Below are positions 1-64,000 of a stretch of 64,000 nt of DNA, one piece after another (the stretch's first letter is position 1; every line of letters begins with the position of its first letter). Made by a program: the position numbers and the translations under genes. The notes beneath the pieces were generated by a model, which saw only the letters and a program-made list of their open reading frames with translations, had not been told where the DNA came from and did no database searches. Source of the DNA: an uncultured Thermoleophilaceae bacterium (GTDB lineage Bacteria; Actinomycetota; Thermoleophilia; Solirubrobacterales; Thermoleophilaceae). The stretch is from positions 23,879-87,878 of the forward strand of contig CAVSGC010000008.1 of the NCBI GenBank assembly GCA_963727395.1, in the 5' to 3' direction.

Positions 1-188
1 GTCCTCGAGCGACTCGCCGAGCACGATGGCGCCGTCGAGCTCGCCGGCGCGCACGAGCCCGCGGCCGACGGCTTCCTTGACTTCGCTGCGCAGGCCGGAG
101 CCGACGTCGCCGGTGATCTCGACGCGTTGGCCCGGCTTGACGCCCAACTTCTGCACGACGGAGCGGTGGCTGTAGTCCTTCTCGGCCA
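1..188 (-). CDS. hypothetical protein, DUF3052-like; only the N-terminal 62 codons lie inside the window
   Basis: Reverse-strand ATG at 186-188, then MAEKDYSHRSVVQKLGVKPGQRVEITGDVGSGLRSEVKEAVGRGLVRAGELDGAIVLGESLED running off the window start. GC3-rich. The KLG-x-KPGQ-x-V N-terminus resembles DUF3052 proteins (from memory). Confidence 0.45.
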
Positions 189-300
189 TGGTCGGCCTCA
201 ATTGTGCCAGTTACGGAAGGTGCCCCGCGAGCGTGCAAGCGACGTGCCGCATCCACCGATCCGCGGTAAGGTGCTCAGCCAGCAAACGGAGGCGGTTCAC

Positions 301-612
301 ATGGGATTCATGGACAAGGCCAAGCAGATGGCCGAGCAGGCGCAGCAGAAGATCGAAGAGACTCAGAAGCAGTTCAACGACAGCCAGGCCGCGAAGTCCC
401 AGGGCGGCTCCGGCGGCGGCGTCAAGTACGACCAGCACGGCCGTCCGATCCCCTCGGGGCCGGAGGGTGAGCCCCCCGCCAGCGAGCCCGCGGTGGCAGA
501 GGGCGTCGGGGTGCCCCAGCCGCCGGAGGAGGCCGGTGAGCAGACGACTCCTCCCGCGCCGCCCCGGGGCGACGCGAACGCCACGCCCGATCCCTTCAAG
601 CCGATCCAGTAG
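301..612 (+). CDS. small hypothetical protein, Pro/Glu-rich C-terminus
   Basis: Internal ATG of ORF 127-612: MGFMDKAKQMAEQAQQKIEETQKQFNDSQAAKSQGG... The helical N-terminus and low-complexity tail are GC3-rich. No family recognised. Confidence 0.5.
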   Translation: MGFMDKAKQMAEQAQQKIEETQKQFNDSQAAKSQGGSGGGVKYDQHGRPIPSGPEGEPPASEPAVAEGVGVPQPPEEAGEQTTPPAPPRGDANATPDPFKPIQ

Positions 613-615
613 CTC

Positions 616-1466
616 GTGGCCTTCGGCGGTGTCATCACGGCGATGGTGACGCCGTTCGCGCGGACGGCGCGCTCGACGAGGACGCGCCGGCGCCTGTCGC
701 GCCACCTGCTCGCCAACGGGTCGGACGGCCTCGTGCTCGCCGGTACCACCGGGGAGGGCGCCACGATCACCGACGAAGAGGAGGTGCGCCTGGGGAGATC
801 GGGGTCTCCGAGACCGGCGGCGACGTACAGATCATCGCCGGCACGGGCAGCAACGACACGCGGCACACCGTCGAGCAGACCGAGCGCGCGCACGGAGTGC
901 GGCGTGGATGGCGCGCTGGTGGTCGCGCCGTACTACAACAAGCCCGACCGCCGCGGGCTGGCGGCGCACTTCACGACGGTCGCCGACGTCCACCGATCTG
1001 CCGATCATCGCCTACAACATCCCGTCCCGGTCGGCGGTCGACATGCCGAACGACCTGCTCGCCGAGATCGGCGCAGCCCGAACGTCGTGGCCGTCAAGCA
1101 GGCGCGGACTGAGGACCTCGCGCCGATCGACGGCCTGGACCTGCTGGCCGGCAACGACGACGCGCTCGCGCAGGTGCTCGACATGGGCGGCACCGGCGGC
1201 ATCCTCGTCGCGTCGCACCTCGTCGGGCCGGAGATGCGCCGGATGATCGACGAGCCCGACGCAGCGCGAAGAGATCCAGGAGTCGCTGGTGCCGCTGCTA
1301 CGAGGCGCTGGCCGTCGCGCCGCCCGGCCGCCTCGACGAAGGCTGCGCTGCGAATCCTCGGTCACGCCGTGCCGGGCCGCGGCTGCCGTACGTGGATCTC
1401 ACCGACGGCGAGGCGAGCGCGATTCGCACGGCGCTCGAGAGCCAGGGCCTGCTGGAAAGGGTCTAG
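616..1466 (+). pseudogene. dapA: 4-hydroxy-tetrahydrodipicolinate synthase (DapA); reading frame disrupted as given
   Basis: GVITAMVTPF, LANGSDGLVLAGTTGEGATITDEEE and GVDGALVVAPYYNKPDRRGLAAHF lie in the frame of ORF 616-1677. LPIIAYNIPSRSAVDMPNDLLAEIG lies in the frame of ORF 908-1246. PNVVAVKQARTEDL...GGILVASHLVGPEM returns to the first frame. The C-terminus IRTALESQGLLERV-TAG (1464-1466) is in the third frame. At least 4 frame switches. Confidence 0.85.
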
Positions 1467-1471
1467 GCCCC

Positions 1472-3137
1472 CTGAGCGGCACGCTGCGCATCCTCCCGCT
1501 CGGCGGGTTCGGCGAGATCGGCAAGAACATGACGGTCCTCGAGTACGCGGGCCGGATCGTGGTCGTGGACACCGGGCTGCGCGTTCCCGACGCCCGACCA
1601 GCTCGGCGTCGACCTCGTGCTGCCCGACTTCACCTACCTGCGCGAGCGGGCGGCCGACATCGACGCGATCGTCCTGACCCACGGGCACGAGGACCACGTC
1701 GGGGCGCTGCCGTTCGTCATCCGCGAGCTCGACGACAGCCGCCGATCTACGGCGGCCCGCTGACGATCGCGATGGTGCGCTCCAAGCTCGACGAGCACAA
1801 GCTCAAGGACGTGGCCCTCGAGGAGGTGCAGCCCCGGCGACGAGATCCACTGCGGCCCGTTCGAGGTCGGAGCCGGTCAAGCTCGCCCACTCGATCCCGG
1901 ACATGTTCGCCTACGCGCTCACCTGCGACCTCGGCACCACGCTCGTGACCGGCGACTACAAGTTCGACCAGACGCCGGTCGACGGCATCCCCGCGGACGT
2001 GGCGCGCCTCGCCGAGCTCGGGCGCGACGGCGTGCTCGCGCTCTGCGGCGACTCGACCAACGCCGACCGGCCGGGCTGGTCGCTCTCGGAGTCCTCGGTC
2101 GGCCCGAGCCTGGAGGAGACCTTCTCGCACTGCGAGGGCCGCATCGTCGTCACCTGCTTCGCCTCGAACATCCACCGCGTGCAGCAGGTGGTCGACGCCG
2201 CGCACGCGCTCGGGCGCAAGGTCTCGCTCGTCGGGCGCTCGATGCGCAAGAACGTGAACATCGGCCGCCAGCTCGGCCACATCGAGGTGCCCGACGGGAT
2301 GCTGGTGGAGCCGCAGCGAGATCGAGGACTTCCCCGACGAGAAGCTGGTGATCATCTCGACCGGGCAGCCAGGGCGAGCCGCTGTCGGCGCTGCGGCGGA
2401 TGGCCGGCGGCGACCACCAGCACGTCGATCTGCACGAGGGCGACACCGTGGTGTTCTCGGCAACGCCGATCCCCGGCAACGAGCGCGCGGTGAACGAGAC
2501 CATCGATCGCCTCTACCACCTGGGCGCCGACGTGATCACCACCCGCGACGCGCCGATCCACGCCTCCGGCCACGGCTACCAGGAGGAGCTGAAGCTGATG
2601 CTCAACCTGACCAAGCCCCAGTACGTGCTGCCTGCGCACGGCGACTTCAAGCGGATCCGCCTCCACGGGCAGCTCGCCGAGGCGGTCGGCATCCCCGCGG
2701 AGCGCATCTTCCGGGGCGAGAACGGCCTGCCGCTGGAGATCACCAAGAAGGGCGCCCGGTTCGGCAAGCGCGAGCAGGCCGGCCTGATCTTCGTCGACGG
2801 CGTCGACATCGGCGACGTCGAGGACGTGGCGATGCGCGACCGCCGGATGCTGTCGGCCGACGGCATCTTCATCGTCGTCGCCACGATCTCCGAGCAGGAC
2901 GGGGCTCGGTCGCCGACCCCGAGATCATCTTCCGCGGCGTTCCCTTCATCGACGACGCCGACGGGCCTGCTCGGCGACCTGCGCACGGCGGTGATCGAGT
3001 CGCTCGAGGACTCCGCCGCCGACGACATCAGCGAGATCTCGCTGATCCAGCAGCACCTGCACGACGACCTCGCGGAGTTCGTCTACAAGCGGCTGAAGCG
3101 CCGCCCGATGGTCCTGCCGGTCGTCGTAGAGGTCTAG
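1472..3137 (+). pseudogene. rnj: ribonuclease J; reading frame disrupted as given, start codon uncertain
   Basis: LRILPLGGFGEIGKNMTVLEYAGRIVVVDTG (frame of ORF 1289-1948). LVTGDYKFDQTPVDG...CGDSTNADRPGWSLSE...CFASNIHRVQQVVDAA (ORF 1903-2493). VVFSATPIPGNERAVNETIDRLYHLGADV...HASGHGYQEELKLMLNLTKPQYVLPAHGD...RLKRRPMVLPVVVEV-stop (ORF 2400-3137), plus a further switch near 2900. Confidence 0.85.
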
Positions 3138-3145
3138 CCGCGCGG

Positions 3146-3590
3146 CTACTGCTCGCCGCGTGGAAGATCACACCGTCGAGCGAGGAACTTCCGGCCGGCG
3201 TGGCTGATCGTCCCGTCGGGTGCGATCGTGACGCGCTCGACCCCGTGCTGGCGCCGTTGCGCCACGGCGAACGCGCCGTCGGTGGAGCCGGGCCGCGCAC
3301 CTAGCCGGCAGCCGGCCGCCGCTGCGCGTCGATCTCGCCCCTGCAGGTGCACATAGCCGAGCGGGTCCACGTTGTACTCGGGTGGCGGGTGACCCGCTCA
3401 GCGCGGGGAATGGGGAGCGAAGCCGCTGCCGTCAGGGCGCACGAAGGCGCCCGAGTCCAGAGCCGTCGAGTGAGTCCGCGTCGCGCAACTTGCCCAGCTT
3501 GGACTCGTCGATGTCCTGGCCGCCGAGAGCGTTGAGGGCCACGTCGCGGCCGGTGATGGTGCTGTTGCGCACATCGGCGCCCCGGACCTC
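3146..3590 (-). pseudogene. remnant of a secreted or tail-fibre-like protein without a recognisable start; multiple frame switches
   Basis: Coding-looking pieces are spread over three reverse frames: VRGADVRNSTITGRDVALNALGGQDIDESKLGKLRDADSLDG, LDSGAFVRPDGSGF, EYNVDPLGYVHLQGE, GSTDGAFAVA...VERVTIAPDGTISHAG...SSLDGVIF. TAG stop at 3146-3148, convergent with rnj. There is no room for an N-terminus before the kinase ATPase domain. Confidence 0.3.
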
Positions 3591-5062
3591 GTTGTGCGGA
3601 CCTCGAACAGCGCGCCGCCGCCGTCGGCGGCGCGCACCTCGACGAGCCGCCGTGGGCGACCGCGACCGCGCGGACGATCGCCAGGCCGAGCCCGCTGCCG
3701 CCGCTGCGAGCTGTCGCCGTCCTCGCGGGCGAAGCGCTCGAAGATCCGCTCGCGCAGCTCCTCGGGAACGCCGGGGCCGCGGTCGGCGACCTGGCACGAC
3801 GATCGTCTCGCCGCCGCGGACGCTGCGCGACGACCGGGGTGCCGGCGGGCGTGTGGAGCAGGGCGTTCTCGATCAGGTTGCGCACCAGCCGGTGCAGCTC
3901 GTCGGGCGAGCCCTCGGCGAGCGCCTCGCCTTCGCCGGGCAGGTCGAGCGACACGGTGTGGCCGGACGCGAACGCTTCGGCCTCCGCGGCGGCCTCGCGC
4001 ACGATGGTCGCCACGTCGAGGGTCACGTGCGGGGCCTGGCGCCCGGCGTCGGCGCGGGCGAGCAGCAGCAGGTCGCCGACCAGCCGCCGCATGCGCTTCG
4101 ACGAGCGCAGCGCCGAGCCGGCGGTCTCGGCCGCGGCGGTGGCGTCGCGCGGGCCGCCGTCGCGGGACGAGCTCCTCCTCGAGCAGCTCGAGGTTGGCCA
4201 GGATGCTCGTCAGCGGGGTGCGCAGCTCGTGCGAGGCGTCGGCGACGAACTCGCGCTGGCGCTCGAGCGCGGCCTCGGTCTCGGCGCGCGCGGCGCCGAG
4301 CTCGCGCAGCATGACCTCGAGCGTGTCGGCCAGCTCGGAGACCTCGTCGTCGGCCTCGGGCTTGGGCAGCGGCTGCGGCGGGGTTGCGGGTGCACGGCGA
4401 CCTCGCGCGCGGCGCGCGTGAGCCCGGCGATCGGGCGCATGGCGCGGCGCGCGACGGCGAGCCCGGCGAGCAGGGCGAGGGCCGTGCCGCCGATCACGCC
4501 GAGGGTCAGGAAGAAGTGCAGCCGGCGCGAGCGTCGTTTCGAGGTTGCGCCTTCGGGCTTGCGTACTGGACGAACGCGACCGTGCCGTCGATCGGGTTGC
4601 TCGGCAGGTCCAGCACGCTCGAGCGGTCGAGCGAGTCGGCGAACAGCGGCCGGGCGACGACGCGGTAGTCGGCGAGGTCGCGCACGCCCTCGACCGGCGG
4701 GCCCGAGATCGGGCGCGCGGGTGGGCTGCTGCGAGATCACGCGCGAGCTGCGGTCGACGATGCGGATGACCGCGCCGCCGGCGGCTGCGCGCGCGTCAGC
4801 ACGGCGGCGGGCACCGCGAGCTGCGGCGCCCGTCCTCGTCGGCTGCACGCGCAGCCGCTCCTGGAGGTCGGCGGCGGTGGCGCGCACCTCGGAGTCGAAG
4901 CTCGAGCTCAGCTTCTGCTCGGTGAACGTGCCGACGACGATCGCGAACAGCAGCAGGATCACGAAGGTCAGCGTCGCCGAGACGAGCGCGAGCTTGAGCC
5001 GGATCGGCAGCCGCAGCCGCAGGCGCCGCGATGGCGCGGCGCGGCGCGGATCGCGGGCTCAT
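3590..5062 (-). pseudogene. two-component sensor histidine kinase (TM-HAMP-HisKA-HATPase); frame disrupted, 3' end undefined
   Basis: TM and HAMP: LKLALVSATLTFVILLLFAIVVG and FFLTLGVIGGTALALLAGLAVARRAMRPIAGL (ORF 4210-4962 frame). H-box: FVADASHELRTPLTSILANLELL (ORF 3398-4312 frame). LVRNLIENALLHTP and GGSGLGLAIVRAVAVAHGG (ORF 3301-4092 frame). The ATG at 5060-5062 overlaps the regulator stop (ATGA). Confidence 0.75.
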
Positions 5063-5748
5063 CGTCGGGCCTCAGGACGTAGCCGGAGCCGCGCACGGTG
5101 TGCAGCAGGCGCTCCTCGCCGCCGGCCTCGAGCTTGCGGCGCAGGTTCGACACGAACACGTCGACCGTGTTGGTCTCGGCGAACGGGTGGTAGTCCCAGA
5201 CCTCCTCGAGCAGGCGGTCGCGCGAGACCACCAGGCGCTCGTTGCGCATCAGGTACTCGAGCAGCTCGAACTCGCGCGCCGTCAGCTCGACTCGCGCGTC
5301 GCCGCGCAAGACCTCGCGGCCGCCGGGGTTCAGCCGCAGGTCGCCGCAGACCAGGAAGGCGCTGCCGCGCGGGGGGCGGCGGCGCAGCAGGGCGCGCAGG
5401 CGCGCGAGCAGCTCGGCGCGCTCGAAGGGCTTGACCAGGTAGTCGTCGGCGCCGGAGTCGAGGCCGGTCACGCGGTCTTCGACCCCGTCGCGGGCGGTCA
5501 GCATCAGGATCGGACGTCGCCCTGCTCGCGCAGGCGCTCGGCCACCTCGACGCCGTCGAGCTTGGGCAGCCCGAGGTCGAGCACCACGGCGTCGGGCTCG
5601 AACAGGCCGGCTCCCTCGAGGGCGACCTCGCCGTCGCGCGCCAGGCGCACCTCGTAGCCCTCCATGCCGAGCGAGCGGCGCAGCACGTCCGCGATGTCGG
5701 CGTCGTCCTCGACCACGAGGACGCGGGGAGTCGTTCCATGGACGCCAT
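5059..5748 (-). pseudogene. OmpR-family response regulator; frame disrupted as given
   Basis: Receiver domain: PRVLVVEDDADIADVLRRSLGMEGYEVRLARDGEVAL...DAVVLDLGLPKLDG (ORF 5504-5944 frame). LTARDGVEDRVTGLDSGADDYLVKPF plus winged helix REFELLEYLMRNERLVVSRDRLLEEVWDY...VDVFVSNLRRKLE...VRGSGYVL (ORF 4968-5504 frame). The ATG at 5748 and TGA at 5059 share a third frame whose translation is meaningless. Confidence 0.8.
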
Positions 5749-5795
5749 GGTAGGGAGGGGCGCGGCGTCCGGTGTCGAACGAACTGAACTCAGTC

Positions 5796-8278
5796 ATGGC
5801 GCGCAGCAGCGGCACCAGGAAGCCCGCCAAGAAGGCCGCCGCAAGCCGGCACGCAAGCCGGCGCGCGCCGCGCGCCTCGCGTCGCCGCTGCTCCAGCCTC
5901 GAGCGCCACCACGTCGACCTGCTCGGGCTCGGCGCTCGTCGCATTCGGCGTGTTCCTCGGCTTCGTGCTCTACTTCGACCGAGGCCGGCGGCCGGGCAGG
6001 CGAGGGCGGCGAGGACGGCCTGCGGTTCCTCTTCGGCGGCGCCGCCTACCTCGCGCCCGCCGCGCTGGTGGTCACGGGCGCGATCGTCGTCCTGCGCGAG
6101 ATCTTCCCGTCGATCAAGCCGTTCCGCGCCGGGGCGATCTGCCTCCTGCTCGGACTCACGCTCGGGCTCGCGGCCGGCTCGCTCGGCCTCGGCCCCGGGG
6201 CACGCGCACGCGCCGCTGCTCGACTCGGACTACGTGTCCGCGCGCGGCGGCGCGCTCGGCGAGCTGGAGTACCGGGCGCCGCGGCGCTGTTCTCCGACGT
6301 CGGCGCGCATATCCTCTTCGCCTTCCTGATGGTCGCCGGGATCCTGCTCGTGACCGGCGCGTCGATCGCCGGGGTCGTGACGCCACCGGCCGGCGCGTGG
6401 CGCCACCGCCCGCGTCAGCGCACGTGCGGCCGCGCTCGCGACGAGCGAGCTGCGCCGCGAGCCCGCGCCGCGCCGCCGCGACCTGCCGCCCGAGCCGCCG
6501 GGCGTCGAGCCCGTCGTGCACGCGACCCACGTCGAGGCGCCGGCGCTCGACGCCGAGGAGCGCTACCCGGACCTGTTCCCGCCGAGCCCGCCGGAGCCGC
6601 GGAGACGCCGACGAGCCGCCGCGCCCGAGGCGGAGCCCGAGCCCGAGGACCCCGCCGAGGACGAGCCGGGCGACACGGCCGAGCAGGCCCGAGGACGTCG
6701 CGCCGAGCCGCCGAGCCGGTCCAGCGCGAGCTGACGCCGATGGGCAAGGCGCGCTCGGGCGTGACCGAGGCCGACGACTTCAACTACGTGCTTCCGAAGG
6801 CCGGCTTCCTCGAAGCGCTCCAAGACCTCCAAGCGGGAGCAAGCAGGCCGCGCTCGAGACGAGCGCGTCGGCAAGCAGCTGATCGAGGCGCTCGGCCACT
6901 TCGGGGTCGAGGCGAAGGTCGTCGGGTCGCGTCACCGGCCCGCACGTGACGCGCTACGAGCTGCGGCTGGCGCCCGGCATCAAGATGTCGAAGGTCTCGA
7001 ACATGCGCGACGACCTCGCCTACGCGCTGGCAGCCGACGACGTGCGCATCCTCGCCCCGATCCCCGGCAAGCGGGCGGTCGGGGTCGAGGTGCCCGAACA
7101 TCCTGCGCCAGATGGTCAACCTCGGCGACGTCGCCCAGGATGCGCCCGGAGGGCTTCTCGCCGCTCGCCGTCTGGCTCGGCAAGGACATCGACGGCAAGG
7201 CGATCGGCATCGACCTGGCCGGCCAGCCGCACGTGCTCGTCGCGGGCACGACCGGCTCGGGCAAGTCCGGCTGCGTCAACGCGATGCTCGCCTCGATCCT
7301 GATGCGCTCGACGCCCGAACGAGGTCCGGCTCGTGCTGGTCGACCCCAAGCAGGTCGAGCTCAACCTCTACGAGCACATCCCGCATCTGCTGACGCCCGT
7401 CGTCACAAACCCGCGGATCGCCGCGAACGTGCTCCAGAACCTGATCCGGGAGATGGAGGAGCGCTACTCGCTGATGAGCAAGTCGCGCACCCGCAAGCTC
7501 GAGGAGCTCAACCGCGGCGCGCGTGCGCGACGGCGAGCGGCCCGCTGCCGTACCTGCTCTGCGTGATCGACGAGCTCGCCGACCTGATGATGGTCGCCTC
7601 GGCCGAGGTCGAGGACGCGATCATCCGCCTGGCGCAGAAGTCGCGCGCGGTCGGCATCCACCTGCTGCTGGCCACCCAGCGCCCGAGCGCCGACATCATC
7701 ACGGGCATGATCAAGGCCAACGTGCCGGCGCGGATCGCGTTCGCCGTCTCGTCGCAGACCGACTCGCGCGTGATCCTCGACCCGAACGGCGCCGAGTCGC
7801 TGCTCGGCAAGGGCGACATGCTCTTCAAGCCCGGCAACGGCTCGAAGCTCAACCGCATCCAGGGCGCCTTCATCGGCGAGGAGGAGATCGAGAAGCTCAC
7901 CGCCCACTGGCGCCGCCAGGGCGAGCCCGAGCTCCACGAGGAGCTGCTCGAGCCCGGTCGAGTCCGAGGAACCCGAGGAGGACGGGCCAAGGGGACTTCG
8001 ACCCCGACCAGGACGACCTGCTGCCGGAGGCGATCCGCACCGTCATCCAGATGGACACGGCCTCGACCTCGATGCTCCAGCGCCGGCTGCGCGTGGGCTA
8101 CACCCGCGCGGGGCGGCTGATCGACATGCTCGAGCGCCGCGGCGTGATCTCGGGCTACGAGGGGTCGAAGGCGCGCAAGGTGCTGATCACCGAGGCCGAC
8201 CTGCCGCGGGTGCTCGACGCGCTCTCGCGGAGCCGCGGCATCGGCGCCGAGCCGGAGCCGGTCGGCGATCAGGCCTGA
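5796..8278 (+). pseudogene. ftsK: DNA translocase FtsK; frame disrupted many times
   Basis: N-terminal TM segments: FLFGGAAYLAPAALVVTGAIVVL, AGAICLLLGLTLGLAAG, ILFAFLMVAGILLVTGASIAG. Motor domain: [109 protein letters not shown]...GIHLLLATQRPSADIITG...RIAFAVSSQTDSRVIL. Gamma domain: MLQRRLRVGYTRAGRLIDMLERRGVI. These are spread over ORFs 5738, 5772, 5950, 6946, 7140, 7333 and 7523. Confidence 0.85.
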
Positions 8279-8305
8279 CCGCGACTTCGCCAGAATAGGG
8301 CCGGA

Positions 8306-9098
8306 ATGCCCCCGATCGGCGAGACCCTCCGCGAGGCGCGCATGCGCCAGAAGCTCGACATCGCCGATGTCGAGGAGCGGACGAAGATCCGCGCGAAGTA
8401 CCTGCGCGCGCTCGAGAACGAGGAATGGGGCTCGCTGCCCGGGCCCGACGTTCGTCAAGACCTTCCTGCGCACCTACGCCGAGGTCGTGGGCCTCGACCC
8501 CCACCTGCTGGTGGAGGAGTACCGCGCCGGCCACGAGCCGCGACGAGGAGATGGGCCCGCAGCCGCTCGCGGCGGCCCTCCCGCGGCGCACGCAGCCGCG
8601 CCGCAGCGCCGCCGGCCGCACCGCGCCGGGCCCGCCCGGGCCCTCGCCCTGGTCGGCCCTGGCGGGCGTGATCGTGGTCGGCGTTCCTGCTCGTGCCCTC
8701 GGACTCTCGGCGGCGACGAGGACGAGCCCGGAGAGGCAAGGCTTCGAGCACGCAGGAGACGGCACGCGAGCACCACGCCGGAGGAGCCGGCCGCGCCGAA
8801 GCGGCGCCGCCGTCCCACCGGCGTGGTGCGCGGTAACTCCCACCGACGCCACCTACGCCTGCATCGACAACGGCGAGGGCACCGCCGGTGGTGTTCGAGG
8901 GCACGCTGGAGAGCGCGCGGACGTTCAAGGACGCCAGCGCCGCCTGCGATCAACCTCGGCAAGCGCGGTGGACATGCGCGCCAACGGCAAGGCCGTGAGC
9001 ATCCCGGACAGCCCCGAGCCGGTCGGATACGACTTCACCCGTCGGGCGCGAACGAGAGGAGGGCACCACCCCTTGCGGGTGAGCGGCCCTGCGCGTGA
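8306..9098 (+). pseudogene. RodZ-like helix-turn-helix protein with DUF4115-like C-terminus; frame disrupted
   Basis: [42 protein letters not shown] (ORF 8306), then [31 protein letters not shown] (ORF 8367). C-terminal [12 protein letters not shown]...[23 protein letters not shown] (ORF 8425). The TGA at 9096-9098 overlaps the next GTG. Confidence 0.65.
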
Positions 9099-10394
9099 GG
9101 CGCGCGCGCCGGAATCGTCATCACCGGCACCGAGGTGCTCACCGGCCGGGTGCCAGGACCGCAACGGCCCGTGGCTGTCGGACCGGCTGATGCGAGCTGG
9201 GCATCGACCTGGCCCAGATCACGATCTGCGGCGACCGGCCCGAGGACATGGAGGCCCAGCTGCGCTTCCATCGGAGTCACAGGGCGTCGACCTGATCGTG
9301 ACCAGCGGCGGCCTGGGCCCGACGGCCGACGACCTGACGCTGGCGGTCGTGGCGGAGTTCGCCGGGCGTCCGCTGGCACTCGACGAGGCGCTCGAGGGGC
9401 GGATCGCCGACATCCTCGACCCGCTGACGAAGCGCTGGCAGAACCTCGACTGGGACGCCGTGCGTGCGGCCAACCGCAAGCAGGCGCTGGTGCCCGAGGG
9501 GGCCACCGTGATCGAGCCCGCCGGCACCGCGCCCGGGATGGTGGTCCCGCCGCGCAACGGCGGCCCGACGATGGTCGTGCTCCCGGACCCGCCGCGTGAG
9601 CTGCACGCCATGTGGCGCGAGGCCGTCGGCGACGGAGGCCTTCAGGGCGGCGCCGGGCGACGTCCACGAATACCAGCAGACGATGCTGCGCCTGTTCGGC
9701 ATCCCCGAGTCCGAGATCGCGCGAGACGCTGCGCGAGGCCGAGGAGCAGATCGAGGGCCTCGGCGAGCTGGAGATCACCACCTGCCTGCGCCGGGGCGAG
9801 GTGGAGGTGGTGATCCGCTGGGAGCCGGATGCGCAGCGACGCCTGCAGGGCGCTGCGAGGCGCTCGTCGCCGAGCGCCACGCGGACACGCTGTTCTCCAC
9901 CGACGGCTCCAGCGTGGACGAGCAGGTGGCGAAGCTGCTCGGCGGCCGGAGCATCGCCACGGCCGAGTCCTGCACCGGCGGTCTGATGGCCGCCCGGCTG
10001 ATCCGAGCGCCCGGGGGCCTCCGACTACCTGCTGGGCGGGGTCGGTCACATACGCCGACGAGCGCCAAGGTGGAGCAGCTGGGCGTGGACCCCGAGCTGA
10101 TCGAGGCGCACGGGGCGGTGTCGCCGGAGGTGGCCGACGCGATGGCCGCTCGGCGCGCTGGAGCGCTTCGGGGCGGACACCTCGATCGCGATCACCGGAA
10201 TCGCCGGGCCCAGCGGCGGCAGCGAGGAGAAGCCGGTGGGCACCGTGTGCTGGTGCGCGCGGCTGGCCGACGGCGGCGTGCTCGCGCGCGACGTCCAAAT
10301 GCCCGGCGACCGGGCCGAGATCCGCGACCGCTCGACCACCGTGGCGATGCACATGCTGCGGCGCCTGCTGCGCGGCGAGGACCTACCCGTCTGA
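9095..10394 (+). pseudogene. cinA: competence/damage-inducible protein CinA (MoCF domain plus NMN amidohydrolase domain); frame disrupted
   Basis: [88 protein letters not shown]...[21 protein letters not shown] (ORF 8425 frame). C-terminal half: [48 protein letters not shown], ending [18 protein letters not shown] (10392-10394). Confidence 0.8.
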
Positions 10395-10966
10395 CCCCGC
10401 CCGCCGACGCCCGCGAGCGCCCGTGGCGCCTGTTCCTCGCGCTCGACCTGCCCGCGCCCGCTCGCGCCGGGCTGGCGCGCTGGCGCGACGCGGCCATGGA
10501 CGGGCGCTCCGAGCTGCGTCTGGTTCCTGAGGAGTCGCTGCACGTGACGCTGGTGTTCCTCGGCGCCACGCCGCCGGCCCGGGCACGTGGCCTGTGGGAG
10601 GCCGCCTGCACCGCCGCATCCGGCCTGCCCGCTCCCACCCTGACGCCCGAGGGCGTCACGCCCGTGCCGGCGCGCAGGCCGCGGCTGTTCGCGCTCGAGC
10701 TCGACGACGCCGGGGATCGCGCGGGGCGCCTGCACGCCCTCGTGGCGGAGGCCCTCGGCACCGACGAGCGCCGGTTCTGGCCGCACGTGACGCTGGCCCG
10801 CGTACGCCGCGGCGCCCGGCCCCGGCCTCTGGAGGTCTCCCAGGAGCTGCCCTTCGCGGCCTTCACCGCGCACGCCCTCACCATGTACCGCTCCAAGCCG
10901 TCTCCGAAGGGAGCGCGCTACGTGCCCGTGGAGTCCCTGGCGCTGCCGCGCGGAGACGCGGTCTAG
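10391..10966 (+). CDS. thpR: 2H-phosphoesterase / RNA 2',3'-cyclic phosphodiesterase (LigT/ThpR family)
   Basis: Uninterrupted tail of ORF 9596-10966: [20 protein letters not shown]...[11 protein letters not shown]...[11 protein letters not shown], giving two H-x-T-x motifs. There is no ATG or GTG, so I assume the in-frame CTG at 10391 and the start is uncertain. Confidence 0.65.
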
Positions 10967-11594
10967 GCAAGCCGCGTGCGCAGCGACTCGCGCTGCTCGG
11001 CCTCGACCTCTTCGAGGGTGAGCCCCGGCTGGCGCCGGTGGGCCAGCGACACCTCTGCGGCGGAGGGCAGCGACCCTGCCGCCGGCCAGGACTCCGGATC
11101 CCACAGCCGGGACCGCACGAACGCCTTCGGGCAGTGCGCGTAGACCTCCTCGGCCTCGATCACGATCGCGGTGCGCGGCGGCTTGCCCACACGCTCCAGG
11201 CGCTCCAGCAGCTCGGGATCGGCCGACACGCACGCGCGCCCGTTCACGCGCAGGGTGGTGTCGCGGCCGCCGATCACGAAGATCAGTCCGATCCTGCCGC
11301 TCTCCACACGTTGGAGAGCGTGTCCAGGCGCTGGTTGCCGGTGGCGTCGGGGATGGCGAGGCGGTGCTCGTCGAGCACCGTCACGAAGCCCGGCTGGCCG
11401 CCCCGCGGCGTCACGTCGCAGCGCCCCTCGGCGGAGTGGGTGGCCACGAACACGATCGAGGCGCCGCCGATCAGGCGCCGGCACAACCCGTCGATGTGGC
11501 CGATGTCCTTGCGTACGGCGCGCTCCAGCACGGGTGGATAGAGCTCGCGCAGCTCCTCCTCGCAGGTGAGCGCTGTCTCGAATGGATCGTCCAT
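10963..11594 (-). pseudogene. pyridoxamine 5'-phosphate oxidase-family (FMN-binding split-barrel) protein; one frame switch near 11285
   Basis: MDDPFETALTCEEELRELYPPVLERAVRKDIGHIDGLCRRLIGGASIVFVATHSAEGRCDVTPRGGQPGFVTVLDEHRLAIPDATGN (ORF 11283-11639). It continues as GLIFVIGGRDTTLRVNGRACVSADPELLERL...AIVIEAEEVYAHCPKAFVRSRLWDPESW (tail of ORF 10963-12477). Confidence 0.6.
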
Positions 11595-11644
11595 CGAGGG
11601 GCGATTCTGGCAGGCGCCCGCAGGATCCATGAAGATCACGACCC

Positions 11645-13060
11645 ATGACGGGGGACCGGGCCACGCGCCGGTGGACGCTGGGGGTGGTCTCGGCCGCCAC
11701 CGCGCTGCTGCTGCTCGACGTGACGGTGGTGAACGTGGCCCTGCCCGCGATCAGGACGGACCTGGACGCGTCGTTCGCCGAGCTGCAGTGGGTGATCGAC
11801 GCGTACGCGCTCGCCCTGGCCGCGGTCCTGCTCACCACGGGGGTGGTGGCCGACCGCGTCGGTCGCCGCCGCGTGTTCTCCGCCGGGCTGCTGGTCTTCA
11901 TCGGCGCCTCCGTGGCCTGCGCGGCCGCCTCGACGCCGGTCATGCTCGACCTCGCCCGTGCCGGCCAGGGGCTGGGGGGCGCGGCCATGTTCGCCACCTC
12001 GCTCGCGCTGCTGGCCAACGAGTTCCCGGCTGAGGATCGCGGCTTTGCGCTCGGGGTGTGGGGCGCGATCAGCGGCGGTGCGCTGGCGGTGGGGCCGCTG
12101 GTGGGTGGGGCCCTGGTGGACGGCCCCGGATGGCGGTGGGTGTTCCTGCTGAACCTCCCGCTCGGCGTGGCGCTGCTGTATGCCACCCGCCGGCGCCTGC
12201 ACGAGTCGCGCGACCCCCGTCCGGGGCGCGCGGACTGGCCGGGCACGGTCGCGTTCATGGCGGCGGCCTTCCTGCTCACCCTGGCGTTGATCCGCGGCAA
12301 CGCCGAGGGCTGGGGCAGCCCGCCGATCGCCGGCGCCATCGCTGCGGGGGCGGCCGCGCTCGTGGTGTTCGTGGTGGTGGAGGTCCGGTCCACCCATCCG
12401 ATGCTCGACTTGCGGCTGTTTCGGGTCCCCGCCTTCACGGGCACCGCCGTCGTGGCGTTCGCGCAGGCGTTCGCCATCTACCCGATGTTCCTGTTCCTGG
12501 CGGTGTACTTCCAGGACGGGCTCGGCCACACCCCGCTCGAGACGGGCCTGCGGCTCCTGCCCGTGACGCTCGTGCTGTTCGCGGTGGCGCCGCTGGCGGG
12601 CAAGCTCACCGGGCGGGTGCCGGTGGGCCTGATGCTCGCGGCGGGGCTGGCGCTCATGGGCTGCGGCCTTCTCCTCATGCGCAGCCTCGAGCCGGGCTCG
12701 GACTGGACGGCGCTGCTCCCCGGATTCGTGGTGGGCGGCCTGGCCATCGGGGTGATCAGCCCCGCCCTGGCGGCGGCCATGATCGGCGTGCTGCCGGTGG
12801 ACCGCGCGGGCCTGGCCTCCGGCGTGAACAACACCTTCCGACAGCTCGGCATCGCGGTGGGGATCGCCGGGCTCGGGGCGGTGTTCGAGCACCGCGTGGC
12901 CGCCTCCGGGGCGCGCCTGGACGCCCTCGGAGGGGCCACGCGAGTCGCCTTCGTGGACGGACTCGACGCGATCTTCCTGATCGCCGCCCTCGCCGCTCTT
13001 GCCGCCATCCCGGCGGCGCTGCTGCTCCTGCGCCGGGAGGGGGCTCCGGACGCGATCTGA
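11645..13060 (+). CDS. MFS transporter, DHA2 (EmrB/QacA-like, 14-TMS) drug:H+ antiporter
   Basis: Intact 471-aa ORF. LLLLDVTVVNVALPAIRTDLDASFAELQWVIDAYALALAAVLLTTGVVADRVGRRRVF is typical of the family, and hydrophobic segments run throughout. Confidence 0.85.
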   Translation: MTGDRATRRWTLGVVSAATALLLLDVTVVNVALPAIRTDLDASFAELQWVIDAYALALAAVLLTTGVVADRVGRRRVFSAGLLVFIGASVACAAASTPVMLDLARAGQGLGGAAMFATSLALLANEFPAEDRGFALGVWGAISGGALAVGPLVGGALVDGPGWRWVFLLNLPLGVALLYATRRRLHESRDPRPGRADWPGTVAFMAAAFLLTLALIRGNAEGWGSPPIAGAIAAGAAALVVFVVVEVRSTHPMLDLRLFRVPAFTGTAVVAFAQAFAIYPMFLFLAVYFQDGLGHTPLETGLRLLPVTLVLFAVAPLAGKLTGRVPVGLMLAAGLALMGCGLLLMRSLEPGSDWTALLPGFVVGGLAIGVISPALAAAMIGVLPVDRAGLASGVNNTFRQLGIAVGIAGLGAVFEHRVAASGARLDALGGATRVAFVDGLDAIFLIAALAALAAIPAALLLLRREGAPDAI

Positions 13061-13172
13061 GCGGTTGTTCCAGCCCTGTCTGCATCCCTGTGCAGAGCCG
13101 TAACACGCGTCACCCAAGCCGTCCGATCCCCCTGCCAGCCTGTGCCCTCCAGAAATTTCGAGGAGACGCAAA

Positions 13173-14266
13173 ATGGACAAGGATCAGGAGAAGGCCGCAA
13201 AGGCCCGCGACGCCGCGCTGAACAGCGCGATCACACAGATCCAGCGCGAGTTCGGCGAGGGATCGATCATGAAGATGGGGGACGAGGCGTTCGCCGTCTC
13301 CGTCCAGGCGATATCCACGGGCGCGCTGTCGCTGGACCTCGCGCTCGGGGTCGGCGGCCTGCCGCGCGGGCGGATCGTCGAGGTCTTCGGCCCGGAGGCG
13401 TCGGGCAAGACCACCCTGGTCTACCACGTGCTCGCCGAGGCCCAGAAGCCGCGGCGGCATCTGTGCATTCATCGACGCCGAGCACGCGATGGACCCGATC
13501 TACGCCAAGCGCATCGGGCGTCGATGTGGACGAGCTGCTGGTGTCCCAGCCGGACAACGGCGAGCAGGCGCTTGAGATCGCCGATCTCCTCATCCGCTCC
13601 GGCGCACGATCGACGTGGTGGCCATCGACTCGGTGGCCGCGCTCACGCCGAAGGCCGAGCTCGAGGGCGAGATGGGCGACCAGACCGTGGGCCTTCAGGC
13701 GCGGATGATGAGCCAGGCCATGCGCAAGCTGGCCGGCAACCTCAACAGGGCGAACACGCTCTGCATGCTCACCAACCAGATCCGCGAGAAGATCGGGGTC
13801 ATGTTCGGCTCGCCGGAGACGCAGCCGGGCGGGCGCGCGCTGAAGTTCTATTCCTCGCAGCGCCTGGACATCCGCCGCATCGAGACCCTCAAGGAGGGCA
13901 CCGAGGCGGTCGGCAACCGGGTGCGGGTGAAGGTGGTCAAGAACAAGGTGGCCGCCCCGTTCCGCCAGGCCGAGTTCGACATCGAGTACGGCCAGGGGAT
14001 CTCCTCCGAGGGCTGCGTCCTCGACCTCGGGGATCGAGCACGACATCGTCCAGAAGTCGGGCTCGTTCTTCTCCTACGGGGACGAGCGGCTGGGCCAGGG
14101 GCGCAACAACGTCAAGGCCTACCTGCGAGAGAACCCGGACAAGATGCGCGAGATCGAGGCCAAGATCTACGAGGCGCTGGGCATTCAGCCCGGCGGCGGC
14201 GCGGTGGTGGCCGCCGTCGCGGACCCGCCCGAGGTGGCGCCCGCGGTCGAGGAGCAGGCGGCCTAG
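13173..14266 (+). pseudogene. recA: recombinase RecA; at least 4 frame switches between about 13445 and 14035
   Basis: [23 protein letters not shown]...[45 protein letters not shown] (ORF 13173). [22 protein letters not shown] / [29 protein letters not shown] lie in other frames. [40 protein letters not shown]...[32 protein letters not shown]...[21 protein letters not shown] (ORF 13615). [31 protein letters not shown]...EEQAA-TAG (14264-14266). SD gaggag lies 8 nt before the ATG. Confidence 0.9.
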
Positions 14267-14293
14267 CGCCGCTCGCCCGGTCGCGGGCCGCGG

Positions 14294-14761
14294 ATGAGCA
14301 CCGATCCGTTCCAGCGCGCTGTCGAGCTGGCCTACCGGTCGATCTCGCGCCGCGACCGCACCGTGGCCGAGGTGCGTGCGTTCCTCGAGCGCAAGAACGT
14401 CGAGCCCGAGCCGCTGGAGCACGCCCTCGGAGAGCTGGCCGAGGCCGGGTGGCTCGACGACGAGCGCTTCGCCCAGCGCTTTGCCGAGGACAAGCGAACG
14501 ATCGAGCGCTGGGGCAGCGAGCGGATCGAGCGCGAGCTGCGCCGCCGCGGGGTGCCCGCCGAGGCGATCGTGGCCGCCACGGGCGAGCAGGACCGCGACG
14601 CCGAGCTGGCCGCGGCGGTGGAGATCCTCGCGGAGAAGGCCGGGCCGCCCGTGGACGACCGCGAGCGCGACCGGGCGTGGCGCCTGCTGGTGCGCAAGGG
14701 CTACGAGCCCGAGCTGGCGTACGAGGCGGTGCGCGAGCTTGGCCGCCGCGCCGTCACGTAA
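14294..14761 (+). CDS. recX: recombination regulator RecX
   Basis: Intact 155-aa ORF directly after rec[23 protein letters not shown]...[36 protein letters not shown]...[20 protein letters not shown] shows the three-repeat RecX pattern. Confidence 0.85.
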
Positions 14762-14782
14762 CTGATCTAACCTGCGGGCGCC

Positions 14783-16023
14783 ATGGCACGTCTGCGGGAA
14801 GGCTTTGGCGTCCTGCGCGACCGCGACTTCCGCCTTCTTCTCGGTGCGCAGGGGGTGTCTGTGTTCGGCGACCGTATGCTCGCCGTGGCCCTCGCGTTCG
14901 CCGTGTTGGAGACCGGTGGATCGGCGGCGGACATCGGGATCGTGCTGGCCGCCAACTGGGTGCCGCTGGTCGCCAGCTTGCTCGTGGCGGGCGTGGTGGC
15001 CGACAGGGTTTCGCGCCGCAGCGTGATGGTGGTCGCCGATCTCGTGCGCGTCGTGAGCCAGGGCGCGATCGCCGGTCTGCTTCTCGCGGGAGTGGCCGAG
15101 ATATGGATGCTGGCGGTGCTCTCGGCTCTCACCGGCGCCGCAACCGGGTTCTTCAATCCAGCTTCGACCGCCCTATTGCCCGATGTGGTGTCCCACGGAC
15201 GCACTCCAACCGGCGAATGCGCTCCGCGCCAGCGCGGTCTCTGCGGGGGAGATCGCTGGACCCCTGGTGGCCGGTGTGCTCGTCGCGACGGCGGGGGCGG
15301 GTTGGGCGATCGCCGTCGATGCGGCGACTTTCGCCGTCAGTGCAACGTTGCTGTTGATGCTCAGCGTCGCCCGTCACCGCGGAGCCGAGCGGAGGCCGTT
15401 CGTCATCGAACTGCGTGAGGGGTGGGCGGCGTTTCGGTCGCGCCGCTGGCTCTGGACCTTCGTGGCGTACTTCGCGTTCGTCAACATGATGTGGGGTGCG
15501 TGGAGCGTGCTGGGCCCGGTCGTGGCGGACAGCGAGTTGGGCGGCGCCGCCGCATGGGGAACTGTTCTGGGGGCGTTCGGGGCCGGGGCCCTGATCGGCA
15601 GCCTGGTGGCTTCCCAAGCGAGGCCGAGTCGCCCGCTCTTCACGATCATCGTCGCGGAAGCTCTCTTCGCACCCGCGCTCGCCTTTCTCGCGCTAGCCCC
15701 GCCGTTGTTGCGTCCTCAGCGCGGGAGCGGCACTCTCGGGAGCCGGAATGATGTACGGCAACTCGATCTGGGAGTCGACGCTCCAGCGCCACGTCCCAGC
15801 TGCCTCGCTCTCGCGGGTCAGCTCCTATGACTGGCTCGGATCGATGGCCTTCTTCCCGCTCGGTCTGATCGTGTGGGGACCGGTGGCCGAGGCGATCGGG
15901 ATCAGCGCAGCGCTATGGAGCGCCTTCGGGCTGTTCGCGATCGGGCTCATGGTGGTTGGCCTCGTTCCTGAGGTGCGGCGCCTGCCCGCCATGCCCGATG
16001 GCGCCGGCCGCGCGGCGGCCTGA
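14783..16023 (+). pseudogene. MFS transporter (EntS/MFS_3-like); two frame switches near 15200 and 15740
   Basis: [32 protein letters not shown]...[18 protein letters not shown] (ORF 14783). [24 protein letters not shown]...FRSRRWLWTFVAYFAF (ORF 15183). NSIWESTLQRHVPAASLSRVSSYDWLGSMAFFPLGLIVWGPVAE (ORF 15748). Confidence 0.7.
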
Positions 16024-16346
16024 CGGTTGCGCCCGCGCGCGCGCCGGAGTACGCTCGACGCAAGAGCGATCCGCGTGGTCGCCGTGAGCAACCAGATTCG
16101 ATACTTGGCTTCTTTGCAGCGGTTTTTGAGACTTTCCGGTACCCGATGAGATCAACTTCAACAGAGAACGGACCGCCCCGGGACAAGCGCGAAAGGAGTG
16201 CCCGAGCGCGTCCGTAGATGAAGTGCCGCGCGCCACCGGAAGGCGCGCGCCCGCTTGGAGCAGCCCTGGTGTCTCGCGGTACCGAGCCGAGCGCTCGACC
16301 GAGAAACCGGACCCGGCCACTGAGGGCCGGGGGAGGAGACTGCGAC

Positions 16347-17873
16347 ATGGAGATCCTGCTGGCGGCCGTTGTGTCCGCCGCCGTGGCCGCGACCGTGGTC
16401 CTCATAGGGCTGCGCCGGCGCCCGCCGATGGAGGTGTCGCCCATGATCACGCACGCCGAGGCCGCCGCTGCCCCGTCCGCCTCCGGCGAGAGCCCCCTGC
16501 GTGGCCGCCGCGCCGCTCCGGCCCGTCCCGCCGTTGTGAGCGGACAGGACGACGCCGACCTCGCCGGGCGGCGCGAGGAGATCGCCCGCAGGGAGGAGCG
16601 CGTGCGGGCTCAGGAGGACGCGCTCAGCGCGCGTGAGCGATCGGTCGAGCATCGCGAGGCGTCGCTGGAGGAACGTGCGCGCAACCTCGAGGTGAACGCG
16701 GAGGGGCTCAAGGAGGCCAAGCGCGAGCACGTTCGTGGGCTGGAGCGGGTGGCGGGCCTGAGCGCCGGCCAGGCCAAGCACCTCCTGCTGCACGAGCTGG
16801 AGGACGAGGTCCGCCACGACAGCGCCCGGATGGTGCGCCAGGTGGAGGAGGAGGCGCGCAACGAGGCCGACCGGCGCGCCCGCAGCATCCTCGCCACCTG
16901 TATGCAGCGCGTGGCCGGCGGCCACGCGCACGAGACCACCGTGTCCACGGTGGAGCTGAAGTCGGACGAGCTGAAGGGCCGCATCATCGGGCGCGAGGGA
17001 CGCAACATCCGCGCCCTGGAGACGCTCACCGGGATCGACTTCATCATCGACGACACCCCCGGCGCGGTACTGCTGTCCGGCTTTGACGGGGTGCGCCGCG
17101 AGATCGCCCGCCTGGCGCTGGAGCGCCTGCTCCAGGACGGGCGCATCCACCCGGCGCGGATCGAGGAGGCCTACCACCAGGCGCGCTCGGACATCGACCA
17201 GCGGATCGCGGAGGTGGGCGAGCAGGCAGCCTTCGAGGCCAACGTGGGCACGGTGCATCCGGAGCTCACCAAGCTGCTCGGCCGGCTGCAGTACCGCACC
17301 AGCTACGGCCAGAACGTGCTGGCCCACTCGCTCGAGTGCGCCCGCCTGGCCACCCTCCTGGCCTCCGAGCTGGGGGCCAGCCCCAAGATCGCCGCACGCG
17401 CCGCGCTGATGCACGACATCGGCAAGGCGGTGTCCCACGAGACCGAGGGCCCGCACGCCCTGGTGGGAGGCAAGCTCGCTCGCCGCTACGGCGAGGACGA
17501 GGCCGTTGCCCACGCGATGGAGTCACACCACAACGAGGTGGAGCCCCAGACGGTGGAGGCCGTGATCGTGCAGATCGTGGACTCGCTGTCGGGCGCGCGC
17601 CCGGGTGCGCGCGGCGAGTCGCTCGAGCGCTACGTGGGACGCCTGCACGACCTCGAGGGGCTGGCTTCGCGCCACGCCGGGGTGGAGAAGGTCTACGCCA
17701 TGCACGCGGGCCGCGAGATCCGCGTGATCGTGCGCCCCGAGGAGATCGGAGACGACGAGGCCACGCTGCTGTCACGCACCATCGCGCGTGAGGTCGAGGC
17801 CGAGTTGGAGTACCCGGGGCAGATCAAGGTCACGGTGATCAGGGAGAGCCGGTCGACCGACTATGCGAAGTAG
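16347..17873 (+). CDS. rny: ribonuclease Y
   Basis: Internal ATG of ORF 16218-17873, preceded by SD gggaggag. N-terminal TM MEILLAAVVSAAVAATVVLIGL, a coiled coil, KH domain GRIIGREGRNIRALETLTGIDFIIDDTPGAVLLSGFD, and HD domain LAHSLECARLATLLASELG...MHDIGKAVSHE. Intact. Confidence 0.9.
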   Translation: MEILLAAVVSAAVAATVVLIGLRRRPPMEVSPMITHAEAAAAPSASGESPLRGRRAAPARPAVVSGQDDADLAGRREEIARREERVRAQEDALSARERSVEHREASLEERARNLEVNAEGLKEAKREHVRGLERVAGLSAGQAKHLLLHELEDEVRHDSARMVRQVEEEARNEADRRARSILATCMQRVAGGHAHETTVSTVELKSDELKGRIIGREGRNIRALETLTGIDFIIDDTPGAVLLSGFDGVRREIARLALERLLQDGRIHPARIEEAYHQARSDIDQRIAEVGEQAAFEANVGTVHPELTKLLGRLQYRTSYGQNVLAHSLECARLATLLASELGASPKIAARAALMHDIGKAVSHETEGPHALVGGKLARRYGEDEAVAHAMESHHNEVEPQTVEAVIVQIVDSLSGARPGARGESLERYVGRLHDLEGLASRHAGVEKVYAMHAGREIRVIVRPEEIGDDEATLLSRTIAREVEAELEYPGQIKVTVIRESRSTDYAK

Positions 17874-17936
17874 TCACGCGCCGCGCTCCGCGGAGGCCGG
17901 CTCGCCGGACGACTTACATGACGAGAGGACGTGACA

Positions 17937-18974
17937 ATGGAGTACCGCACCCTTGGGCGGAGCGGCTGCGCGGTGTCGACCCTGTCGCTGGGCACGATGA
18001 CGTTTGGCAGCGAGACTGACGAGGACGCGTCTCACGCGCAGCTGGACGCCTTCGTTGGGGCGGGAGGCACCCTGATCGACACCGCCGACGTGTACAGCGC
18101 CGGCGTCTCGGAGGAGATCATTGGGCGCTGGCTCGGCAAGCAGCCGACCGGTATACGCAGCCAGGTGGTGCTCGCGACCAAGGGACGCTTTCCGATGGGC
18201 GAAGGCCCCAACGACGCCGGAGTCTCCCGCCGGCACCTGCGGGACGCGCTGGACGCCTCGCTGCGGCGGCTCGGGGTCGAGTCGGTCGACCTCTATCAGC
18301 TGCACGCCTTCGACCCGCACACCCCGCTGGATGAGACGCTGCGCTTCCTCGACGACGCCGTGAGTGCGGGCAAGATCTCCTACATCGGGCTGTCCAACTA
18401 CACCGGCTGGCAGGTCCAGAAGGTGGTCGACCTCGCCGAGTTCCGCGGCCTGGCGAGTCCGGTCACCCTGCAGCCGCAATACAACCTTCTCGTGCGGGAG
18501 ATCGAGTGGGAGATCGTGCCCGCCTGCGAATCGACCCGGCTGGGGCTGCTGCCGTGGTCGCCCCTTGGCGGAGGCTGGTTGACCGGCAAGTACACCCAGG
18601 ACGCACGGCCGACCGGCGCCACGAGACTTGGCGAGAACCCCGACCGCGGCGTCGAGGCCTACGACCGTCGCAGCCGCGACCAGCGCACGTGGGACGTGAT
18701 CGACGCGGTCGAGTCGGTCGCCTCGTCACGCGGAGTCACCATGGCGCAGGTGGCGCTCGCGTGGCTGGTCGACCGGCCGATCGTCAGCTCGGTGATCCTC
18801 GGTGCCCGCACCGTCGAGCAACTGCAGGACAACCTCGGCGCCGCAGGCCTGCACCTGAGCCAGGACGAGACCGCGCGGCTGGACACCGCGAGCGACCCGG
18901 CCGCGGCCGACTACCCGTACGGCGGGCCGGGCACCGAGCAGCGCAGCCGCGCGGTTGCGGGCATCGCCCCCTGA
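17937..18974 (+). CDS. aldo/keto reductase
   Basis: Intact ORF. MEYRTLGRSGCAVSTLSLGTMTFG...IDTADVYSAGVSEEIIGRWL...SVDLYQLHAFDPHTPLDETL...GKISYIGLSNYTGWQ...LLPWSPLGGGWLTGKY. An alternative GTG start lies at 17931. Confidence 0.85.
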   Translation: MEYRTLGRSGCAVSTLSLGTMTFGSETDEDASHAQLDAFVGAGGTLIDTADVYSAGVSEEIIGRWLGKQPTGIRSQVVLATKGRFPMGEGPNDAGVSRRHLRDALDASLRRLGVESVDLYQLHAFDPHTPLDETLRFLDDAVSAGKISYIGLSNYTGWQVQKVVDLAEFRGLASPVTLQPQYNLLVREIEWEIVPACESTRLGLLPWSPLGGGWLTGKYTQDARPTGATRLGENPDRGVEAYDRRSRDQRTWDVIDAVESVASSRGVTMAQVALAWLVDRPIVSSVILGARTVEQLQDNLGAAGLHLSQDETARLDTASDPAAADYPYGGPGTEQRSRAVAGIAP

Positions 18975-19014
18975 CGTAATCGACCCGACCACCGAGTCGG
19001 ACTATGATGGGCGT

Positions 19015-19891
19015 GTGGAAGCGAAGGTCGCGACAGCCAACGAAGAGGCTGTCGAGGCCTGGGACGGCGTGCTTTTCGACCGCTTCTCCCAGTTCCGCCA
19101 TCTGATCCTCGCCGGCAACGGCGCCCAGAGCGATCGGGCGCTCGACTGCATCCACCGCAGCCCGGCGAGCGGGTGCTCGACGTGGGCTGCGGCTTCGGCG
19201 ACGTCACCCAGCAGATCGCCGCCATGGTGGGTCCGGAGGGCGAGGTGGTGGGCGTGGACGCCTCGCCGCGCTTCATCGACGCGTCCCGCGCCGAGGCCGA
19301 GGAGGCTGGCGTCGGAAACGTCCGCTTCGAGATCGCCGACGTCGAGGCCGGCTGGCTTCGGGGGCGGCTTCGACCGCGTCTTCTCGCGCTTCGGGACGAT
19401 GTTCTTCGCCAATCCCGTGAGGGCGCTGCGCAACGTCCGCGAGGCGCTCGTGCCGGGCGGCGAGCTGTGCATGGTCGTCTGGCGCCAGAAGGTCGAGAAC
19501 CCGTGGATGTACGAGGCCCAGGTGGCCGTCGAGCGGTACCTCGAGCGGCGTGAGAACCCCGACGAGCCCACCTGCGGCCCCGGTCCCTTCTCGATGGCCA
19601 ACGCCGACACCACCAGCGGGATCCTCGAGAGCGCCGGCTACGAGGACATCCGCCTCGACCGCTCAGACACTGCAGATGATCGTTGGCACCGACCTCGACG
19701 AGGCGATCGACCTCGTGACCGCACTCGGCCCGGCCGGGGAGATCATCCGCCTGGCGGGTGAGGACGCCGAGGAGATCAGGCCCAAGCTGGTCCAGGCAGT
19801 GCGCGAGGCGCTGGAACGCTTCGCCACCGAGGACGGCGTGCGGGCGCAGATGTCCACGTGGATCGTGAGCGGTCGCGCTCCGGCCGGCTGA
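19015..19891 (+). pseudogene. class I SAM-dependent methyltransferase; about 4 frame switches
   Basis: AVEAWDGVLFDRFSQFRHLILAG (ORF 18955). VLDVGCGFGDVTQQIAAMVGPEGEVVGVDASPRFID (ORF 19173, SAM motif I). FDRVFSRFGTMFFANPVRALRNVREALVPGGELCMVVW (ORF 18955 frame). MIVGTDLDEAIDLVTALGPAGEIIRL... (ORF 19550). Confidence 0.65.
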
Positions 19892-19906
19892 GCCTCAGGC
19901 GCGTCA

Positions 19907-20242
19907 CTAGCCCTTCGGCGGGAGCGAGCCGGCATAGGCCACCCCGGTCTTCACCCAGCGCTCGAGCTCGGGCTCGCTCTGGACATCGGCCGCGGGTACG
20001 CGCAGCCAGCCGCTCATCGGGCGCCCCCGCATCACCATCGGCTCGGCGGAGGAGCCGTCCACCAGGGTGTCGGACTCGTCGGGGTCGACCGGCACGAGGA
20101 GCCCGCCCTGCCCGCTCGCTGCGACCGCCATGTGACCGTTGATCAGAAAGGCAAGGCCGCCGAACATCCGCATCTCGGTGACCGCCTGCTCGTCGGTCAT
20201 GAGGGCGCGGATTCGATCGGCGAGGGCTTCGTCGTAGGGCAT
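19907..20242 (-). CDS. TfoX N-terminal domain protein
   Basis: Internal ATG of ORF 19907-20425. MPYDEALADRIRALMTDEQAVTEMRMFGGLAFLINGHMAVAAS...MSGWLRVPAADVQSEPELERWVKTGVAYAGSLPPKG. The MFGG-x-x-F-x-x-x-G pattern is typical of TfoX_N. Confidence 0.65.
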   Translation of the reverse strand: MPYDEALADRIRALMTDEQAVTEMRMFGGLAFLINGHMAVAASGQGGLLVPVDPDESDTLVDGSSAEPMVMRGRPMSGWLRVPAADVQSEPELERWVKTGVAYAGSLPPKG

Positions 20243-20333
20243 CTCCGCATGATGATGAAGCTCTGGCGTCCATGGGCCGGTGACGAGCGCACTGCACTCG
20301 GTATCGTCGCCAGTCCCCGAGCAGGAGGCGCAA

Positions 20334-20682
20334 ATGCCGTATGTCGAAGGCTTCGTCGCCGCCGTGCCCACCGCGAACAGGGACGTGTACATCGAGCACG
20401 CCACCGAGGCCGCCGAGTACTTCAAGAACCTCGGCGCGACGCGCGTGATCGAGTGCTGGGGGGACGACGTGCCGAAGGGCGAAGCTCACAGACTTCTACA
20501 AGGCCGTCCAGGCCAAGGACGACGAGACCGTGATCTTCAGTTGGGTCGAATATCCGGACAAGGCGACCCGCGACGCCGCGAACGAGAAGATGAGCGCCGA
20601 CCCCGAGATGATGAATATGGAGATGCCCTTCGACGGCAAGCGGATGTTCTGGGGCGGCTTTGAGCAGGTGGTGAGCGAGTAG
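20334..20682 (+). pseudogene. DUF1428 family protein; one frame switch near 20485
   Basis: MPYVEGFVAAVPTANRDVYIEHATEAAEYFKNLGATRVIECWGDDVPKGE (ORF 20280 frame), then FYKAVQAKDDETVIFSWVEYPDKATRDAANEKMSADPEMMNMEMPFDGKRMFWGGFEQVVSE-TAG in the next frame. Confidence 0.65.
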
Positions 20683-20699
20683 GCGCGACCTGGCGCTGG

Positions 20700-21860
20700 T
20701 CAGCGCCTGGCGACCTGGAATCGAATGCGCTTCAGGCGAGACCTGTTGCTCGCCAGGTCTGTCGCGACGCCGCGCAGGCGATAGCGGCCGGGCTTCAGCT
20801 TGCGCCCACGCAGGCGGCCGCTGAAGGTGACCCTGTTGGAGTTCACGTGACCCTGGTGGATGAAGCTGCCCCGGATGAGCTTGTAGCGGGTGCACTTCTT
20901 CGCCCGCCGGTTGGAGCGCGTTGCTCTGAGGCAGCGCCCACCTGCCCGCCGACCTTGGACAGCTCGCTCGATCGTGAATTTGACCGCCGCCGCTTCGGAA
21001 AGCGCATATGAGACCTGCGTGCCGGCAGGAGTCGCGATGCTCGGGCCTGAGCCCGCGGCGCGGAAGCGGGTCCGCGAGAGTGAGAGCGAGTTGAGAGCGG
21101 GCTTGGTGGTGTCGGGCGGCGATGTGGGCGTGGCCGTTGCGGCGGGCGTGGGCGCAGGGGCCGCGTCGGGAAACGCTACGCCCCCGCTCATGCGCACGGC
21201 CAGGCCGGTATTCCCGGCGGCGCAGCGGCGGTCGCCTGGATTTGCGGCCGCCGGGTCCGGATTGGCGGCGTCGGGCATTACGTCCCAGGGCCCCGCGCTG
21301 TCGGGTGGGGCTGCCCGAACGCGGCCCAGCGGAACGCCGCGAGGCTGCCCGGCACGAGGCTCGGGTCGAAGGACAGCGTGAAGCTCTCGATCCCACTCGT
21401 GACCGTGGTGGGAACCGCAGTCGGCGCGGCCGCCAGCTGGCCCGCCAGGTCTTGGCAGTCCGCGCTACTGAGCGTTCGGTCGAGGTCACGAAGGGCCACG
21501 TCCACCGTCACGCCATCGGCGTTGCGGGTGGCCACGATCTCGTGATCGGCGATCCCATCGCCACCCGTGTCGATCAGGACGTGCACGCCGATCTCGGCGC
21601 GCGTTCCGCCCCGAAAGTGCTCGCGTCGAGGTCGACGGTCAGGGTCGCCAAGGTACCGTCCACGTCCCAGGCGACCCTGCGGAGATCAGCCTTTCCGGAG
21701 GCGCCGGTGGGAGCGTCGGAGGGATCCTCGCGGGCTTGGGTGGCCGCCTGTGCCGTGGTGGGGGCCAGCCAGAGTAGGAACCCACCATCACCAAGAGGCC
21801 AGCCTTGCGCGTATCGGTGGTTTGGCTAACGCTCAGCTTGTTGATGGAGCGGCGGACCAT
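20700..21860 (-). pseudogene. secreted hypothetical protein with Arg-rich C-terminal beta module; at least 3 frame switches
   Basis: N-terminus MVRRSINKLSVSQTTDTRKAGLLVMVGS (ORF 21639-21884), then LLWLAPTTAQAATQA...ADLRRVAWDVDGTLATLTVDLDAS in another frame. HVLIDTGGDGIADHEIVATRNADGVTVDVALRDL (ORF 21278-21586). LSLSRTRFRAAGSG...VSYALSEAAAVKFTIERAVQGRRAGGRC...CTRYKLIRGSF...FSGRLRGRKLKPGRYRLRGVATDLASNRS (ORF 20700-21278). Confidence 0.55.
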
Positions 21861-22087
21861 ACGCCAGGCGTGGGGAGGAGACAAGTTGCCCGCTCACCCG
21901 GCCGGTGGTAATTTCGCTGCCGGCGCGGTCCCGCGCCCAACCTCCGATTCCGGCGCTCACGCCGCCGGCTCAAGCGGAGGCAAAGGGGGCTCGAGCTCTC
22001 GGGACACCGGTCAGATGTCGTGCCCTTTCCCGGTGGGGCCCCCGTGAGCGTGAGTCGCGGGGCCGCTGCCACGAGAGGAGCACGACG

Positions 22088-22754
22088 ATGACCAGGCAGA
22101 AGTCCTTCAAGCGCCTCGTCCGCGCGCGGACGGAGAAGACAGGGGAGAGCTACACGGCGGCGCGCGCGCCCTGCTGGCCGCCTGCGACGAGCCAAGCCGA
22201 CCGAGGGCCGCCAAGCTCACGGTCTCCGACGACAGTGATCCGGCGGCCGGACCGGCCGCGGCTGGGAGGAGTGGTTCGACCTGCTCGACGGGTCGGGCGC
22301 TACCGAGCAAGAAGCATCGCGAGATCGCTGGCTGGCTCCGCGAGGAGCAGGGGACGCGACGGCTGGTGCGCGCAGGCGATGACCGTGAGCTACGAGCGCG
22401 CACGCGGGATGCGCGCCGTCGGGGAGAAGGCCGACGGCTTCTCTGTCACCGCCTCGAAGACGGTGGCGGTGCCGGTCGAGCAGCTGTTCGACGCGTTCGT
22501 CGACGAGTCGCGGCGGTCGAGCTGGCTTGCCGACGGCGAGCTGCTGGAGCGGACGGCGAACAGGCCGCGGTCCGCCCGGTACGACTGGGGCGACGGCTAC
22601 ACGCGCGTGGTCGTGGGGTTCGAGGCCAAGGGGGAGAACAAGAGCACGGTGGGCCTGGACCACGAGAGGCTGCCCGACGCCGACGGAGGCCGAGCGGATG
22701 AAGCAGTTCTGGCGCGAGCGGGTGGCGACCTTGAAGGAGGTGCTGGAGCGATGA
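22088..22754 (+). pseudogene. DUF4287 plus SRPBCC (AHSA1-like) domain protein; frame disrupted
   Basis: MTRQKSFKRLVRARTEKTGESYTAARA, then pieces GWEEWFDLLDGSGA and EIAGWL in other frames, then VTVSYERARGMRAVGEKADGFSVTASKTVAVPVEQLFDAFVDESRRSSWLADGELLERT...SARYDWGDGYTRVVVGFEAKGENKSTVGLDHERLPDA (ORF 21905 frame). C-terminus MKQFWRERVATLKEVLER-stop (ORF 22527-22754). Confidence 0.6.
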
Positions 22755-22970
22755 GCTCGGCTAGGGCGTCCAAGGGGGCGGCCACTGCGCAGCCCCGCGG
22801 AGGGGTGAGCGTGCGGTGTGCGGCCACTGCTTTCCCGCGGAAGCGCTCGTTTCGTCAACGACTGGAGCCTCAACGTGGCTATAGCCCCGTCAATCTTCCG
22901 CTCGTGTGCCGGCCCGCACACGACACCGCTCCGCGCGAGAAGCGGTAGCCGCGAGTACCCTCACGCCCCA

Positions 22971-24297
22971 ATGAAGCGCTACCACCTCACCACCTTCGGG
23001 TGCCAGATGAACGAGCACGATTCCGAGCGGATGAAGGGCATGCTCGAGTCGCTCGGATACGACGAGGCGCCGGCGCGCGATGACGCCGATCTGATCCTCT
23101 TCAACACCTGCTCGATCCGCGAGAAGGCCGACAACCGGCTGGCGGGCCATCTCGGTGAGGCCAAGCGCCTGAAGCGCGAGGACCCGCGCGAAGCTCGTCG
23201 GCGTGGGCGGGTGCTGGTCGCAGTCGATGAAGGAGAAGGTGTTCGAGCAGTTCCCGTTCGTCGACGTCGCCTTCGGCCCCGGCCAGGTCCACAAGCTCGC
23301 CGAGTTCCTCACCAGCGACAGCATCACCGCCCAGGGCTTCTTCGAGTTCGAGGGCTTCACCGGCCACCTGCCGATGCGCCGCGCGCGCGAATTCCAGGCC
23401 TGGGTCCAGATCTCCGTGGGCTGCAACTGCGTCGTGCTCCTACTGCATCGTTCCCTCGACGCGCGGGCGCGAGGTCTCGCGTCCCGCCGGCGAGCTGATC
23501 GAGGAGATCGAGCGCCTGGCCGCCGACGGCGTGCGCGAGGTGACGCTGCTCGGCCAGAACGTGAACTCCTACGGCCGCGACCTGCCGGTGGGCGCGAAGG
23601 CGACGTTCGCCGAGCTGCTGGCGATGGTCGACGCCGTCGAGGGCATCGACCGCGTGCGCTACACCAGCCCGCACCCCAAGGACATGCGCGAGGACGTGAT
23701 CCGCGCCCACGCCGAGCTGCCGAGCCTCTGCGAGCACATCCACCTGCCGCTGCAGTCGGGCTCGAGCCGCGATCCTGAAGGCGATGCGCCGGACCTACAA
23801 CCGCGAGCGCTACCTGGACCGCGTCGGCGATGATCCGCGACATCGTTCCCGACTGCGCGCTCAGCGACCGACATCATCGTCGGCTTCCCGGGGGAGACCG
23901 ACGAGGACTTCGAGGAGACGCTCGAGGTGGTCGAACGAGGTGCGCTACGACTCGGCGTTCACGTTCATCTACTCGCCGCGGCGCGGCACGACCGCCGCCG
24001 AGCTGCCCGACCGGCTCCCGCACGAGGTCAAGCGCGAGCGGATGGAGCGGCTCGTCGAGGCGGTCCAGCGGCATCGCCACCGAGCGCTCGCAGCGCTTCG
24101 TGGGCCGCACGATGGAGGTGCTGGTGGAGGGCCCGTCGCGCACCGACCCGTCGCGGCTGCGCGGCCGCATCCGCCACAACAAGACGGTGAACTTCACCGG
24201 GCTCGGCGAGCCGGGCGAGCTGGTCGACGTGGAGATCGCCTCCGCCACCAGCACGACGCTGGCCGGCGAAGAGCGGCTGCTCTCCCGCGTTGCCTGA
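22971..24297 (+). pseudogene. miaB: tRNA-i6A37 methylthiotransferase MiaB; frame disrupted
   Basis: MKRYHLTTFGCQMNEHDSERMKGMLESLGYDEAPARDDADLILFNTCSIREKADNRL (ORF 22818 frame). WSQSMKEKVFEQFPFVDVAFGPGQVHKL and AWVQISVGCN (ORF 23203). VREVTLLGQNVNSYGRDL...RVRYTSPHPKDM...[13 protein letters not shown] (ORF 23531). [13 protein letters not shown] and the TRAM end [27 protein letters not shown] (ORF 23830-24297). Confidence 0.85.
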
Positions 24298-25035
24298 CAC
24301 GCGCCCGGCGGTCGTGGCGCTGTTCGGCCCGACCGCGGTCGGCAAGACGGCAGTGGCGATCGCGCTCGCGCGAGCTGCTCCGCGACCGCGGGGGCGACCC
24401 GGTCGCGATCTCGCGCCGACGCGCTCCAGGTCTACGAGGGGCTGGGCGCGCTGACCGGCGCGGCCGCGGCCGGCGAACAGAAGCGGCTCGAGCACCGGCT
24501 GATCGGGTTCGTGCCGGTCACCGAGAAGTTCGACGTCGGCCAGTACATGCCGCTGGCGCACGCGGAGATCGACGCGGCGCTGGACGCGGGCCGGACGCCC
24601 GATCGTGGTGGGCGGCACGGGCCTCTACATGCGCGCCGCGCTGGCCGACCTGTCGCTGCGCCAAGGCGGCGCCGGCGCGGCGGAGACCGAGCTGTGGTCG
24701 CCAGACACCCGCCATCCGACGCTGCTGGTCGGCCTGACGATGGAGCGCGACGCGCTCTACGAGCGGATCGACGCCCGGATCGACGCGATCGTGGCCGCCG
24801 GCGCCGAGGAGGAGGTCCGCCGAGCGCGGACGCTCGGCGCATCGCGCACCGCCCGCAAGTCGCGCTCGGCTTCGACGAGCTGCTCGCCGGCGACGTCGAG
24901 ACGATAAAGCAAGCGCAGCCGCAACTACGCGCGGCCGCCAGCTCACCTGGATGCGCAAGCTCCCGGACGTCTCGAGGTCGACATGGGCGCGTCGACGCCG
25001 GACGCCGCGGCCGAGATCGCCGCGGGCTGGCCTAG
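24289..25035 (+). pseudogene. miaA: tRNA dimethylallyltransferase MiaA; frame disrupted
   Basis: TTG at 24289, then [20 protein letters not shown] (P-loop). [46 protein letters not shown] (ORF 24511). [19 protein letters not shown]...[34 protein letters not shown] (ORF 24605). RQLTWMRKLPDV near the 3' end. Confidence 0.8.
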
Positions 25036-25615
25036 CGGCGCTCGAGCGCGAGGCGCACGCCGAGCTCCGACGAGGCACGGTGCCCGTTCAGCCGCTCGAA
25101 GCGGTCCTGCCGCGATCGAGGAACGCCTGCGCGTACGCGACGCATCGTCGCGAGGCGGAGCCAAGCGTCGAAGCGACGATCGTCGCGGCCATCACGAGCG
25201 CGGCGGCAGCGCCGCGTGCGATGGGGCGGAACTGGGGAACAGGGCGACGAAGAAGACCGCCGCTTCGGGTTCGAGACGCTGGTCACGAGCCCGTCGCGCC
25301 GGCCGATCCCGGACGGCGCCGCCTGTTCGGTCGCGGCGCGCGCACGAGCGCCTGCTCCCGCACCTGCAGGACGCTGGCCCCGCGACTGCACCGCGGCGAC
25401 GGGCTCGCGATGGCGACGATCGCACGATGCCGATCCTCGCAGCTGCCACCGCGATCGAGTTGCCCGCGGTGCCTCGAGACGCGCGCCGGCGCCCGCCGTT
25501 CGGCGTCGGACGACAGCGCGGTCGCGACTGCGCCGGCGTGAGCGCCGGTCGAGCGAACTGGCCGGAGCGCGGATGACGTGCGTCGAGCATCGATCCATCG
25601 TAGGGTCATCCGCCG

Positions 25616-26514
25616 TGAGGTTCGAGAAGTGGCAGGCCCTGGGCAACGACTACGCTGATCGTCGAGGAGCGCGACCTCCCCTTCGAGCTGACGCCGAGGC
25701 GGATCCAGGCGCTCTGCGAGCCCCACACGGGCGTGCGGTCCGACGGCATCCTGCTGCTGTCCGAGCCCGCCGAGCGCGGCTTCGTGGCGGCGCTGCGGAT
25801 CTTCAACCCGGACGGCTCGGAGGCCGAGCTGTCGGGCAACGGCGTGCGCGAGGCCGTGATGTACCTGCGCCGCAACGGCTGGACCGACAGCGACACCTTC
25901 TCGATCCAGACCGCCGCCGGCGAGGTGCGCCCGCGGATCACGGGCCCGACCACCTGCACGGTGGACATGGGCCGCGCCAGCCTGCGCTCGAAGGACTTCC
26001 CATCGGGCGAGCAGGACGGCACGGGCAAGCTGGAGTCCGGCGGGCGCGAGCTCGCCTTCCAGCACGTGTCGATGGGCAACCCCCAGTGCGCGATCGAGGT
26101 GCCCGAGGGCCTGGAGGAGCTCGACCTCAGCACGCTCGGCCCGCCGATCGAGCACCACGAGCTGTTTCCCAACCGCACCAACGTGTCGTTCTGGCGGCGC
26201 GAGTCCGGGGACGCCATCCGCGCACGGATCTTCGAGCGCGGGGTGGGGGAGACGATGTCCTCGGGCACCGGCGCCACCGGTGCCGCCGTCGCCGCGGTAT
26301 TGCGTGGCGTCGACAGCCCCGTGACCGTTCGTCTCGACGGCGGCGAGCTCGAGGTGGACGTGGGCGAGGACCTTCACGTCGACCTGACCGGCTGGGCGGT
26401 CCCCGTGTACCGGGGCGAGCTCAGCCACGAATTCCTGGAGCAAATAGAGAGGCTGGACGCCGATCCTGGCTCTCAGAGCGCGGGGCCGGAGGCCCCGCGG
26501 AGGAGACCTCATGA
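25616..26514 (+). pseudogene. dapF: diaminopimelate epimerase DapF; frame switch near 25655, 3' end uncertain (no in-frame stop before 26938)
   Basis: GTG 25616 VRFEKWQALGNDY, then ORF 25733 frame: SDGILLLSEP...ALRIFNPDGSEAELSGNGVREAVMYL...HVSMGNPQCAIEV...FPNRTNVSFWRRESGDAIRARIFERGVGETMSSGTGATGAAVAAVL...VDLTGWAVPVYRGEL. Both catalytic-Cys-position motifs are recognisable. The stop is probably the TAG at 26445 or the TGA at 26512, both in other frames. Confidence 0.85.
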
Positions 26515-27675
26515 AGACCAGCGAGCGGCTCGACCGCCTGCCCCCGTACCTGTTCGCCGAGCTCGAGCGCAAGATCGCCGCGAAGAAGGCCGCGGGCGTG
26601 GACGTGATCAGCCTCGGCATCGGCGATCCCGACACGCCGACGCCGGAGCTCGTGGTGGACGCGCTGGCGGAGGCGGCGCACGACCCCGGCACGCACCAGT
26701 ACCCCTCCAACCGCGGCCGGGCCGAGCTGCGCGAGGCGGTCGGCGAGCTTCTACGACCGGCGCTTCGGCGTTTAGCTCGACGCGGAGACCGAGATCGTTC
26801 CGGCGCTGGGCGCCAAGGAGTGCGTGTTCAACCTCAACCTCGCCTTCCTCGACCCGGGCACCGCCGCGCTGGCGGCCGATCCCGGCTATCCGGTCTACAC
26901 CGGCGGGCCGCTGCTGGCGGGGGCCGAGGCGGTCCTGATGCCGCTGGTGCCCGAGCTGGGCTTCGCCCCGGACCTGGATGCGATCCCCGCCGAGGCGCGC
27001 GAGCGCGCGCGGATGATGTTCCTCAACTACCCCAACAACCCGACGGGCGCAATGGTGCCGGACGGGCTGTTCGAGCGGGCGGTTGAGTTCGGCCGCGAGC
27101 ACGACGTCCTGATCGTGCACGACGCCTCCTACACCGAGACCACCTTCGACGGCTACGTGGCGCCGAGCTTCCTCGAGACGCCGGGCGCGAAGGACGTGGG
27201 CATCGAGATGTTCTCGCTGTCGAAGGGCTACAACATGACCGGCTGGCGCACGGCCGCGATCGTCGGCAACGCCGAGGCCATCGAGGCGTACTGGAAGCTC
27301 AAGACCAACATCGACTCGGGGATGTTCGAGGCGGTGCAGCTGGCCGCCGCGAAGGCGCTGAACTACGGCGACCACGTGCCGCGGGAGATGAGCGAGGTCT
27401 ATCAGCGCCGCCGCGACCTCGTGGTGGGCGCGCTGCAGGCGATCGGCGTGGACGTGACCGCGCCCAAGGGGACGATCTACGTGTGGGCGCCCGGTGCCCG
27501 AGGCCACACGTCGGCCTCGTACTGCGAGCTGGTGCTCGAGGAGTCGGGCGTGGTCGTCTCCCCGGGCGGCTCCTACGGCCCCAACGGCGAGGGCTTCTTC
27601 CGGATCTCGCTCACCATCGACGACGACCGCCTCACCGAGGCGATGGAGCGGCTGCGCTCCAGCCTCGGGGGATAG
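26511..27675 (+). pseudogene. dapL: LL-diaminopimelate aminotransferase-type (DapL-like) PLP aminotransferase; +1 shift near 26748 and in-frame TAG at 26773-26775, then intact
   Basis: MKTSERLDRLPPYLFAELERKIAAKKAAGVDVISLGIGDPDTPTPELVVDAL...HQYPSNRGRAELREAVGE (ORF 26511). Next frame: FYDRRFGV-TAG-LDAETEIVPALGAKECVFNLNLAFLDPG...DPGYPVYTGG...MFLNYPNNPTGA...FSLSKGYNMTGWR...KLKTNIDSGMF...GTIYVW...GFFRISLT (ORF 26824-27675). SD ggaggag precedes the ATG. Confidence 0.75.
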
Positions 27676-27705
27676 CGCGACGGATCGGGGAGGTAGGTTT
27701 CTGCC

Positions 27706-28077
27706 ATGAGGAGCTGGGAGCTGACAAACATGGAAATGGAGTCCCACCATCCGGTGGTGCTCTCATCGGAGGATGCGGCGAGGGTGATCATGCTGTGCGT
27801 CCCCGGGGGCGAGTGCCTGCAGGAGCACCGCGTGCACGAGCGTGCCTGGGTGCTCGTGCTGGACGGCGAGATCGAGATCGAGGCCGGCGAGACCGTCTCC
27901 GGAGGCCCCGGGCTGCTCACCGAGTTCGAACCCGGTGAGGACCACGAAGTCCGTGCCACCGTCGACGCGAAGTTGCTGCTCTTCCTGGCGCCGTGGCCGG
28001 GCGATGGGCACCCGGGCGCGATGACGCTCGACGAGAAGGCCAACGTGCGCGAGCGCGCGCGCGACCGGGCCGGCTAG
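27706..28077 (+). CDS. cupin domain protein
   Basis: Intact 123-aa ORF. VIMLCVPGGECLQEHRVHERAWVLVLDGEIEIEAGE...FEPGEDHEVRA has the cupin motif spacing. Confidence 0.7.
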   Translation: MRSWELTNMEMESHHPVVLSSEDAARVIMLCVPGGECLQEHRVHERAWVLVLDGEIEIEAGETVSGGPGLLTEFEPGEDHEVRATVDAKLLLFLAPWPGDGHPGAMTLDEKANVRERARDRAG

Positions 28078-28113
28078 CTGAGCCGCTCCCCGGCCGCGCC
28101 TAGACTGGATGGG

Positions 28114-29406
28114 GTGCAGAACGGCCAGACCACCCGCCCCCAGCGCGCCCGCCAGCGCGCGCTGCTGATCGCGGCCGCGCCCGAACAGCCCGACCTCTCG
28201 GAGCTGCGCGAGCTGCTGGCCACGGCCCGCGTGGCGGTGGCCGGGGAGCTCACCCAGCGGCGCGCGCAGCCAGATCCCGACCGCTACCTGGGCAAGGGAA
28301 AGCTCACCGAGCTCAAGCAGGCGATCAAGGACAACGACGCCAACCTGGTGGTGTGCGACGACGAGCTGCTGCCCCGCCAGGAGCGCAACCTGGAGGAGGG
28401 AGTGGGGGTGCCGGTGATCGACCGCACCGCCCTGATCCTCGACATCTTCGCCGACCACGCCGGCTCGGCCGAGGGCAAGCTGCAGGTGGAGCTGGCCCAG
28501 CTGGAATACAACATGGCCCGCATGCGGGGGCTGTGGACGCACCTCGAGCGCCTGGGCGGCGCAACGGGCGGCGGCGTGGCCACCAGGGGCCCGGGCGAGA
28601 CCCAGATCGAGACCGACCGCCGGCTGGCGCGCAACCGGATCGCGGCGCTGCGGCGCAGCCTCGAAGGCACGCGCGGATCGCGCGAGATCATGCGCGCCGA
28701 GCGCGAGCGCGCCGCCCTGCCCACGGTGGCGCTGGCGGGGTACACCAACACCGGCAAGTCCACGCTGCTCAACGCGCTGACGGGCGCCGACGTGGGCGTG
28801 CGCGACCGCCTCTTCCACACGCTCGACCCCACCACGAGGTCATTCGAGATCGAGGGCCGGCGCTACCTGCTCACAGACACCGTCGGCTTCATACGCAAGC
28901 TGCCCCACCAGCTCGTGGAGGCCTTCGGCGCCACGCTGGAGGAGGCGCTGGGCGCCGACCTGCTGGTGCACGTGGCCGACGCCTCGGCGCCCGAGGAGGA
29001 GCTGCGCGGGATGCTGGCCGCTGTGGAGGAGGTGCTGGACGAGACCGGCGCCGCCGACCGGCCGCGCCTCCTAGCGCTGAACAAGGTGGACCTGCTCGAC
29101 GAGAACCGGCGTCGCGAGCTGGGTTTCCGGTTCCCCGACGCGGTGCAGGTGTCGGCCGAGACGGGGGAGGGGCTCGATCTGCTGCGTGGCGCGATCGAGG
29201 GCCGCTTCCTCGCCACCCTGCAGTCGGTGGACCTGCTGCTTCCCTACGACGAGGGCGGGCGACTGTCGGAGCTGCACGAGCTGGCCGGCGAGATGGAGCG
29301 CGAGGACACCGCCGAGGGCGTGCGCGTGCACGCCCGTGTTCCGGCTGCCGTGGCCGCGCGCTTCGAGCGCTTTGTGACCAACGGCGCGTCAGCCGACCGC
29401 CCTTGA
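28114..29406 (+). CDS. hflX: GTPase HflX
   Basis: Intact 430-aa ORF. DRYLGKGKLTELKQAI...NLVVCDDELLPRQERNLEE..VIDRTALILDIFADHA.SAEGKLQVELAQLEY...RGPGETQIETDRR...VALAGYTNTGKSTLLNALTG...DTVGFIRKLPHQLVEAF..TLEE...LNKVD. Confidence 0.9.
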   Translation: MQNGQTTRPQRARQRALLIAAAPEQPDLSELRELLATARVAVAGELTQRRAQPDPDRYLGKGKLTELKQAIKDNDANLVVCDDELLPRQERNLEEGVGVPVIDRTALILDIFADHAGSAEGKLQVELAQLEYNMARMRGLWTHLERLGGATGGGVATRGPGETQIETDRRLARNRIAALRRSLEGTRGSREIMRAERERAALPTVALAGYTNTGKSTLLNALTGADVGVRDRLFHTLDPTTRSFEIEGRRYLLTDTVGFIRKLPHQLVEAFGATLEEALGADLLVHVADASAPEEELRGMLAAVEEVLDETGAADRPRLLALNKVDLLDENRRRELGFRFPDAVQVSAETGEGLDLLRGAIEGRFLATLQSVDLLLPYDEGGRLSELHELAGEMEREDTAEGVRVHARVPAAVAARFERFVTNGASADRP

Positions 29407-29837
29407 CGGTCCTTCGCTTCCGCCGCCTGGTGGCCGGGGCGGCCGCCCCGGAGCGCTCCCACGCCGACGACGCCGGGTATGACCTTCGCGCCGCCGAGCA
29501 GGCCGAGCTCGGGCCGGGCGAGCGGGCGAGCGTGGGGACCGGGATCGCCCTCGAGATTCCCGAGGGCCACGGCGGGCTGGTGCTGCCGCGATCGGGCCTG
29601 GCGGCGCGGCACGGCATCGCGTTGGTGAACGCGCCAGGGTTGATCGACGCCGGCTACCGCGGCGAGGTACGGGTGCTGCTGCTGAACACCGACCGCTCGG
29701 AGAGCTTCTCGGTGGAGGTGGGCGACCGGATAGCGCAGCTGCTGCTGGTGCGGCACGAGGCGCTGGAGGTGGTCGAGGCGGAGGAGCTGGCCGAGAGCGC
29801 GCGGGGCGAGGGCGGGTTCGGGTCCACGGGGCGTTGA
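29403..29837 (+). CDS. dut: dUTP diphosphatase
   Basis: TTG at 29403 overlaps the hflX stop. AGYDLRAAE...VGTGIALEIPEGHGGLVLPRSGLAARHGIALVNAPGLIDAGYRGEVRVLLLNTD...VGDRIAQLLLV...RGEGGFGSTGR. All five dUTPase motifs are recognisable and the ORF is intact. Confidence 0.85.
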   Translation: MTVLRFRRLVAGAAAPERSHADDAGYDLRAAEQAELGPGERASVGTGIALEIPEGHGGLVLPRSGLAARHGIALVNAPGLIDAGYRGEVRVLLLNTDRSESFSVEVGDRIAQLLLVRHEALEVVEAEELAESARGEGGFGSTGR

Positions 29838-30386
<549 letters not shown>

Positions 30387-30393
30387 GCGCGAA

Positions 30394-31377
30394 GCTAGGC
30401 CGCCATCGCGGCCAGGCCTTCATCGCGCGCAATGACCGGCCTGTAGCCCAGCTCCCGCCTCGCCTTTCCGATATCCAGCGTGCACTCCTGGGACGAGAGC
30501 CACACGGCCAGGCGCGTCACGGGCGGCTCGCCGCGGCAGCGGCAGCGCCGACCACAGCTTCTCGGCAACCGCCGCCGCCGGGCCCGCCACGGCGGCCGGC
30601 ATCTCCTTGTCCGGCGCTTCGATGCCGCGCGTGGCCACCAGGCGCGTGATGAACTCGCGGAACTGCACCGGCTCGCCGTCGGTCACGAAGTAGGCCTCGC
30701 CGGAGCGCCCCCGCTCGGCGCCGAGCAGCAGCCCCTCCACCACGTTGTCCACGTGGGTCGTGGAGGTGAGGTGCCGGCCGCCGCCGATCCACGCGAAGCG
30801 CCCGCTCTCCATGGCCTGGATCAGGGGCGGGAGGAGGGTGGTGTCGCCGGGGCCCCACACCAGCCGCGGGCGCACCACAACGGTCTCGAAGTCCCTGCCC
30901 GCGGCGCGGCGCACGCGCTGCTCGGCCATCGCCTTGGTGGCGCGGGTAGTGGGCGGTGGAGTCGGGCCTCAGCGGCCACGGTCTCGTCGGCGTTCACCAG
31001 CGGCTTGCCCGCGAGCAGCGCCGCCTCCGTGCCCACGTGCACGAAGCGCCGCACGCCCGCGCGCGCCGCAGGCCACGAGCGCGTTCACGGTGCCCGCCAC
31101 GTTGCCGCGCACAAACTCGTCCCGCGTGCCCCACGCGCCCAGCTTGGCGGCGGAGTGGAAGGCCACGTCGGCAGCCCTGGGCGCCGGCGAGCATCGAGTC
31201 CACGTCGTCGAGGTCTCCGCGCACCGGCTCGGCGCCGGCCTCGGCCACCTTCGCGGCGGATGAGTCCGAGCGAGCGAGTGCGCGCACCTTCCAGCCCTCG
31301 GAGGCCAGGCGGCGCAGCAGCACGTCGCCGATGAAGCCCGACCCGCCGGTCACGAATGCGGTGCGTTGGGTGCCCAC
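30394..31377 (-). pseudogene. NAD-dependent epimerase/dehydratase (SDR-e family); frame disrupted
   Basis: GTG 31377 VGTQRTAFVTGGSGFIGDVLLRRLASEGWKVRALARS (tail of ORF 30994-31503). FVHVGTEAALLAGKPLVNADE (ORF 30821-31054). VVVRPRLVWGPGDTTLLPPLIQAMESGRFAWIGGGRHLTSTTHVDNVVEGLLLGAERGRSGEAYFVTDGEPV (ORF 30420-30929). C-terminus ECTLDIGKARRELGYRPVIARDEGLAAMAA-TAG is in a further frame. Confidence 0.7.
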
Positions 31378-31391
31378 CTTCGAAACGCTAC

Positions 31392-32114
31392 CTACACCCC
31401 CGCCGCCCGCCGCGCCGACGCATGCGCCGCCTCCTCCATCGCGTCGTCCAGGGGCTCCAGCTCCACACCGAGCGCCAGCTCGATCAGGCGGTCGGCCAGC
31501 CACACGTTCTTGGGCAGCAGCGGGCCATGGAGGTAGGTGCCGACCACGTTTGCGCGGTGCACGCCCTCGAACCCGTCGCGGTCGTTGTTGCCGTGGCCGG
31601 CGAGCACGCGACCCAGCGGCTTCTCGTCCGGGCCGAGGTAGGTGCGCCCGCCGTGGTTCTCGAAGCCGGCGATCGTGCGAGGGCCCGTGCCCAGGTCGGC
31701 CTCGATGGCGCAGTTGCCGATCAGCCGCTCGCCCTCCTCGCGCACCGTGTACAGGTCCACGAGCCCCACCCCGGGCAGCTCGCGCTCACCCAGCTGGTAG
31801 CTGTGTCCCAGCAGCTGGTAGCCGCCGCACACCGCCAGCACGGCGGCGCCCCGGTCCGCCGCGGCGTGCAGCGCTTCGCGCTTGGTGCGCTGCATGTCCT
31901 CGGCCACCGCGATCTGGTCGCGATCCTGGCCGCCGCCGATGTAGAAGAGGTCGTGGGCGCCGCCGTCCAGCCGCTCCTCCACGGTGGAGGAGGCCAGCTC
32001 GAAGCCCAGCCCGCGCCACTCGCAGCGCGCCCGCAGGATCGCGATGTTGCCGCGGTCGGCGTAGATGTTCATCAGCTCCGGGTAGAGCGCGCACACACGC
32101 AGCGTGGCGGTCAT
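31392..32114 (-). CDS. gatD: lipid II isoglutaminyl synthase, glutaminase subunit GatD (CobB/CobQ-like amidotransferase)
   Basis: Intact 240-aa ORF. YADRGNIAILRARCEWRG, LFYIGGGQDRDQ, AVCGGYQLLG (nucleophile Cys context), GFENHGGRTYLG, GTYLHGPLLPKN. The ATG overlaps the upstream stop (ATGA, 32111-32114). Confidence 0.8.
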   Translation of the reverse strand: MTATLRVCALYPELMNIYADRGNIAILRARCEWRGLGFELASSTVEERLDGGAHDLFYIGGGQDRDQIAVAEDMQRTKREALHAAADRGAAVLAVCGGYQLLGHSYQLGERELPGVGLVDLYTVREEGERLIGNCAIEADLGTGPRTIAGFENHGGRTYLGPDEKPLGRVLAGHGNNDRDGFEGVHRANVVGTYLHGPLLPKNVWLADRLIELALGVELEPLDDAMEEAAHASARRAAGV

Positions 32115-32863
32115 CGCGGCGCCTCCAGGAGCACGAGCGAGCTGCCCACGTAGTCGCGAGTGGGGGGGACGGTGAGCAGCTCGGTGGCGGTGAGTCCCAC
32201 GGCCACGGCCTCCTCGGACAGCCCCCCGGGGGTGACCGAGTCCAGCCGGATCGTGAACGTCTCCTCGGTGAGCTCACCCGCGGGCGACACCGCCTGGCGC
32301 TGGCGGTGGATCGACACGGCGTGGCCCTCGTCGCGCACGTCGACCGGGATGGAGGAGAGCACCCAGCCGTCGATCTCCAGCACGTCGGGCAGGGGAGGGA
32401 GCGCCTCGCGCGCGGGCACAGAGGAGAACGGGTCGGCGAGTGCCACGGCCAGCACGCCGCCGGGCTCGAGGTGGGCGAGCACGCACCCGAGCATCGCCGT
32501 GCGCCCGGCCGGCCCGCCGAGCAGCTGAACCACCTGCATCGGGGCGATGGCGAGCGCGAAGCGCCCGGGCAGGTCGAAGCTGCGTGCGTCGGCCACCACT
32601 CCGCGGACGGGCAACCCCCGGGCACGGGCGCGGTCCTCCAGCGCGTGGACCAGCTCGGCGTCGGCATCCAGGCCCACCACCTCGTGGCCGCGGGCGGCCA
32701 GGTCCAGCGCCACCCTGCCGGTGCCGCAGCCCAGGTCGAGCACGGCGCCGCCGGAGCGGCGCTCGGCCAGCTCGCGCCAGGCGGGGAGGTCGGCCGCGTA
32801 GCCAGAGCACTCCACGTCGTGCCAGGCCGCGGCGTCCGGGCGGGTGAGCGAGCGCCCGCTCAC
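32111..32863 (-). CDS. class I SAM-dependent methyltransferase, substrate unknown
   Basis: GTG 32863 (GTGA overlap with the upstream stop). WHDVECSGYAADLPAWRELAERRSGGAVLDLGCGTGRVALDLAARGHEVVGLDAD (motif I)...LLGCVLAHLEPGGVLAV. About 250 aa, uninterrupted tail of ORF 32111-33097. Confidence 0.75.
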   Translation of the reverse strand: MSGRSLTRPDAAAWHDVECSGYAADLPAWRELAERRSGGAVLDLGCGTGRVALDLAARGHEVVGLDADAELVHALEDRARARGLPVRGVVADARSFDLPGRFALAIAPMQVVQLLGGPAGRTAMLGCVLAHLEPGGVLAVALADPFSSVPAREALPPLPDVLEIDGWVLSSIPVDVRDEGHAVSIHRQRQAVSPAGELTEETFTIRLDSVTPGGLSEEAVAVGLTATELLTVPPTRDYVGSSLVLLEAPR

Positions 32864-33426
32864 ACCGGCACCTCCCGCGGCGCGGGCGCGTCCTCGGGGA
32901 GGTCGAGGCGTTCGAGGTCCCACACCGGCAGGTCGTCCAGGTCCGACGACTCGGCGAAGGCGCGCTGCTGGGCTGCGCCCAGCGCGGCGAAGCCCGCGCG
33001 CACTCGCTCGATGTAGTCGCGCGAGACCACCACACGCCCCTCGGCCCTCCCGCGCCGCAGGCGCTCGCGGCCCTCCTCCTTGCCGCGATAGGTCCATACG
33101 CGGCCGTCCACGCCGTCGATTCGGTCCGTCACGTCCACGCGGTCGTAGTTGCGCTCGCGGCTGTCCAGCAACTCGAGCTCCGCGTCGTCCACCGGGCGGG
33201 CCAGGCCGCCCACGGTGGTGCCGGGATCCGGCTCGATGTCCACGAAGGCCACGAACACGGCGGGGCGCACGCCGTCGGAGCGGCGCAGGTACATCTTGTA
33301 GCCGGGGATGGCGACGGTGTTGTCGGTGGCCACGCCAAAGCGCCTGCGGTACCCGCGCAGGCGCGCCGGCAAGCCCTGACCCGCCCAGTCGCCCACCAGC
33401 GAGGCGTAGCCGAAGACATGCTCCAT
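32860..33426 (-). CDS. gamma-glutamylcyclotransferase (GGCT/AIG2-like) family protein
   Basis: ATG 33424-33426 overlaps the murT TGA by 1 nt. MEHVFGYASLV (YGSL-type motif)...PAVFVAFVDIEPDP...DDAELELLDSRERNYDRVDV (E-x-x-Y-x-R motif). About 188 aa, uninterrupted tail of ORF 32860-34764. Confidence 0.65.
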   Translation of the reverse strand: MEHVFGYASLVGDWAGQGLPARLRGYRRRFGVATDNTVAIPGYKMYLRRSDGVRPAVFVAFVDIEPDPGTTVGGLARPVDDAELELLDSRERNYDRVDVTDRIDGVDGRVWTYRGKEEGRERLRRGRAEGRVVVSRDYIERVRAGFAALGAAQQRAFAESSDLDDLPVWDLERLDLPEDAPAPREVPV

Positions 33427-34795
33427 CAGTCCGCCCACCGCCGGGCCAGGCCGCGGTCGGCCAACAGGTCGCGCAGCTCGATCAGCGCGGTGTAGGTGGG
33501 AAGCGCGTAGAGCGGACGGCCGTCCTCGCGCCCGGCGGCCACGGCCGCGTCCAGCGAGTCGGCAAGGTCGCGATCCACGGCGATCTCGGCGTCGATCCCG
33601 GCGTACTTCATCCGCAGCGCCATCTCCTCCGCGCGCGTGCCCGAGCACGTCGCGCGGCGCACGCGGCCGGCCAGCAGCTCGAAGTCCGCGTCCCAGATCC
33701 ACGACACGTCGCGGCCGTCGGCGATCCGGTCGTTCAGCGCCAGCCACAGGTCCACCTGGCCGTCCTCGAGGATGAGGGTGCGCAGCACCTCGTTCGCCCC
33801 GGCCGGGTTCTTCACCAGCAGGATCGACACGCGGGCGCCCGTCCACCGGGATCGTCTCCACCCGCCCAAACGACCCGGCAAAGCCCTCGAGCGCCTCACC
33901 GATCTGCGTCAGCGAGGCGCCCAGCTCCAGCGACAGTGCCGTGGCCGCCACCGCGTTGTAGACGTTGTAGAGGCCGGGAAGGGGGAGGGAGAGGTCGAGG
34001 GGGCCCGCCGGGGTTTCCATAACCACCCGCGCGCCGGACATCCCATGCAGCTCCACCTGCCGGGCGGACACCGACGGCGTGGGCCGCTGGCGGCCGCAGT
34101 TGGGGCAGCGGTAGCGGCCCATGTGGCCGAGGTAGACGGCTTCGTAGACGTAGGGATGCCCGCAGTTGCGGCAGTGCTTGGAGTCGGCGGCGTGCTGGAG
34201 GGTGGGGACCGCCTGCGAGTCGTCGTCCACGCCGAAGTACGTCACGCCCTCGCGGCCCCGGCCGAGGTCGGCCACCAGCGGGTCGTCGGCGTTGAGCACG
34301 AACCGCGCCCCGCGCGCCTCCTCGGTCTCGGCCAGCTCGGCCCAGCGGTCGGCCAGCAGCTCCAGCTCGCCGTAGCGGTCGAGCTGGTCGCGGAAGAGGT
34401 TGGCCAGCAGATACGTGCGGGGCCTCACGGCCTCGGCCACGCTCTGGAAGCCAGGCCTCGTCCACCTCGAAGAGCCCCAGCTGGCCGGGCTCGCGCCCGG
34501 CGTCGAGCAGGGCGGTGGCCACGCCCCAGCCCATGTTCGAGCCCGCGCGGTTGTGCACCACGGGCCTGCCGGCGCGCTCGAGCACGGCGGCCACCATCGC
34601 CGAGGTGGTGGTCTTGCCGTTGGTGGCCGACACGACCACCGCGCCCTCGTCCAGCCGGGAGGCCATCCGCCCAAGCGCCCGGTGGTCGGCTCGCATGAGC
34701 AGCCGGCCCGGGAGGGTGGTTCCGCCGCCGCGACCCAGCCGGCGCGAGAGCAGGCGCACGCCACGGGCGATCGTCTCCAGGATCCGGGACATCAC
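33426..34795 (-). pseudogene. murT: lipid II isoglutaminyl synthase, Mur-ligase-like subunit MurT; two frame switches near 34440 and 33850
   Basis: LPGRLLMRADHRALGRMASRLDEGAVVVSATNGKTTTSAMVAAVLE...FEVDEAWLP (ORF 33896-34795). YLLANLFRDQLDRYGELE...Cys4 ribbon CRNCGHPYVYEAVYLGHMGRYRCPNCG...LPGLYNVYNAVAATALSLELG (ORF 32860-34764 frame). SILLVKNPAGANEVLRTL...LNDRIADGRDVSWIWDADFE...ALPTYTALIELRDLL (ORF 33426-33899). Confidence 0.8.
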
Positions 34796-35697
34796 TCCGG
34801 CACGACCACACGCAGGCAGCGCGGGCGGACGGTGATGGTGGCGGGCACCGTGCCGATCGGGTCGCCGTCGGCGTAGATGGCGAACGGGCGGTCGGCGTCC
34901 ACCTCGATGGCCGAGCCGGTCATCGTCTGGACGCTGGGATCGGACAGGTGAGTGCCCTTGAACACACGGGGAAGCACGGAGAAGAGGAAGTGGCGCTTGG
35001 AGACCTGCCCGCAGGCCACCACGTCGAGCAGGCCGTCGTCCAGCTCGGCCTGCGGCGCCGCGAACATGCCGCCCCCGTAGGCCTTGGAGTTGCAGGCGCC
35101 GACCGAGTAGCCCACGATCTCGTGCCGCTCGCCGTCCACCGTGACGGTGAAGGAGGCGGGCTTCCAGGCGGCCAGCGCACGCAGTGCGGCGTACAGGTAG
35201 ACGAGGTTGCCGCGGATCACGCGTGACTCGTTGGCGATCCGGTTGGCGTCGGAGTCGAAGCCGAAGCTGGCGATGCCCAGGTAGGGCACGCCGTCCACCG
35301 CGGCCACGTCGATCATGCGCTCCTTCCCCTGGGCGGCCACCGCCGCTGCCGCTGTGGGATCGGTGGGGATGCCGAGCACTCGCGCCAGGTCGTTTCCGCG
35401 ACCCGCCGGCACGATCGCCAGCGACGCTCCGGTGTCGCGCAGCACCTCCGCCAGCGGGCGCAGCAGGCCGTCGCCTCCCACGGCCACCACCGTCTCGCCG
35501 TTCTCGGCCGCCCGCCCCGCCTCCTCGCGGGCGTGCTCGATATCGCGGGTGTGCACGACGCGGTGCTCGGCCCCGAGCCGTTCGAGCTCTGCCGTGACCT
35601 GCGGGAGCCGCCGCACCGAGCGGCCGCCGCCCGCAGCGGGGTTGACCAGCACGAGCAGGCGGCGAGTCACTCGTTCATCGCCGCCGGCGCGCCGCAC
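34792..35697 (-). CDS. diacylglycerol kinase-family lipid kinase (YegS/BmrU-like)
   Basis: Intact 301-aa ORF. LLVLVNPAAGGGRS, VVAVGGDGLLRPL, AIVPAGRGNDLARVLG, SFGFDSDAN...NLVYLYAAL...GGGMFAAPQAELDDGLLDVV. The stop overlaps the murT start (GTGA). Confidence 0.8.
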   Translation of the reverse strand: MRRAGGDERVTRRLLVLVNPAAGGGRSVRRLPQVTAELERLGAEHRVVHTRDIEHAREEAGRAAENGETVVAVGGDGLLRPLAEVLRDTGASLAIVPAGRGNDLARVLGIPTDPTAAAAVAAQGKERMIDVAAVDGVPYLGIASFGFDSDANRIANESRVIRGNLVYLYAALRALAAWKPASFTVTVDGERHEIVGYSVGACNSKAYGGGMFAAPQAELDDGLLDVVACGQVSKRHFLFSVLPRVFKGTHLSDPSVQTMTGSAIEVDADRPFAIYADGDPIGTVPATITVRPRCLRVVVPE

Positions 35698-35774
35698 ATG
35701 GCCTCAAAGTATGTCGGGGGCGGGGGCGAAAAGCGCGGCGCCATTCCCTTGGGGGATAAACGAGGGAGGTCGCG

Positions 35775-36240
35775 ATGAGGGAGCCCAAGAGGATCTGGTG
35801 GGCCAGGCCGCGCAAGCTGTGCGCGCTGGAGCGCCCGGGCGGCGGCGGGCGCAGCCACCGGCCCGACCGCCGGGAGGCGGAGATCGCCTGGCTGAAGCGC
35901 CACGGCGTGCGCCTGTGCGTGTCCACGATGACCACGCGCCACAACCTGGCCCACTACGAGGCGGCGGGCCTGGAGGCCCACCACCTGCCCGTGGCGTCGG
36001 CAGCCGAGGGAGCGGACGCCCTCGAGGAGCTGCTCGGGCTGCTGCGCCGGGAGACGAGGCGCAGGGGCGCGGTGGCCATCCACGGCAACCGCCACACCGA
36101 TTTCGTGGCGGCGGTGTGCGCGGCCCATCTGTATGGCACGCGTGGCGTGGACCCGGCCGAGGGGCTGCGGGCCGCGGCCGAGGCGGGGCTGGTGGTGAGC
36201 CCGGAGGCGTGCCGAGCTGCTCGGCGTGTCCTACGGGGCG
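35775..36240 (+). CDS. dual-specificity-phosphatase-like protein lacking the catalytic Cys; 3' end uncertain
   Basis: SD gagggagg precedes the ATG. Layout ...WLKRHGVRLCVSTMT...YEAAGLEAHHLPVAS...LEELLGLLRRETRRRGAVAIHGNRHTDFVAAVCAAHLY parallels DSP/PTP folds, but the HC-x5-R P-loop reads HGNRHTD. There is no in-frame stop before 36917, so the end is set where the convergent gene begins. Confidence 0.4.
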
Positions 36241-36524
36241 GTCCAGCCGCGTTCGGCCATCGCGGCCTCCACGTCGGCGGGGCGGTCGGTGACCACGTAG
36301 GCGTCCACGATCGCGCCCTCGGTGTTGATGGTGATCGAGAGCCCCGATTCCGTGCGCCTCACCTTCGAGATCTGCGCGATGGGGCGCCCCGAGCCCATGC
36401 GCGGCTTCACGCGCCCGGTGGCCACGCTGTGCACGGCTTCGATCGCCTCGAGGCCGTCCAGCAGCCGGCGGTAGCCCTTCTTGGAGGAGTGCTTGTGGTG
36501 GGTCTTGCGCGCCACGGTGCTCAA
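36231..36524 (-). CDS. small conserved hypothetical protein (possibly DUF2103-like)
   Basis: Intact 97-aa ORF. KTHHKHSSKKGYRRLLDGLEAIEAVHSVATGRVKPRMGSGRPIAQISKVRRTESGLSITINTEGAIVDAYVV. The family assignment is from memory only. Confidence 0.5.
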   Translation of the reverse strand: MSTVARKTHHKHSSKKGYRRLLDGLEAIEAVHSVATGRVKPRMGSGRPIAQISKVRRTESGLSITINTEGAIVDAYVVTDRPADVEAAMAERGWTAP

Positions 36525-37328
36525 CCCCGGCCGTTCACCAGTGCGGCGAGGTTGTCGGCCACCTCCACCGGCTTCGCGCTCTTGCCGTCGGCGGACACAG
36601 AGCCGGAACCGTCGCCGCTGAGCACCAGCGCGGCGTCCACGCCCGCGGCGTGGGCCGCCTCCACGTCGGCGTCCAGGCGATCGCCCACCACCAGCGTGCG
36701 GCCCTCGCCGAGACGGTCCAGCGCGGTCTCGATCAGCCGCGGCTCGGGCTTGCCCACGATCTCCGCCTGCCGGCCCGTGGCGGTCTCCACAGCCGCCAGG
36801 ATCGCGCCGGTACCGGGCCAGGGCCCATCTGGCGTGGGCAGGGTGGGGTCGCGCCCCGTGGCGATCAGGTGCGCTCCGCGATGGACCGCGAGCGACGCGG
36901 TGCGCAGGGCGTCGTAGTCCACCTGGTCGGTGCCGCCGATCACCACAACCTCGGCGTTGGTGGGCCGGTCGGTGCCGTTGACAGCCTCAGGCCGGCGTCG
37001 GCCACGTGCGCGTGAGCGCGGGGCTGCCGATCACGAAAGCCGCCTGGCCCGTGCGCGTGTCGGCCAGCAGGTGCTGCATGGCCCCGCCCACGGTCACCAC
37101 GTCGGCCAGCGAGGCCTGGACGCCCATCCGCCACAGGTGGGCCACGTGGTCCTCGCCGGGGTGCCAGGAGTTGTTGGTGGCGAAGGCCACGCGCTTGCCG
37201 GCGGCCCGCAGCGTGGCGATCGCCTCCGCCGAGCCCTCCACCGGGTCTTCGCCCACCCACACGCACCCGTCGAGGTCCAGGATCACCTGGTCATAGCCGC
37301 GCAGAAGGGGGGAGAGGGTGGATGTCAT
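36521..37328 (-). pseudogene. HAD-IIA family hydrolase (NagD-like); two frame switches near 36940-37000
   Basis: MTSTLSPLLRGYDQVILDLDGCVWVGEDPVEGSAEAIATLRAAGKRVAFATNNS (tail of ORF 36987-37562). VIGGTDQVDYDALRTASLAVHRGAHLIATGRDPTLPTPDGPWPGTGAILAAVETATGRQAEIVGKPEPRLIETAL...VVGDRLDADVEAAHAAGVDAALVLSG (ORF 36521-36946). Confidence 0.7.
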
Positions 37329-37377
37329 CCGATGCCCGTCGATCCTAGACGCGCGCTCGCCCACTACCCTGCCGCGC

Positions 37378-38055
37378 GTGCGCCGCGTAGCCGCCCTCGT
37401 GCTGATCCCGCTCGCCCTCCTCGCCGCCGGGTGCGGTGACGACGACGAGGCCGGCGAGCGAAACGCCGCCCAGCCCTCGGAGGAGCAGCCGTCGCGCAAG
37501 GGCGGCTGTTTGGAGGCGAAGGCGCCGGCGCCCAAGCCGGACGGCGGGCAGAGCAAGCCCAAGAGCAGGCTGGATCCGGGGAAGACCTACGAGGTGGAGA
37601 TGCAGACCAACTGCGGCACGTTCACCATCCGGCTGGATCAGAGGACCTCTCCCGCCACCACCGCGTCGTTCGCGGCGCTCGTGGACAGAGGCTTCTTCGA
37701 CGACATGGTGTTCCACCGCATCGTCCCGGACTTCGTGATTCAGGGCGGCGATCCCACCGCCAGCGGGCAGGGCGGCCCCGGCTACTCCACCCGCGACAAG
37801 CCGCCGGCCGACACGGCCTACACGCGCGGGGTGGTGGCGATGGCCAAGACCCAGGTGGAGCCCCCGGGTACGGCCGGCAGCCAGTTCTACGTGGTCACGG
37901 GCGAGCAGGCGCCGCTGCCCCCGGCCTACGCGGTGCTCGGCAAGGTGGTCAACGGCCTGGACGTGACCCAGCGGATCGGGAAGCTCGGGGATCCCGCCAC
38001 GGAGATGCCGCTTCAGCCGGTGGTCATCGACAGGGCGACCCTGAAGGAGCGCTAG
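37378..38055 (+). CDS. cyclophilin-type peptidyl-prolyl cis-trans isomerase, lipoprotein
   Basis: GTG 37378 VRRVAALVLIPLALLAAGCG (lipobox). TNCGTFTIRLDQRTSPATTASFAALVDRGFFDDMVFHRIVPDFVIQGGDPTASGQGGPGY...AMAKT...GSQFYVV. Intact. Confidence 0.85.
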   Translation: MRRVAALVLIPLALLAAGCGDDDEAGERNAAQPSEEQPSRKGGCLEAKAPAPKPDGGQSKPKSRLDPGKTYEVEMQTNCGTFTIRLDQRTSPATTASFAALVDRGFFDDMVFHRIVPDFVIQGGDPTASGQGGPGYSTRDKPPADTAYTRGVVAMAKTQVEPPGTAGSQFYVVTGEQAPLPPAYAVLGKVVNGLDVTQRIGKLGDPATEMPLQPVVIDRATLKER

Positions 38056-38666
38056 CCGGCGCCGGCCGCGCGTTCGGCCTTCACGCGCGCCTGGCGGCGG
38101 CGGCCGAACAGCGTGAGCAGGCCGAGCACCGCCACCACGATCAGCAGGCCCAGCAGCACTCCGCCGAGGGTGCCGACCCCGCCGAATGGCAGGGCCACGA
38201 GCTTGGCCAGCCCGAAGCCCACGAGCACGAGCACGACCACGATCGCGAGGAGGATCAGGATGCCTCGCATGCGCACCGCGAGGCTGGCGCCCGAGGACGG
38301 CGCGATCAGGCCCATCATTCTCAGCATGAACAGCTGGCGGCTGGAGGGAGGCGCCTGGCCGAGCTTCTCCACCGCGGCCTTCAGCTCGTCGGGGCGGCGC
38401 TCGGCGAGGGCCATCGAGGCCCTCATCATCTGCCGCAGCGCTTGACGCTCCTGCGGGTGGCAGCCGGCCAGGGCCTCGTTGAAGTAGGCGCGGGCGGCCT
38501 TCGCGTCGTAGCGCTCCGCGGCGCGCGCGCCCAGCAGCGCCTTGGCGGCCACGCGGTGCTTGGACTCGCTCTTGAGCTGCTCGTCCGTGCGCGGCTCGAG
38601 CTGCTGGATGGCTCCCAGCGCGCCCACCTGCATCTGCTGCATCTTCATCTGCCGCTGCTTGGCCAC
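38052..38666 (-). CDS. hypothetical membrane protein (helical N-domain, three C-terminal TM segments)
   Basis: Tail of ORF 38052-39431. VAKQRQMKMQQMQVGALG...AAKALLGARAAERYDAKAARAYFNEALAGCHPQERQAL..., then GILILLAIVVVLVLVGFGLAKLVALPFGGVGTLGGVLLGLLIVVAVLGLLTLFG. Start is the GTG at 38666 or the ATG at 38648. Confidence 0.55.
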   Translation of the reverse strand: MAKQRQMKMQQMQVGALGAIQQLEPRTDEQLKSESKHRVAAKALLGARAAERYDAKAARAYFNEALAGCHPQERQALRQMMRASMALAERRPDELKAAVEKLGQAPPSSRQLFMLRMMGLIAPSSGASLAVRMRGILILLAIVVVLVLVGFGLAKLVALPFGGVGTLGGVLLGLLIVVAVLGLLTLFGRRRQARVKAERAAGAG

Positions 38667-38708
38667 GGCGCAAGTTTCGCAGACGCGGCCACGGCCTAGG
38701 ATCCGCGC

Positions 38709-39497
38709 GTGGCCGACGCCTTCTACGTGCCCGCGGGACCGCACTATCGCTCTACCGAGCTCACCCGGGGGCCGTGGGATCCCGACTGCCAGCACGCGGG
38801 GCCGCCCTGCGCGTTGCTTGGCGCGGAGATGGACCGCGCCGGGGCGCTGGACCCGGCGAGGGTCGCGCGCATCACGTTCGAGATCCTGCGCCCCGTGCCC
38901 ATCGCGCCGCTGGGCGTGACCGCCCGGGTGGTGCGTCCGGGGCGCAGCGTGGAGCTCGTGGAGGGCTCGCTCACCGCCGGGGACACGGAGATCCTGCGCG
39001 CCCGCGCGTGGCGGGTGCGCACCACCGAGATGGAGCCGGACGCCCCGGCGCTCTCCGACGCCCCGATGGCGCCGCCCGCGCAGGCCCACGCGCGGGACTT
39101 CTTCCCCACCGGGCAGGACGTGGGCTACCACACGGCCATGGAGGTGCGGTTCGTGTCCGGCGCCTACCTCGAGCCCGGCCCCGCGCGGGCATGGATGCGC
39201 ATGCGCCCGTCGCTGGTGGACGGGGAGGACCCCTCGCCGCTCGAGCGCGTGCTGGTGGCCGCCGACTCGGGCAACGGCGTGAGCGCCCCGCTCGACTACC
39301 GGCGCTGGCTGTTCATCAACGCCGACCTGTCGGTGGCGCTGCGGCGGCTGCCGCGCGGCGAGTGGGTGGGTCTGGAGGCCGCCACCTACGCCGAGCCCGA
39401 CGGCATCGGCCTCTCGGACACGCGCCTGCACGACGAGCAGGGTGCGATCGGGCGGGCAACGCAGAGCCTCCTCGTGGGACCTCGCCCCGGTGCCTAG
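38709..39497 (+). CDS. thioesterase-family protein (double hotdog, acyl-CoA thioesterase-like)
   Basis: Intact 262-aa ORF. RGPWDPDCQHAGPPCALLGAE...RITFEILRPVPIAPLGVTARVVRPGRSVELVEGSL...VLVAADSGNGVS...WLFINADLSVALRRLPRGEWVGLEA. Matches the 4HBT_3-like pattern (from memory). Confidence 0.65.
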   Translation: MADAFYVPAGPHYRSTELTRGPWDPDCQHAGPPCALLGAEMDRAGALDPARVARITFEILRPVPIAPLGVTARVVRPGRSVELVEGSLTAGDTEILRARAWRVRTTEMEPDAPALSDAPMAPPAQAHARDFFPTGQDVGYHTAMEVRFVSGAYLEPGPARAWMRMRPSLVDGEDPSPLERVLVAADSGNGVSAPLDYRRWLFINADLSVALRRLPRGEWVGLEAATYAEPDGIGLSDTRLHDEQGAIGRATQSLLVGPRPGA

Positions 39498-41104
39498 TTC
39501 CCCTCGTCGATACGGGCCTGCTCCAGGTCGAGGTCGTACTCCACCCGGCGGCGCACCTCGTCGCTCACGTGCCCCTGGTCACGCAGCTCGCGCAGCTTGG
39601 CGCGCTGCGCGCCGAACACCTCGCCCATGAAGCGCCGGTAGGACTGCGCGCGTTCCTCGTAGTCGAAGTCGTCGCGCTCCTCGTCGTCGTCGGACGGGTC
39701 CTTGCCGATCCGCGAGCTGAACCGGCGGCGGCGATAGTCGAACAGCGCGCGCGTGCGCTCCACGGTCTGGGGATGGACCCAGTCCGCCCCCTCCAGCTCG
39801 TCGACCTGGTCGATCGCGGCGAACGCGATCTCCAGGCGGGCGTTCAGCTCCTCGTCCTGGTCGATCGTGTCGGGCTCGATGCCCAGCGCTCTGATGAGGG
39901 CGGGCATCAGCAGGCCCTGGATCACGAGCGTGCCCAGGATCACGCAGAATGCGAGGAAGATCACCAGGTCGCGGTCGGGGAACGGAGCACCTGAGTCGAT
40001 CTCGGTGGGGATCGCCAGCGCCGCGGCAAGCGACACCGACCCGCGCATCCCCGCCCACGCCACCAGCGTGGTCTGATCCCAGTTGGCCACGGGAATCCGG
40101 TCGCGCACGTCACTGCTGAGCTTGCGGATGAGCACGGTGAGGCCGAACACCCACACGATCCTCACCACGACCACGACCACGGCGATCAGGGCGCCCCATG
40201 CCGCGAGCTCCCCGGCCGCCCGGCCCGAGAGCTGGTCGAGTACCGACGGCAGCTGCAGGCCCACCAGCACGAAGAGCACCGCGTTGAGCAGGAACTGCAG
40301 CAGCTCCCAGATCGCCGTGAGCTCCAGCCGGGTGGTGTGGTTGGTGAGCTCCGACGCCCGCCACCCCAGCCACACGCCCGCGCTCACGGCGGCGAGCACC
40401 CCCGACGCACCGATCGCCTCGGCGGGGAGGTAGGCGGCGTAGGCGGTGAGCAGTGAGATCGTGATCTCGGTGAGCGGATCCTCCACGCGCCGCCGCACGG
40501 CTGCGATTCCCGCCCCGGCGGCCACGCCCACGGCCACGCCGGCCAGGCCCGTGTAGATGAACTCCGGTGCGGCCTCCAGCAGGGAGAAGCTGCCGGTGAC
40601 CACCGCGGCCACGGCGAACTTGTAGGCAACCAGCGCGGTCCAGTCGTTGGTGAGGTTCTCTCCCTCCACCACGGTGACCACACGCCGCGGGACCGAGAGC
40701 CGCCGCAGGATCTGCGCGGGGGCCACGGCGTCGGTGGGGGAGACGACGGCGCCGAGCACGAACGCCACCGGCCACGAGAGGCCCACCACCTCGTGCGCCA
40801 CCGTCGCGACGATGACCATGGTGGCGATCACGAGGCCGATCGCCAGCATGCCGATCGGCCGCGCGTTCAACCGCAGCTCGCGCAGGTTGGCGAAGAAGGC
40901 CGCGGCGTAGAGCAGCGGGGGGAGGAAGATCAGCAGGACCAGGTCCGGCTCGAGCTGCATCTCGGGCACGCCTGGCACGAAGCCGTAGCCCAGCCCGCCG
41001 AGCACGAGCAGGATCGGGTAGGGGATGCCGGCCAGCCGTGCCACCAGGGCCAGGCCCGCCACGGCTACGAGGAGCCCGAAGACGACCAGTTCCATGTGCT
41101 CCAC
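39494..41104 (-). CDS. Na+/H+ antiporter (CPA1, NhaP-type)
   Basis: Intact 536-aa ORF with about 12 TM segments. GIPYPILLVLGGLGYGFVPG, VSPTDAVAPAQILRRLSVPRRVVTVVEGENLTNDWTALVAYKFA, AWAGMRGSVSLAAALAIP, and a cytoplasmic acidic tail. Confidence 0.85.
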   Translation of the reverse strand: MEHMELVVFGLLVAVAGLALVARLAGIPYPILLVLGGLGYGFVPGVPEMQLEPDLVLLIFLPPLLYAAAFFANLRELRLNARPIGMLAIGLVIATMVIVATVAHEVVGLSWPVAFVLGAVVSPTDAVAPAQILRRLSVPRRVVTVVEGENLTNDWTALVAYKFAVAAVVTGSFSLLEAAPEFIYTGLAGVAVGVAAGAGIAAVRRRVEDPLTEITISLLTAYAAYLPAEAIGASGVLAAVSAGVWLGWRASELTNHTTRLELTAIWELLQFLLNAVLFVLVGLQLPSVLDQLSGRAAGELAAWGALIAVVVVVVRIVWVFGLTVLIRKLSSDVRDRIPVANWDQTTLVAWAGMRGSVSLAAALAIPTEIDSGAPFPDRDLVIFLAFCVILGTLVIQGLLMPALIRALGIEPDTIDQDEELNARLEIAFAAIDQVDELEGADWVHPQTVERTRALFDYRRRRFSSRIGKDPSDDDEERDDFDYEERAQSYRRFMGEVFGAQRAKLRELRDQGHVSDEVRRRVEYDLDLEQARIDEGN

Positions 41105-41122
41105 GTGTATGGAGCCTACGCG

Positions 41123-41140
41123 GCGGCCGGACCCGGCCGC
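41123..41140 (-). terminator. GC-rich hairpin just after the sigma-factor stop codon (no U tract)
   Basis: gcggccgg-ac-ccggccgc, perfect 8-bp arms, 6 nt downstream of the stop at 41147-41149. It also lies in the 5' region of the antiporter gene, so its role is ambiguous. Confidence 0.25.
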
Positions 41141-41146
41141 TGTGAC

Positions 41147-41959
41147 TCAGGGTGCTTCGCCGTCCGGCTGAGCCGCCGCCGCGACCTTGTCCAGCGAGCG
41201 CCGCAGCAGGCGCGACACGTGCATCTGAGACACGCCCACCTGCGTGGCGATCTGCGACTGGGTGAGGTCCTCCACGAACCGCAGCCGCAGGATCTCCCGC
41301 TCGCGAGGCGGGAGCGCGGCCACAGCCGGGGCCACCGCGGGCCTCCACTCGGCCAGCTCGAAGCCGGAGTCCTCGGCGCCGATGCGCTGGCCCAGCGTGT
41401 TGTCGTCATCTTCCCCGGCGCCGGGCTGGGGCGAGTCCAGGCTCATCGGGCTGTAGGCGCCGGCGGCGTCCATCGCCTCGAGCACGTCCTCCAGGCCCAG
41501 CCCGGTGCGCTTTGCCACGTCGCGGGGGGTGGGGGAGCGGCCCAGCTCGGTGGCGAGCACCTCCACCGCGTTGTTCACGTCCATCACCCGCTCCTGCAGG
41601 TAGCGCGGCACGTGGATGCCCCAGCCCTTGTCGCGGAAGTGGCGCTTGAGCTCGCCCACGATGGTGGGAACCGCATAGCGGGCGAACGCCCCCACGCCGG
41701 GCTCGAACCGGTCGATCGCCTTGATCAACCCGAGGCTGGCCACCTGCTCGAGGTCGTCCACCGACTCGCCGGAGTGCCGGTAGCGCCCCGCGAGCCGCCG
41801 GGCGAGCGGCAGGTAGTGCTCGATGAGCAGGCGACGCGCTTCGGGATCGCCTCGCCGCAGGCCCTCGAGCGCTGCCTTTTCGTCGAACTCCGGGATGGCG
41901 CCGTTCAGTGCGGGAGCGGCGCCTGCGGAGGACCTCCCAGCGTCCGCGCGTGCCATCAC
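41147..41959 (-). CDS. RNA polymerase sigma factor, group 3 (SigB/SigF-like)
   Basis: Intact 270-aa ORF. LIEHYLPLARRLAGRYRHSGESVDDLEQVASLGLIKAIDRFEPGVGAFARYAVPTIVGELKRHFRDKGWGIHVPRYLQE (regions 2-3)...LPPREREILRLRFVEDLTQSQIATQVGVSQMHVSRLLRRSL (region 4). Confidence 0.85.
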   Translation of the reverse strand: MMARADAGRSSAGAAPALNGAIPEFDEKAALEGLRRGDPEARRLLIEHYLPLARRLAGRYRHSGESVDDLEQVASLGLIKAIDRFEPGVGAFARYAVPTIVGELKRHFRDKGWGIHVPRYLQERVMDVNNAVEVLATELGRSPTPRDVAKRTGLGLEDVLEAMDAAGAYSPMSLDSPQPGAGEDDDNTLGQRIGAEDSGFELAEWRPAVAPAVAALPPREREILRLRFVEDLTQSQIATQVGVSQMHVSRLLRRSLDKVAAAAQPDGEAP

Positions 41960-41995
41960 CGGAAATATAGTCCGGCGGACGGCCGGTCGAGCCGA

Positions 41996-43900
41996 TCAGC
42001 CGGTGGCGGGTGCGCCGTGGCGCGCTGTTGGGCGGCGATCGGGTGCGCCCGGTCCCCTCGGTGGGCGTTCACCGGCTCCCGGAGCTGCCAGGGCGAGACG
42101 GTGCAGGCCCCAGGCCAGCAGGGCCAGCAGGGCCAGCGCGATGGCCACCACCACGCCGTAGGCGAGCACCGTCAGACCCGCGGCGGTGGACTTCTGCTCC
42201 CGCTGCAGGATCTCGTGGTCGGCCACGAACTCGCGGCTGATGCTCGCCGTGGCGGGCACCTCCTTGGCCGGGATCGCCCTGTCCTCCGGGAGGAAGATCG
42301 GCACGCCGGTGAGCGAGTTGCCGTTGTGCAGGCGCAGGATCGCCTTCCAGTTGCCGTGCACCGGGATCGGCTCCGTGGTCCGGTAGCGGCCGGGCCCCGT
42401 GCGCCGGAGGCGGTCCACCACCAGGCCGTCGCCCTGCCACGCGGTCACGGTGAGCCACTCGGCGTTGTCGGCGGCCGAGGGCGGATCCAGGCGCACGTCG
42501 GCGGACACCGTGCGGCTGGGGCCCGACTCCACATCCTGCAGCTGGATGTCGGCCCTCACGCCGGAGTCGGCCGGTTTGTAGAGCGCATACCCGACGATCA
42601 ACGCCAGCGCGGCGGACGCCGCGGCCGCCGCGGTGCGCAGCGATGTCGTGCGCGGCATGGCGTCGGAGGACAGCCGGGCGCCGATCCACGCGCCCACGAG
42701 GGCCCCGGCCACGGCGGCGGCGAAGCCGAGGATCGCGGCCTCGGGCAGCAGCTCGGAGGGCCACGGGATCGGCATCCAGATGTGCGACCAGCCCCACTCG
42801 GCCGCCAGCCCCACCGTGCCGATCAACACGCCGCACACGGCGCCGAAGGCCAGCGGGCGCGCCGCCGGCGCCATCCGCAGCGCCACCAGCTCCACCAGCG
42901 CCGCCTCCACGATGTACAGCGGAAGGTGAGGGGTGGTCTCGCCCAGCACGGGACCCACCAGCAGCGCCAGGCCGCCGCGCACCGCGATGAAGAAGGCCAC
43001 CGCACCCAGTGCGGCGCCGCGGCCGAGCCAGATGCGCGTGGCCACCAGGGCCACGGCGGCGGCCACCATGATCATGATCGGCTGGAACACGAAGCGGAAC
43101 TGGGGCACGCCGAAGTCGAACTCGGCCTGGAACGTGGACAGGCCGATCAGCAGGCCGCCCACGAGCGCCGTGCGGCGCACGACGAAGGTCCAGTGCCGCT
43201 CGGCTCCGTCCCTGGTCTCGGGCGAGCGCAGCGCCTCCACCAGCAGCACGGCTATGCCCACCAGCGTCATCGACGCTCCGCCAATCAGCATCAGGTGGGT
43301 GGGGCCCCAGAGGGTCACGTCCTGGCCGAAGAGGCGGTGCCAGACGTCGTCGAGCGGGAATCCGATCAGCGAGAACGCGCCACAGGCGCAGATCAGCACG
43401 CCGCCGAGGGGCGCGTGCCAGTCGCGAGTGATCCTCACCGCGCTCGCGCTGGGCTTCTCGCGCGGCAGCACCATCGCCACGAACCCGGCGGCGAAGATGC
43501 CGAACAGGCCGATCAGGATGAAGTAGTGGGCCGGGTTGGCCAGGGGTCCCTCGTCGCGGCCCACGTCGATGTGCAGGGAGATGTCCCAGTACATGCCGAA
43601 GACCGCGATCAGCAGCGAGCTGGCGGCGAGGGCCGACGGCACGGCGGCCCATCCGGGGAGGCCCGACACGCGCGTGCCGAAGCTGCCCAGGCTCTCGAGC
43701 AGGCCGATCTTGCCGCTGCGGTGGCCGATGCCGAGCACCAGCAGCAGCGTGGTGACCACCGCGGCGCCGCCGGTGGCGATCACGATCTCGCCGAGCGCGG
43801 CGCCGCCCGCGGGCTCCTCGCCCTGCGCGAAGGCGCTGGGCGGCAGGACGGTCAGTGCGGCGAAGGTGCTGAGCGCGAGGGTGGTTGCGCGGGCGGTCAT
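41996..43900 (-). CDS. large polytopic membrane protein of unknown function (signal peptide, about 12 TM, extracytoplasmic beta-rich domain, C-terminal TM)
   Basis: Internal ATG of ORF 41996-44278. MTARATTLALSTFAALTVLPPSAFAQ...MYWDISLHIDVGRDEGPLANPAHYFILIGLFG...DDVWHRLFGQDVTLWGPTHLMLIGG...; C-domain DIQLQDVESGPSRTVSADVRLDPPSAADNAEWLTVTAWQGDGLVVDRLRRTGPGRYRTTEPIPVHGNWKAILRLHNG. Intact, no family recognised. Confidence 0.75.
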   Translation of the reverse strand: MTARATTLALSTFAALTVLPPSAFAQGEEPAGGAALGEIVIATGGAAVVTTLLLVLGIGHRSGKIGLLESLGSFGTRVSGLPGWAAVPSALAASSLLIAVFGMYWDISLHIDVGRDEGPLANPAHYFILIGLFGIFAAGFVAMVLPREKPSASAVRITRDWHAPLGGVLICACGAFSLIGFPLDDVWHRLFGQDVTLWGPTHLMLIGGASMTLVGIAVLLVEALRSPETRDGAERHWTFVVRRTALVGGLLIGLSTFQAEFDFGVPQFRFVFQPIMIMVAAAVALVATRIWLGRGAALGAVAFFIAVRGGLALLVGPVLGETTPHLPLYIVEAALVELVALRMAPAARPLAFGAVCGVLIGTVGLAAEWGWSHIWMPIPWPSELLPEAAILGFAAAVAGALVGAWIGARLSSDAMPRTTSLRTAAAAASAALALIVGYALYKPADSGVRADIQLQDVESGPSRTVSADVRLDPPSAADNAEWLTVTAWQGDGLVVDRLRRTGPGRYRTTEPIPVHGNWKAILRLHNGNSLTGVPIFLPEDRAIPAKEVPATASISREFVADHEILQREQKSTAAGLTVLAYGVVVAIALALLALLAWGLHRLALAAPGAGERPPRGPGAPDRRPTARHGAPATG

Positions 43901-43993
43901 CGAGTCTCTTGACTCCTCCAGTCGGTGACAGCGGCCTATGTTACAGCGATTGATGTCAAGGTTGGTGTGCGTTCGGTCACGTAACCTTGGCCC

Positions 43994-44257
43994 ATGGCGG
44001 CGAGGGATCCGCACCGCAGAGCCGGCGAGGCGCTCTCGAACTCGCCGCAGCTGCGCCTGGAGGTGGCGCGCATGCGCGTGGACTTCAGGCGCCTTGGCAA
44101 GAACACCGACCACCTGAGCGACCAGCAGATCCTCGACGGCATCCAGGAGGCCGGCAAGAAGCTCCCCAAGGTGAGCGACCGCCCGGGCGGCGCGAGCTTC
44201 AGAGAGGCGCGGGACGCGTTCGTGCGGGGGCTGCCGGATTTGCCTGAGGGTTCCTAG
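43994..44257 (+). CDS. small hypothetical protein
   Basis: 87-aa ORF, GC3-rich. ...LRLEVARMRVDFRRLGKNTDHLSDQQILDGIQEAGKKLPKVSDRPGGASFREARDAFVRGLPDLPEGS. An internal ATG at 44072 has a good SD (ggagg, 8 nt) and may be the true start. Confidence 0.55.
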   Translation: MAARDPHRRAGEALSNSPQLRLEVARMRVDFRRLGKNTDHLSDQQILDGIQEAGKKLPKVSDRPGGASFREARDAFVRGLPDLPEGS

Positions 44258-44349
44258 AAAAAAGCGCCAGGTACCCATAATCGGTGTTATCGAGCGCTCT
44301 GAATGAGTTTCGGGGGACAGCAGGCGCCGCGCATATATCGTCAGGCCTC

Positions 44350-45843
44350 ATGCCCCCCGATCACCACGACGTCCTGATCGTCGGCGCCGGGCTGTCGGGC
44401 ATCGGCGCCGCGGTTCACCTGCAGGAGCGCTGTCCGGGCAAGTCCTACGCCATTCTCGAGGCGCGCGAGGACATCGGCGGCACGTGGGACCTGTTCCGCT
44501 ATCCGGGTGTGCGGTCGGACTCCGACATGTACACGCTGGGCTACCGCTTCCGCCCGTGGACCGAGGCGAAGGCGATTGCCGACGGCCCCGCGATCCTCAG
44601 CTACGTGCGCGACACCGCGCGCGAGTACGGGATCGAGGACCGGATCCGCTTCCACCATCGCGTTGTCCGCGCCGAATGGTCGAGCGACGACGCGGCCTGG
44701 ACCGTGGAGGTGGAGCGCACCGACACCGGTGAGACCGCCCACCTGACCTGCAACTTCCTGTTCACGTGCGGCGGCTACTACCGCTACGACGAGGGCTACA
44801 CCCCGGACTTCGAGGGCATTGAGCGGTTCGGCGGCCAGATCGTCCACCCCCAGCACTGGCCCGAGGACCTCGACTACCGGGGCAAGCGGGTCGTGGTGAT
44901 CGGCAGCGGCGCCACGGCGGTGACGCTCGTGCCCGCGATGGCCGCCGATGCCGAGCACGTGACGCTGCTGCAGCGCTCGCCCACCTACATCCTGTCGATG
45001 CCCGACGAGGACCCGATCGCAACCGTGCTCAACAGGCTCCTGCCCGATCGCGTGGCGTATCCCATCGTCCGCTGGAAGAACGTGGCGCTGGCCATCCTCG
45101 TCTACCAGGCGAGCCAGCGGCTGCCGAGGCAGATAACGCGTCTGCTGCGCACACTGGTGAAGCGCCAGCTGCCGGCAGACTACGCCGTGGACTCGCATTT
45201 CAAGCCCCGCTACAACCCCTGGGACCAGCGACTGTGCCTGGTGCCCAACGGCGACCTGTTCGAAGCCATCAGCGCGGGCGACGCGTCGATGGTCACCGAC
45301 GAGATCGACACGTTCACCGAGAAGGGGCTGGCGCTGAAGTCGGGCGCGGATCTGGAGGCGGACGTGATCGTGACCGCCACCGGCCTGAACCTGCAGGCCT
45401 TCGGCGGAGTGCAGCTGGCCGTGGACGGCGAGGACGTGCACCTTCCCGACACCATGGCCTACAAGGGCATGATGCTCAGCGGCGTACCCAACTTCGCCTA
45501 CACGATCGGGTACACCAACATCTCGTGGACGTTGAAGGCCGACCTCGTGGCCGAGCACGTCTGCCGGCTGCTCAATCACATGGACGCGCTGGGTGAGCGC
45601 CAGATGGTGCCCGAGCGGCGCGACCCAGAGGTCGAGGAACAGCCGTTCCTGGACTTCCAGGCGGGCTACGTGATGCGCTCGCTGCATAAGTTCCCCAAGC
45701 AGGGGTCGAAGGCCCCGTGGCGGCTGAACCAGAACTACCCGATCGACCTCGTGGCCCTGCGCCACGGCGAGATCGACGAGGAACAGCTGCGCTTCTCCAG
45801 CCCGCCGGCGCGGACGCCCGAAGCCGCGGGCCATACGCTGTAG
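44350..45843 (+). CDS. flavin-dependent Baeyer-Villiger-type monooxygenase (EthA-like)
   Basis: HDVLIVGAGLSGIGAAVHL (FAD GxGxxG), EAREDIGGTWDLFRYPGVRSDSDMY, BVMO fingerprint FGGQIVHPQHWPED, VVVIGSGATAVTLVPAM (NADP). Intact. Confidence 0.85.
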   Translation: MPPDHHDVLIVGAGLSGIGAAVHLQERCPGKSYAILEAREDIGGTWDLFRYPGVRSDSDMYTLGYRFRPWTEAKAIADGPAILSYVRDTAREYGIEDRIRFHHRVVRAEWSSDDAAWTVEVERTDTGETAHLTCNFLFTCGGYYRYDEGYTPDFEGIERFGGQIVHPQHWPEDLDYRGKRVVVIGSGATAVTLVPAMAADAEHVTLLQRSPTYILSMPDEDPIATVLNRLLPDRVAYPIVRWKNVALAILVYQASQRLPRQITRLLRTLVKRQLPADYAVDSHFKPRYNPWDQRLCLVPNGDLFEAISAGDASMVTDEIDTFTEKGLALKSGADLEADVIVTATGLNLQAFGGVQLAVDGEDVHLPDTMAYKGMMLSGVPNFAYTIGYTNISWTLKADLVAEHVCRLLNHMDALGERQMVPERRDPEVEEQPFLDFQAGYVMRSLHKFPKQGSKAPWRLNQNYPIDLVALRHGEIDEEQLRFSSPPARTPEAAGHTL

Positions 45844-45846
45844 AAC

Positions 45847-46653
45847 GTGATCGAACTTCAGGCGCACTCCACCGTGTCCGACGGCGAGCTGGAACCCGCC
45901 GCCGTGGTGGCCGCGGCGGCGGCCGCGGGCGTGACCACCTTCGCGCTGTCCGATCACGACGCGGTGGACGGCCTGGCGGAGGCCGCGGAGGCGGCCGATC
46001 AGCACGGGATCGAGCTGGTGCCCGCCGCGGAGATGTCCTGTGCGCACCCGGTGGCCGAGGAGCTGCACATGCTCGGCTACTGGATCGATCCCCGGGTCAT
46101 GGGCGCCGCGTGCGAGAGGGCCCAGCAGGAGCGCGTCAATCGCGCCGAGGAGATTGTGGCCAACCTCAACGCAGCCGGTGTGGAGGTGACGCTGGAGGGG
46201 GCGATCGCCCAGGCGGGCGACGCCGCCTCGGTGGGCCGCCCCCACATCGCCAAGGCCGCCGGCGTGACCGACATGGGCCCCTTCTTCGAGAAGTACCTCA
46301 TCCCCGGGTGTGACACCTATGTCCCGCGACGCTGGCCCAGCACTCCCGAGGCGATCGACCTGATCCACGAGGCCGGCGGAGCCGCCGTTCTGGCGCACCC
46401 GTTCTGGGATCTCGATCAGCCCGATGAGGTGCGCAACCTGATCGAGGAGCTGGATCTGGAGGGCGTTGAGGTGTTCTACCCCTCCCACACGCGCGAGCAG
46501 GTGCAGTTCTTGGTGGACCTGTGCCGCGACCGCGGTCTGGCCACCACAGCGTCGTCGGACTTCCACGGGCCGGACCACAAGATGTTTGCCCGCTTCGGCG
46601 CCTACGAGACCTTCGGGATCGGCGAACCCGAGGTGCCCTCTCCAAGGGACTGA
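45847..46653 (+). CDS. PHP-domain metal-dependent phosphoesterase (TrpH/YciV-like)
   Basis: GTG 3 nt after the upstream stop. IELQAHSTVSDGELEP...FALSDHDAVDGL...ELVPAAEMSC...LHMLGYW...GRPHIAKA...IDLIHEAGGAAVLAHP...GVEVFYPSH...TASSDFHG. Intact. Confidence 0.8.
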   Translation: MIELQAHSTVSDGELEPAAVVAAAAAAGVTTFALSDHDAVDGLAEAAEAADQHGIELVPAAEMSCAHPVAEELHMLGYWIDPRVMGAACERAQQERVNRAEEIVANLNAAGVEVTLEGAIAQAGDAASVGRPHIAKAAGVTDMGPFFEKYLIPGCDTYVPRRWPSTPEAIDLIHEAGGAAVLAHPFWDLDQPDEVRNLIEELDLEGVEVFYPSHTREQVQFLVDLCRDRGLATTASSDFHGPDHKMFARFGAYETFGIGEPEVPSPRD

Positions 46654-46656
46654 GGC

Positions 46657-47307
46657 GTGAGCGGTCCCGACCGCTATGAGCCGATGCCGGGCATCAGCCG
46701 GCTGCCCGGCTTTTTGTGGCGCAAGCTCCCGCGGGCGGGCAAGGTGCTCGTGGCGGCGGCTGGGATTGCGATCGTGGCGGCGACGGTGCTCTCCATTCCC
46801 GGGATCCGTGAGGGGAAGCAGACCGCTCGCGAGCGCGCGCAGGTGGAGGCTGCCGAGGCACGCAAGGCACGCCTGGCCGAGCTGCGGCAGCTGATGCGGC
46901 CGCGCACCCTCACCGTGGCGTCGGTGGACACGCCCTCCGCCCCCATTCCCGAGCGTACGGCGGCCCGCCGTGCGGCGCTGAGCCGCGTGCGGGAGGCGAT
47001 CGCGGCCGACGCGCGCCGGCGCGAGAGCCCGCGCATCCGGGATGCCCGCTGCGAGCGGATTCCCTCCACCGCTGCCCCTCCGGCCGGCGACCTCTCGGCC
47101 GCCAGCGTGCGCGTGTCGTGCGTGGCGGTCACCTCCGAGCTGGACGCCAGCGAGCGCACCACCGGAGTGACCCTGGGCTATCCCTACGTCGCGCTGGTGC
47201 ACTTCCGCTCCGGGCGCGTGGGCTTCTGCCGTACGGTGGGACAGGCCGGCGAGGGCGGCTACACCGATACGCCCGAGGTCCCAACCCCCGCCGCCTGCGG
47301 GGGCTGA
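46657..47307 (+). CDS. hypothetical membrane-anchored protein with Cys-containing C-domain
   Basis: GTG 3 nt after the PHP stop. KVLVAAAGIAIVAATVLSIP (TM), coiled segment REGKQTARERAQVEAAEARKARLAELRQL, then CERIP...VSCVAVTSE...GYPYVALVHFRSGRVGFCRTV...PAACGG. Intact, no family recognised. Confidence 0.6.
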   Translation: MSGPDRYEPMPGISRLPGFLWRKLPRAGKVLVAAAGIAIVAATVLSIPGIREGKQTARERAQVEAAEARKARLAELRQLMRPRTLTVASVDTPSAPIPERTAARRAALSRVREAIAADARRRESPRIRDARCERIPSTAAPPAGDLSAASVRVSCVAVTSELDASERTTGVTLGYPYVALVHFRSGRVGFCRTVGQAGEGGYTDTPEVPTPAACGG

Positions 47308-47313
47308 GCGGGG

Positions 47314-47676
47314 CTACTCCTCGGTCGCCTTCACCACGGCGGCCGCGAACACGGCCTGAAGCGGCAGCCGCGCCCAGAGCAGCCACCGTGGGATCGGCGC
47401 AAGCCCCTTTATCTCGCCGGGGTGCAGTGCCATGTGCACATTGGCCGGGAAGATCGCCACCAGGAGGGCCAGCAGCCACCAGCGGGCCGGCCTCTCGAGC
47501 CCCGGCGTGAGCAGCAGCAGGCCGCCGGCCACCTCCGCCGCGCCGCTGGCCTGCACCATCTCGCGGTGCGCCGGAATGTACGCCGGCATGATCGCCTCGT
47601 AGCGCTTGGGCACCAGGAAGTGCAGCGTGCCGGCGAGCACCCAGATCACGCCGTGGATCTTCCGCTGGGTCGTCAT
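47314..47676 (-). CDS. DoxX-like small membrane protein
   Basis: Intact 120-aa ORF with four hydrophobic segments. IHGVIWVLAGTLHFLVP...AEVAGGLLLLTPG...WWLLALLVAIFPANVHMAL. Confidence 0.65.
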   Translation of the reverse strand: MTTQRKIHGVIWVLAGTLHFLVPKRYEAIMPAYIPAHREMVQASGAAEVAGGLLLLTPGLERPARWWLLALLVAIFPANVHMALHPGEIKGLAPIPRWLLWARLPLQAVFAAAVVKATEE

Positions 47677-48671
47677 CCGTCCGCAAACGGCTGGATCGGG
47701 ATCCCGTGGCCGGTCTCTCGCATGCCCAGCTCGTACGCGGCCCCGCCCTCGAGATCGAGCTGGATGGGTTCGCTGCCGGGGCGCGAGACGGCCAGGCGCA
47801 TATCGGCCACCGAGCAGTTCACGGTGTTGTGCTCGGAGCCGTCGGGGTCAGCGTAGACCCACCCCACAATGTCGTCGCGGTCGGCCTCCACCGTGCCCTG
47901 GACGGTAAGGCCGCGGCCGGGCAGCGTGAAGTCACACCTCGAGGGGCTCTCCGAAACGTCCGTGCGCCGGATGCGCCCCGGGCCACCCAACCGCAGGCGC
48001 TCGCCACCGACGCAGAGCACGCCGTTCGCGATCCATGGCGTGGTGTAGGAGCCCACCTTGACGCGGCCCAGGCCCGCGTCGAGCCACGCATCCTCGTCCT
48101 GGGCGAACCCGGCGCCGTGCATCCAGATCCACCGCTCGGCGTGCTCGGCGCCCCAGTTGTGCCCCACCATGCCGCGCCACCCGTCGAGCTCGACGGAGTG
48201 CCCGTCCACCTCCGCTCGCCCGCTGAAGCGCGCCGCAGGGTGCGGGCTGAGCAGCTTGGTACGCGGTATGGGCGCGCGGTACATCCACCGTCGCGGCAGG
48301 TGGTGCAGCGCCTCCTCCCCCGCGTCGAAGGACAGATCCCAGGACGCGCTGCGCCCCTCCCCCTCCGCGCGGCCGGTGACCGTTCCGGGCGCGAACACGC
48401 TGTCGCTCACGTGGATGTACTCACTCTCGCGAGCGCCCACGTCAATGGTGGTCTGCTTCACGGCCCACGGCGCGCCCTCCTCGGAGCGGTCGAACAGCGT
48501 GCACCACAGCGACCCCGTGGGCTCCTCCCCCGGCCGCTTGTGCACCGTGTAGCGGATCCACAGCGCCACGCCCTCCGAGGGGTGCGACGCCTTCAGATAG
48601 AAGCTCTCGTAGTGACCCGCCGGCGGGTCCACGTGAGGGAAGCGGGCGCTCGAGCGCCGGGGGACGGCCAT
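47673..48671 (-). CDS. conserved hypothetical protein (weak tocopherol-cyclase-like motif)
   Basis: Intact 332-aa ORF whose stop overlaps the DoxX start. HYESFYLKASHPSEGVALWIRYTVHK...GMVGHNWGAEHAERWIWMHG...VGWVYADPDGSEHNTVNCSV. The fold assignment is tentative. Confidence 0.7.
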   Translation of the reverse strand: MAVPRRSSARFPHVDPPAGHYESFYLKASHPSEGVALWIRYTVHKRPGEEPTGSLWCTLFDRSEEGAPWAVKQTTIDVGARESEYIHVSDSVFAPGTVTGRAEGEGRSASWDLSFDAGEEALHHLPRRWMYRAPIPRTKLLSPHPAARFSGRAEVDGHSVELDGWRGMVGHNWGAEHAERWIWMHGAGFAQDEDAWLDAGLGRVKVGSYTTPWIANGVLCVGGERLRLGGPGRIRRTDVSESPSRCDFTLPGRGLTVQGTVEADRDDIVGWVYADPDGSEHNTVNCSVADMRLAVSRPGSEPIQLDLEGGAAYELGMRETGHGIPIQPFADG

Positions 48672-48702
48672 GGCGCGGGCAGCCTATTGGTAGAAACCCC
48701 TC

Positions 48703-49395
48703 ATGGCCGACGATCCTGTCCTGCTCATCACCGGCGCCAGCAGCGGCATCGGCGCCGAGACCGCCCGCCACGCCGTCCGCGACGGCTGGCGCGTGGGCCT
48801 GGCCGCGCGCTCGGAGGAAAAGCTCTCAGACCTCGCCGCCGAGCTGGGTGGCGACGATCACGCGATCGCGCTGCGCTGCGACGTGACCGACTGGGACGAC
48901 CAGCAGCGCATCGTGAAGGAGACGATCGATCGGTTCGGCCGGGTGGACGCCTACTTCGCCAACGCCGGCTTCGGCGCCGCACGCGGTTTTCTCGAGGAGT
49001 CCGTGGAGCACTGGAAGTCGATGGTCGACACCAACGTGTACGGCTGCGCGCTGTCGATCCGCGCTGCCCTCACCCACTTCCGCGAGCAGAACGCCGGCCA
49101 CATGCTGCTCACCGGCTCCGTGGCCGGCCGCAGGGCGCTGCCCGGCTCGCTCTACTCGGCCACCAAGTGGGCCGTGACCGCCATGGGCGAGAGCCTGCGC
49201 GCCGAGGTTGCCGACACGCCGATGAGGGTCACCCTGATCGAGCCGGGGATGGTGGACACGCCGTTCTTCGACGAGCCCAAGGAGAACGCGCTGAAGGCCG
49301 ACGACATCGCCCGCGCGGTGATGTACGCGCTCTCGCAGCCCCCGCACGTGGACGTGAACGAGATCCTCGTGCGGCCTGTGAACCAGCCGCTGTAG
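48703..49395 (+). CDS. short-chain dehydrogenase/reductase (SDR)
   Basis: Intact 230-aa ORF. VLLITGASSGIGAETA, NAGFG, GSVAGRRALPGSLYSATKWAVTAMGESLR (YxxxK), IEPGMVDTPF. Confidence 0.85.
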   Translation: MADDPVLLITGASSGIGAETARHAVRDGWRVGLAARSEEKLSDLAAELGGDDHAIALRCDVTDWDDQQRIVKETIDRFGRVDAYFANAGFGAARGFLEESVEHWKSMVDTNVYGCALSIRAALTHFREQNAGHMLLTGSVAGRRALPGSLYSATKWAVTAMGESLRAEVADTPMRVTLIEPGMVDTPFFDEPKENALKADDIARAVMYALSQPPHVDVNEILVRPVNQPL

Positions 49396-49426
49396 GCCTG
49401 GTGAGCCAATCAGGGGGCTTCGAGCG

Positions 49427-49624
49427 CTAGAAGGCGTGCACGGCGCTGGCGGATTCCTGCACGTAGGCCACCTGGGCGCTGCGCACCACCACGCTGCCCC
49501 CGCGTGTGGGCGACTGGAACTCCGGCCACTCGTCCACCTGCAGCTTGCGGCGAACCTCGGCCAGATCCTCCTCCACCTCGAGGGTCAGGTCCTTGGAGAA
49601 CACGATTCGGGTAGCCACGGTCAC
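49427..49624 (-). CDS. small hypothetical protein
   Basis: GTG 49624 (or 49618). VTVATRIVFSKDLTLEVEEDLAEVRRKLQVDEWPEFQSPTRGGSVVVRSAQVAYVQESASAVHAF. GC3-rich tail of ORF 49427-49744. Confidence 0.45.
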   Translation of the reverse strand: MTVATRIVFSKDLTLEVEEDLAEVRRKLQVDEWPEFQSPTRGGSVVVRSAQVAYVQESASAVHAF

Positions 49625-49705
49625 CGAGACTAGGGCTGCGCCAGGACGCAAGAACGGCCACGAGGCGGGCCCGTGCCGTCGATGCCAGGTCCTAGTCTGG
49701 CCCGC

Positions 49706-50808
49706 ATGGCAGGCCCGGCCGAATGGCCCCGCGTGATCGCCCACATGGACATGGACGCGTTCTACGTGAGCGTGGAGCTACAGCGCCGCCCCGAGCTGCG
49801 CGGCCTGCCGGTGGTGGTGGCGGGCAGCGGCCCGCGGGCGGTGGTCACCACGGCCAGCTACGAGGCGCGCAGGTTCGGCGTGTTCTCGGCCACGCCCGCC
49901 TCCCGGGCACGGCGGCTGTGCCCGCAGGCGGTGTTCGTGCAACCCGAGTTCGACCACTACCGCGAGCGCTCGCGGGCGGTGATGGAGACCGTGAGGCGAG
50001 CAGATCGAGACCGTGGAGGTGGTGGGTCTGGACGAGGCCTACCTCGACCTGACCGGCGCTGGAGCAGCCCGAAAGCGGCCGCCCGGCGGATGAAGGCCGC
50101 GGTGCGAGAGGCCACCGGGCTGGCGTGCTCGATCGGCATCGGCCCCAACAAGCTGGTGGCCAAGGTGGCCTCGGACGCGGACAAGCCCGACGGCTTCCTG
50201 GCGCTCACCGCCGCCGAGGCGCGCGAGCGCTTCGCCTCCCACTCCCCCGGTCTCATCCCCGGCATCGGCCCCAAGAGCGTGGAGCGGCTGAGCCGCGCGG
50301 CATCGAGACCCTGGGCGCGCTCGCCGAGGCGCCCGACCCCAGCTCTGGCCGAGTGGTTCGGCTCACGCCTGGGGCCGCACCTGGGCGTGCCTGGCGCGGT
50401 TCGAGGACGAGCGGCCGATCGAGACCGCGCGGATCCGCAAGTCGGAGTCGCGCGAGACCACCTTCGACCGCGACCTGCGCGGGCCTCGAGGCAGCTCGAG
50501 CCGGTGCTGGAGCGCCTGACCGGCGCAGCTCTGCGGCCGACATGGAGCGCCACGGGCGGCGCGGGCGCACGGTGGGGATCAAGGTGCGGCTGGACGACTT
50601 CTCCACCCACACGCGCGCCCGGACCCTCGCGCGCGCCGGTGAACGACACGCCGACGGTGCTGCGGCGTGGCGCGGGAGCTGCTGCGCGCCCTGGACCCGC
50701 AGCGCCCCGTGCGCCTGCTGGGCGTGCGGGTGGCGGGGCTGGACGCGCGAGCGCGCCCGCGGATGCGGGCGACGGCGCCGAGCCGCAGCTGGAGCTCAGC
50801 CCTCGTAG
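49706..50808 (+). pseudogene. dinB: DNA polymerase IV (DinB); frame disrupted
   Basis: VIAHMDMDAFYVSVELQRRPELRGLPVVVAGSGPRAVVTTASYEARRFGVFSATPASRARRLCPQAVFV.PEFDHYRERSRAVME (ORF 49673), a LDEAYLDLTG piece in another frame, ACSIGIGPNKLVAKVASDADKPDGFLAL...PGIGPKSVERL, then GIKVRLDDFSTHTRARTL and PVRLLGVRVAGL in other frames. Confidence 0.8.
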
Positions 50809-51779
50809 CGGCGACTACCGGGTCGTCCAGCACCGTGCCGGTGGAGCCGAAGCGAGCTTGGCGCTTGAGGCCTCGGTGAGGTCCCACTCGCGGCCGCCGA
50901 CGTAGGGGCCGCGGTCGATCACCGCGGGCCGTGACCGAGCGCCCGTGGTAGCGGAACGTGACCTTGGTGCCACAGGGCAGCGTCTTGTGGGCCGCGCCCA
51001 CCGTGCCGGGCGTGAGCGTGCCGCCGCAGCCCGAGCTTGTTGCCGTACAGGCCCGGGCCCGTACCACGACGCGTGGCCGGCGCGGTAGCTGTTGACCCGC
51101 CAGAGCGGTCGCCCGCGGCTGCGGCGTAGCGGTCTCCGCCGAAGCGAAGGCGCAGCCTGTGCCGCCCGGGGCGGTCCGGCGCCAGGCGCGCGCGGAACGC
51201 GTCCGCCGCGGCCGGTGCGGGTCGCGTCGACGGTGCGCCAGCCTGCGCCCGCTGCGCACCTGGAGCGTGCCACCCTGCGCCCGCGAATAGCGGGCAGCAG
51301 GCGGCCCCGACGCGCGACCGTGCGCCCGCCGAGCACGTGGCGGGTGGACGTGCGGGCCTTCAGCGACGCGAGCACGGTCACGCGCTTGGACGGCGCTGGC
51401 GCCGGCACGCCCACGGTCCGGTAGGAGCCCGAGCGGCGTGGCCTTCGCGGCGAAGCGGTAGGAGCCGTCGGCCGCCGTGTGGTGCGTGGCCACCTGCTGG
51501 AAGCGGCCGCCGCGCGGCGCGTACTCCAGGCGCACGGCTTGACCGGCGCCGGCGGCGGCACGCGGCCGGCTGATGCGGACGCGCTTGCCGTAGCGCACCT
51601 TCTGGGTCCTCTGTGCCCGCCATGCGTCACGGACGCGGTGCTCGGCCGCCGCGGGCTGCTGCGGTACGCCGCGCTGCGGCGACTCGCTGCTGTGATGTGC
51701 ACGCGGCGAGGGCGGCAAGGGCCAGCCCGCGCCCGCGCACGGTCGATTGCTGTCTGAGATGTGTGCCTTTCCCGGCCAT
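50790..51779 (-). pseudogene. RlpA-like (double-psi beta-barrel) secreted cell-wall protein; frame disrupted, 3' end approximate
   Basis: ATG 51777-51779 MAGKGTHLRQQSTVRGRGLALAALAAC (signal or lipoprotein-like). Ig-like repeats VRYGKRVRISG...AVRLEYAPRGGRFQQVATHHTAADGSYRFAAKA...SYRTVGVPAPAPSKRVTV. C-terminal DPBB ASWYGPG...GCGGTLTPGTVGAAHKTLPCGTKVTFRYHGRSVTA-VIDRGPYVGGREWDLTEA. Spread over ORFs 50579-51718 and 50815-51702 and the third frame. Confidence 0.7.
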
Positions 51780-51780
51780 G

Positions 51781-51950
51781 CCTACGGGGTTAGCTGCCGG
51801 GCTCGCGCCGGCCGATCTGGACGCCGCTACGGCCGGCGGTGCGCCTTGCGCACCGGCGGCCGATTCGCCCCTGCCGCCCTTATGGCGGCGTTGGGTCCCC
51901 CGTCCGCGGCGCTTGAAGCGCGCCGCTCGGCGTGGCCGAATCGAACAACT
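51781..51950 (-). promoter_or_regulatory. c-di-AMP riboswitch (ydaO-yuaA class) in the 5' leader of the RlpA-like gene
   Basis: Reverse-strand RNA reads ...CGAUUCGGCCACGCCGAGCGG[hairpin]GCGGACGGGGGACCCAACGCCGCCAUAAGGGCGGCAGGGGCGAAUCGGCC[14-bp hairpin GCCGGUGCGC-AAG-GCGCACCGCCGGC]...GAGCCCGGCAGCUAACCCCGUAGGC-AUG. The blocks GAGCGG...GGGGGACCCA, GGGG(U/C)GAAUC and CAGCUAACC(U/C)CGUA(A/G)GC match the conserved ydaO cores as I remember them. Placement before a cell-wall hydrolase-type gene is typical. Not verified with a covariance model. Confidence 0.65.
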
Positions 51951-52058
51951 GTTCGCAGGCTACGGAGCCGGGACGGCGGCACTGTGAGCCGCGTCACACG
52001 GCCGCGAAGGCGTGCACGCCGCCTTGCAGGCGTAGGTACCGGTCCATTTTGGAGCGAT

Positions 52059-53523
52059 ATGTCCGGAGACCGACTCACCGCGCTCGACGCGTCCTTCCTG
52101 CACCTGGAGGACGCCTCGGCCCACATGCACGTGGCCTCCGTGATGATCTTCGAGGGCGACCCGCCGCCCTACGACGAGCTGCTCGAGTCGATCGAGCGCC
52201 GCCTGCACCTGGTGCCCCGCTACCGCCAGAAGCTGGCCTTCGTGCCGCTCGGCCAGGGCCGCCCGCGGTGGGTGGACGACCCCCATCTGAACCTCGCGCT
52301 ACCACGTGCGCGCCACCGCCCTGCCCTCGCCCGGCACCGAGGACCAGCTGCGCGCCCTGGCCGGCCGCGTGTTCGCCCAGCAGCTGGACCGCGACAAGCC
52401 GCTGTGGGAGATCTGGCTCGTCGAGGGACTCGAGGGCGGGCGCTTCGCGCATGCTGTCCAAGACCCACCACTCGCTGGTGGACGGCATCTCCGGCGTGGA
52501 CATCTTCAGCGTGCTGTTCGACACCTCGCCCGAGCCCGCTGCGCCCACCGACCCGGGCCGCCGCTGGCTGCCGCGGCCCGCTCCCGTCCGGCGCCCAGTT
52601 GCTGGGCGAGGCGCTGGTCGAGCGCGCCACGATGCCCGGCCGAGGCCGTGCGCGCAGCGTGCGCGCGCTGTTCCGCGCGCCCGCGGCAGATCGCTGGCGC
52701 CGCTGCGTGCGGCGCCGCGGCCGGCGTGGGAGCGATGGCCTGGGCGGGCCTGAGCCCCGCGCCCACCACGCCCCTACAACCAGCCCGATCGGCCCCCACC
52801 GGCGCTTCACGTGGGTGCGCACCGAGCCTCGGCGGACATGAAGGCGATCAAGAACGAGCTGGGCGGCACGGTCAACGACGTCGTGCTGGCCGCGGTGGCG
52901 GGTGCTCTGGGACGCCACCTGCGCCGCCGCGGCCAGCGCACCGACGGCCTGGAGCTGAAGGCGATGGTGCCCGTGAGCGTGCGCCGCGACGACCAGCGCG
53001 GCGACCTGGGCAACCAGGTGGCGGCGATCATGGCCCCGCTGCCCGTGTGGTGCCAGGAGCCCGTGGCGCGGCTGGACATCGTGCCGCGAGCAGATGACGG
53101 ACCTCAAGGAGGGCGGCCAGGCGCGTCGGGCGCGCAGGTGCTGACCGAGCCTCACGCGGCTTCGCGCCGCCCACGGTGATGGGCCAGGCCTCCCGGCTGA
53201 TGAGCCGCCAGCGGTTCTTCAACCTGGTGGTGACCAACGTGCCCGGGCCCCAGTTCCCGCTGTACCTGATGGGCCGCCGCGCGCTGGACCCGTTCCCGAT
53301 GGTCCCGCTGGCCAAGAACCAGGGCCTGGGCATGGCGATCATGAGCTACAACGGCCAGATGAACTTCGGCCTGGTGGGCGACTACGACGTGATGTACGAC
53401 ATCGACGACCTGGCCGCGCGACCTCTACGACTCGCTCGGCCGAATTGGCGGATGCGGCCGGGCGTGGAGCTGACCACCCAGCCGCCGCCGGTGGTGCGCG
53501 ACGAGCTGGCCCACGTAGTCTGA
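52059..53523 (+). pseudogene. wax ester synthase/diacylglycerol acyltransferase (WS/DGAT); frame disrupted
   Basis: MSGDRLTALDASFLHLEDASAHMHVASVMIFEGDPPPYDELLESIERRLHLVPRYRQKLAFVPLGQGRPRWVDDPHLNL (ORF 51747). LAGRVFAQQLDRDKPLWEIWLVEGLEGGRFA (ORF 52306). MLSKTHHSLVDGISGVDIFSVLFD (HHxxxDG, ORF 51932). IKNELGGTVNDVVLAAVAGAL...LGNQVAAIMAPLPV (ORF 52811). FNLVVTNVPGPQFPLYLMGRRALDPFPMVPLAKNQGLGMAIMSYNGQMNFGLVGD (ORF 53176). Confidence 0.8.
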
Positions 53524-53532
53524 GGGCCTGAG

Positions 53533-54000
53533 ATGCGCAGAAGGTGATCGACAGCGGCCCGCGAGCTGGGTCTCGAGGTGGACGTGCGCCGCCTCCACCG
53601 AGACCACGGCCACCGTGGGCGACGCCGCGCGCGCGATGGGCTGCGCCGGAGGCGCAGATCGCCAAGTCGCTGGTGTTCGTGGCGGACGGCGACCCGGTGC
53701 TGTGCATCGCGTCGGGGAGCCACCGGGTGGACCCCGGCCGGCTGGCCGACGCCCTCGACGTGGCCGAGGTGCGCCAGGCCAGCCCGGACGAGGTTCGCGC
53801 CGCCACGGGCTTCTCCGTGGGGGGCGTGCCGCCCTTCGGCCACGACCTGCCCGTGGTGTTCGACGAGTCGCTGCTCGACCACGAGCGGGTCTGCGCCGCC
53901 GCGGGGCGACGGCAACAGCCTGTTCGAGGTGGATCCGCGCAAGCTGCTGGAGTGCACCGGGGCCATCGCGGCTGACGCGTGGTCTCGCGACGGCGCCTAG
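53533..54000 (+). pseudogene. YbaK/EbsC-type aminoacyl-tRNA deacylase domain protein; frame disrupted
   Basis: ARELGLEVDVRRL, ATVGDAARAMGC and AQIAKSLVFVADGDPVLCIASGSHRVDPGRLADALDVAEVRQASPDEVRAATGFSVGGVPPFGHDLPVVFDESLLDHERV (ORF 53544), then [27 protein letters not shown] (ORF 53578-54000). Confidence 0.7.
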
Positions 54001-54014
54001 GCCCGACCGGAGTG

Positions 54015-54697
54015 ATGGGCGTGCGCGAACATGAACACATCGCGGGAGCTGGCTGGACCGTGGCCATGGCACTCGTCGGCGCCGCTCCCCTCCCCCGCAG
54101 CTGGCCGCCCGGCGAGGCCGGCTCGCCCGCGCATCGCCGCGCGGGGCTCGTGGACGTGAGCGGTTCGCGCCCGGCGCTAGCCGCTCGACATCCGCTACGC
54201 CACCAGGCGCAACGTGACCGGCAGGCGCCTTCCCGGCTACTGCCGGCCTGGGCGCTGATGCGCCGCGCCCTCGCCCGCGACCTCGGCCGGGTGCAACGCC
54301 GGTTGCGCCGGCGCGGGCTCGAGCCTGGCGATCTTCGACGCCTACCGCCCCGCCCGCGCGACTCGCGCGCGCTCGTGCGCTGGGCGCAGCGAAACGGACG
54401 GGGCACCTCGTGGGCACCTACATCGCCCGCCGCAGCAACCACAACCTCGGCAGCGCCGTGGACCTCACGCTGGTGCGCGCGACGGGACGGAAAGCGCATC
54501 AGGATGGGCCCCTACGACGACCTCGGGCCCGCCGCGAACACCTGCAACGCGCGCGGCCGCGTGCTGCGCAACAGGCTGATACTGGTGCGCGCCATGGAGC
54601 GCTTCGGCTTCGTCAACTACACCGCGAGTGGTGGCACTTCGACCATCGCGACCGCGGCTCGCGCTATCTGGATCTGGCCCTCGGCTGCAGGGGCTGA
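54015..54697 (+). pseudogene. M15-family D-alanyl-D-alanine dipeptidase (VanX/DdpX-like); frame disrupted
   Basis: LVDVS..., [71 protein letters not shown] (SxHxxGxAxD) and [19 protein letters not shown] (ORF 54410-54697), spread over three frames. Confidence 0.7.
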
Positions 54698-54725
54698 AAC
54701 GGCGAAGCGAGGGTGCAACTGGACG

Positions 54726-56514
54726 ATGAGCACGCGTCCGGAGCCGCTGCGGGTGGCCCTCGCGCAGATCAACCCCACGGTGGGCGACATCGAGGGCAAC
54801 GCCGCGAAGATCGCGCGAGCATCGCGCCGCGCGCGTGACGAGGGCGCCGCGCTGGTGGTCTTCCCCGAGCTCGCGCCTCACGGGCTACCCGCCGGAGGAC
54901 CTGCTGCTGAAGACGCACTTCCTCGACGCCGCCGGCGCCGCGCTCGAGGAGCTGGCCGGCGGGGTCCAGCGGCATCGTCGCGCTGGTGGGCTTCCCCGAG
55001 CGCGCGGACGACGTGTACAACTCCGCCGCCGTGCTCGCCGACGGCCGGGTGGCCGCCGTCTACCGCAAGTGCACCTGCCCAACTACGGCGTCGTTCGACG
55101 AGCACCGCTACTTCCAGGCCGGCACCGAGCCCGCGCTGATCGAGCTGAACGGCATCACGATCGGCCTCACGGTCTGCGAGGACATCTGGGAGCCCGGGCC
55201 GCCCGCCAGCTCGCGAGGCGCTGGCGGGCGCGCAGGTGATCGTCAACCTCTCCGCGTCGCCCTACCACGCGGGCAAGGGGGCCGAGCGCGAGCGGATGCT
55301 GGTGCAGCGCGCGCGGGACAACCTCGCCGCGGTGCTGTTCTGCAACACGGTCGGCGGCCAGGACGAGCTGGTCTTCGACGGCCACAGCGTCGCGATCGAC
55401 CAGGACGGCGAGGTGCTCGCGCGCTCGCCGCAGTTCGAGGAGGCGCTCACGCTGTGCACGGTGGACCCGGGCGCCGTGGCCGCCGCCCGCCTGCGCGACA
55501 CCCGCCACCGCGCCGCGGTGCGCGCGAGCGCGAGCGCAAGGCGGTGCCGGTGCTCGCGTCGCTGGCTCGTCGACGCCGCGACCCGGCGCGAGGTGGGCGG
55601 CCCGGTGGCGGAGCTGCTGGAGCCCGAGGAGGAGGTGTACGCCGCGCTGCGCACCGGCCTGCGCGACTACGTCGACAAGAACGGCTTCGACCGCGTGGTG
55701 ATCGGCTCTCGGGCGGGATCGACTCGGCGCTGGTGGCGCTGGTGGCCGTGGACGCCCTGGGGGCCGACCGCGTGGTCTGCGTGTCCATGCCCTCGCCCTA
55801 CTCCTCCGAGGGCACCCGTGCCGACGCCCGCGCGATCGCCGCCAACCTCGGCACCGAGTTCCTCGAGCTGGCCATCGAGGACGCGATGGCGCGCCTACGA
55901 GCGCCTGCTCGCGGAGGCGTTCGCCGGGCACGCGAGCCGGACATCGCCGAGGAGAACCTCCAGGCGCGCATCCGGGGCAACGCTGGTGATGGCGCTGTCG
56001 AACAAGTTCGGCTGGCTGGTGCTCACCACCGGCAACAAGTCCGAGCTGTCGGTGGGCTACGCGACGCTCTACGGCGACATGGCGGGCGGCTTCGCGGTGC
56101 TCAAGGACGTGTTCAAGGGATGGGTCTACCGCCTGGTGCGGTGGCGCAACGAGCCAGGCCGCACGCGAGCTCGTGCCGGCATCGGTGCTCGACCGCCCGC
56201 CATCGGCCGAGCTGCGCCACGAGCAGCGCGACGACGAGTCGCTCCCGCCCTACGACGTGCTCGACGCGATCCTCGCCGGCTACGTGGAGCAGGACCTCGA
56301 CGCCGCGGAGCTCGTGCGCCAGGGGCTGCCCGCGGAGGAGGTCGAGCGCGTGATCCGGATGGTCGACCGCGCCGAGTACAAGCGCCGTCAGGCCCCGCCG
56401 GGGATCCGCATCTCCACCAAGGCGTTCGGGCGCGACCGGCGGCTGCCGATCACGAACCGCTACGTAGCCGGCGTTCTGTCGGCGCGGGCCGCACGGCCAT
56501 CGTCACCCGCGTGA
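54726..56514 (+). pseudogene. nadE: glutamine-dependent NAD+ synthetase; frame disrupted, 3' end approximate
   Basis: [30 protein letters not shown]...[25 protein letters not shown] (ORF 54835), [18 protein letters not shown]...LNGITIGLTVCEDIWEPGP (ORF 54986), IVNLSASPYHAGKGAERERMLVQRARDNLAAVLFCNTVGGQDELVFDGHSVAID (ORF 55236), SGGIDSALVALVAVDALG (PP-loop), VMALSNKFGWLVLTTGNKSELSVGYATLYGDMAGGFAVLKDVFK, PSAELRHEQRDDESLPPYDVLDAIL...RRQAPPGIRISTKAFGRDRRLPITNRY (ORF 56173). Confidence 0.85.
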
Positions 56515-56888
56515 TCGCGCACAGCCGGCCCTCGTCGTCGGTGAAGTCGACCTCCCAGACCCAGCTCGTGCGCCCGCGGTGGCGGCGCCTGCCCTCGGCG
56601 TGCACCGTGCCCTCGGCGACCGGCCGCAGGAAGCTCGTGTGGTTGGACTGGCCCATCGCGACGTTGCCGTCGCCCGCCACGCTCATGTAGGTGGCCGCGG
56701 AGGCCAGCGTCTCGGCCATCGCCGCGTAGGCGCCGCCGTGGACGATGCCCATCGGCTGGCGCACGCGGTCGGTGACCTCGAAGCGCCCCGTGCCCGCTCC
56801 TCCCCGGCCTCGATCAGCTCGAAGCCGAGGGTGCTGACCATGCGTGGCGGCGAAGCGGTCGGCCGGGTCCGACTGGGGGTTCGGTCAT
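56450..56888 (-). pseudogene. PaaI-family hotdog-fold thioesterase; frame disrupted near the 5' end
   Basis: ATG 56888, then MVSTLGFELIEAGEERARGRFEVTDRV in another frame, then RQPMGIVHGGAYAAMAETLASAATYMSVAGDGNVAMGQSNHTSFLRPVAEGTVHAEG...WVWEVDFTDDEGRLCAITRVTMAV (ORF 56450-56764). Confidence 0.65.
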
Positions 56889-56914
56889 GCCGGGCAGGCT
56901 ATCTTTCGCCGCTC

Positions 56915-57991
56915 ATGGCCACGTTCGACCAGCTCTCTGCCGAGCAGCGGGCGATCATCGAGCTCGTTCTCAAGCGGGGGCAGACCTACGGCAGCTGAGC
57001 GACATGCTCGACATGGCACCGCCCGCGTGCGCGAGCTGGCCCGCGAGGCCCTCGTGCGCCTGTCGCCTGTGAGCGCCGCCGCCGTGGACGACGACTGGCG
57101 CGGCCAGATCGCCGACTACCTGCTCAACCAGCAGACCGGGCCCGGAGTCCACCGCCACCAAGGGCCACCTGCGCCGCTCCGAGGCCGCGCGCGGATGGTC
57201 GCGCTCGGTGCTCGACTCCCTCGACGCGTTCTACGACGGGCGAGCTTCCCGCGATCCCCGAGGGCGACGCCGCGGCCGCCGCGCCGCGAGCGCCCGCGCC
57301 GAGCCAAGCGCGACAAGGAGGCCAAGGAGAAGGACAAGGCCACGGAGCCCGAGGCAGCGCCGTCCCGGCGCTCGCTCTCGCCGGCCGCGAGCGCCGCCGT
57401 GCGCCGCCGCCGTCGGTGGCCGCGGCGGGGGCGCGGCGCTGCTGGTGCTGCTGCTGGTGTTCGTCTGGCTGCTGGCCCATCGGCCTGCTGCATCGGCGGC
57501 GACGACGACGAGCAGAGCGGCGGCTCGAGCGAGACCCAGAACGCCGCCAGGCCAGGCGCGCCTCGTCGGCCAGCTGGCGCTGCAGCCCGGTCGAGAGCAC
57601 CAAGGGACAGCGCAACGTGCGCGGAGTGGCCGTGATCGCCCAGCGCGGCGGCCAGCGCCAGCTGATCGTGCAGGCCCAGCTGCCGCCCAACAAGGAGGGC
57701 CAGGCCTACCAGGTGTGGCTCTACAACAGCCGACGGCGACGCCAGTCGATGGGCGCCCAGGTGGCCGACGCAAGGGCGCGTTCCAGGGCGCCGGTCAGCT
57801 GCCCGAAGGCTTCGAGAAGTACAGGTTCATCGACGTCTCGCGCGAGCACGATCCGACGGCGACGACGGCCACTCGCGGCGACTCGGTGCTGCGCGGGCGG
57901 CTGGACCAGATCCAGCGCGGCCGAGGACCCCGCCGCCCAGGGCGACGCCGCACCGCAGCAGACCACCCCGCAGGCGCCCGGCCAGCCCTAG
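56915..57991 (+). pseudogene. membrane protein with N-terminal sigma-70 region-4-like HTH and C-terminal anti-sigma-K (RskA)-like domain; frame disrupted
   Basis: MATFDQLSAEQRAIIELVLKRGQTYG, then LSDMLDM..., VRELAREALVRLSPVSAAAVDDDWRGQIADYLLNQQTGP (ORF 56844 frame). A Lys/Ala-rich linker and TM ALLVLLLVFVWLL. C-domain GVAVIAQRGGQRQLIVQAQLPPNKEGQAYQVWLYNS (ORF 57416), with further pieces FQGAGQLPEGFEKYRFIDVSRE. Confidence 0.55.
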
Positions 57992-59627
57992 CCCGCCGGC
58001 AGCAGCTTGCCGGGGTTCATGATCGCCCGGCGGGTCGAGGCGCTCCTTGGCGGCGCGCAGCACCTCCAGCCCCAGCGCCCCCACCTCGGCCTCCATCCAG
58101 GGCGCGTGGTCGCGCCCACGGCGTGGTGGTGGGTGATCGTGCCGCCCGTGGCCACGATCGCGTCGCAGCGCCGCCCGCTTGGCGGCGCGCCACTGCTCCA
58201 GCTCGGCGCCCCGCTCCTGGCGGGCGATGAAGGTGAAGTACAGGGAGGCGCCCGAGGGTACAGGTGCGACACGTGGCACATCACCGCGGGTGGCGTGCCG
58301 CGCGCCGCCAGGCCTCGCGCAGCGCCTGCGCCGACGCCTCGAGTAGAGCGCCGTGCAGCCCGCTCCAGGTGGTGGCGGTCTCCAGCGTCTCCACCATCAC
58401 GCCGCGATCCAGCAGCTCGTCGCGCAGGTAGGGCGCCGCGAAGCGCCCGCGCAGCCAGGCGCGCCCCGGGCCGCTCGCCCAGCGACAGCGCCTCCCGCGG
58501 CGCGCAGGATCGACGCGCAGCGCCCGCGCCGGCGGCCACATCCTCGGCCGGCCCCTCGAAGCCGGTGAACACAAGGCAGCCGCCCTCGTGGCCGCGCAGG
58601 CCGCAGGTAGGCGCGCCCGGCCCGCTCCGCCGCGCGCTGCCGGTGGAGCCCAGCGCCATCGTGAGGCGGTCTCCTCGCTCGTCGGAGAGGCGGGCCACGT
58701 CCGGGGCGGCGCCGCGCCTGCTCCAGCGCGCGCAGCGCCTCGCACGCCCTCCTCGAACGAGCGGAACGACCAGGCCTCGTAGTGGCGCTGAGGCGGGCGC
58801 GGGGCGCACCCGCACGTGGCCGCGGTGATCACGCCCAGGGCGCCCTCGGAGCCCACGATCAGCTCGCGCAGCGAGGGTCCCGGCCGCGGTGGCCGGCACG
58901 TCGAGGGTGCTCGAGCGGGCCGGCCGGGCGACTCGCACCGCAGCGACCTGCACCAGCTCGTCGATGCGCCCGTAGCCGGTGGAGGCCTGCCCGGCCGAGC
59001 GGGTGGCCACCCAGCCGCCCACGGTGGAGAACTCAAAGGACTGCGGGAAGTGCCCAGGGTGAGCCCCTGCTGCGCCCAGCCGGTGCTCCAGCGCGGGCCC
59101 AGGATGCCCGGCTCGAGCGGGCGGTGAGCGACGTGCGGTCCACGCCCGAGCACCCTGTCCATGCGGCGCAGGTCCAGCGACACGGCGGCCGCGTGGGAGC
59201 CCCGCAGCGGCCTCCACCCCGCCCACCACGCTGGTGCCGCCGCCGAATGGAATCACCGCCACCCCGGCGCTCGCACATGCGCTCAGCACGGCCGCCACCT
59301 CGTCCCCACCGCGCGGGACGTACCACGGCGTCCGGGGCGCCCGAGCGCGTCGCCGGCGCGCAGCCGCACGAGGTCGGGATAGCTGCGCCCGGCCGCGTGC
59401 GCCACGCGCTCCTGCGCGTCGTCGAGCACGTTCTCCTGCCCCACCACGGCCTCGAGCGCGCGGCGTGCCGCGCGCCGGCAGCGCGGGTCGGCCAGGCGTC
59501 ACGTCCGGCCAGCTCCACCCGCTCGCCCCGCTCGTCGCCCGAGGTCCAGCTCTGCGCGCAGCAGGTGCGCGGCCGGCTCGGGGAGCGTCATGGCGGCGGC
59601 GTCCTCTCCCCACCCCCACCAGCGCAC
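57988..59627 (-). pseudogene. FAD-linked oxidase, alkyl-DHAP synthase (AgpS)-like; frame disrupted many times
   Basis: GTG 59627 VRWWGWGEDAAAMTLPEP (W-x-GWG N-terminus). VPRGGDEVAAVLSACASAGVAVIPFGGGTSVVGGVE, HFPQSFEFSTVGGWVATRSAGQASTGYGRIDELV, CHVSHLYP.GASLYFTF pieces, ITHHHAVG and LDPPGIMNPGKLLPAG-stop (ORFs 57988-59952, 58281-59183, 57827-58279). Confidence 0.75.
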
Positions 59628-59629
59628 GC

Positions 59630-60082
59630 CTAGTCCTCCCAGCCGTCGGCCAGCTCCTGCAGACCGTCCAGAGCGCCGTCGAACTGCCGCTTGGTGCGCG
59701 GCGTGACCTGGAACCCGCCCAACCGCGAGAAGCCGCGCAGCTGGATCCGGCGCTCGAGGCGCACCACGGTGGAGTCCTCGCCCGGCCGGCTCCAGTCCGA
59801 AGCTCGGTGACCGAGGAGGCCATGATCCGCTCGAAGGGGGACTCCTCCACCTCGTGGCGCCAGCGCAGGCAGCCGCGGCTGTTCGGACTCCTCGAGCGTG
59901 TAGTCGGCGCGCATGCGTGCGGCCATTGGCGCTCGTGAGCACCGCGGTCCACGCATCCGCGAGGCCTCCTCCACGCGCGCCACGTTGGGCCACCAGCTGG
60001 GCCAGCGCCGGGGATCGGACACCAGCGACCAGAGTCGCTCCGGGGCGGCGGGCACGGTGCGCGAGCGAATGATCGTGGGCAC
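59630..60082 (-). pseudogene. SRPBCC (START/polyketide cyclase-like) protein; internal compensating frame switches
   Basis: VPTIIRSRTVPAAPERLWSLVSDPRRWPSWWPNVARVEEAS and the C-terminus EDSTVVRLERRIQLRGFSRLGGFQVTPRTKRQFDGALDGLQELADGWED are in the ORF 59630-60082 frame. The middle pieces ADAWTAVLTSANGR and LRWRHEVEESPFERIMASSVTEL are in the other two frames. Confidence 0.6.
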
Positions 60083-60085
60083 CGG

Positions 60086-60631
60086 CTACTCCGAGTCGTA
60101 GGAGATCAGGCTGTGAACGTGGCGGCGGCGCCAGCTGCTCGCGGCCGCCGAGGAAAGCCAGCTCGATCACGAAGGCGCAGCCGGCCACCTCTGCGCCGGC
60201 CTGCTCCACGAGCGTCGCACAGCGCTCCCGCCGTGCCGCCGGTGGCCAGCAGGTCGTCGTGCACGAGCACGCGGGCCCCGCCGCTCAGCGCGTCGCTGTG
60301 CATCTCGAGGGCGTCCACGCCGTACTCCAGCTGGTACTCCACCGAGTCCGTTTCCCGGGGCAGCTTGCCCGGCTTGCGCGCCACGATGAAGCCGGCCCCA
60401 CGTGCGCGGCGATCGCCCCGCCCAGCACGAAGCCACGCGCCTCGGCCGACACCACGTAGTCGGCCCCAACGCCCCTCGCGTAGCCGGCCAGCGCCTCGGT
60501 GGCCGCGCGCAGCGCAGCGGCGTCGAGGAACAGCGGGGTGATGTCTCTGAACACGATCCCCGGCTTGGGAAAGTCAGGGATGTCGCGCGACGCAGCGCGC
60601 GCAGGATCCGATCGGACGGGCCGGCCGTCAC
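60086..60631 (-). pseudogene. apt: adenine phosphoribosyltransferase; frame disrupted
   Basis: GTG 60631 overlaps the MerR stop (GTGA). [63 protein letters not shown] (ORF 60285). [53 protein letters not shown] (ORF 60106). [16 protein letters not shown] and ...[13 protein letters not shown] (60086-60088) are in other frames. Confidence 0.8.
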
Positions 60632-61374
60632 TTGGCGAGCTTGCGGAGATCGCGGATGAGCAGCAGGTGCTTGAGGTAGGAGGCGGTGGTGGCCAGGTCC
60701 TCGAGGGCCTGCATGGCCTCCTTGCGCCGCTCGGGGTTCCGCGACCGCAGCGCCGGGGCGAGGATCTGCTCGAGCAGGGCCGCCTCGCGATCGGCCGAGG
60801 TGCGGAACACGCGCAGGTTGCGCCCGCCGACGCCGTAGCGCTTGAGCTCGGTGACCGCGCGCACGATCTCGCGTTCGGTGTCGTCGTACACGGTCTCGCC
60901 GTCCTGCTTCTCGCCGCGGATCACGCCGTACTCCTCGAGCTCCTTGACCAGCGCCGCGTCAGCCCCGGTCTCGTCGAGCACCTCGTCGAGCCCGTACAGT
61001 GACCCGCCCGAGCGCATGGCCACGGTGGCCCGGCGGCCACCCGAGCGCGGGTCCGAGCCCGAGCCGTCGCCCGGAGAGATCTCCTCCTGCTCGGCGCGGC
61101 CCGATGCCAGCTCCTGGCGGATCACCCGCAGGGGCAGAAACTCGTCGCGCTGCAGGCGCAGGATCGTGCGCAGGCGCACCACGTCGGACGCGTTGAACAG
61201 GCGATATCCACCCGCGGTCCGCCTGGGGGCCATCAGCTTCTGGTCCTCCAGATAGCGGATCTTCGAGATCGAGATGTCGGGGAACTCACGCTCCAGCTGC
61301 TTGCAGACGGCCCCGATCGTCAGTGCCTTGCCGCTACCGGCGGGAGGCGCCTCGGCTCCGTCCTGGACGCCCAT
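60628..61374 (-). CDS. MerR-family transcriptional regulator (FtsR / Rv1828-like)
   Basis: Intact 248-aa ORF. LTIGAVCKQLEREFPDISISKIRYLEDQKLMAPRRTAGGYRLFNASDVVRLRTILRLQRDEFLPLRVIRQEL, plus C-terminal domain EYGVIRG...ELKRYGVGGRNLRVFRTSADREAALLEQIL. It sits directly downstream of an FHA (GarA/OdhI-like) gene, as in Corynebacterium and Mycobacterium. Confidence 0.8.
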   Translation of the reverse strand: MGVQDGAEAPPAGSGKALTIGAVCKQLEREFPDISISKIRYLEDQKLMAPRRTAGGYRLFNASDVVRLRTILRLQRDEFLPLRVIRQELASGRAEQEEISPGDGSGSDPRSGGRRATVAMRSGGSLYGLDEVLDETGADAALVKELEEYGVIRGEKQDGETVYDDTEREIVRAVTELKRYGVGGRNLRVFRTSADREAALLEQILAPALRSRNPERRKEAMQALEDLATTASYLKHLLLIRDLRKLAK

Positions 61375-61384
61375 GACCGTCTCC

Positions 61385-61846
61385 TCACCGCTCCAGGTAG
61401 GTGAGCTTGTACTTGCCCACCTGCAGCTCGTCGCCGTTCTGGAGACGATGGGACTCGATACGCCTGCGATTCACGTAGGTGCCGTTCAGCGAGCCGAGGT
61501 CGTCGATGTAGAGGCCGTCGCGGCGGCGCACCAGAAGCGCGTGGTTGCGCGAAACGGTCACATCGTCGAGAAACACCTCGGCCTCCGGGCTGCGCCCGAT
61601 CGTCATCCGTTCGCCGGCGACCGTGAACAGCTCGCCCGCGCGGCCGCCGCCGGAGCGGATCGCAAGCGTGGCGCCCTCGGCGGCCACCTGCTCCATGTCG
61701 ACGGGCTTCAGCTCGCCGGTCTCGTCAAGCTGGTAGGCGGCTGTGGTGTCGCCCTCCTGCTTTTCGGCGTCGCTCAGGAAGGCGCCGCACTTCTGACAGT
61801 AGTTGGCGCCCTCCGCGTTGACGAAGCCGCATTCGGGGCAGTGCAT
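61385..61846 (-). CDS. FHA-domain protein (GarA/OdhI-like) with N-terminal zinc ribbon
   Basis: Intact 153-aa ORF. MHCPECGFVNAEGANYCQKCG (CxxC-x11-CxxC), linker with DTTAAYQLDETGE, and FHA core TIGRSPEAEVFLDDVTVSRNHALLVRRRDGLYIDDLGSLNGTYVNRRRI. Confidence 0.85.
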   Translation of the reverse strand: MHCPECGFVNAEGANYCQKCGAFLSDAEKQEGDTTAAYQLDETGELKPVDMEQVAAEGATLAIRSGGGRAGELFTVAGERMTIGRSPEAEVFLDDVTVSRNHALLVRRRDGLYIDDLGSLNGTYVNRRRIESHRLQNGDELQVGKYKLTYLER

Positions 61847-61870
61847 CTGACTACGCGCCCGTCCGCGCCC

Positions 61871-62131
61871 TCAGTCGTCCGAGCTGCTGCTGGGCATGGA
61901 CTTGCCGGACAGGATGTCGGTGAGCGCCTGGACGTCCGCGCCGCTGATGGCGGACTCGCCGTCCTCGTGCTTCTTGCGCAGCCGGTTGACCAGCTCGGCA
62001 CGCAGGATGTCGATCTTGCCGTGCAGGATGCGCCGCTGGTAGGACACCTCCTGCTCCTCATCCATGAGCTGCTGGATCATTTCCTTCAGCTCGTGGTCTG
62101 AGAGCGCCCCAAGGTCGGGGAACGTTTCCAT
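61871..62131 (-). CDS. small coiled-coil protein with an RsiG-like c-di-GMP-binding-type motif (function hypothetical)
   Basis: Intact 86-aa ORF. LSDHELKEMIQQLMDEEQEVSYQRRILHGKIDILRAELVNRLRK. Residues E26-x3-S30-x2-R33-x3-H37-x3-D41 fit the RsiG signature E-x3-S-x2-R-x3-Q-x3-D except Q to H. Confidence 0.6.
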   Translation of the reverse strand: METFPDLGALSDHELKEMIQQLMDEEQEVSYQRRILHGKIDILRAELVNRLRKKHEDGESAISGADVQALTDILSGKSMPSSSSDD

Positions 62132-62244
62132 TCGCGCGTCCTTTCAGTTCAAGGAACGGCGAGTATAGACCGAGGTGTCAAGTTGAGCTTGAGGGTGGGG
62201 GCGCGGTGCTTGACCTTTGCGCCCGATTTGCCGATCACCTGAGG

Positions 62245-64000
62245 GTGAGGATCCCGCTCGGACTGAGGCTGTTCTGGGGCGTCGTTGGCGTCGCACTGGC
62301 CGCCTTCGTGGTGCGCAGCGTGTTCTGGCCGGGATCGCTGAGCAACCTGTTCGACGTCGGCGTGTCCACGTTCCTGCTGGCGGCCGGCGCCTCCTCGTGC
62401 CTGCTGCGGGCCGCCCTCGTGAAGGAGGACCGCGCGCCCTGGCTGGTGGCGGGGCTCGGCATGGCCGTCTGGACGGTGGGCGACACCTACTGGTCGCTGT
62501 TTTTGGCCCACGACCCCGACGCGCCCTTCCCCTCGCTTGCGGACCCGTTGTATCTGCTCCAGTACCCCGCGTTCTACGCCGCGCTGCTGTTGCTGGTGCG
62601 CTCCCGCGACCGCCTGGTGTCCCGCGGCCTGTGGCTCGACGGCGCGATAGGTGCCCTGGCGATGGGCGCGGTCGTGGCGGCGCTCGCCATCGACCCGATC
62701 ATCGCCGGCACCACCGGCACCGGGCTGGCGGTGGCCACCAGCCTCGCCTACCCGATCTTCGACCTCGTGCTGCTGTGCCTGGTGATCGGCGTCTTCGGGG
62801 TGTCGGGGTGGCGGCCGGGTCGCGCCTGGGCCCTGCTGGGCGCCGGCTTCTCGGCCACTGCGGTGGCCGACGTCGTCTACTTCCTGCAGCTGAACAAGGG
62901 CACCTACACCGAGGGCACCGTGCTCGACATCTTCTGGCCGCTCGGCTCGCTGCTGATCGGCCTGGCCGCCTGGCAGTCCGCCGCCGCCGAGCGTGACATC
63001 TCGCTTGAGAGCTCCCGTGTGGTGGCGGTCCCGTTCTTCAGTGGCGTCGTGGCCCTGGGCCTGCTCATGTACGACCACTTCGACCGGCTCGGCGGCGTGG
63101 CCGTGGGACTCACCGGCGCCACCCTCGCCCTCGTGACGCTGAGGATGGCCATGGCTTTCCGCGACCGTGACAGGATGCTCTCGCAGAGCCGCCAAGAGGC
63201 CATGGTGGACGCGCTCACGGGCCTGCGTAACCGCCGCTGCCTGATGGCCGACCTGGAGCGCGACCTGCCCTCGGCGACGCTTGCGCGCCCGCTGGCCCTC
63301 CTGTTGTTCGACCTCGACGGCTTCAAGCACTACAACGACAGCTTCGGACACACGGCCGGCGACGCTCTGCTCGCGCGGCTCGGACAGCGGCTGGCGGCGG
63401 CGGTGGCAGACTGCGGCGCGGCCTACAGGCTGGGCGGCGACGAGTTCTGCGCCCTGGTGGCCCCTGGAGCCAGAATCGACGCGATCTCCGCCGTGTGCGT
63501 GGCGGCCCTGGCTGAGCGCGGCGAGGGGTTCAGCGTGACCACGTCCTTCGGCGTGGCGCTGGTCCCCGAGGAGGCCGACTCCCCCATGGCCGCCCTCAAG
63601 CTGGCCGACAGGCGCATGTATGCCCAGAAGGGCGGTGAGCGCTCGGCGGCCGGACGCCAGTCGCGCGACGTGCTGCTGCGCACCCTGTCCGAGCGCCAGC
63701 CCGAGCTGCACGCCCACCTGCGCGGCGTGGCCGAGCTGGCACTCGAGGTGGGGCGCGAGATGGCGATGCCCCCGGAGGCCCTCGACGAGCTGGCGCGTGC
63801 GGCGGAGCTGCACGACGTCGGGAAGGTGGCCATCCCCGACGAGATCCTCCAGAAGCGCGGCTCACTGGACGAGGCCGAGTGGGCCTTCGTGCGGCGCCAC
63901 ACGATCATCGGGGAGCGCATCCTGCTGGCCGCGCCCGCCCTGCGCCCAGTGGCCGGCCTGGTGCGGTCGAGCCACGAGCGCTGGGACGGCGCCGGCTACC
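62245..64000 (+). CDS. membrane-bound diguanylate cyclase (GGDEF) fused to an HD-GYP phosphodiesterase domain; 3' end beyond the window
   Basis: This open frame is not in the ORF track because it has no stop before the window end. GTG 62245 (alternative GTG 62206). About 8 TM segments (RLFWGVVGVALAAFVV..., WLVAGLGMAVWTVGDTYW..., LYLLQYPAFYAALLLLV...). GGDEF domain DALTGLRNRRCLMADL...LLFDLDGFKHYNDSFGHTAGDALL...AYRLGGDEFCAL...SFGVAL...LKLADRRMYAQK. HD-GYP domain AAELHDVGKVAIPDEIL...ERILLAAP...SSHERWDGAGY. Confidence 0.85.
   Translation, partial: MRIPLGLRLFWGVVGVALAAFVVRSVFWPGSLSNLFDVGVSTFLLAAGASSCLLRAALVKEDRAPWLVAGLGMAVWTVGDTYWSLFLAHDPDAPFPSLADPLYLLQYPAFYAALLLLVRSRDRLVSRGLWLDGAIGALAMGAVVAALAIDPIIAGTTGTGLAVATSLAYPIFDLVLLCLVIGVFGVSGWRPGRAWALLGAGFSATAVADVVYFLQLNKGTYTEGTVLDIFWPLGSLLIGLAAWQSAAAERDISLESSRVVAVPFFSGVVALGLLMYDHFDRLGGVAVGLTGATLALVTLRMAMAFRDRDRMLSQSRQEAMVDALTGLRNRRCLMADLERDLPSATLARPLALLLFDLDGFKHYNDSFGHTAGDALLARLGQRLAAAVADCGAAYRLGGDEFCALVAPGARIDAISAVCVAALAERGEGFSVTTSFGVALVPEEADSPMAALKLADRRMYAQKGGERSAAGRQSRDVLLRTLSERQPELHAHLRGVAELALEVGREMAMPPEALDELARAAELHDVGKVAIPDEILQKRGSLDEAEWAFVRRHTIIGERILLAAPALRPVAGLVRSSHERWDGAGY

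Follow-up and report, generated by a model that had tools for sequence, protein, structure and literature searches.

A class I methyltransferase gene between murT and gatD in a candidate extended lipid II isoglutamine synthase operon

On the minus strand of the 64,000-nucleotide stretch of DNA analysed here (the window), genes for a GGCT-fold protein and for a class I SAM-dependent methyltransferase (MT) separate murT from gatD, and comparison of related loci shows MT to be a deep, constant insert over Solirubrobacteraceae-type and Thermoleophilaceae-type loci. Our leading, still tentative, reading of these sequences is that they form an extended form of the lipid II isoglutamine synthase operon, specific to this lineage and encoding a lipid kinase, MurT, in some cases a GGCT-fold enzyme, MT and GatD, in which the new tailoring step would most likely be a methylation. 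The substrates of MT and of the GGCT-fold enzyme are assigned on the basis of gene order and homology. We found no description of a murT-MT-gatD operon in the literature, and the splitting of the lipid II amidation genes by a methyltransferase across an order of soil actinobacteria suggests an undescribed cell-wall modification.

Gene order and its conservation

The open reading frame list and direct reading of the minus strand gave the order yegS-type lipid kinase, murT, GGCT-fold gene, MT and gatD, with an epimerase gene (GTG start at 31377) following 14 nt after the gatD stop (Table 1). The six chained genes, their order and their identities had been correctly named in a preliminary description of this DNA, and the overlaps that it listed are all present (GTGA at 34792-34795, TGATG at 33424-33428, GTGA at 32860-32863 and ATGA at 32111-32114). 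The start of the span 30394-35697 that it gave is one off, since the stop codon of the epimerase occupies 30395-30397. The lipid kinase, which scores above the NCBIfam TIGR00147 cutoff (145.9 against 118.65), may have its true start at an alternative GTG at 35670. The divergent intergenic region upstream of it is the probable 5' boundary of the operon and would hold its putative promoter; a simple scan of this region found no sigma-70 consensus.

Table 1. Features of the operon and its boundaries in the window
Feature	Position	Strand	Basis and remarks
YegS/Rv2252/BmrU-family soluble lipid kinase	34792..35697	-	Pfam DAGK_cat and YegS_C; first operon gene
murT (lipid II isoglutaminyl synthase, ligase subunit)	33426..34795	-	Mur_ligase_M and MurT_C; split over three frames
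GGCT-fold protein (AIG2/GGACT-like), 188 aa	32860..33426	-	Pfam GGACT, AlphaFold/Foldseek, synteny
Class I SAM-dependent methyltransferase (MT), CorZ/CypM/TylM1/daptide-MTase type, 250 aa	32111..32863	-	Methyltransf_25
gatD (lipid II isoglutaminyl synthase, glutaminase subunit)	31392..32114	-	GATase_3; intact
NAD-dependent epimerase/3-beta-HSD family gene	30395..31377	-	Pfam matches; five frame-breaking insertions
Divergent intergenic region, lipid kinase start to plus-strand gene (start 35775)	35698..35774		Sequence reading

The same junction types recur in relatives (DAGK-MurT in 64/74, MurT-MT in 64/73, MT-GatD in 100/112, MurT-GGCT in 27/36 and GGCT-MT in 28/38), in counts that are biased in favour of overlaps because the start closest to the preceding stop was chosen. 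Stop and start codons often overlap in high-GC actinobacteria, and the overlaps are therefore weak evidence by themselves.

Conservation of gene order was surveyed, as the preliminary description had proposed, and the insert proved to be conserved: among loci found by searching with MT or the GGCT-fold protein, both flanks could be judged in 97, and in 92 of these MT has murT (or murT and the GGCT-fold gene) on one side and gatD on the other, in most cases with stop/start overlaps of 1 to 13 nt. This pattern extends down to ~37% MT identity, including one Solirubrobacteraceae MAG, and the overall count takes in 80 metagenome loci, where it also holds, in addition to the species-level genome loci. 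The distant MT homologues looked up (37-48% identity) all lie directly after MurT, and all those with downstream sequence available lie directly before GatD. The lipid kinase is found directly upstream of murT in all related loci with sufficient flank. Flanking genes vary between loci while the block itself stays intact; a gene of the class II glutaminase type (GATase_4) is a frequent upstream neighbour, and the epimerase is a variable neighbour outside the conserved core, placed directly after gatD in some relatives only. The view that separation of murT from gatD is unusual is borne out by published work, according to which they 'always occur in synteny' and, in M. tuberculosis and S. aureus, lie side by side and are transcribed together (PMC8210147).

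Only loci of the Thermoleophilaceae type have the GGCT-fold gene in the operon, the complete order DAGK-MurT-GGCT-MT-GatD occurring in 34 of 80 species-level genome loci, and the gene is a later addition in this one family branch. A further 46 genomes carry its homologue at another site, unlinked to murT/gatD and often between ispG and rseP, so that the protein probably does not depend on MurT/GatD for its basic function. The proposal that the two inserted genes form one module thus does not hold, MT being constant and the GGCT-fold gene a late arrival in the operon of a single family. One locus (L047) retains all members with the GGCT-fold gene moved upstream of the kinase, and another (P0230/L083) carries an in-frame GGCT-MT fusion within the operon. 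In three loci (L169, L107 and L163) kinase and MT are adjacent with murT absent between them, and L169 also lacks gatD, indicating that retention of MT is not strictly dependent on murT/gatD in cis. Seven MT homologues, forming one clade, reside in unrelated genomic contexts.

Integrity and identity of MurT and GatD

MurT aligns with S. aureus MurT (6gs2_B, E = 3e-67), including the CxxC...CxxC zinc ribbon and the DGRD motif, and GatD aligns with the GatD structures 9sq9_C (E = 1.5e-46) and 6gs2_A (2.6e-45), including the catalytic Cys (VCGGYQLLG) and His (YLHGP). Scores stayed below the NCBIfam equivalog cutoffs (184 bits against 400 for GatD). At the level of sequence, these alignments show MurT and GatD to be true orthologues of the structurally characterised complex with their catalytic residues kept, and the pair should amidate the alpha-carboxylate of the lipid II D-iso-glutamate using ATP and glutamine-derived ammonia.

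Two frame switches had been noted in murT, and comparison with a related locus (L003, 85-92% identical) confirmed exactly two, each a single-base insertion, at ~34441 and ~33831. Their deletion yields an uninterrupted 454-aa MurT without internal stop, which shares 91-92% identity with its L003 counterpart in the first two thirds of the protein and 82% in the C-terminal third. The two inserted genes and gatD are intact, as claimed, the frame breaks lying in murT and in the epimerase, where five single-base insertions relative to L003 (~31171, 31062, 30981, 30943 and 30534) had been missed. Frameshifts also affect a HAD hydrolase (~37008 and 36981) and an aminotransferase (~26743) in the window, and different genes of the same operon in related loci from other long-read MAGs (L002/L012, L006, L016, L018, L023 and L045). 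Since the corrected murT is intact and the same kind of defect occurs in housekeeping genes nearby, errors of sequencing or assembly are the best explanation of the murT switches, which we do not regard as a feature of the locus. That the operon is decaying in the source organism, with murT a true pseudogene and the arrangement a relic, would agree with the number of breaks in murT and the adjacent epimerase, but is scarcely credible when every defect is a single-base indel, without in-frame stops or larger lesions, when the corrected protein remains so close to that of L003, and when similar shifts fall in unrelated housekeeping genes of the window and in different genes of other long-read MAGs.

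The inserted proteins and their possible roles

Structure prediction, which had been suggested for both inserted proteins, gave a GGCT fold for one and placed the other nearest to N-methyltransferases. The GGCT-fold protein passes the Pfam GGACT cutoff (25.8 bits against 22.8) and has no match among NCBIfam models. Its AlphaFold model (pLDDT 87) returned ChaC2, GGCT and AIG2 as the top Foldseek matches (E ~1e-5, TM ~0.5), and its sequence contains FGYASL as a motif of the YGSL type, together with a conserved glutamate, Glu91 (in LDxRERNYDR), that aligns with the AIG2 Glu. With these motifs kept, it could cyclise a gamma-glutamyl residue bearing a free alpha-amine to 5-oxoproline, releasing the amine, and would most plausibly strip gamma-glutamyl from an amine, with N-epsilon-(gamma-glutamyl)-DAP as an example of a substrate, similar in kind to the canonical GGACT substrate, epsilon-(gamma-glutamyl)-lysine. 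By their established mechanism, cyclotransferases of the GGCT type require that the alpha-amino group of the gamma-glutamyl residue be free. L-Ala acylates the alpha-amine of D-iGlu in the stem peptide; the D-iGlu to DAP bond of the intact stem, earlier put forward as the target, is thus an implausible substrate.

The predicted MT model (pLDDT 90) has TylM1, DesVI, CcbJ, CypM, CalS10 and KedS8 as its best fold matches (Foldseek E ~1e-18, TM 0.7-0.78). Against the PDB, the MT profile matched CorZ best (9SOT, 1.4e-21), followed by CypM, CcbJ, an MtfA-type enzyme and NmbA, with E values of 1e-21 to 1e-16 for CorZ, CypM and CcbJ, ~4e-8 for TylM1 and 4e-7 for DesVI; phosphoethanolamine and phosphatidylethanolamine N-methyltransferases appeared among the weaker matches. 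The best NCBIfam match, daptide_MTase (daptide N,N-dimethyltransferase), scored 90.7 bits, below its cutoff of 175. As judged from sequence and predicted fold, the closest characterised relatives are all N- or C-methyltransferases, and nearly all act on amines as N-methyltransferases; CorZ methylates a free N-terminal amine, not an amide (PMC12951456). Invariant across the family are the SAM-binding residues, four arginines (R50, R121, R187 and R189) and a family-specific N-terminal WHDxExxxYxxD, alongside a PLPD...DGW...R.R signature. Small-molecule class I methyltransferases switch nucleophile type easily, and the fold therefore cannot decide between N- and O-methylation.

In the extended operon that we tentatively propose, MT would be made stoichiometrically with MurT and GatD and would transfer a methyl group from SAM, either to the lipid-linked precursor that these two use or, within the MurT/GatD complex, as a third subunit. 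Because its nearest characterised relatives methylate free amines (of short peptides, amino sugars and amino-acid head groups), the likeliest nucleophile would be meso-DAP, the diamino acid at position 3, through its free H2N-CH(COOH)- end; the newly formed isoglutamine amide and the carboxylates of the stem peptide are less likely targets. The DAP amine is the cross-link acceptor and its methylation would block that role, so that only a fraction of stems could be affected.

The two inserted enzymes might instead act on soluble small molecules, for instance in gamma-glutamyl-amine turnover and in N-methylation of an amine, thiol or osmolyte, merely sharing a promoter with murT/gatD in an order kept by inheritance and co-expression. 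The unlinked GGCT-fold homologues of 46 genomes, the frequent upstream GATase_4 gene, the unrelated contexts of one MT clade, the small-molecule N-methyltransferases among MT relatives (e.g. NmbA and glycine/sarcosine NMT) and the commonplace nature of 4-nt overlaps in high-GC genomes all agree with such an account. We nevertheless consider it rather unlikely, as a neutral gene splitting the genes of an obligate heterodimer would hardly be kept over an order-level clade, whereas MT stays exactly between murT and gatD down to ~37% identity while the flanks are reshuffled, and the GGCT-fold gene relocated in L047 is still in the operon. An improbable alternative is that MT primarily partners the YegS-type kinase and N-methylates a lipid head group (an aminolipid, a PE-type lipid or a polyprenyl-linked intermediate), murT/gatD being co-located. 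The constant upstream kinase, the kinase-MT adjacency with 1- to 4-nt overlaps where murT is absent and the weaker matches to phospholipid-type N-methyltransferases point in this direction, but such adjacency is confined to three loci, against ~90 in which murT lies between kinase and MT and MT adjoins gatD, and the best characterised MT relatives use peptides and amino sugars, not lipids.

The preliminary description had itself favoured a carboxyl O-methyltransferase, producing stem methyl esters as in mycobacterial lipid II, alongside a GGCT-fold enzyme acting on the gamma-D-glutamyl-diamino acid bond. The placement in a murT/gatD operon, the capacity of class I enzymes for carboxylate methylation, the invariant arginines, which could bind carboxylates, and the methylated lipid II carboxylates that Mahapatra et al. 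reportedly described in M. smegmatis in 2005 are consistent with this model. It is quite improbable in view of the amine N-methyltransferases to which homology points, no close characterised relative being other than an N- or C-methyltransferase, and of the Pfam/NCBIfam profile searches, in which carboxyl-methyltransferase models reached noise level only (Tam, 20.9 bits against a cutoff of 297) and PCMT gave no match. The mycobacterial link likewise found no support: a word-index-limited search, in which the MT family showed a sharp drop, found no full-length family member in mycobacteria, and mycobacterial matches were generic (24% coverage, E ~1e-4). The acylated glutamyl alpha-amine of the stem also argues against its GGCT component.

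Comparison with known systems

As in the murT/gatD operons of S. aureus, S. pneumoniae and M. tuberculosis (Rv3712-Rv3713), the locus encodes orthologous MurT and GatD, with the Mur ligase middle domain, zinc ribbon and MurT_C with the DGRD Asp common to known MurT proteins and the Cys/His glutaminase common to known GatD proteins. There the pair shares one co-transcribed operon (PMC8210147), and a single operon is likewise seen here. Known murT and gatD genes are adjacent, whereas here MT lies between them, accompanied in this window by the GGCT-fold gene, and, unlike in those systems, the upstream neighbour is a translationally coupled YegS-type lipid kinase.

The GGCT-fold protein shares with GGACT, BtrG, ChaC and GGCT the fold, the N-terminal YGSL-type motif and the Glu in an LDxxE..Y.R context; it differs from them in a ~60-residue C-terminal extension specific to the Thermoleophilia family and in a TM of only ~0.5 to the solved structures, and a murT/gatD operon context is not described for any characterised member of the fold. 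MT has the same class I Rossmann core as CorZ/BytZ (myxarylin), CypM (cypemycin), the daptide MTase, MtfA-type enzymes, CcbJ and TylM1/DesVI, and has in common with these peptide and amino-sugar amine N-methyltransferases a C-terminal beta lid and a conserved SAM motif, at an identity of only ~20-25%. Its gene lies inside a primary cell-wall operon and not in a RiPP or antibiotic cluster.

Organization of the operon and integrity of murT and gatD

The gene order on the minus strand from 30.4 to 35.7 kb of the window (~72% G+C) and the four overlaps that chain its genes (GTGA, TGATG, GTGA and ATGA) proved, on sequence and ORF reading, to be as the preliminary description had given them, with a gene encoding a gamma-glutamylcyclotransferase (GGCT)-fold protein and one encoding a class I SAM methyltransferase (MT) lying between murT and gatD. 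Because a divergent plus-strand gene begins at 35775, the start of the operon is placed within the 35698-35774 gap. A scan of positions 29800-36600 for sigma-70 promoters and intrinsic terminators, which is uninformative for a high-GC lineage, returned no match. Beyond the divergent gene start, a minus-strand gene encodes a 97-aa protein that is 96% identical to its counterpart in L003, the related locus closest to the window, far above the conservation of its neighbours; it gave a weak, sub-threshold match to DUF2103 (metal-binding) only, and the homologue in locus L083 shares 4 nt with the start of the kinase gene.

Features of the window and of related loci
Feature	Sequence	Position	Strand	Remarks
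Aminotransferase indel	Window	~26743		One single-base indel
Epimerase/3-beta-HSD gene	Window	30395-31377	-	14 nt past gatD; five single-base indels
gatD	Window	31392-32114	-	Downstream of MT; intact, catalytic Cys and His present
MT	Window	32111-32863	-	Class I SAM methyltransferase, 250 aa; between GGCT-fold gene and gatD
GGCT-fold gene	Window	32860-33426	-	188 aa; between murT and MT
murT	Window	33426-34795	-	After the kinase; spread over three reading frames
murT single-base insertions	Window	~34441 and ~33831		Relative to L003
YegS/Rv2252/BmrU-type lipid kinase	Window	34792-35697	-	DAGK_cat and YegS_C; TIGR00147 145.9 vs cutoff 118.65
Divergent gene	Window	from 35775	+	Divergent to the kinase
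97-aa protein	Window	36231-36524	-
HAD hydrolase indels	Window	~36981-37008		Two single-base indels
MT homologue	L147	5992-6714
MT homologue	L173	5992-6738
MT homologue	L127	1543-2262
Adjoining kinase and MT	L169	4458-6720
UbiE-like methyltransferase	L085	3064-3696
UbiE-like methyltransferase	L087	3899-4579
UbiE-like methyltransferase	L094	4144-4683
UbiE-like methyltransferase	L169	4458-5105
RimB/RimK/AstE-type genes	L087	8521-10894		After gatD
GATase_4 gene	L001	4959-5777		Upstream of the kinase
GGCT-MT fusion (P0230)	L083	2697-3956		419 aa; between murT and gatD

The two frame switches reported for murT were confirmed by alignment to L003, which resolves them into two single-base insertions whose deletion yields an uninterrupted 454-aa protein. 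Both the Mur ligase middle domain (PF08245) and the MurT_C domain (DUF1727, PF08353) are present, and the corrected protein aligns end to end with Staphylococcus aureus MurT (6gs2_B, E = 3e-67), including the Cys4 zinc ribbon (CRNCG...CPNCG) and the DGRD-motif Asp (NDRIADGRDVSWIWDADFE), the residue that completes the GatD triad. GatD carries GATase_3 (PF07685) as its sole domain and, in keeping with its description as intact, aligns its catalytic Cys (VCGGYQLLG) and His (YLHGP) with those of 9sq9_C (E = 1.5e-46). Both proteins fall below the equivalog cutoffs of their NCBIfam models, GatD with 184 vs 400 for NF045636 and MurT with 84.9 vs 800 for NF045635, the latter from the C-terminal fragment alone; these cutoffs are strict, so failing them lowers the annotation-level certainty of the pair and not its orthology. 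At the level of sequence, the window is shown to carry a bona fide MurT/GatD pair, predicted to amidate the D-iGlu of lipid II at the expense of ATP and glutamine.

Single-base indels also occur in the epimerase, HAD hydrolase and aminotransferase genes of the window, and the inserted bases are an extra C or G beside CG or GTG (AG[C]GTG, CG[C]GTG, GC[G]CGC), a pattern that looks as if base calling had erred systematically in a MAG built from long reads. In other long-read MAG loci, frameshifts hit different genes of the same operon. Since the same defect is found in unrelated genes of the window and in these other loci, we read the murT shifts as assembly errors and the pseudogene appearance of murT as an assembly artefact.

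Distribution of the methyltransferase and GGCT-fold genes

Scanning with the GGCT-fold protein, one genome per species, returned 80 loci, nearly all bearing the label Thermoleophilia or unclassified actinobacterial MAG. The order kinase-MurT-GGCT-MT-GatD is retained in 34 of them, belonging to Thermoleophilaceae and to some MAGs labelled Solirubrobacterales, and one locus (L047) presents the order GATase_4-GGCT-kinase-MurT-MT-GatD. The homologue lacks murT, MT or gatD within 8 kb in 46 loci, from Solirubrobacteraceae, Conexibacter arvalis and others, and ~16 of these unlinked genes (L019, L024, L031, L036, L044 and others) are part of the proS-ispG-rseP-dxr housekeeping cluster, where they lie between ispG and the gene for an rseP-type site-2 protease. 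For P0001, the GGCT-fold protein encoded in the window itself, a look-up of genomic context returned no record.

The MT family was searched without a profile against 1.8 billion representatives, yielding homologues in 187 clusters (E <= 1e-30, full length, 38-60% identity). All distant MTs with readable context (37-48% identity), such as MCK9249056.1 from a MAG named Solirubrobacteraceae, directly follow murT and are directly followed by gatD wherever downstream sequence is available; a kinase precedes each murT-MT pair, and these loci contain no GGCT-fold gene. Among the members of two MT clusters, no cultured organism carrying MT was identified. With a distant MT member as seed, a scan of metagenomes provided 80 more loci. 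MT is preceded by murT (or by murT and the GGCT-fold gene) and followed by gatD in 92 of the 97 loci that can be judged on both sides, a set that includes a few duplicate contigs and that was retrieved entirely via MT or the GGCT-fold protein, so that the fraction is not the share of murT-gatD pairs having MT. MT alone separates murT and gatD in ~58 related loci, as against two genes in the window. Junctions among the loci are mostly overlaps of 1 to 13 nt, by a count that chooses, at each junction, the start codon closest to the preceding stop and is thus biased toward overlap. Flanking genes vary widely from locus to locus, which argues that the block is being kept and not merely inherited.

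This neighbourhood survey, run with MT and GGCT-fold queries, upholds the MT insert beside murT and gatD. The two inserts had been proposed to form one module, and of that proposal the MT half stands as constant; the GGCT-fold gene is linked in one branch and unlinked elsewhere. The MT tree groups the GGCT-containing loci, the window among them, in a derived branch. In a neighbour-joining tree of the GGCT-fold homologues the operon-type genes are not a clean clade, and a single relocation of the GGCT-fold gene therefore rests on the MT tree, which lends it indirect support. What is conserved among loci labelled Solirubrobacteraceae and Thermoleophilaceae is better described as a murT-MT-gatD cassette, to which the GGCT-fold gene has been added in a Thermoleophilaceae-type branch. 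Two events can now be told apart: the insertion of MT, which is ancient, and the recruitment of the GGCT-fold gene, which came later.

One clade of seven MT homologues, probably a relocated paralogue, occupies unrelated contexts, with two of its loci adjoining rho. Monophyletic MT homologues in L147, L173 and L127 lie outside any murT/gatD context, share ~47% identity with the window's MT and have PPPP in place of PLPD. In L169, L107 and L163, kinase and MT adjoin without an intervening murT and overlap by 4 nt; in L169 gatD is also absent, with 6 kb available on each side, and the surrounding synteny (dUTPase, hflX, aminotransferase, dapF, miaA, miaB) is that of full-cassette loci.

Several additional genes accompany the cassette. 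In several loci outside the Thermoleophilaceae, a second class I methyltransferase, UbiE-like, lies directly upstream of the kinase; it overlaps the kinase start in L169 and is absent from the window. Genes for a RimB-like peptidase, a RimK-type ATP-grasp glutamate ligase and an AstE/AspA-type deacylase follow gatD in L087 and also in L088-L090, tightly spaced and on the same strand, so that in one lineage the cassette has a further set of enzymes of glutamyl peptides attached to it. Many Thermoleophilaceae-type loci (L001, L002, L005, L011, L013, L021, L047 and others) harbor a GATase_4 (class II glutamine amidotransferase-type) gene upstream of the kinase, directly followed by the GGCT-fold gene in L047; neither the window nor L003 has this GATase_4 gene. 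In L083, on one short-read Logan contig, the GGCT-fold protein and MT are fused in frame, with deletion of the linker region of both.

Predicted activities of the two inserted enzymes

Structure prediction, which had been proposed as a check on both inserts, returned a confident class I methyltransferase fold for MT (pLDDT 90) and a GGCT beta-barrel for the GGCT-fold protein (pLDDT 87). MT matches Methyltransf_25 in Pfam, and its nearest solved structures in Foldseek are TylM1, DesVI, CcbJ, CypM, CalS10, KedS8, CgnL and NmbA (E ~1e-18, TM 0.7-0.78, ~245 columns, C-terminal beta lid included). The family profile searched against PDB placed CorZ first (9SOT, 1.4e-21), then CypM, CcbJ, an MtfA-type enzyme and NmbA. 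Within the GxGxG motif, G45, G47 and G49 are invariant; of the acidic SAM-binding residues, D92 is nearly so and D66 is invariant in the Thermoleophilaceae-type alignment only, and the family also conserves an N-terminal WHDxExxxYxxD, PLPD and an R.R pair. No curated NCBIfam model covers MT; the best, daptide N,N-dimethyltransferase, scored 90.7 bits vs a cutoff of 175, so that by sequence MT is related to daptide_MTase but falls outside that equivalog. The substrate of CorZ is a tripeptide natural product, which it methylates on the free N-terminal amine; the authors of that work conclude that the amine reacts and not an amide (PMC12951456).

The carboxyl methyltransferase activity initially envisaged for MT finds little in these comparisons: carboxyl methyltransferase models score at noise level (Tam NF002463, 20.9 vs 297), Pfam and NCBIfam contain no PCMT or CheR match, and nearly all of the nearest characterised relatives are amine N-methyltransferases. 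The accompanying tie to mycobacterial lipid II, methylation of which was reportedly described by Mahapatra in 2005, fares no better, with matches to MT in mycobacteria being generic and partial in a word-index-limited search. Amide N-methylation in the manner of HemK/PrmC was rejected for lack of support, as MT has APMQ and not (D/N)PPY following strand 4 and its conserved PLPD is located in the lid. An ergothioneine-like pathway combining GATase_4 and MT was likewise rejected, MT not being EgtD-like and the window having no GATase_4.

The isolated 188-aa GGCT-fold protein exceeds the Pfam GGACT gathering threshold (25.8 vs 22.8 bits); inside a long spurious ORF the score is a marginal 22.7. 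Foldseek matched it with probability 1.0 to ChaC2, GGCT and AIG2, but with a TM of only ~0.5. The YGSL-type FGYASL and the Glu motif RE[RKQ]NY are each retained by most of the 84 homologues (both in 69, the Glu motif in 83), and Glu91 aligns with the AIG2 Glu, pointing to a predicted cyclotransferase activity on a gamma-glutamyl amine. By the established mechanism, GGCT chemistry requires the alpha-amine of the glutamyl residue to be free, and the canonical GGACT substrate is epsilon-(gamma-glutamyl)-lysine. Because of that requirement, D-iGlu in an intact stem is not a plausible substrate, which argues against the action on the D-iGlu bond of the stem peptide first suggested for this enzyme. 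Its gene being unlinked in sister families, the basic role of the protein is probably independent of murT/gatD, with recruitment coming later.

Possible coupling to MurT/GatD and comparison with known systems

The preliminary interpretation is thus partly supported, in that the conserved insert is real and the chemistry proposed for it is mostly wrong or untestable. That MT is functionally coupled to lipid II tailoring is a credible possibility that falls somewhat short of probable, and one that is directly testable; MT would act on the lipid-linked precursor used by MurT/GatD, or would join the MurT/GatD complex as its third subunit. A DAP-type stem peptide has a single free amine, carried by the position-3 residue at its H2N-CH(COOH)- end, and because characterised MT relatives methylate free amino groups, N-methylation at this amine is our leading guess. 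It is held with less confidence than the coupling itself; carboxyl or amide methylation would be less likely than N-methylation. The GGCT-fold enzyme would better fit an amine-attached gamma-glutamyl group, as in epsilon-(gamma-glutamyl)-lysine, a substrate guess that points to the same amine.

A three-component MurT-MT-GatD machine in the Solirubrobacterales, methylating the stem peptide on top of isoglutamine amidation, is rather unlikely. Its candidate products would be an N-methylated diamino acid, N-methyl-isoglutamine or a methyl ester, and in the Thermoleophilaceae the added GGCT-fold enzyme would strip gamma-glutamyl groups off the same amine. Neither a modification nor an enzyme of this kind is known to have been reported. 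If true, such a machine would constitute a new peptidoglycan modification class in a soil actinobacterial lineage that ranks among the most abundant.

MurT/GatD is an essential and well-studied drug target. The literature surveyed links no MT to murT/gatD and assigns no stem-peptide methyltransferase in any organism, and work on lipid II methyl esters, GGCT in peptidoglycan and the Thermoleophilum cell wall provided no such MT link. An MT locked between murT and gatD, translationally coupled, in >90 loci across an approximately order-level clade argues strongly, on comparative grounds, for a third partner and for an undescribed chemical modification of lipid II or peptidoglycan. With the CorZ/CypM/TylM1/daptide-type amine N-methyltransferases, MT shares the class I SAM fold and the lid, but it misses the daptide cutoff. 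The murT and gatD genes are said to occur in synteny always (PMC8210147); in known MurT/GatD operons they are adjacent, whereas in the window they share an operon with two genes in between.

What the first reader, a model, noticed from the sequence alone, without database searches (positions are those of the whole stretch)
61871..64000. RsiG-like single-motif coiled-coil protein divergent from a membrane GGDEF/HD-GYP enzyme
The 86-aa protein at 61871-62131 contains EEQEVSYQRRILHGKIDILRAEL. This is E-x3-S-x2-R-x3-H-x3-D, one residue (Q to H) away from the E-x3-S-x2-R-x3-Q-x3-D signature by which the Streptomyces anti-sigma RsiG clamps c-di-GMP. Short single-motif homologues that act as dimers have been described in non-filamentous Actinobacteria (from memory). 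About 110 bp away, and divergently transcribed, is an intact polytopic membrane protein with a canonical GGDEF active site (RLGGDEF, no obvious RxxD I-site at the usual spacing) fused to an HD-GYP domain (HDVGK, HERWDGAGY). That protein could both make and degrade c-di-GMP. Together they could form a local c-di-GMP sensor and effector pair. No WhiG/FliA-type sigma is in the window, and the sigma factor at 41147-41959 looks SigB/F-like.
Basis: partly seen in the sequence, partly recalled or inferred. Interest (0 to 1): 0.65.

Follow-up and report, generated by a model that had tools for sequence, protein, structure and literature searches.

The report
Single-motif RsiG anti-sigma factor gene
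The small gene is an ordinary member of an already described family, the short dimer-forming c-di-GMP-dependent anti-sigma factor RsiG of the class Thermoleophilia. Its histidine variant has already been shown to bind c-di-GMP, and the only fresh point is that it always heads an operon with two cell-division and metabolism regulators.

Summary
The 86-aa ORF at 61871-62131 (minus strand) is real and is an RsiG-family protein (Pfam PF22802, E 3.9e-20; S. venezuelae RsiG structure, E 1.9e-11). Its E-x3-S-x2-R-x3-H-x3-D motif is not a near-miss. The histidine form is the published variant, and C. woesei RsiG, from the same class, carries it and binds c-di-GMP and WhiG (PMC8325347). The window comes from a Thermoleophilaceae-like organism. 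All five motif residues are invariant in 136 distinct orthologues. A WhiG sigma factor with the c-di-GMP contact residues is encoded in 11 genomes that also carry this operon, including the window's closest relative.

The proposed pairing with the divergent membrane GGDEF/HD-GYP gene is weak. That gene is intact, but a homologue lies nearby in only 16 of about 140 related genomes. There it sits 2.4 kb away, with proS and a phosphatidyltransferase gene in between in the one locus read in full. The adjacency in the window is a local rearrangement.

The invariant partners are the two downstream genes, a zinc-ribbon/FHA GarA-like protein and the MerR regulator FtsR. A conserved FtsR-box-like inverted repeat sits upstream of rsiG. 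Verdict: a new member of a known kind, with a modestly interesting operon context that I did not find reported.

The parts
61871..62131 (-). rsiG: 86-aa single-motif RsiG-family protein, first gene of the operon
   Evidence: ORF. Pfam PF22802 at E 3.9e-20. PDB sequence matches to 6pfj (E 1.9e-11) and to 7lq2/7lq3/7lq4 (E about 3e-8). AlphaFold2 model has a helix at 12-56 and a short helix at 64-75, mean pLDDT 81.
62009..62056 (-). c-di-GMP-binding signature E26-x3-S30-x2-R33-x3-H37-x3-D41
   Evidence: It is the only match in the six-frame translation of the window. All five residues are invariant in 136 of 136 distinct orthologues. The histidine variant is documented and was tested in C. woesei RsiG.
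62177..62194 (-). Inverted repeat CCTCAAG-CTCAA-CTTGAC upstream of rsiG, a putative FtsR operator
   Evidence: It is the only perfect match in the window. The dyad scores at least 10/12 in 137 of 142 distinct rsiG upstream regions, against 2 of 741 control windows. In 1.73 Mb of related DNA, 198 of 208 strong hits lie within 200 bp upstream of rsiG. Scored by hand on the quoted sequences, the published FtsR operators fit at the same spacing (PMC6683498). Binding by FtsR is inferred.
62162..62167 (-). TATACT, a likely -10 hexamer of the rsiG promoter
   Evidence: A conserved TATACT/TATAAT/TATGCT hexamer follows the dyad in aligned upstream regions. The consensus sigma-70 scan did not call a promoter here, so this is inferred.
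62139..62145 (-). GAAAGGA ribosome-binding site, 7 nt before the ATG
   Evidence: Read directly from the sequence. GAAAGGA or GGAGAGGA is conserved at this position in relatives.
61385..61846 (-). Zinc-ribbon + FHA protein (GarA/OdhI-like FHA domain), second gene, 24 bp after rsiG
   Evidence: Pfam FHA at E 2.4e-21 and Zn_Ribbon_1. The best solved-structure matches are GarA and OdhI (E about 5e-21). It scores below the NCBIfam OdhI equivalog cutoff (107 against 200). It follows rsiG in every related locus long enough to show it.
60628..61374 (-). ftsR: MerR-family regulator FtsR, third gene, 10 bp after the FHA gene
   Evidence: NCBIfam TF_FtsR_Actino scores 218.7 bits against a cutoff of 150. 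It is conserved after the FHA gene in every related locus long enough to show it.
62245..64000 (+). Divergent polytopic membrane GGDEF + HD-GYP protein, truncated by the window end; a neighbour, not shown to belong to the system
   Evidence: Translation. Pfam GGDEF at E 4.4e-30 and HD_5 at E 2.3e-18. About 8-9 hydrophobic segments lie in residues 1-303, and the GGDEF, HDVGK and HERWDGAGY motifs are present. The full-length orthologue in L007 (694 aa) matches solved HD-GYP phosphodiesterases 5z7c, 4mcw and 4r8z.

Best explanation
The gene encodes the Thermoleophilia orthologue of RsiG, the c-di-GMP-armed anti-sigma factor of the sigma-28-type factor WhiG. The proposed mechanism is inferred by homology and was not tested here. 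[quoted passage not shown] Each copy contributes one E26/S30/R33/H37/D41 motif, and together they clamp an intercalated c-di-GMP dimer. [quoted passage not shown] WhiG is therefore held inactive while c-di-GMP is high and released when it falls.

The gene is transcribed as the first cistron of an rsiG, zinc-ribbon/FHA, ftsR operon. Its promoter carries an FtsR-box-like inverted repeat, so the amount of anti-sigma factor is probably set together with, and perhaps by, the cell-division regulator FtsR. The neighbouring GGDEF/HD-GYP enzyme is one of presumably several c-di-GMP enzymes feeding the cellular pool. Its position next to rsiG in this genome is a recent accident of rearrangement.
For: Family membership is shown by Pfam RsiG-like at 71.7 bits against a cutoff of 27. 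phmmer against solved structures gives S. venezuelae RsiG at 1.9e-11 and R. radiotolerans RsiG at 2.6e-8.

The motif residues are invariant in 136 of 136 distinct orthologues. The histidine form was shown experimentally in C. woesei RsiG, from the same class, to bind c-di-GMP (Kd 25 uM) and to bind it about 15-fold tighter with WhiG. All five published single-motif RsiGs self-interact and co-purify with WhiG (PMC8325347).

The organism is Thermoleophilia. The closest relatives of the R. radiotolerans RsiG fragment retrieved from genomes all lie in this same operon, so no better paralogue surfaced among the sampled matches.

Residues that make polar contacts with WhiG in the Rubrobacter complex (D39, R72, R77) align with D6, K39 and R44. 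These are conserved in 134/136, 128 K plus 8 R, and 136/136 orthologues. The predicted architecture of one long helix, a glycine linker and a short C-terminal helix fits single-motif RsiG.

The partner exists. whiG was found in 80 Thermoleophilia genomes, 11 of which are the same assemblies that carry the operon. One of these is SMAG_U10274, whose RsiG is 92% identical to the window's. That WhiG passes NCBIfam's WhiG equivalog (358.6 against 343). It carries PLVKYVAGR, which holds the K/G/R c-di-GMP contacts, as do 70 of the 80.

Operon: the intergenic gaps are 24 and 10 bp in the window, and the gene order holds in every related locus long enough to show it. Dyad.
Against: No WhiG gene lies in the 64-kb window, and the rest of this genome could not be read. 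No binding or dimerisation was tested here.

Direct orthology to the published C. woesei, T. album and R. radiotolerans genes could not be shown locus by locus, because those sequences were not retrievable. It rests on the paper's statement that these genomes hold one RsiG homologue each.

The fold search of the monomer model found nothing significant. No WhiG-type promoter was found in the window. The FtsR-operator reading rests only on sequence resemblance and conservation.
Confidence: 0.8

Rival explanations
1. RsiG and the divergent GGDEF/HD-GYP membrane enzyme form a dedicated local pair, in which the enzyme makes or removes the c-di-GMP that this RsiG senses, possibly through direct contact.
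For: The two genes are 113 bp apart and divergent in the window. The enzyme has an intact GGDEF site without an I-site, plus an HD-GYP domain. A homologue lies within 2.5 kb of rsiG in 16 Thermoleophilaceae-type genomes. There is precedent for local action: the S. venezuelae GGDEF-EAL enzyme RmdB binds WhiG and antagonises RsiG (PMC13232838). In the window the dyad sits only 51-68 bp from the enzyme's start codon, so the two genes could share regulation.
Against: The link is absent from most relatives (about 124 of 140), including the closest one, L001. Where the enzyme is present, it starts 2.4 kb upstream of rsiG, and in L007 it is divergent from proS, with proS and a phosphatidyltransferase gene in between. 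The window's adjacency comes from loss or relocation of those two genes. No interaction data exist.
Confidence: 0.12
2. The small protein's main or additional target is encoded in its own operon. As a c-di-GMP-loaded dimer it binds the zinc-ribbon/FHA protein or FtsR, and so couples c-di-GMP to cell division and 2-oxoglutarate metabolism.
For: The gene order rsiG, FHA, ftsR holds in every related locus long enough to show it (about 140 distinct genomes), with gaps of tens of bases. The link extends to a Rubrobacter-like, glutamine-type RsiG, which is followed with a 4-bp overlap by a zinc-ribbon ORF. One genome has an in-frame RsiG-FHA fusion (L135). The signal controlling FtsR is unknown (PMC6683498). 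The protein is 73-92% identical across families, which is unusually conserved for an anti-sigma factor.
Against: Orthologous-type proteins bind WhiG in a c-di-GMP-dependent way. WhiG with the contact residues co-occurs. The WhiG-contact residues are conserved. Operon membership can reflect co-regulation only. The single fusion comes from a long-read metagenome bin and may be a lost stop codon. I found no paper that mentions RsiG together with FtsR, GarA or an FHA domain.
Confidence: 0.12
3. The ORF is a chance coiled-coil-like reading frame, or a decayed gene in a frameshift-rich assembly.
For: The window has several split genes: apt in three frames, and NAD synthase and WS/DGAT fragments.
Against: The ORF is full length against orthologues and 73-92% identical to those in the 80 best-matching genomes. 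GC3 is 0.93, as in the neighbouring genes. It has a conserved ribosome-binding site and promoter elements. The Pfam E-value is 3.9e-20.
Confidence: 0.01

Closest known systems
RsiG of Conexibacter woesei (RsiGCw, Cwoe_3492), single-motif, histidine variant (Schumacher et al. 2021, PMC8325347)
   Same: It is from the same class (Thermoleophilia). It is small, has one E-x3-S-x2-R-x3-H-x3-D motif, and the histidine is at the same place. RsiGCw binds c-di-GMP (25 uM; 1.7 uM with WhiG), self-interacts and co-purifies with WhiG.
   Different: The RsiGCw sequence and its locus could not be retrieved here, so identity and gene context are not compared directly. The window protein comes from an uncultured Thermoleophilaceae-like lineage.
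RsiG of Rubrobacter radiotolerans (RsiGRr; PDB 7LQ2, 7LQ3, 7LQ4)
   Same: It aligns over residues 5-50 (E 2.6e-8). It has the same single-helix homodimer design with glycine-linked extensions. D39, R66, R72, D74 and R77 correspond to D6, R33, K39, D41 and R44.
   Different: RsiGRr has glutamine where this protein has histidine. It is 118 aa with a longer N-terminus. It shares about 46% identity in the aligned core. The C-terminal extension does not align.
RsiG of Streptomyces venezuelae (twin-motif monomer; PDB 6PFJ, 6PFV)
   Same: It is homologous: helix alpha-1 gives 34.8 bits and helix alpha-5 gives 12.5 bits against the window protein. It has the same ligand-binding signature and the same partner sigma family.
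   Different: It is 176 aa as crystallised, with two motifs on one chain and a shielding loop. It acts as a monomer and controls sporulation.
odhI/garA-ftsR gene cluster of Actinobacteria (Kraxner et al. 2019, PMC6683498)
   Same: An FHA protein with a GarA-like FHA domain is directly followed by FtsR. An inverted repeat resembles the FtsR operators of the C. glutamicum and M. tuberculosis ftsZ promoters.
   Different: Here the FHA protein has an N-terminal zinc ribbon and falls below the OdhI equivalog cutoff. rsiG precedes it. ftsR is followed by apt and an SRPBCC gene, not by the nuclease and second MerR regulator that follow it in the published cluster. The dyad lies in the operon's own promoter.
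RmdB of S. venezuelae, a membrane GGDEF-EAL enzyme acting locally on RsiG-WhiG (PMC13232838)
   Same: It is a c-di-GMP enzyme with a GGDEF domain that is tied functionally to the RsiG-WhiG switch.
   Different: The window enzyme has HD-GYP instead of EAL. There is no evidence of contact, and the adjacency is not conserved.

Membership tests
RsiG (c-di-GMP-dependent anti-sigma factor of WhiG), single-motif type | Sequence homology to characterised RsiG proteins | tested here: met
   Pfam PF22802 scores 71.7 bits against a cutoff of 27. phmmer gives 6pfj at E 1.9e-11 and 7lq2 at E 2.6e-8.
RsiG (c-di-GMP-dependent anti-sigma factor of WhiG), single-motif type | E(X)3S(X)2R(X)3[Q/H](X)3D signature, present once | tested here: met
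   E26, S30, R33, H37 and D41 are present, with a single occurrence. They are invariant in 136/136 orthologues. The motif definition with Q/H comes from PMC8325347.
RsiG (c-di-GMP-dependent anti-sigma factor of WhiG), single-motif type | One long coiled-coil helix with glycine-linked N- and C-terminal extensions; no second motif helix | tested here: met
   The AlphaFold2 model has helices at 12-56 and 64-75, with G8, G58 and G64 at the joints. This is a prediction only, and the fold search was uninformative.
RsiG (c-di-GMP-dependent anti-sigma factor of WhiG), single-motif type | Homodimerisation | not testable with these tools
   Only monomer prediction was available. The published single-motif RsiGs self-interact in BACTH.
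RsiG (c-di-GMP-dependent anti-sigma factor of WhiG), single-motif type | Specific binding of a c-di-GMP dimer | not testable with these tools
   It is inferred from the intact motif and from the measured binding of the histidine-type RsiGCw.
RsiG (c-di-GMP-dependent anti-sigma factor of WhiG), single-motif type | A cognate WhiG with the c-di-GMP contact residues (K, G, R of sigma-2 helix alpha-2) in the same genome | tested here: inconclusive
   It is not in the window, and the rest of the genome is unavailable. It is met in relatives: 11 assemblies carry both genes, including the closest one. The WhiG equivalog is passed, and PLVKYVAGR is present in 70/80.
RsiG (c-di-GMP-dependent anti-sigma factor of WhiG), single-motif type | Taxonomic range: single-motif forms in Rubrobacteria and Thermoleophilia | tested here: met
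   The named closest homologues and nearly all named related loci are Thermoleophilaceae or Solirubrobacterales; a few are Gaiellaceae or carry only broader labels.
Bifunctional GGDEF/HD-GYP c-di-GMP enzyme (the neighbour) | GG[DE]EF active site; RxxD I-site; HD and GYP motifs | tested here: met
   RLGGDEF, HDVGK and HERWDGAGY are present, and the I-site is absent (ADCG). The GYP motif is cut by the window end after GY and is complete in the orthologue in L007. Activity was not tested.
FtsR (MerR-type activator of ftsZ) | NCBIfam equivalog score; position directly after an FHA (odhI/garA-type) gene | tested here: met
   It scores 218.7 bits against a cutoff of 150. It lies 10 bp after the FHA gene.
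OdhI/GarA (2-oxoglutarate dehydrogenase inhibitor) | Equivalog-level similarity including the N-terminal phospho-threonine segment | tested here: not met
   It scores 107 bits against a cutoff of 200. Only the FHA domain aligns with GarA/OdhI, and the N-terminus is a zinc ribbon. It is filed as GarA-like FHA protein only.

The most novel reading that the evidence does not exclude
In the basal actinobacterial classes the c-di-GMP sensor RsiG is not a free-standing anti-sigma gene. It is the promoter-proximal cistron of an FtsR-controlled rsiG, FHA, ftsR operon. Its product may act on its operon partners, the GarA-like FHA protein or FtsR, as well as on WhiG. That would give c-di-GMP a direct line to cell division and central carbon/nitrogen metabolism, and would supply the missing input signal of FtsR.
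Probability: 0.12. Interest if true: 0.65.

Novelty: new member of a known kind. Interest (0 to 1): 0.28.

Why it matters
As a gene call it matters little. It extends a family already characterised structurally and biochemically to one more uncultured soil lineage, and it corrects the impression that histidine is a deviation.

Two by-products are more useful. First, single-motif RsiG is far more common than the five published cases. More than 500 genomes matched in a row-capped scan of one-genome-per-species assemblies, and 966 clusters at 50% identity matched the query in the representative library. Second, it always sits at the head of an operon with a GarA-like FHA protein and FtsR, behind an FtsR-box-like dyad. 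If that wiring is real, WhiG-controlled behaviour would be coupled in these bacteria to the regulator of ftsZ expression. That is directly testable with EMSA and two-hybrid assays.

Tried and rejected
1. A Foldseek search of the AlphaFold2 monomer against the PDB gave no hit below E = 3. A single long helix is not informative, so the sequence-level PDB matches were used instead.

2. I tried to fetch the R. radiotolerans rsiG locus. A degenerate DNA pattern for its motif helix gave 0 hits in genome contigs. A protein search with the 46-aa fragment gave one candidate only. Direct comparison with the published loci was therefore not possible. A Rubrobacter-like homologue on an 874-bp contig gave partial context.

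3. The window protein is not on record in the contig index, so the source contig could not be extended.

4. The first WhiG scan, with patterns from Rubrobacter and Streptomyces WhiG, returned almost no Thermoleophilia. This was a pattern artefact: Thermoleophilia have LAYSPLVKY and I[KR]FETFAI. A second scan with a Thermoleophilia WhiG found them.

5. WhiG-type promoters (TAAA-N15/16-GCCGATAA, up to 2 mismatches) gave none in the window and no enrichment in 1.8 Mb of related loci. GCCGATCA occurs upstream of the GGDEF gene, but TGAC stands where the TAAA -35 element should be, giving too many mismatches, so it was rejected.

6. The sigma-70 and terminator consensus scan of 60400-62400 found nothing.

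7. Rfam and tRNA scans of the whole window found nothing, so there is no c-di-GMP riboswitch.

8. rsiG is not near whiG in any of the 162 loci fetched around whiG.
Full report
**Observation**

The pattern E-x3-S-x2-R-x3-[QH]-x3-D occurs once in the six-frame translation of the window, at 62009-62056 on the minus strand.

A long ORF starts 113 bp away on the plus strand at 62245 and runs off the window. It has about eight or nine hydrophobic segments in its first 300 residues. It carries RLGGDEF at residue 397 with no RxxD at the I-site position, then HDVGK and HERWDGAGY. Pfam assigns GGDEF (E 4.4e-30) and an HD-GYP-type HD domain (E 2.3e-18). The sigma factor at 41147-41959 (minus strand) is SigB/F/G type. 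The description is accurate.

**What the small protein is**

It matches Pfam RsiG-like (PF22802) at 71.7 bits against a cutoff of 27. Among solved structures it matches S. venezuelae RsiG (6PFJ, E 1.9e-11) and R. radiotolerans RsiG (7LQ2-4, E about 3e-8).

Schumacher et al. 2021 (PMC8325347) already describe this situation. RsiG homologues with a single motif occur in Rubrobacteria and Thermoleophilia and act as homodimers. The glutamine is often replaced by histidine. C. woesei RsiG, which has the histidine form, binds c-di-GMP with a Kd of 25 uM alone and 1.7 uM together with WhiG. The histidine is therefore the documented variant and not a deviation.

The named closest homologues of the window protein, and nearly all named related loci, are labelled Thermoleophilaceae or Solirubrobacterales. 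The best 80 loci are 73-92% identical to it, and a few more distant ones are labelled Gaiellaceae or carry only broader names. The organism therefore belongs to the class where this type is expected.

In 136 distinct orthologues E26, S30, R33, H37 and D41 are invariant, as is the whole stretch LHG(K/R)IDILRAELV. Residues that make polar contacts with WhiG in the Rubrobacter complex (D39, R72, R77) correspond to D6, K39 and R44, and these are conserved. An AlphaFold2 model gives one long helix (12-56), a glycine-containing linker and a short helix (64-75) at mean pLDDT 81. A fold search with that monomer was uninformative.

**The partner**

No WhiG is encoded in the window, and the source contig could not be extended. 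rsiG and whiG are unlinked in every genome examined.

A scan with a Thermoleophilia WhiG found whiG in 80 Thermoleophilia genomes. In the two long contigs whose gene calls were read, whiG sits after an integrase-family gene (xerC-like) and before rpsB, tsf and an amino-acid-kinase-family gene (pyrH-like); in the better-assembled one frr follows. Eleven of the 80 assemblies also carry the rsiG operon. One of them is SMAG_U10274, whose RsiG is 92% identical to the window's (L001 and L291). That WhiG passes NCBIfam's WhiG equivalog (358.6 against 343). Seventy of the 80 carry PLVKYVAGR, which contains the K, G and R that touch c-di-GMP in both solved complexes. The lineage therefore has the cognate sigma factor. 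For this particular genome that remains an inference.

**The real genomic context**

On the minus strand rsiG is followed after 24 bp by a 153-aa protein with an N-terminal zinc ribbon and an FHA domain. The FHA domain's best solved relatives are GarA and OdhI. After another 10 bp comes FtsR, the MerR-type regulator of ftsZ (218.7 bits against a cutoff of 150).

This order, rsiG then FHA then ftsR with gaps of tens of bases, holds in every one of the 157 related loci long enough to show it, which represent about 140 distinct genomes. A Rubrobacter-like, glutamine-type RsiG on a short contig is also followed, with a 4-bp overlap, by an ORF starting MSVCPECG, the same zinc-ribbon start. The link probably predates the split of the two classes.

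An inverted repeat, consensus CTCAAS-N5-STTGA, lies upstream of rsiG and is followed by a TATACT or TATAAT hexamer. It scores at least 10/12 in 137 of 142 distinct upstream regions, against 2 of 741 control windows. Of 208 strong hits in 1.73 Mb of related DNA, 198 lie just upstream of rsiG. In the window it is at 62177-62194 and is the only perfect match.

The published FtsR operators in the ftsZ promoters of C. glutamicum (CTAAAG-TAAAG-GTTGAG) and M. tuberculosis fit this consensus at the same spacing. Scored by hand on the sequences quoted in PMC6683498, they match at 11/12 and 10/12. I read this as a probable FtsR operator and the operon as probably autoregulated. That is inference from sequence only. 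I found no paper that mentions RsiG together with FtsR, GarA or an FHA domain.

**The GGDEF/HD-GYP neighbour**

A homologue lies within 6 kb in only 16 distinct related loci, all labelled Thermoleophilaceae or Solirubrobacterales. In each of them its start is about 2.4 kb upstream of rsiG. In L007, the one such locus whose intervening genes I read, it is divergent from proS, and proS and a CDP-alcohol phosphatidyltransferase gene lie between it and rsiG. The closest relative, L001, has proS and the transferase gene but a different gene beyond them.

Neither proS nor the transferase gene occurs anywhere in the window. Similarity to relatives resumes exactly at the dyad. It is not a conserved pairing.

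A local role cannot be excluded, and the S. venezuelae enzyme RmdB shows that such arrangements exist. Here nothing beyond proximity supports it.

**Verdict**

This is a bona fide single-motif RsiG of the published histidine type. It most likely works as a homodimer that clamps a c-di-GMP dimer and sequesters WhiG (confidence about 0.8; steps inferred by homology). It is a new member of a known kind.

The operon with the FHA protein and FtsR, and the FtsR-box-like dyad, are the only elements that go beyond the literature I could search. They raise a modest and testable possibility: that anti-sigma dosage, or even RsiG's targets, are tied to the cell-division regulator.

Noticed in passing
L134:5683-6243 (+): A 186-aa ORF consists of two complete single-motif RsiG units fused in frame, both of the histidine type. 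The halves are 46% identical. It sits in the normal slot before the zinc-ribbon/FHA gene. It looks like a young, independent twin-motif RsiG inside Thermoleophilia, mirroring the duplication proposed for the Streptomyces-type protein. About 17 of the 150 listed representatives (roughly 100-190 aa) also match in two or three stretches.
   Followed up: partly
L135 (RsiG-like ORF read through into the FHA gene, 248 aa): In one long-read metagenome bin the RsiG-like ORF continues in frame into the zinc-ribbon/FHA protein. This is either a genuine fusion, which would argue for a functional link, or a lost stop codon.
   Followed up: no
window 59499-60554 (-): The adenine phosphoribosyltransferase gene downstream of ftsR is spread over three reading frames, whereas it is an intact 212-aa ORF in the closest relative (L001 7502-8140). 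Together with other gene fragments this suggests indel errors of a long-read assembly, or pseudogenes.
   Followed up: partly
window 56173-56514 (+) and 53176-53523 (+): These short ORFs match only the C-terminal parts of NAD synthase and of the WS/DGAT acyltransferase. Many stretches of the window lack clean long ORFs, which is further evidence of frequent frameshifts.
   Followed up: no
window 62132-62244, compared with L001 and L007 at about 3500-6000: proS and a CDP-alcohol phosphatidyltransferase gene precede rsiG in L001 and L007, the two relatives whose upstream regions were read. Both genes are missing from the whole window. Similarity to relatives resumes exactly at the conserved dyad.
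   Followed up: partly
L239:6001-6792 and L240:6001-6867: In these two Thermoleophilia contigs whiG sits after an integrase-family (xerC-like) gene and before rpsB, tsf and an amino-acid-kinase-family (pyrH-like) gene; frr follows in L239. From my own knowledge this is the same neighbourhood as in Streptomyces, which suggests an old, stable location.
   Followed up: no
window 41996-44278 (-) and 47673-48671 (-): Two long ORFs with coding-like composition (760 aa and 332 aa) have no Pfam match at E <= 1e-5. The 760-aa ORF lies directly downstream of the SigB/F-like sigma factor gene (41147-41959) on the minus strand.
   Followed up: no
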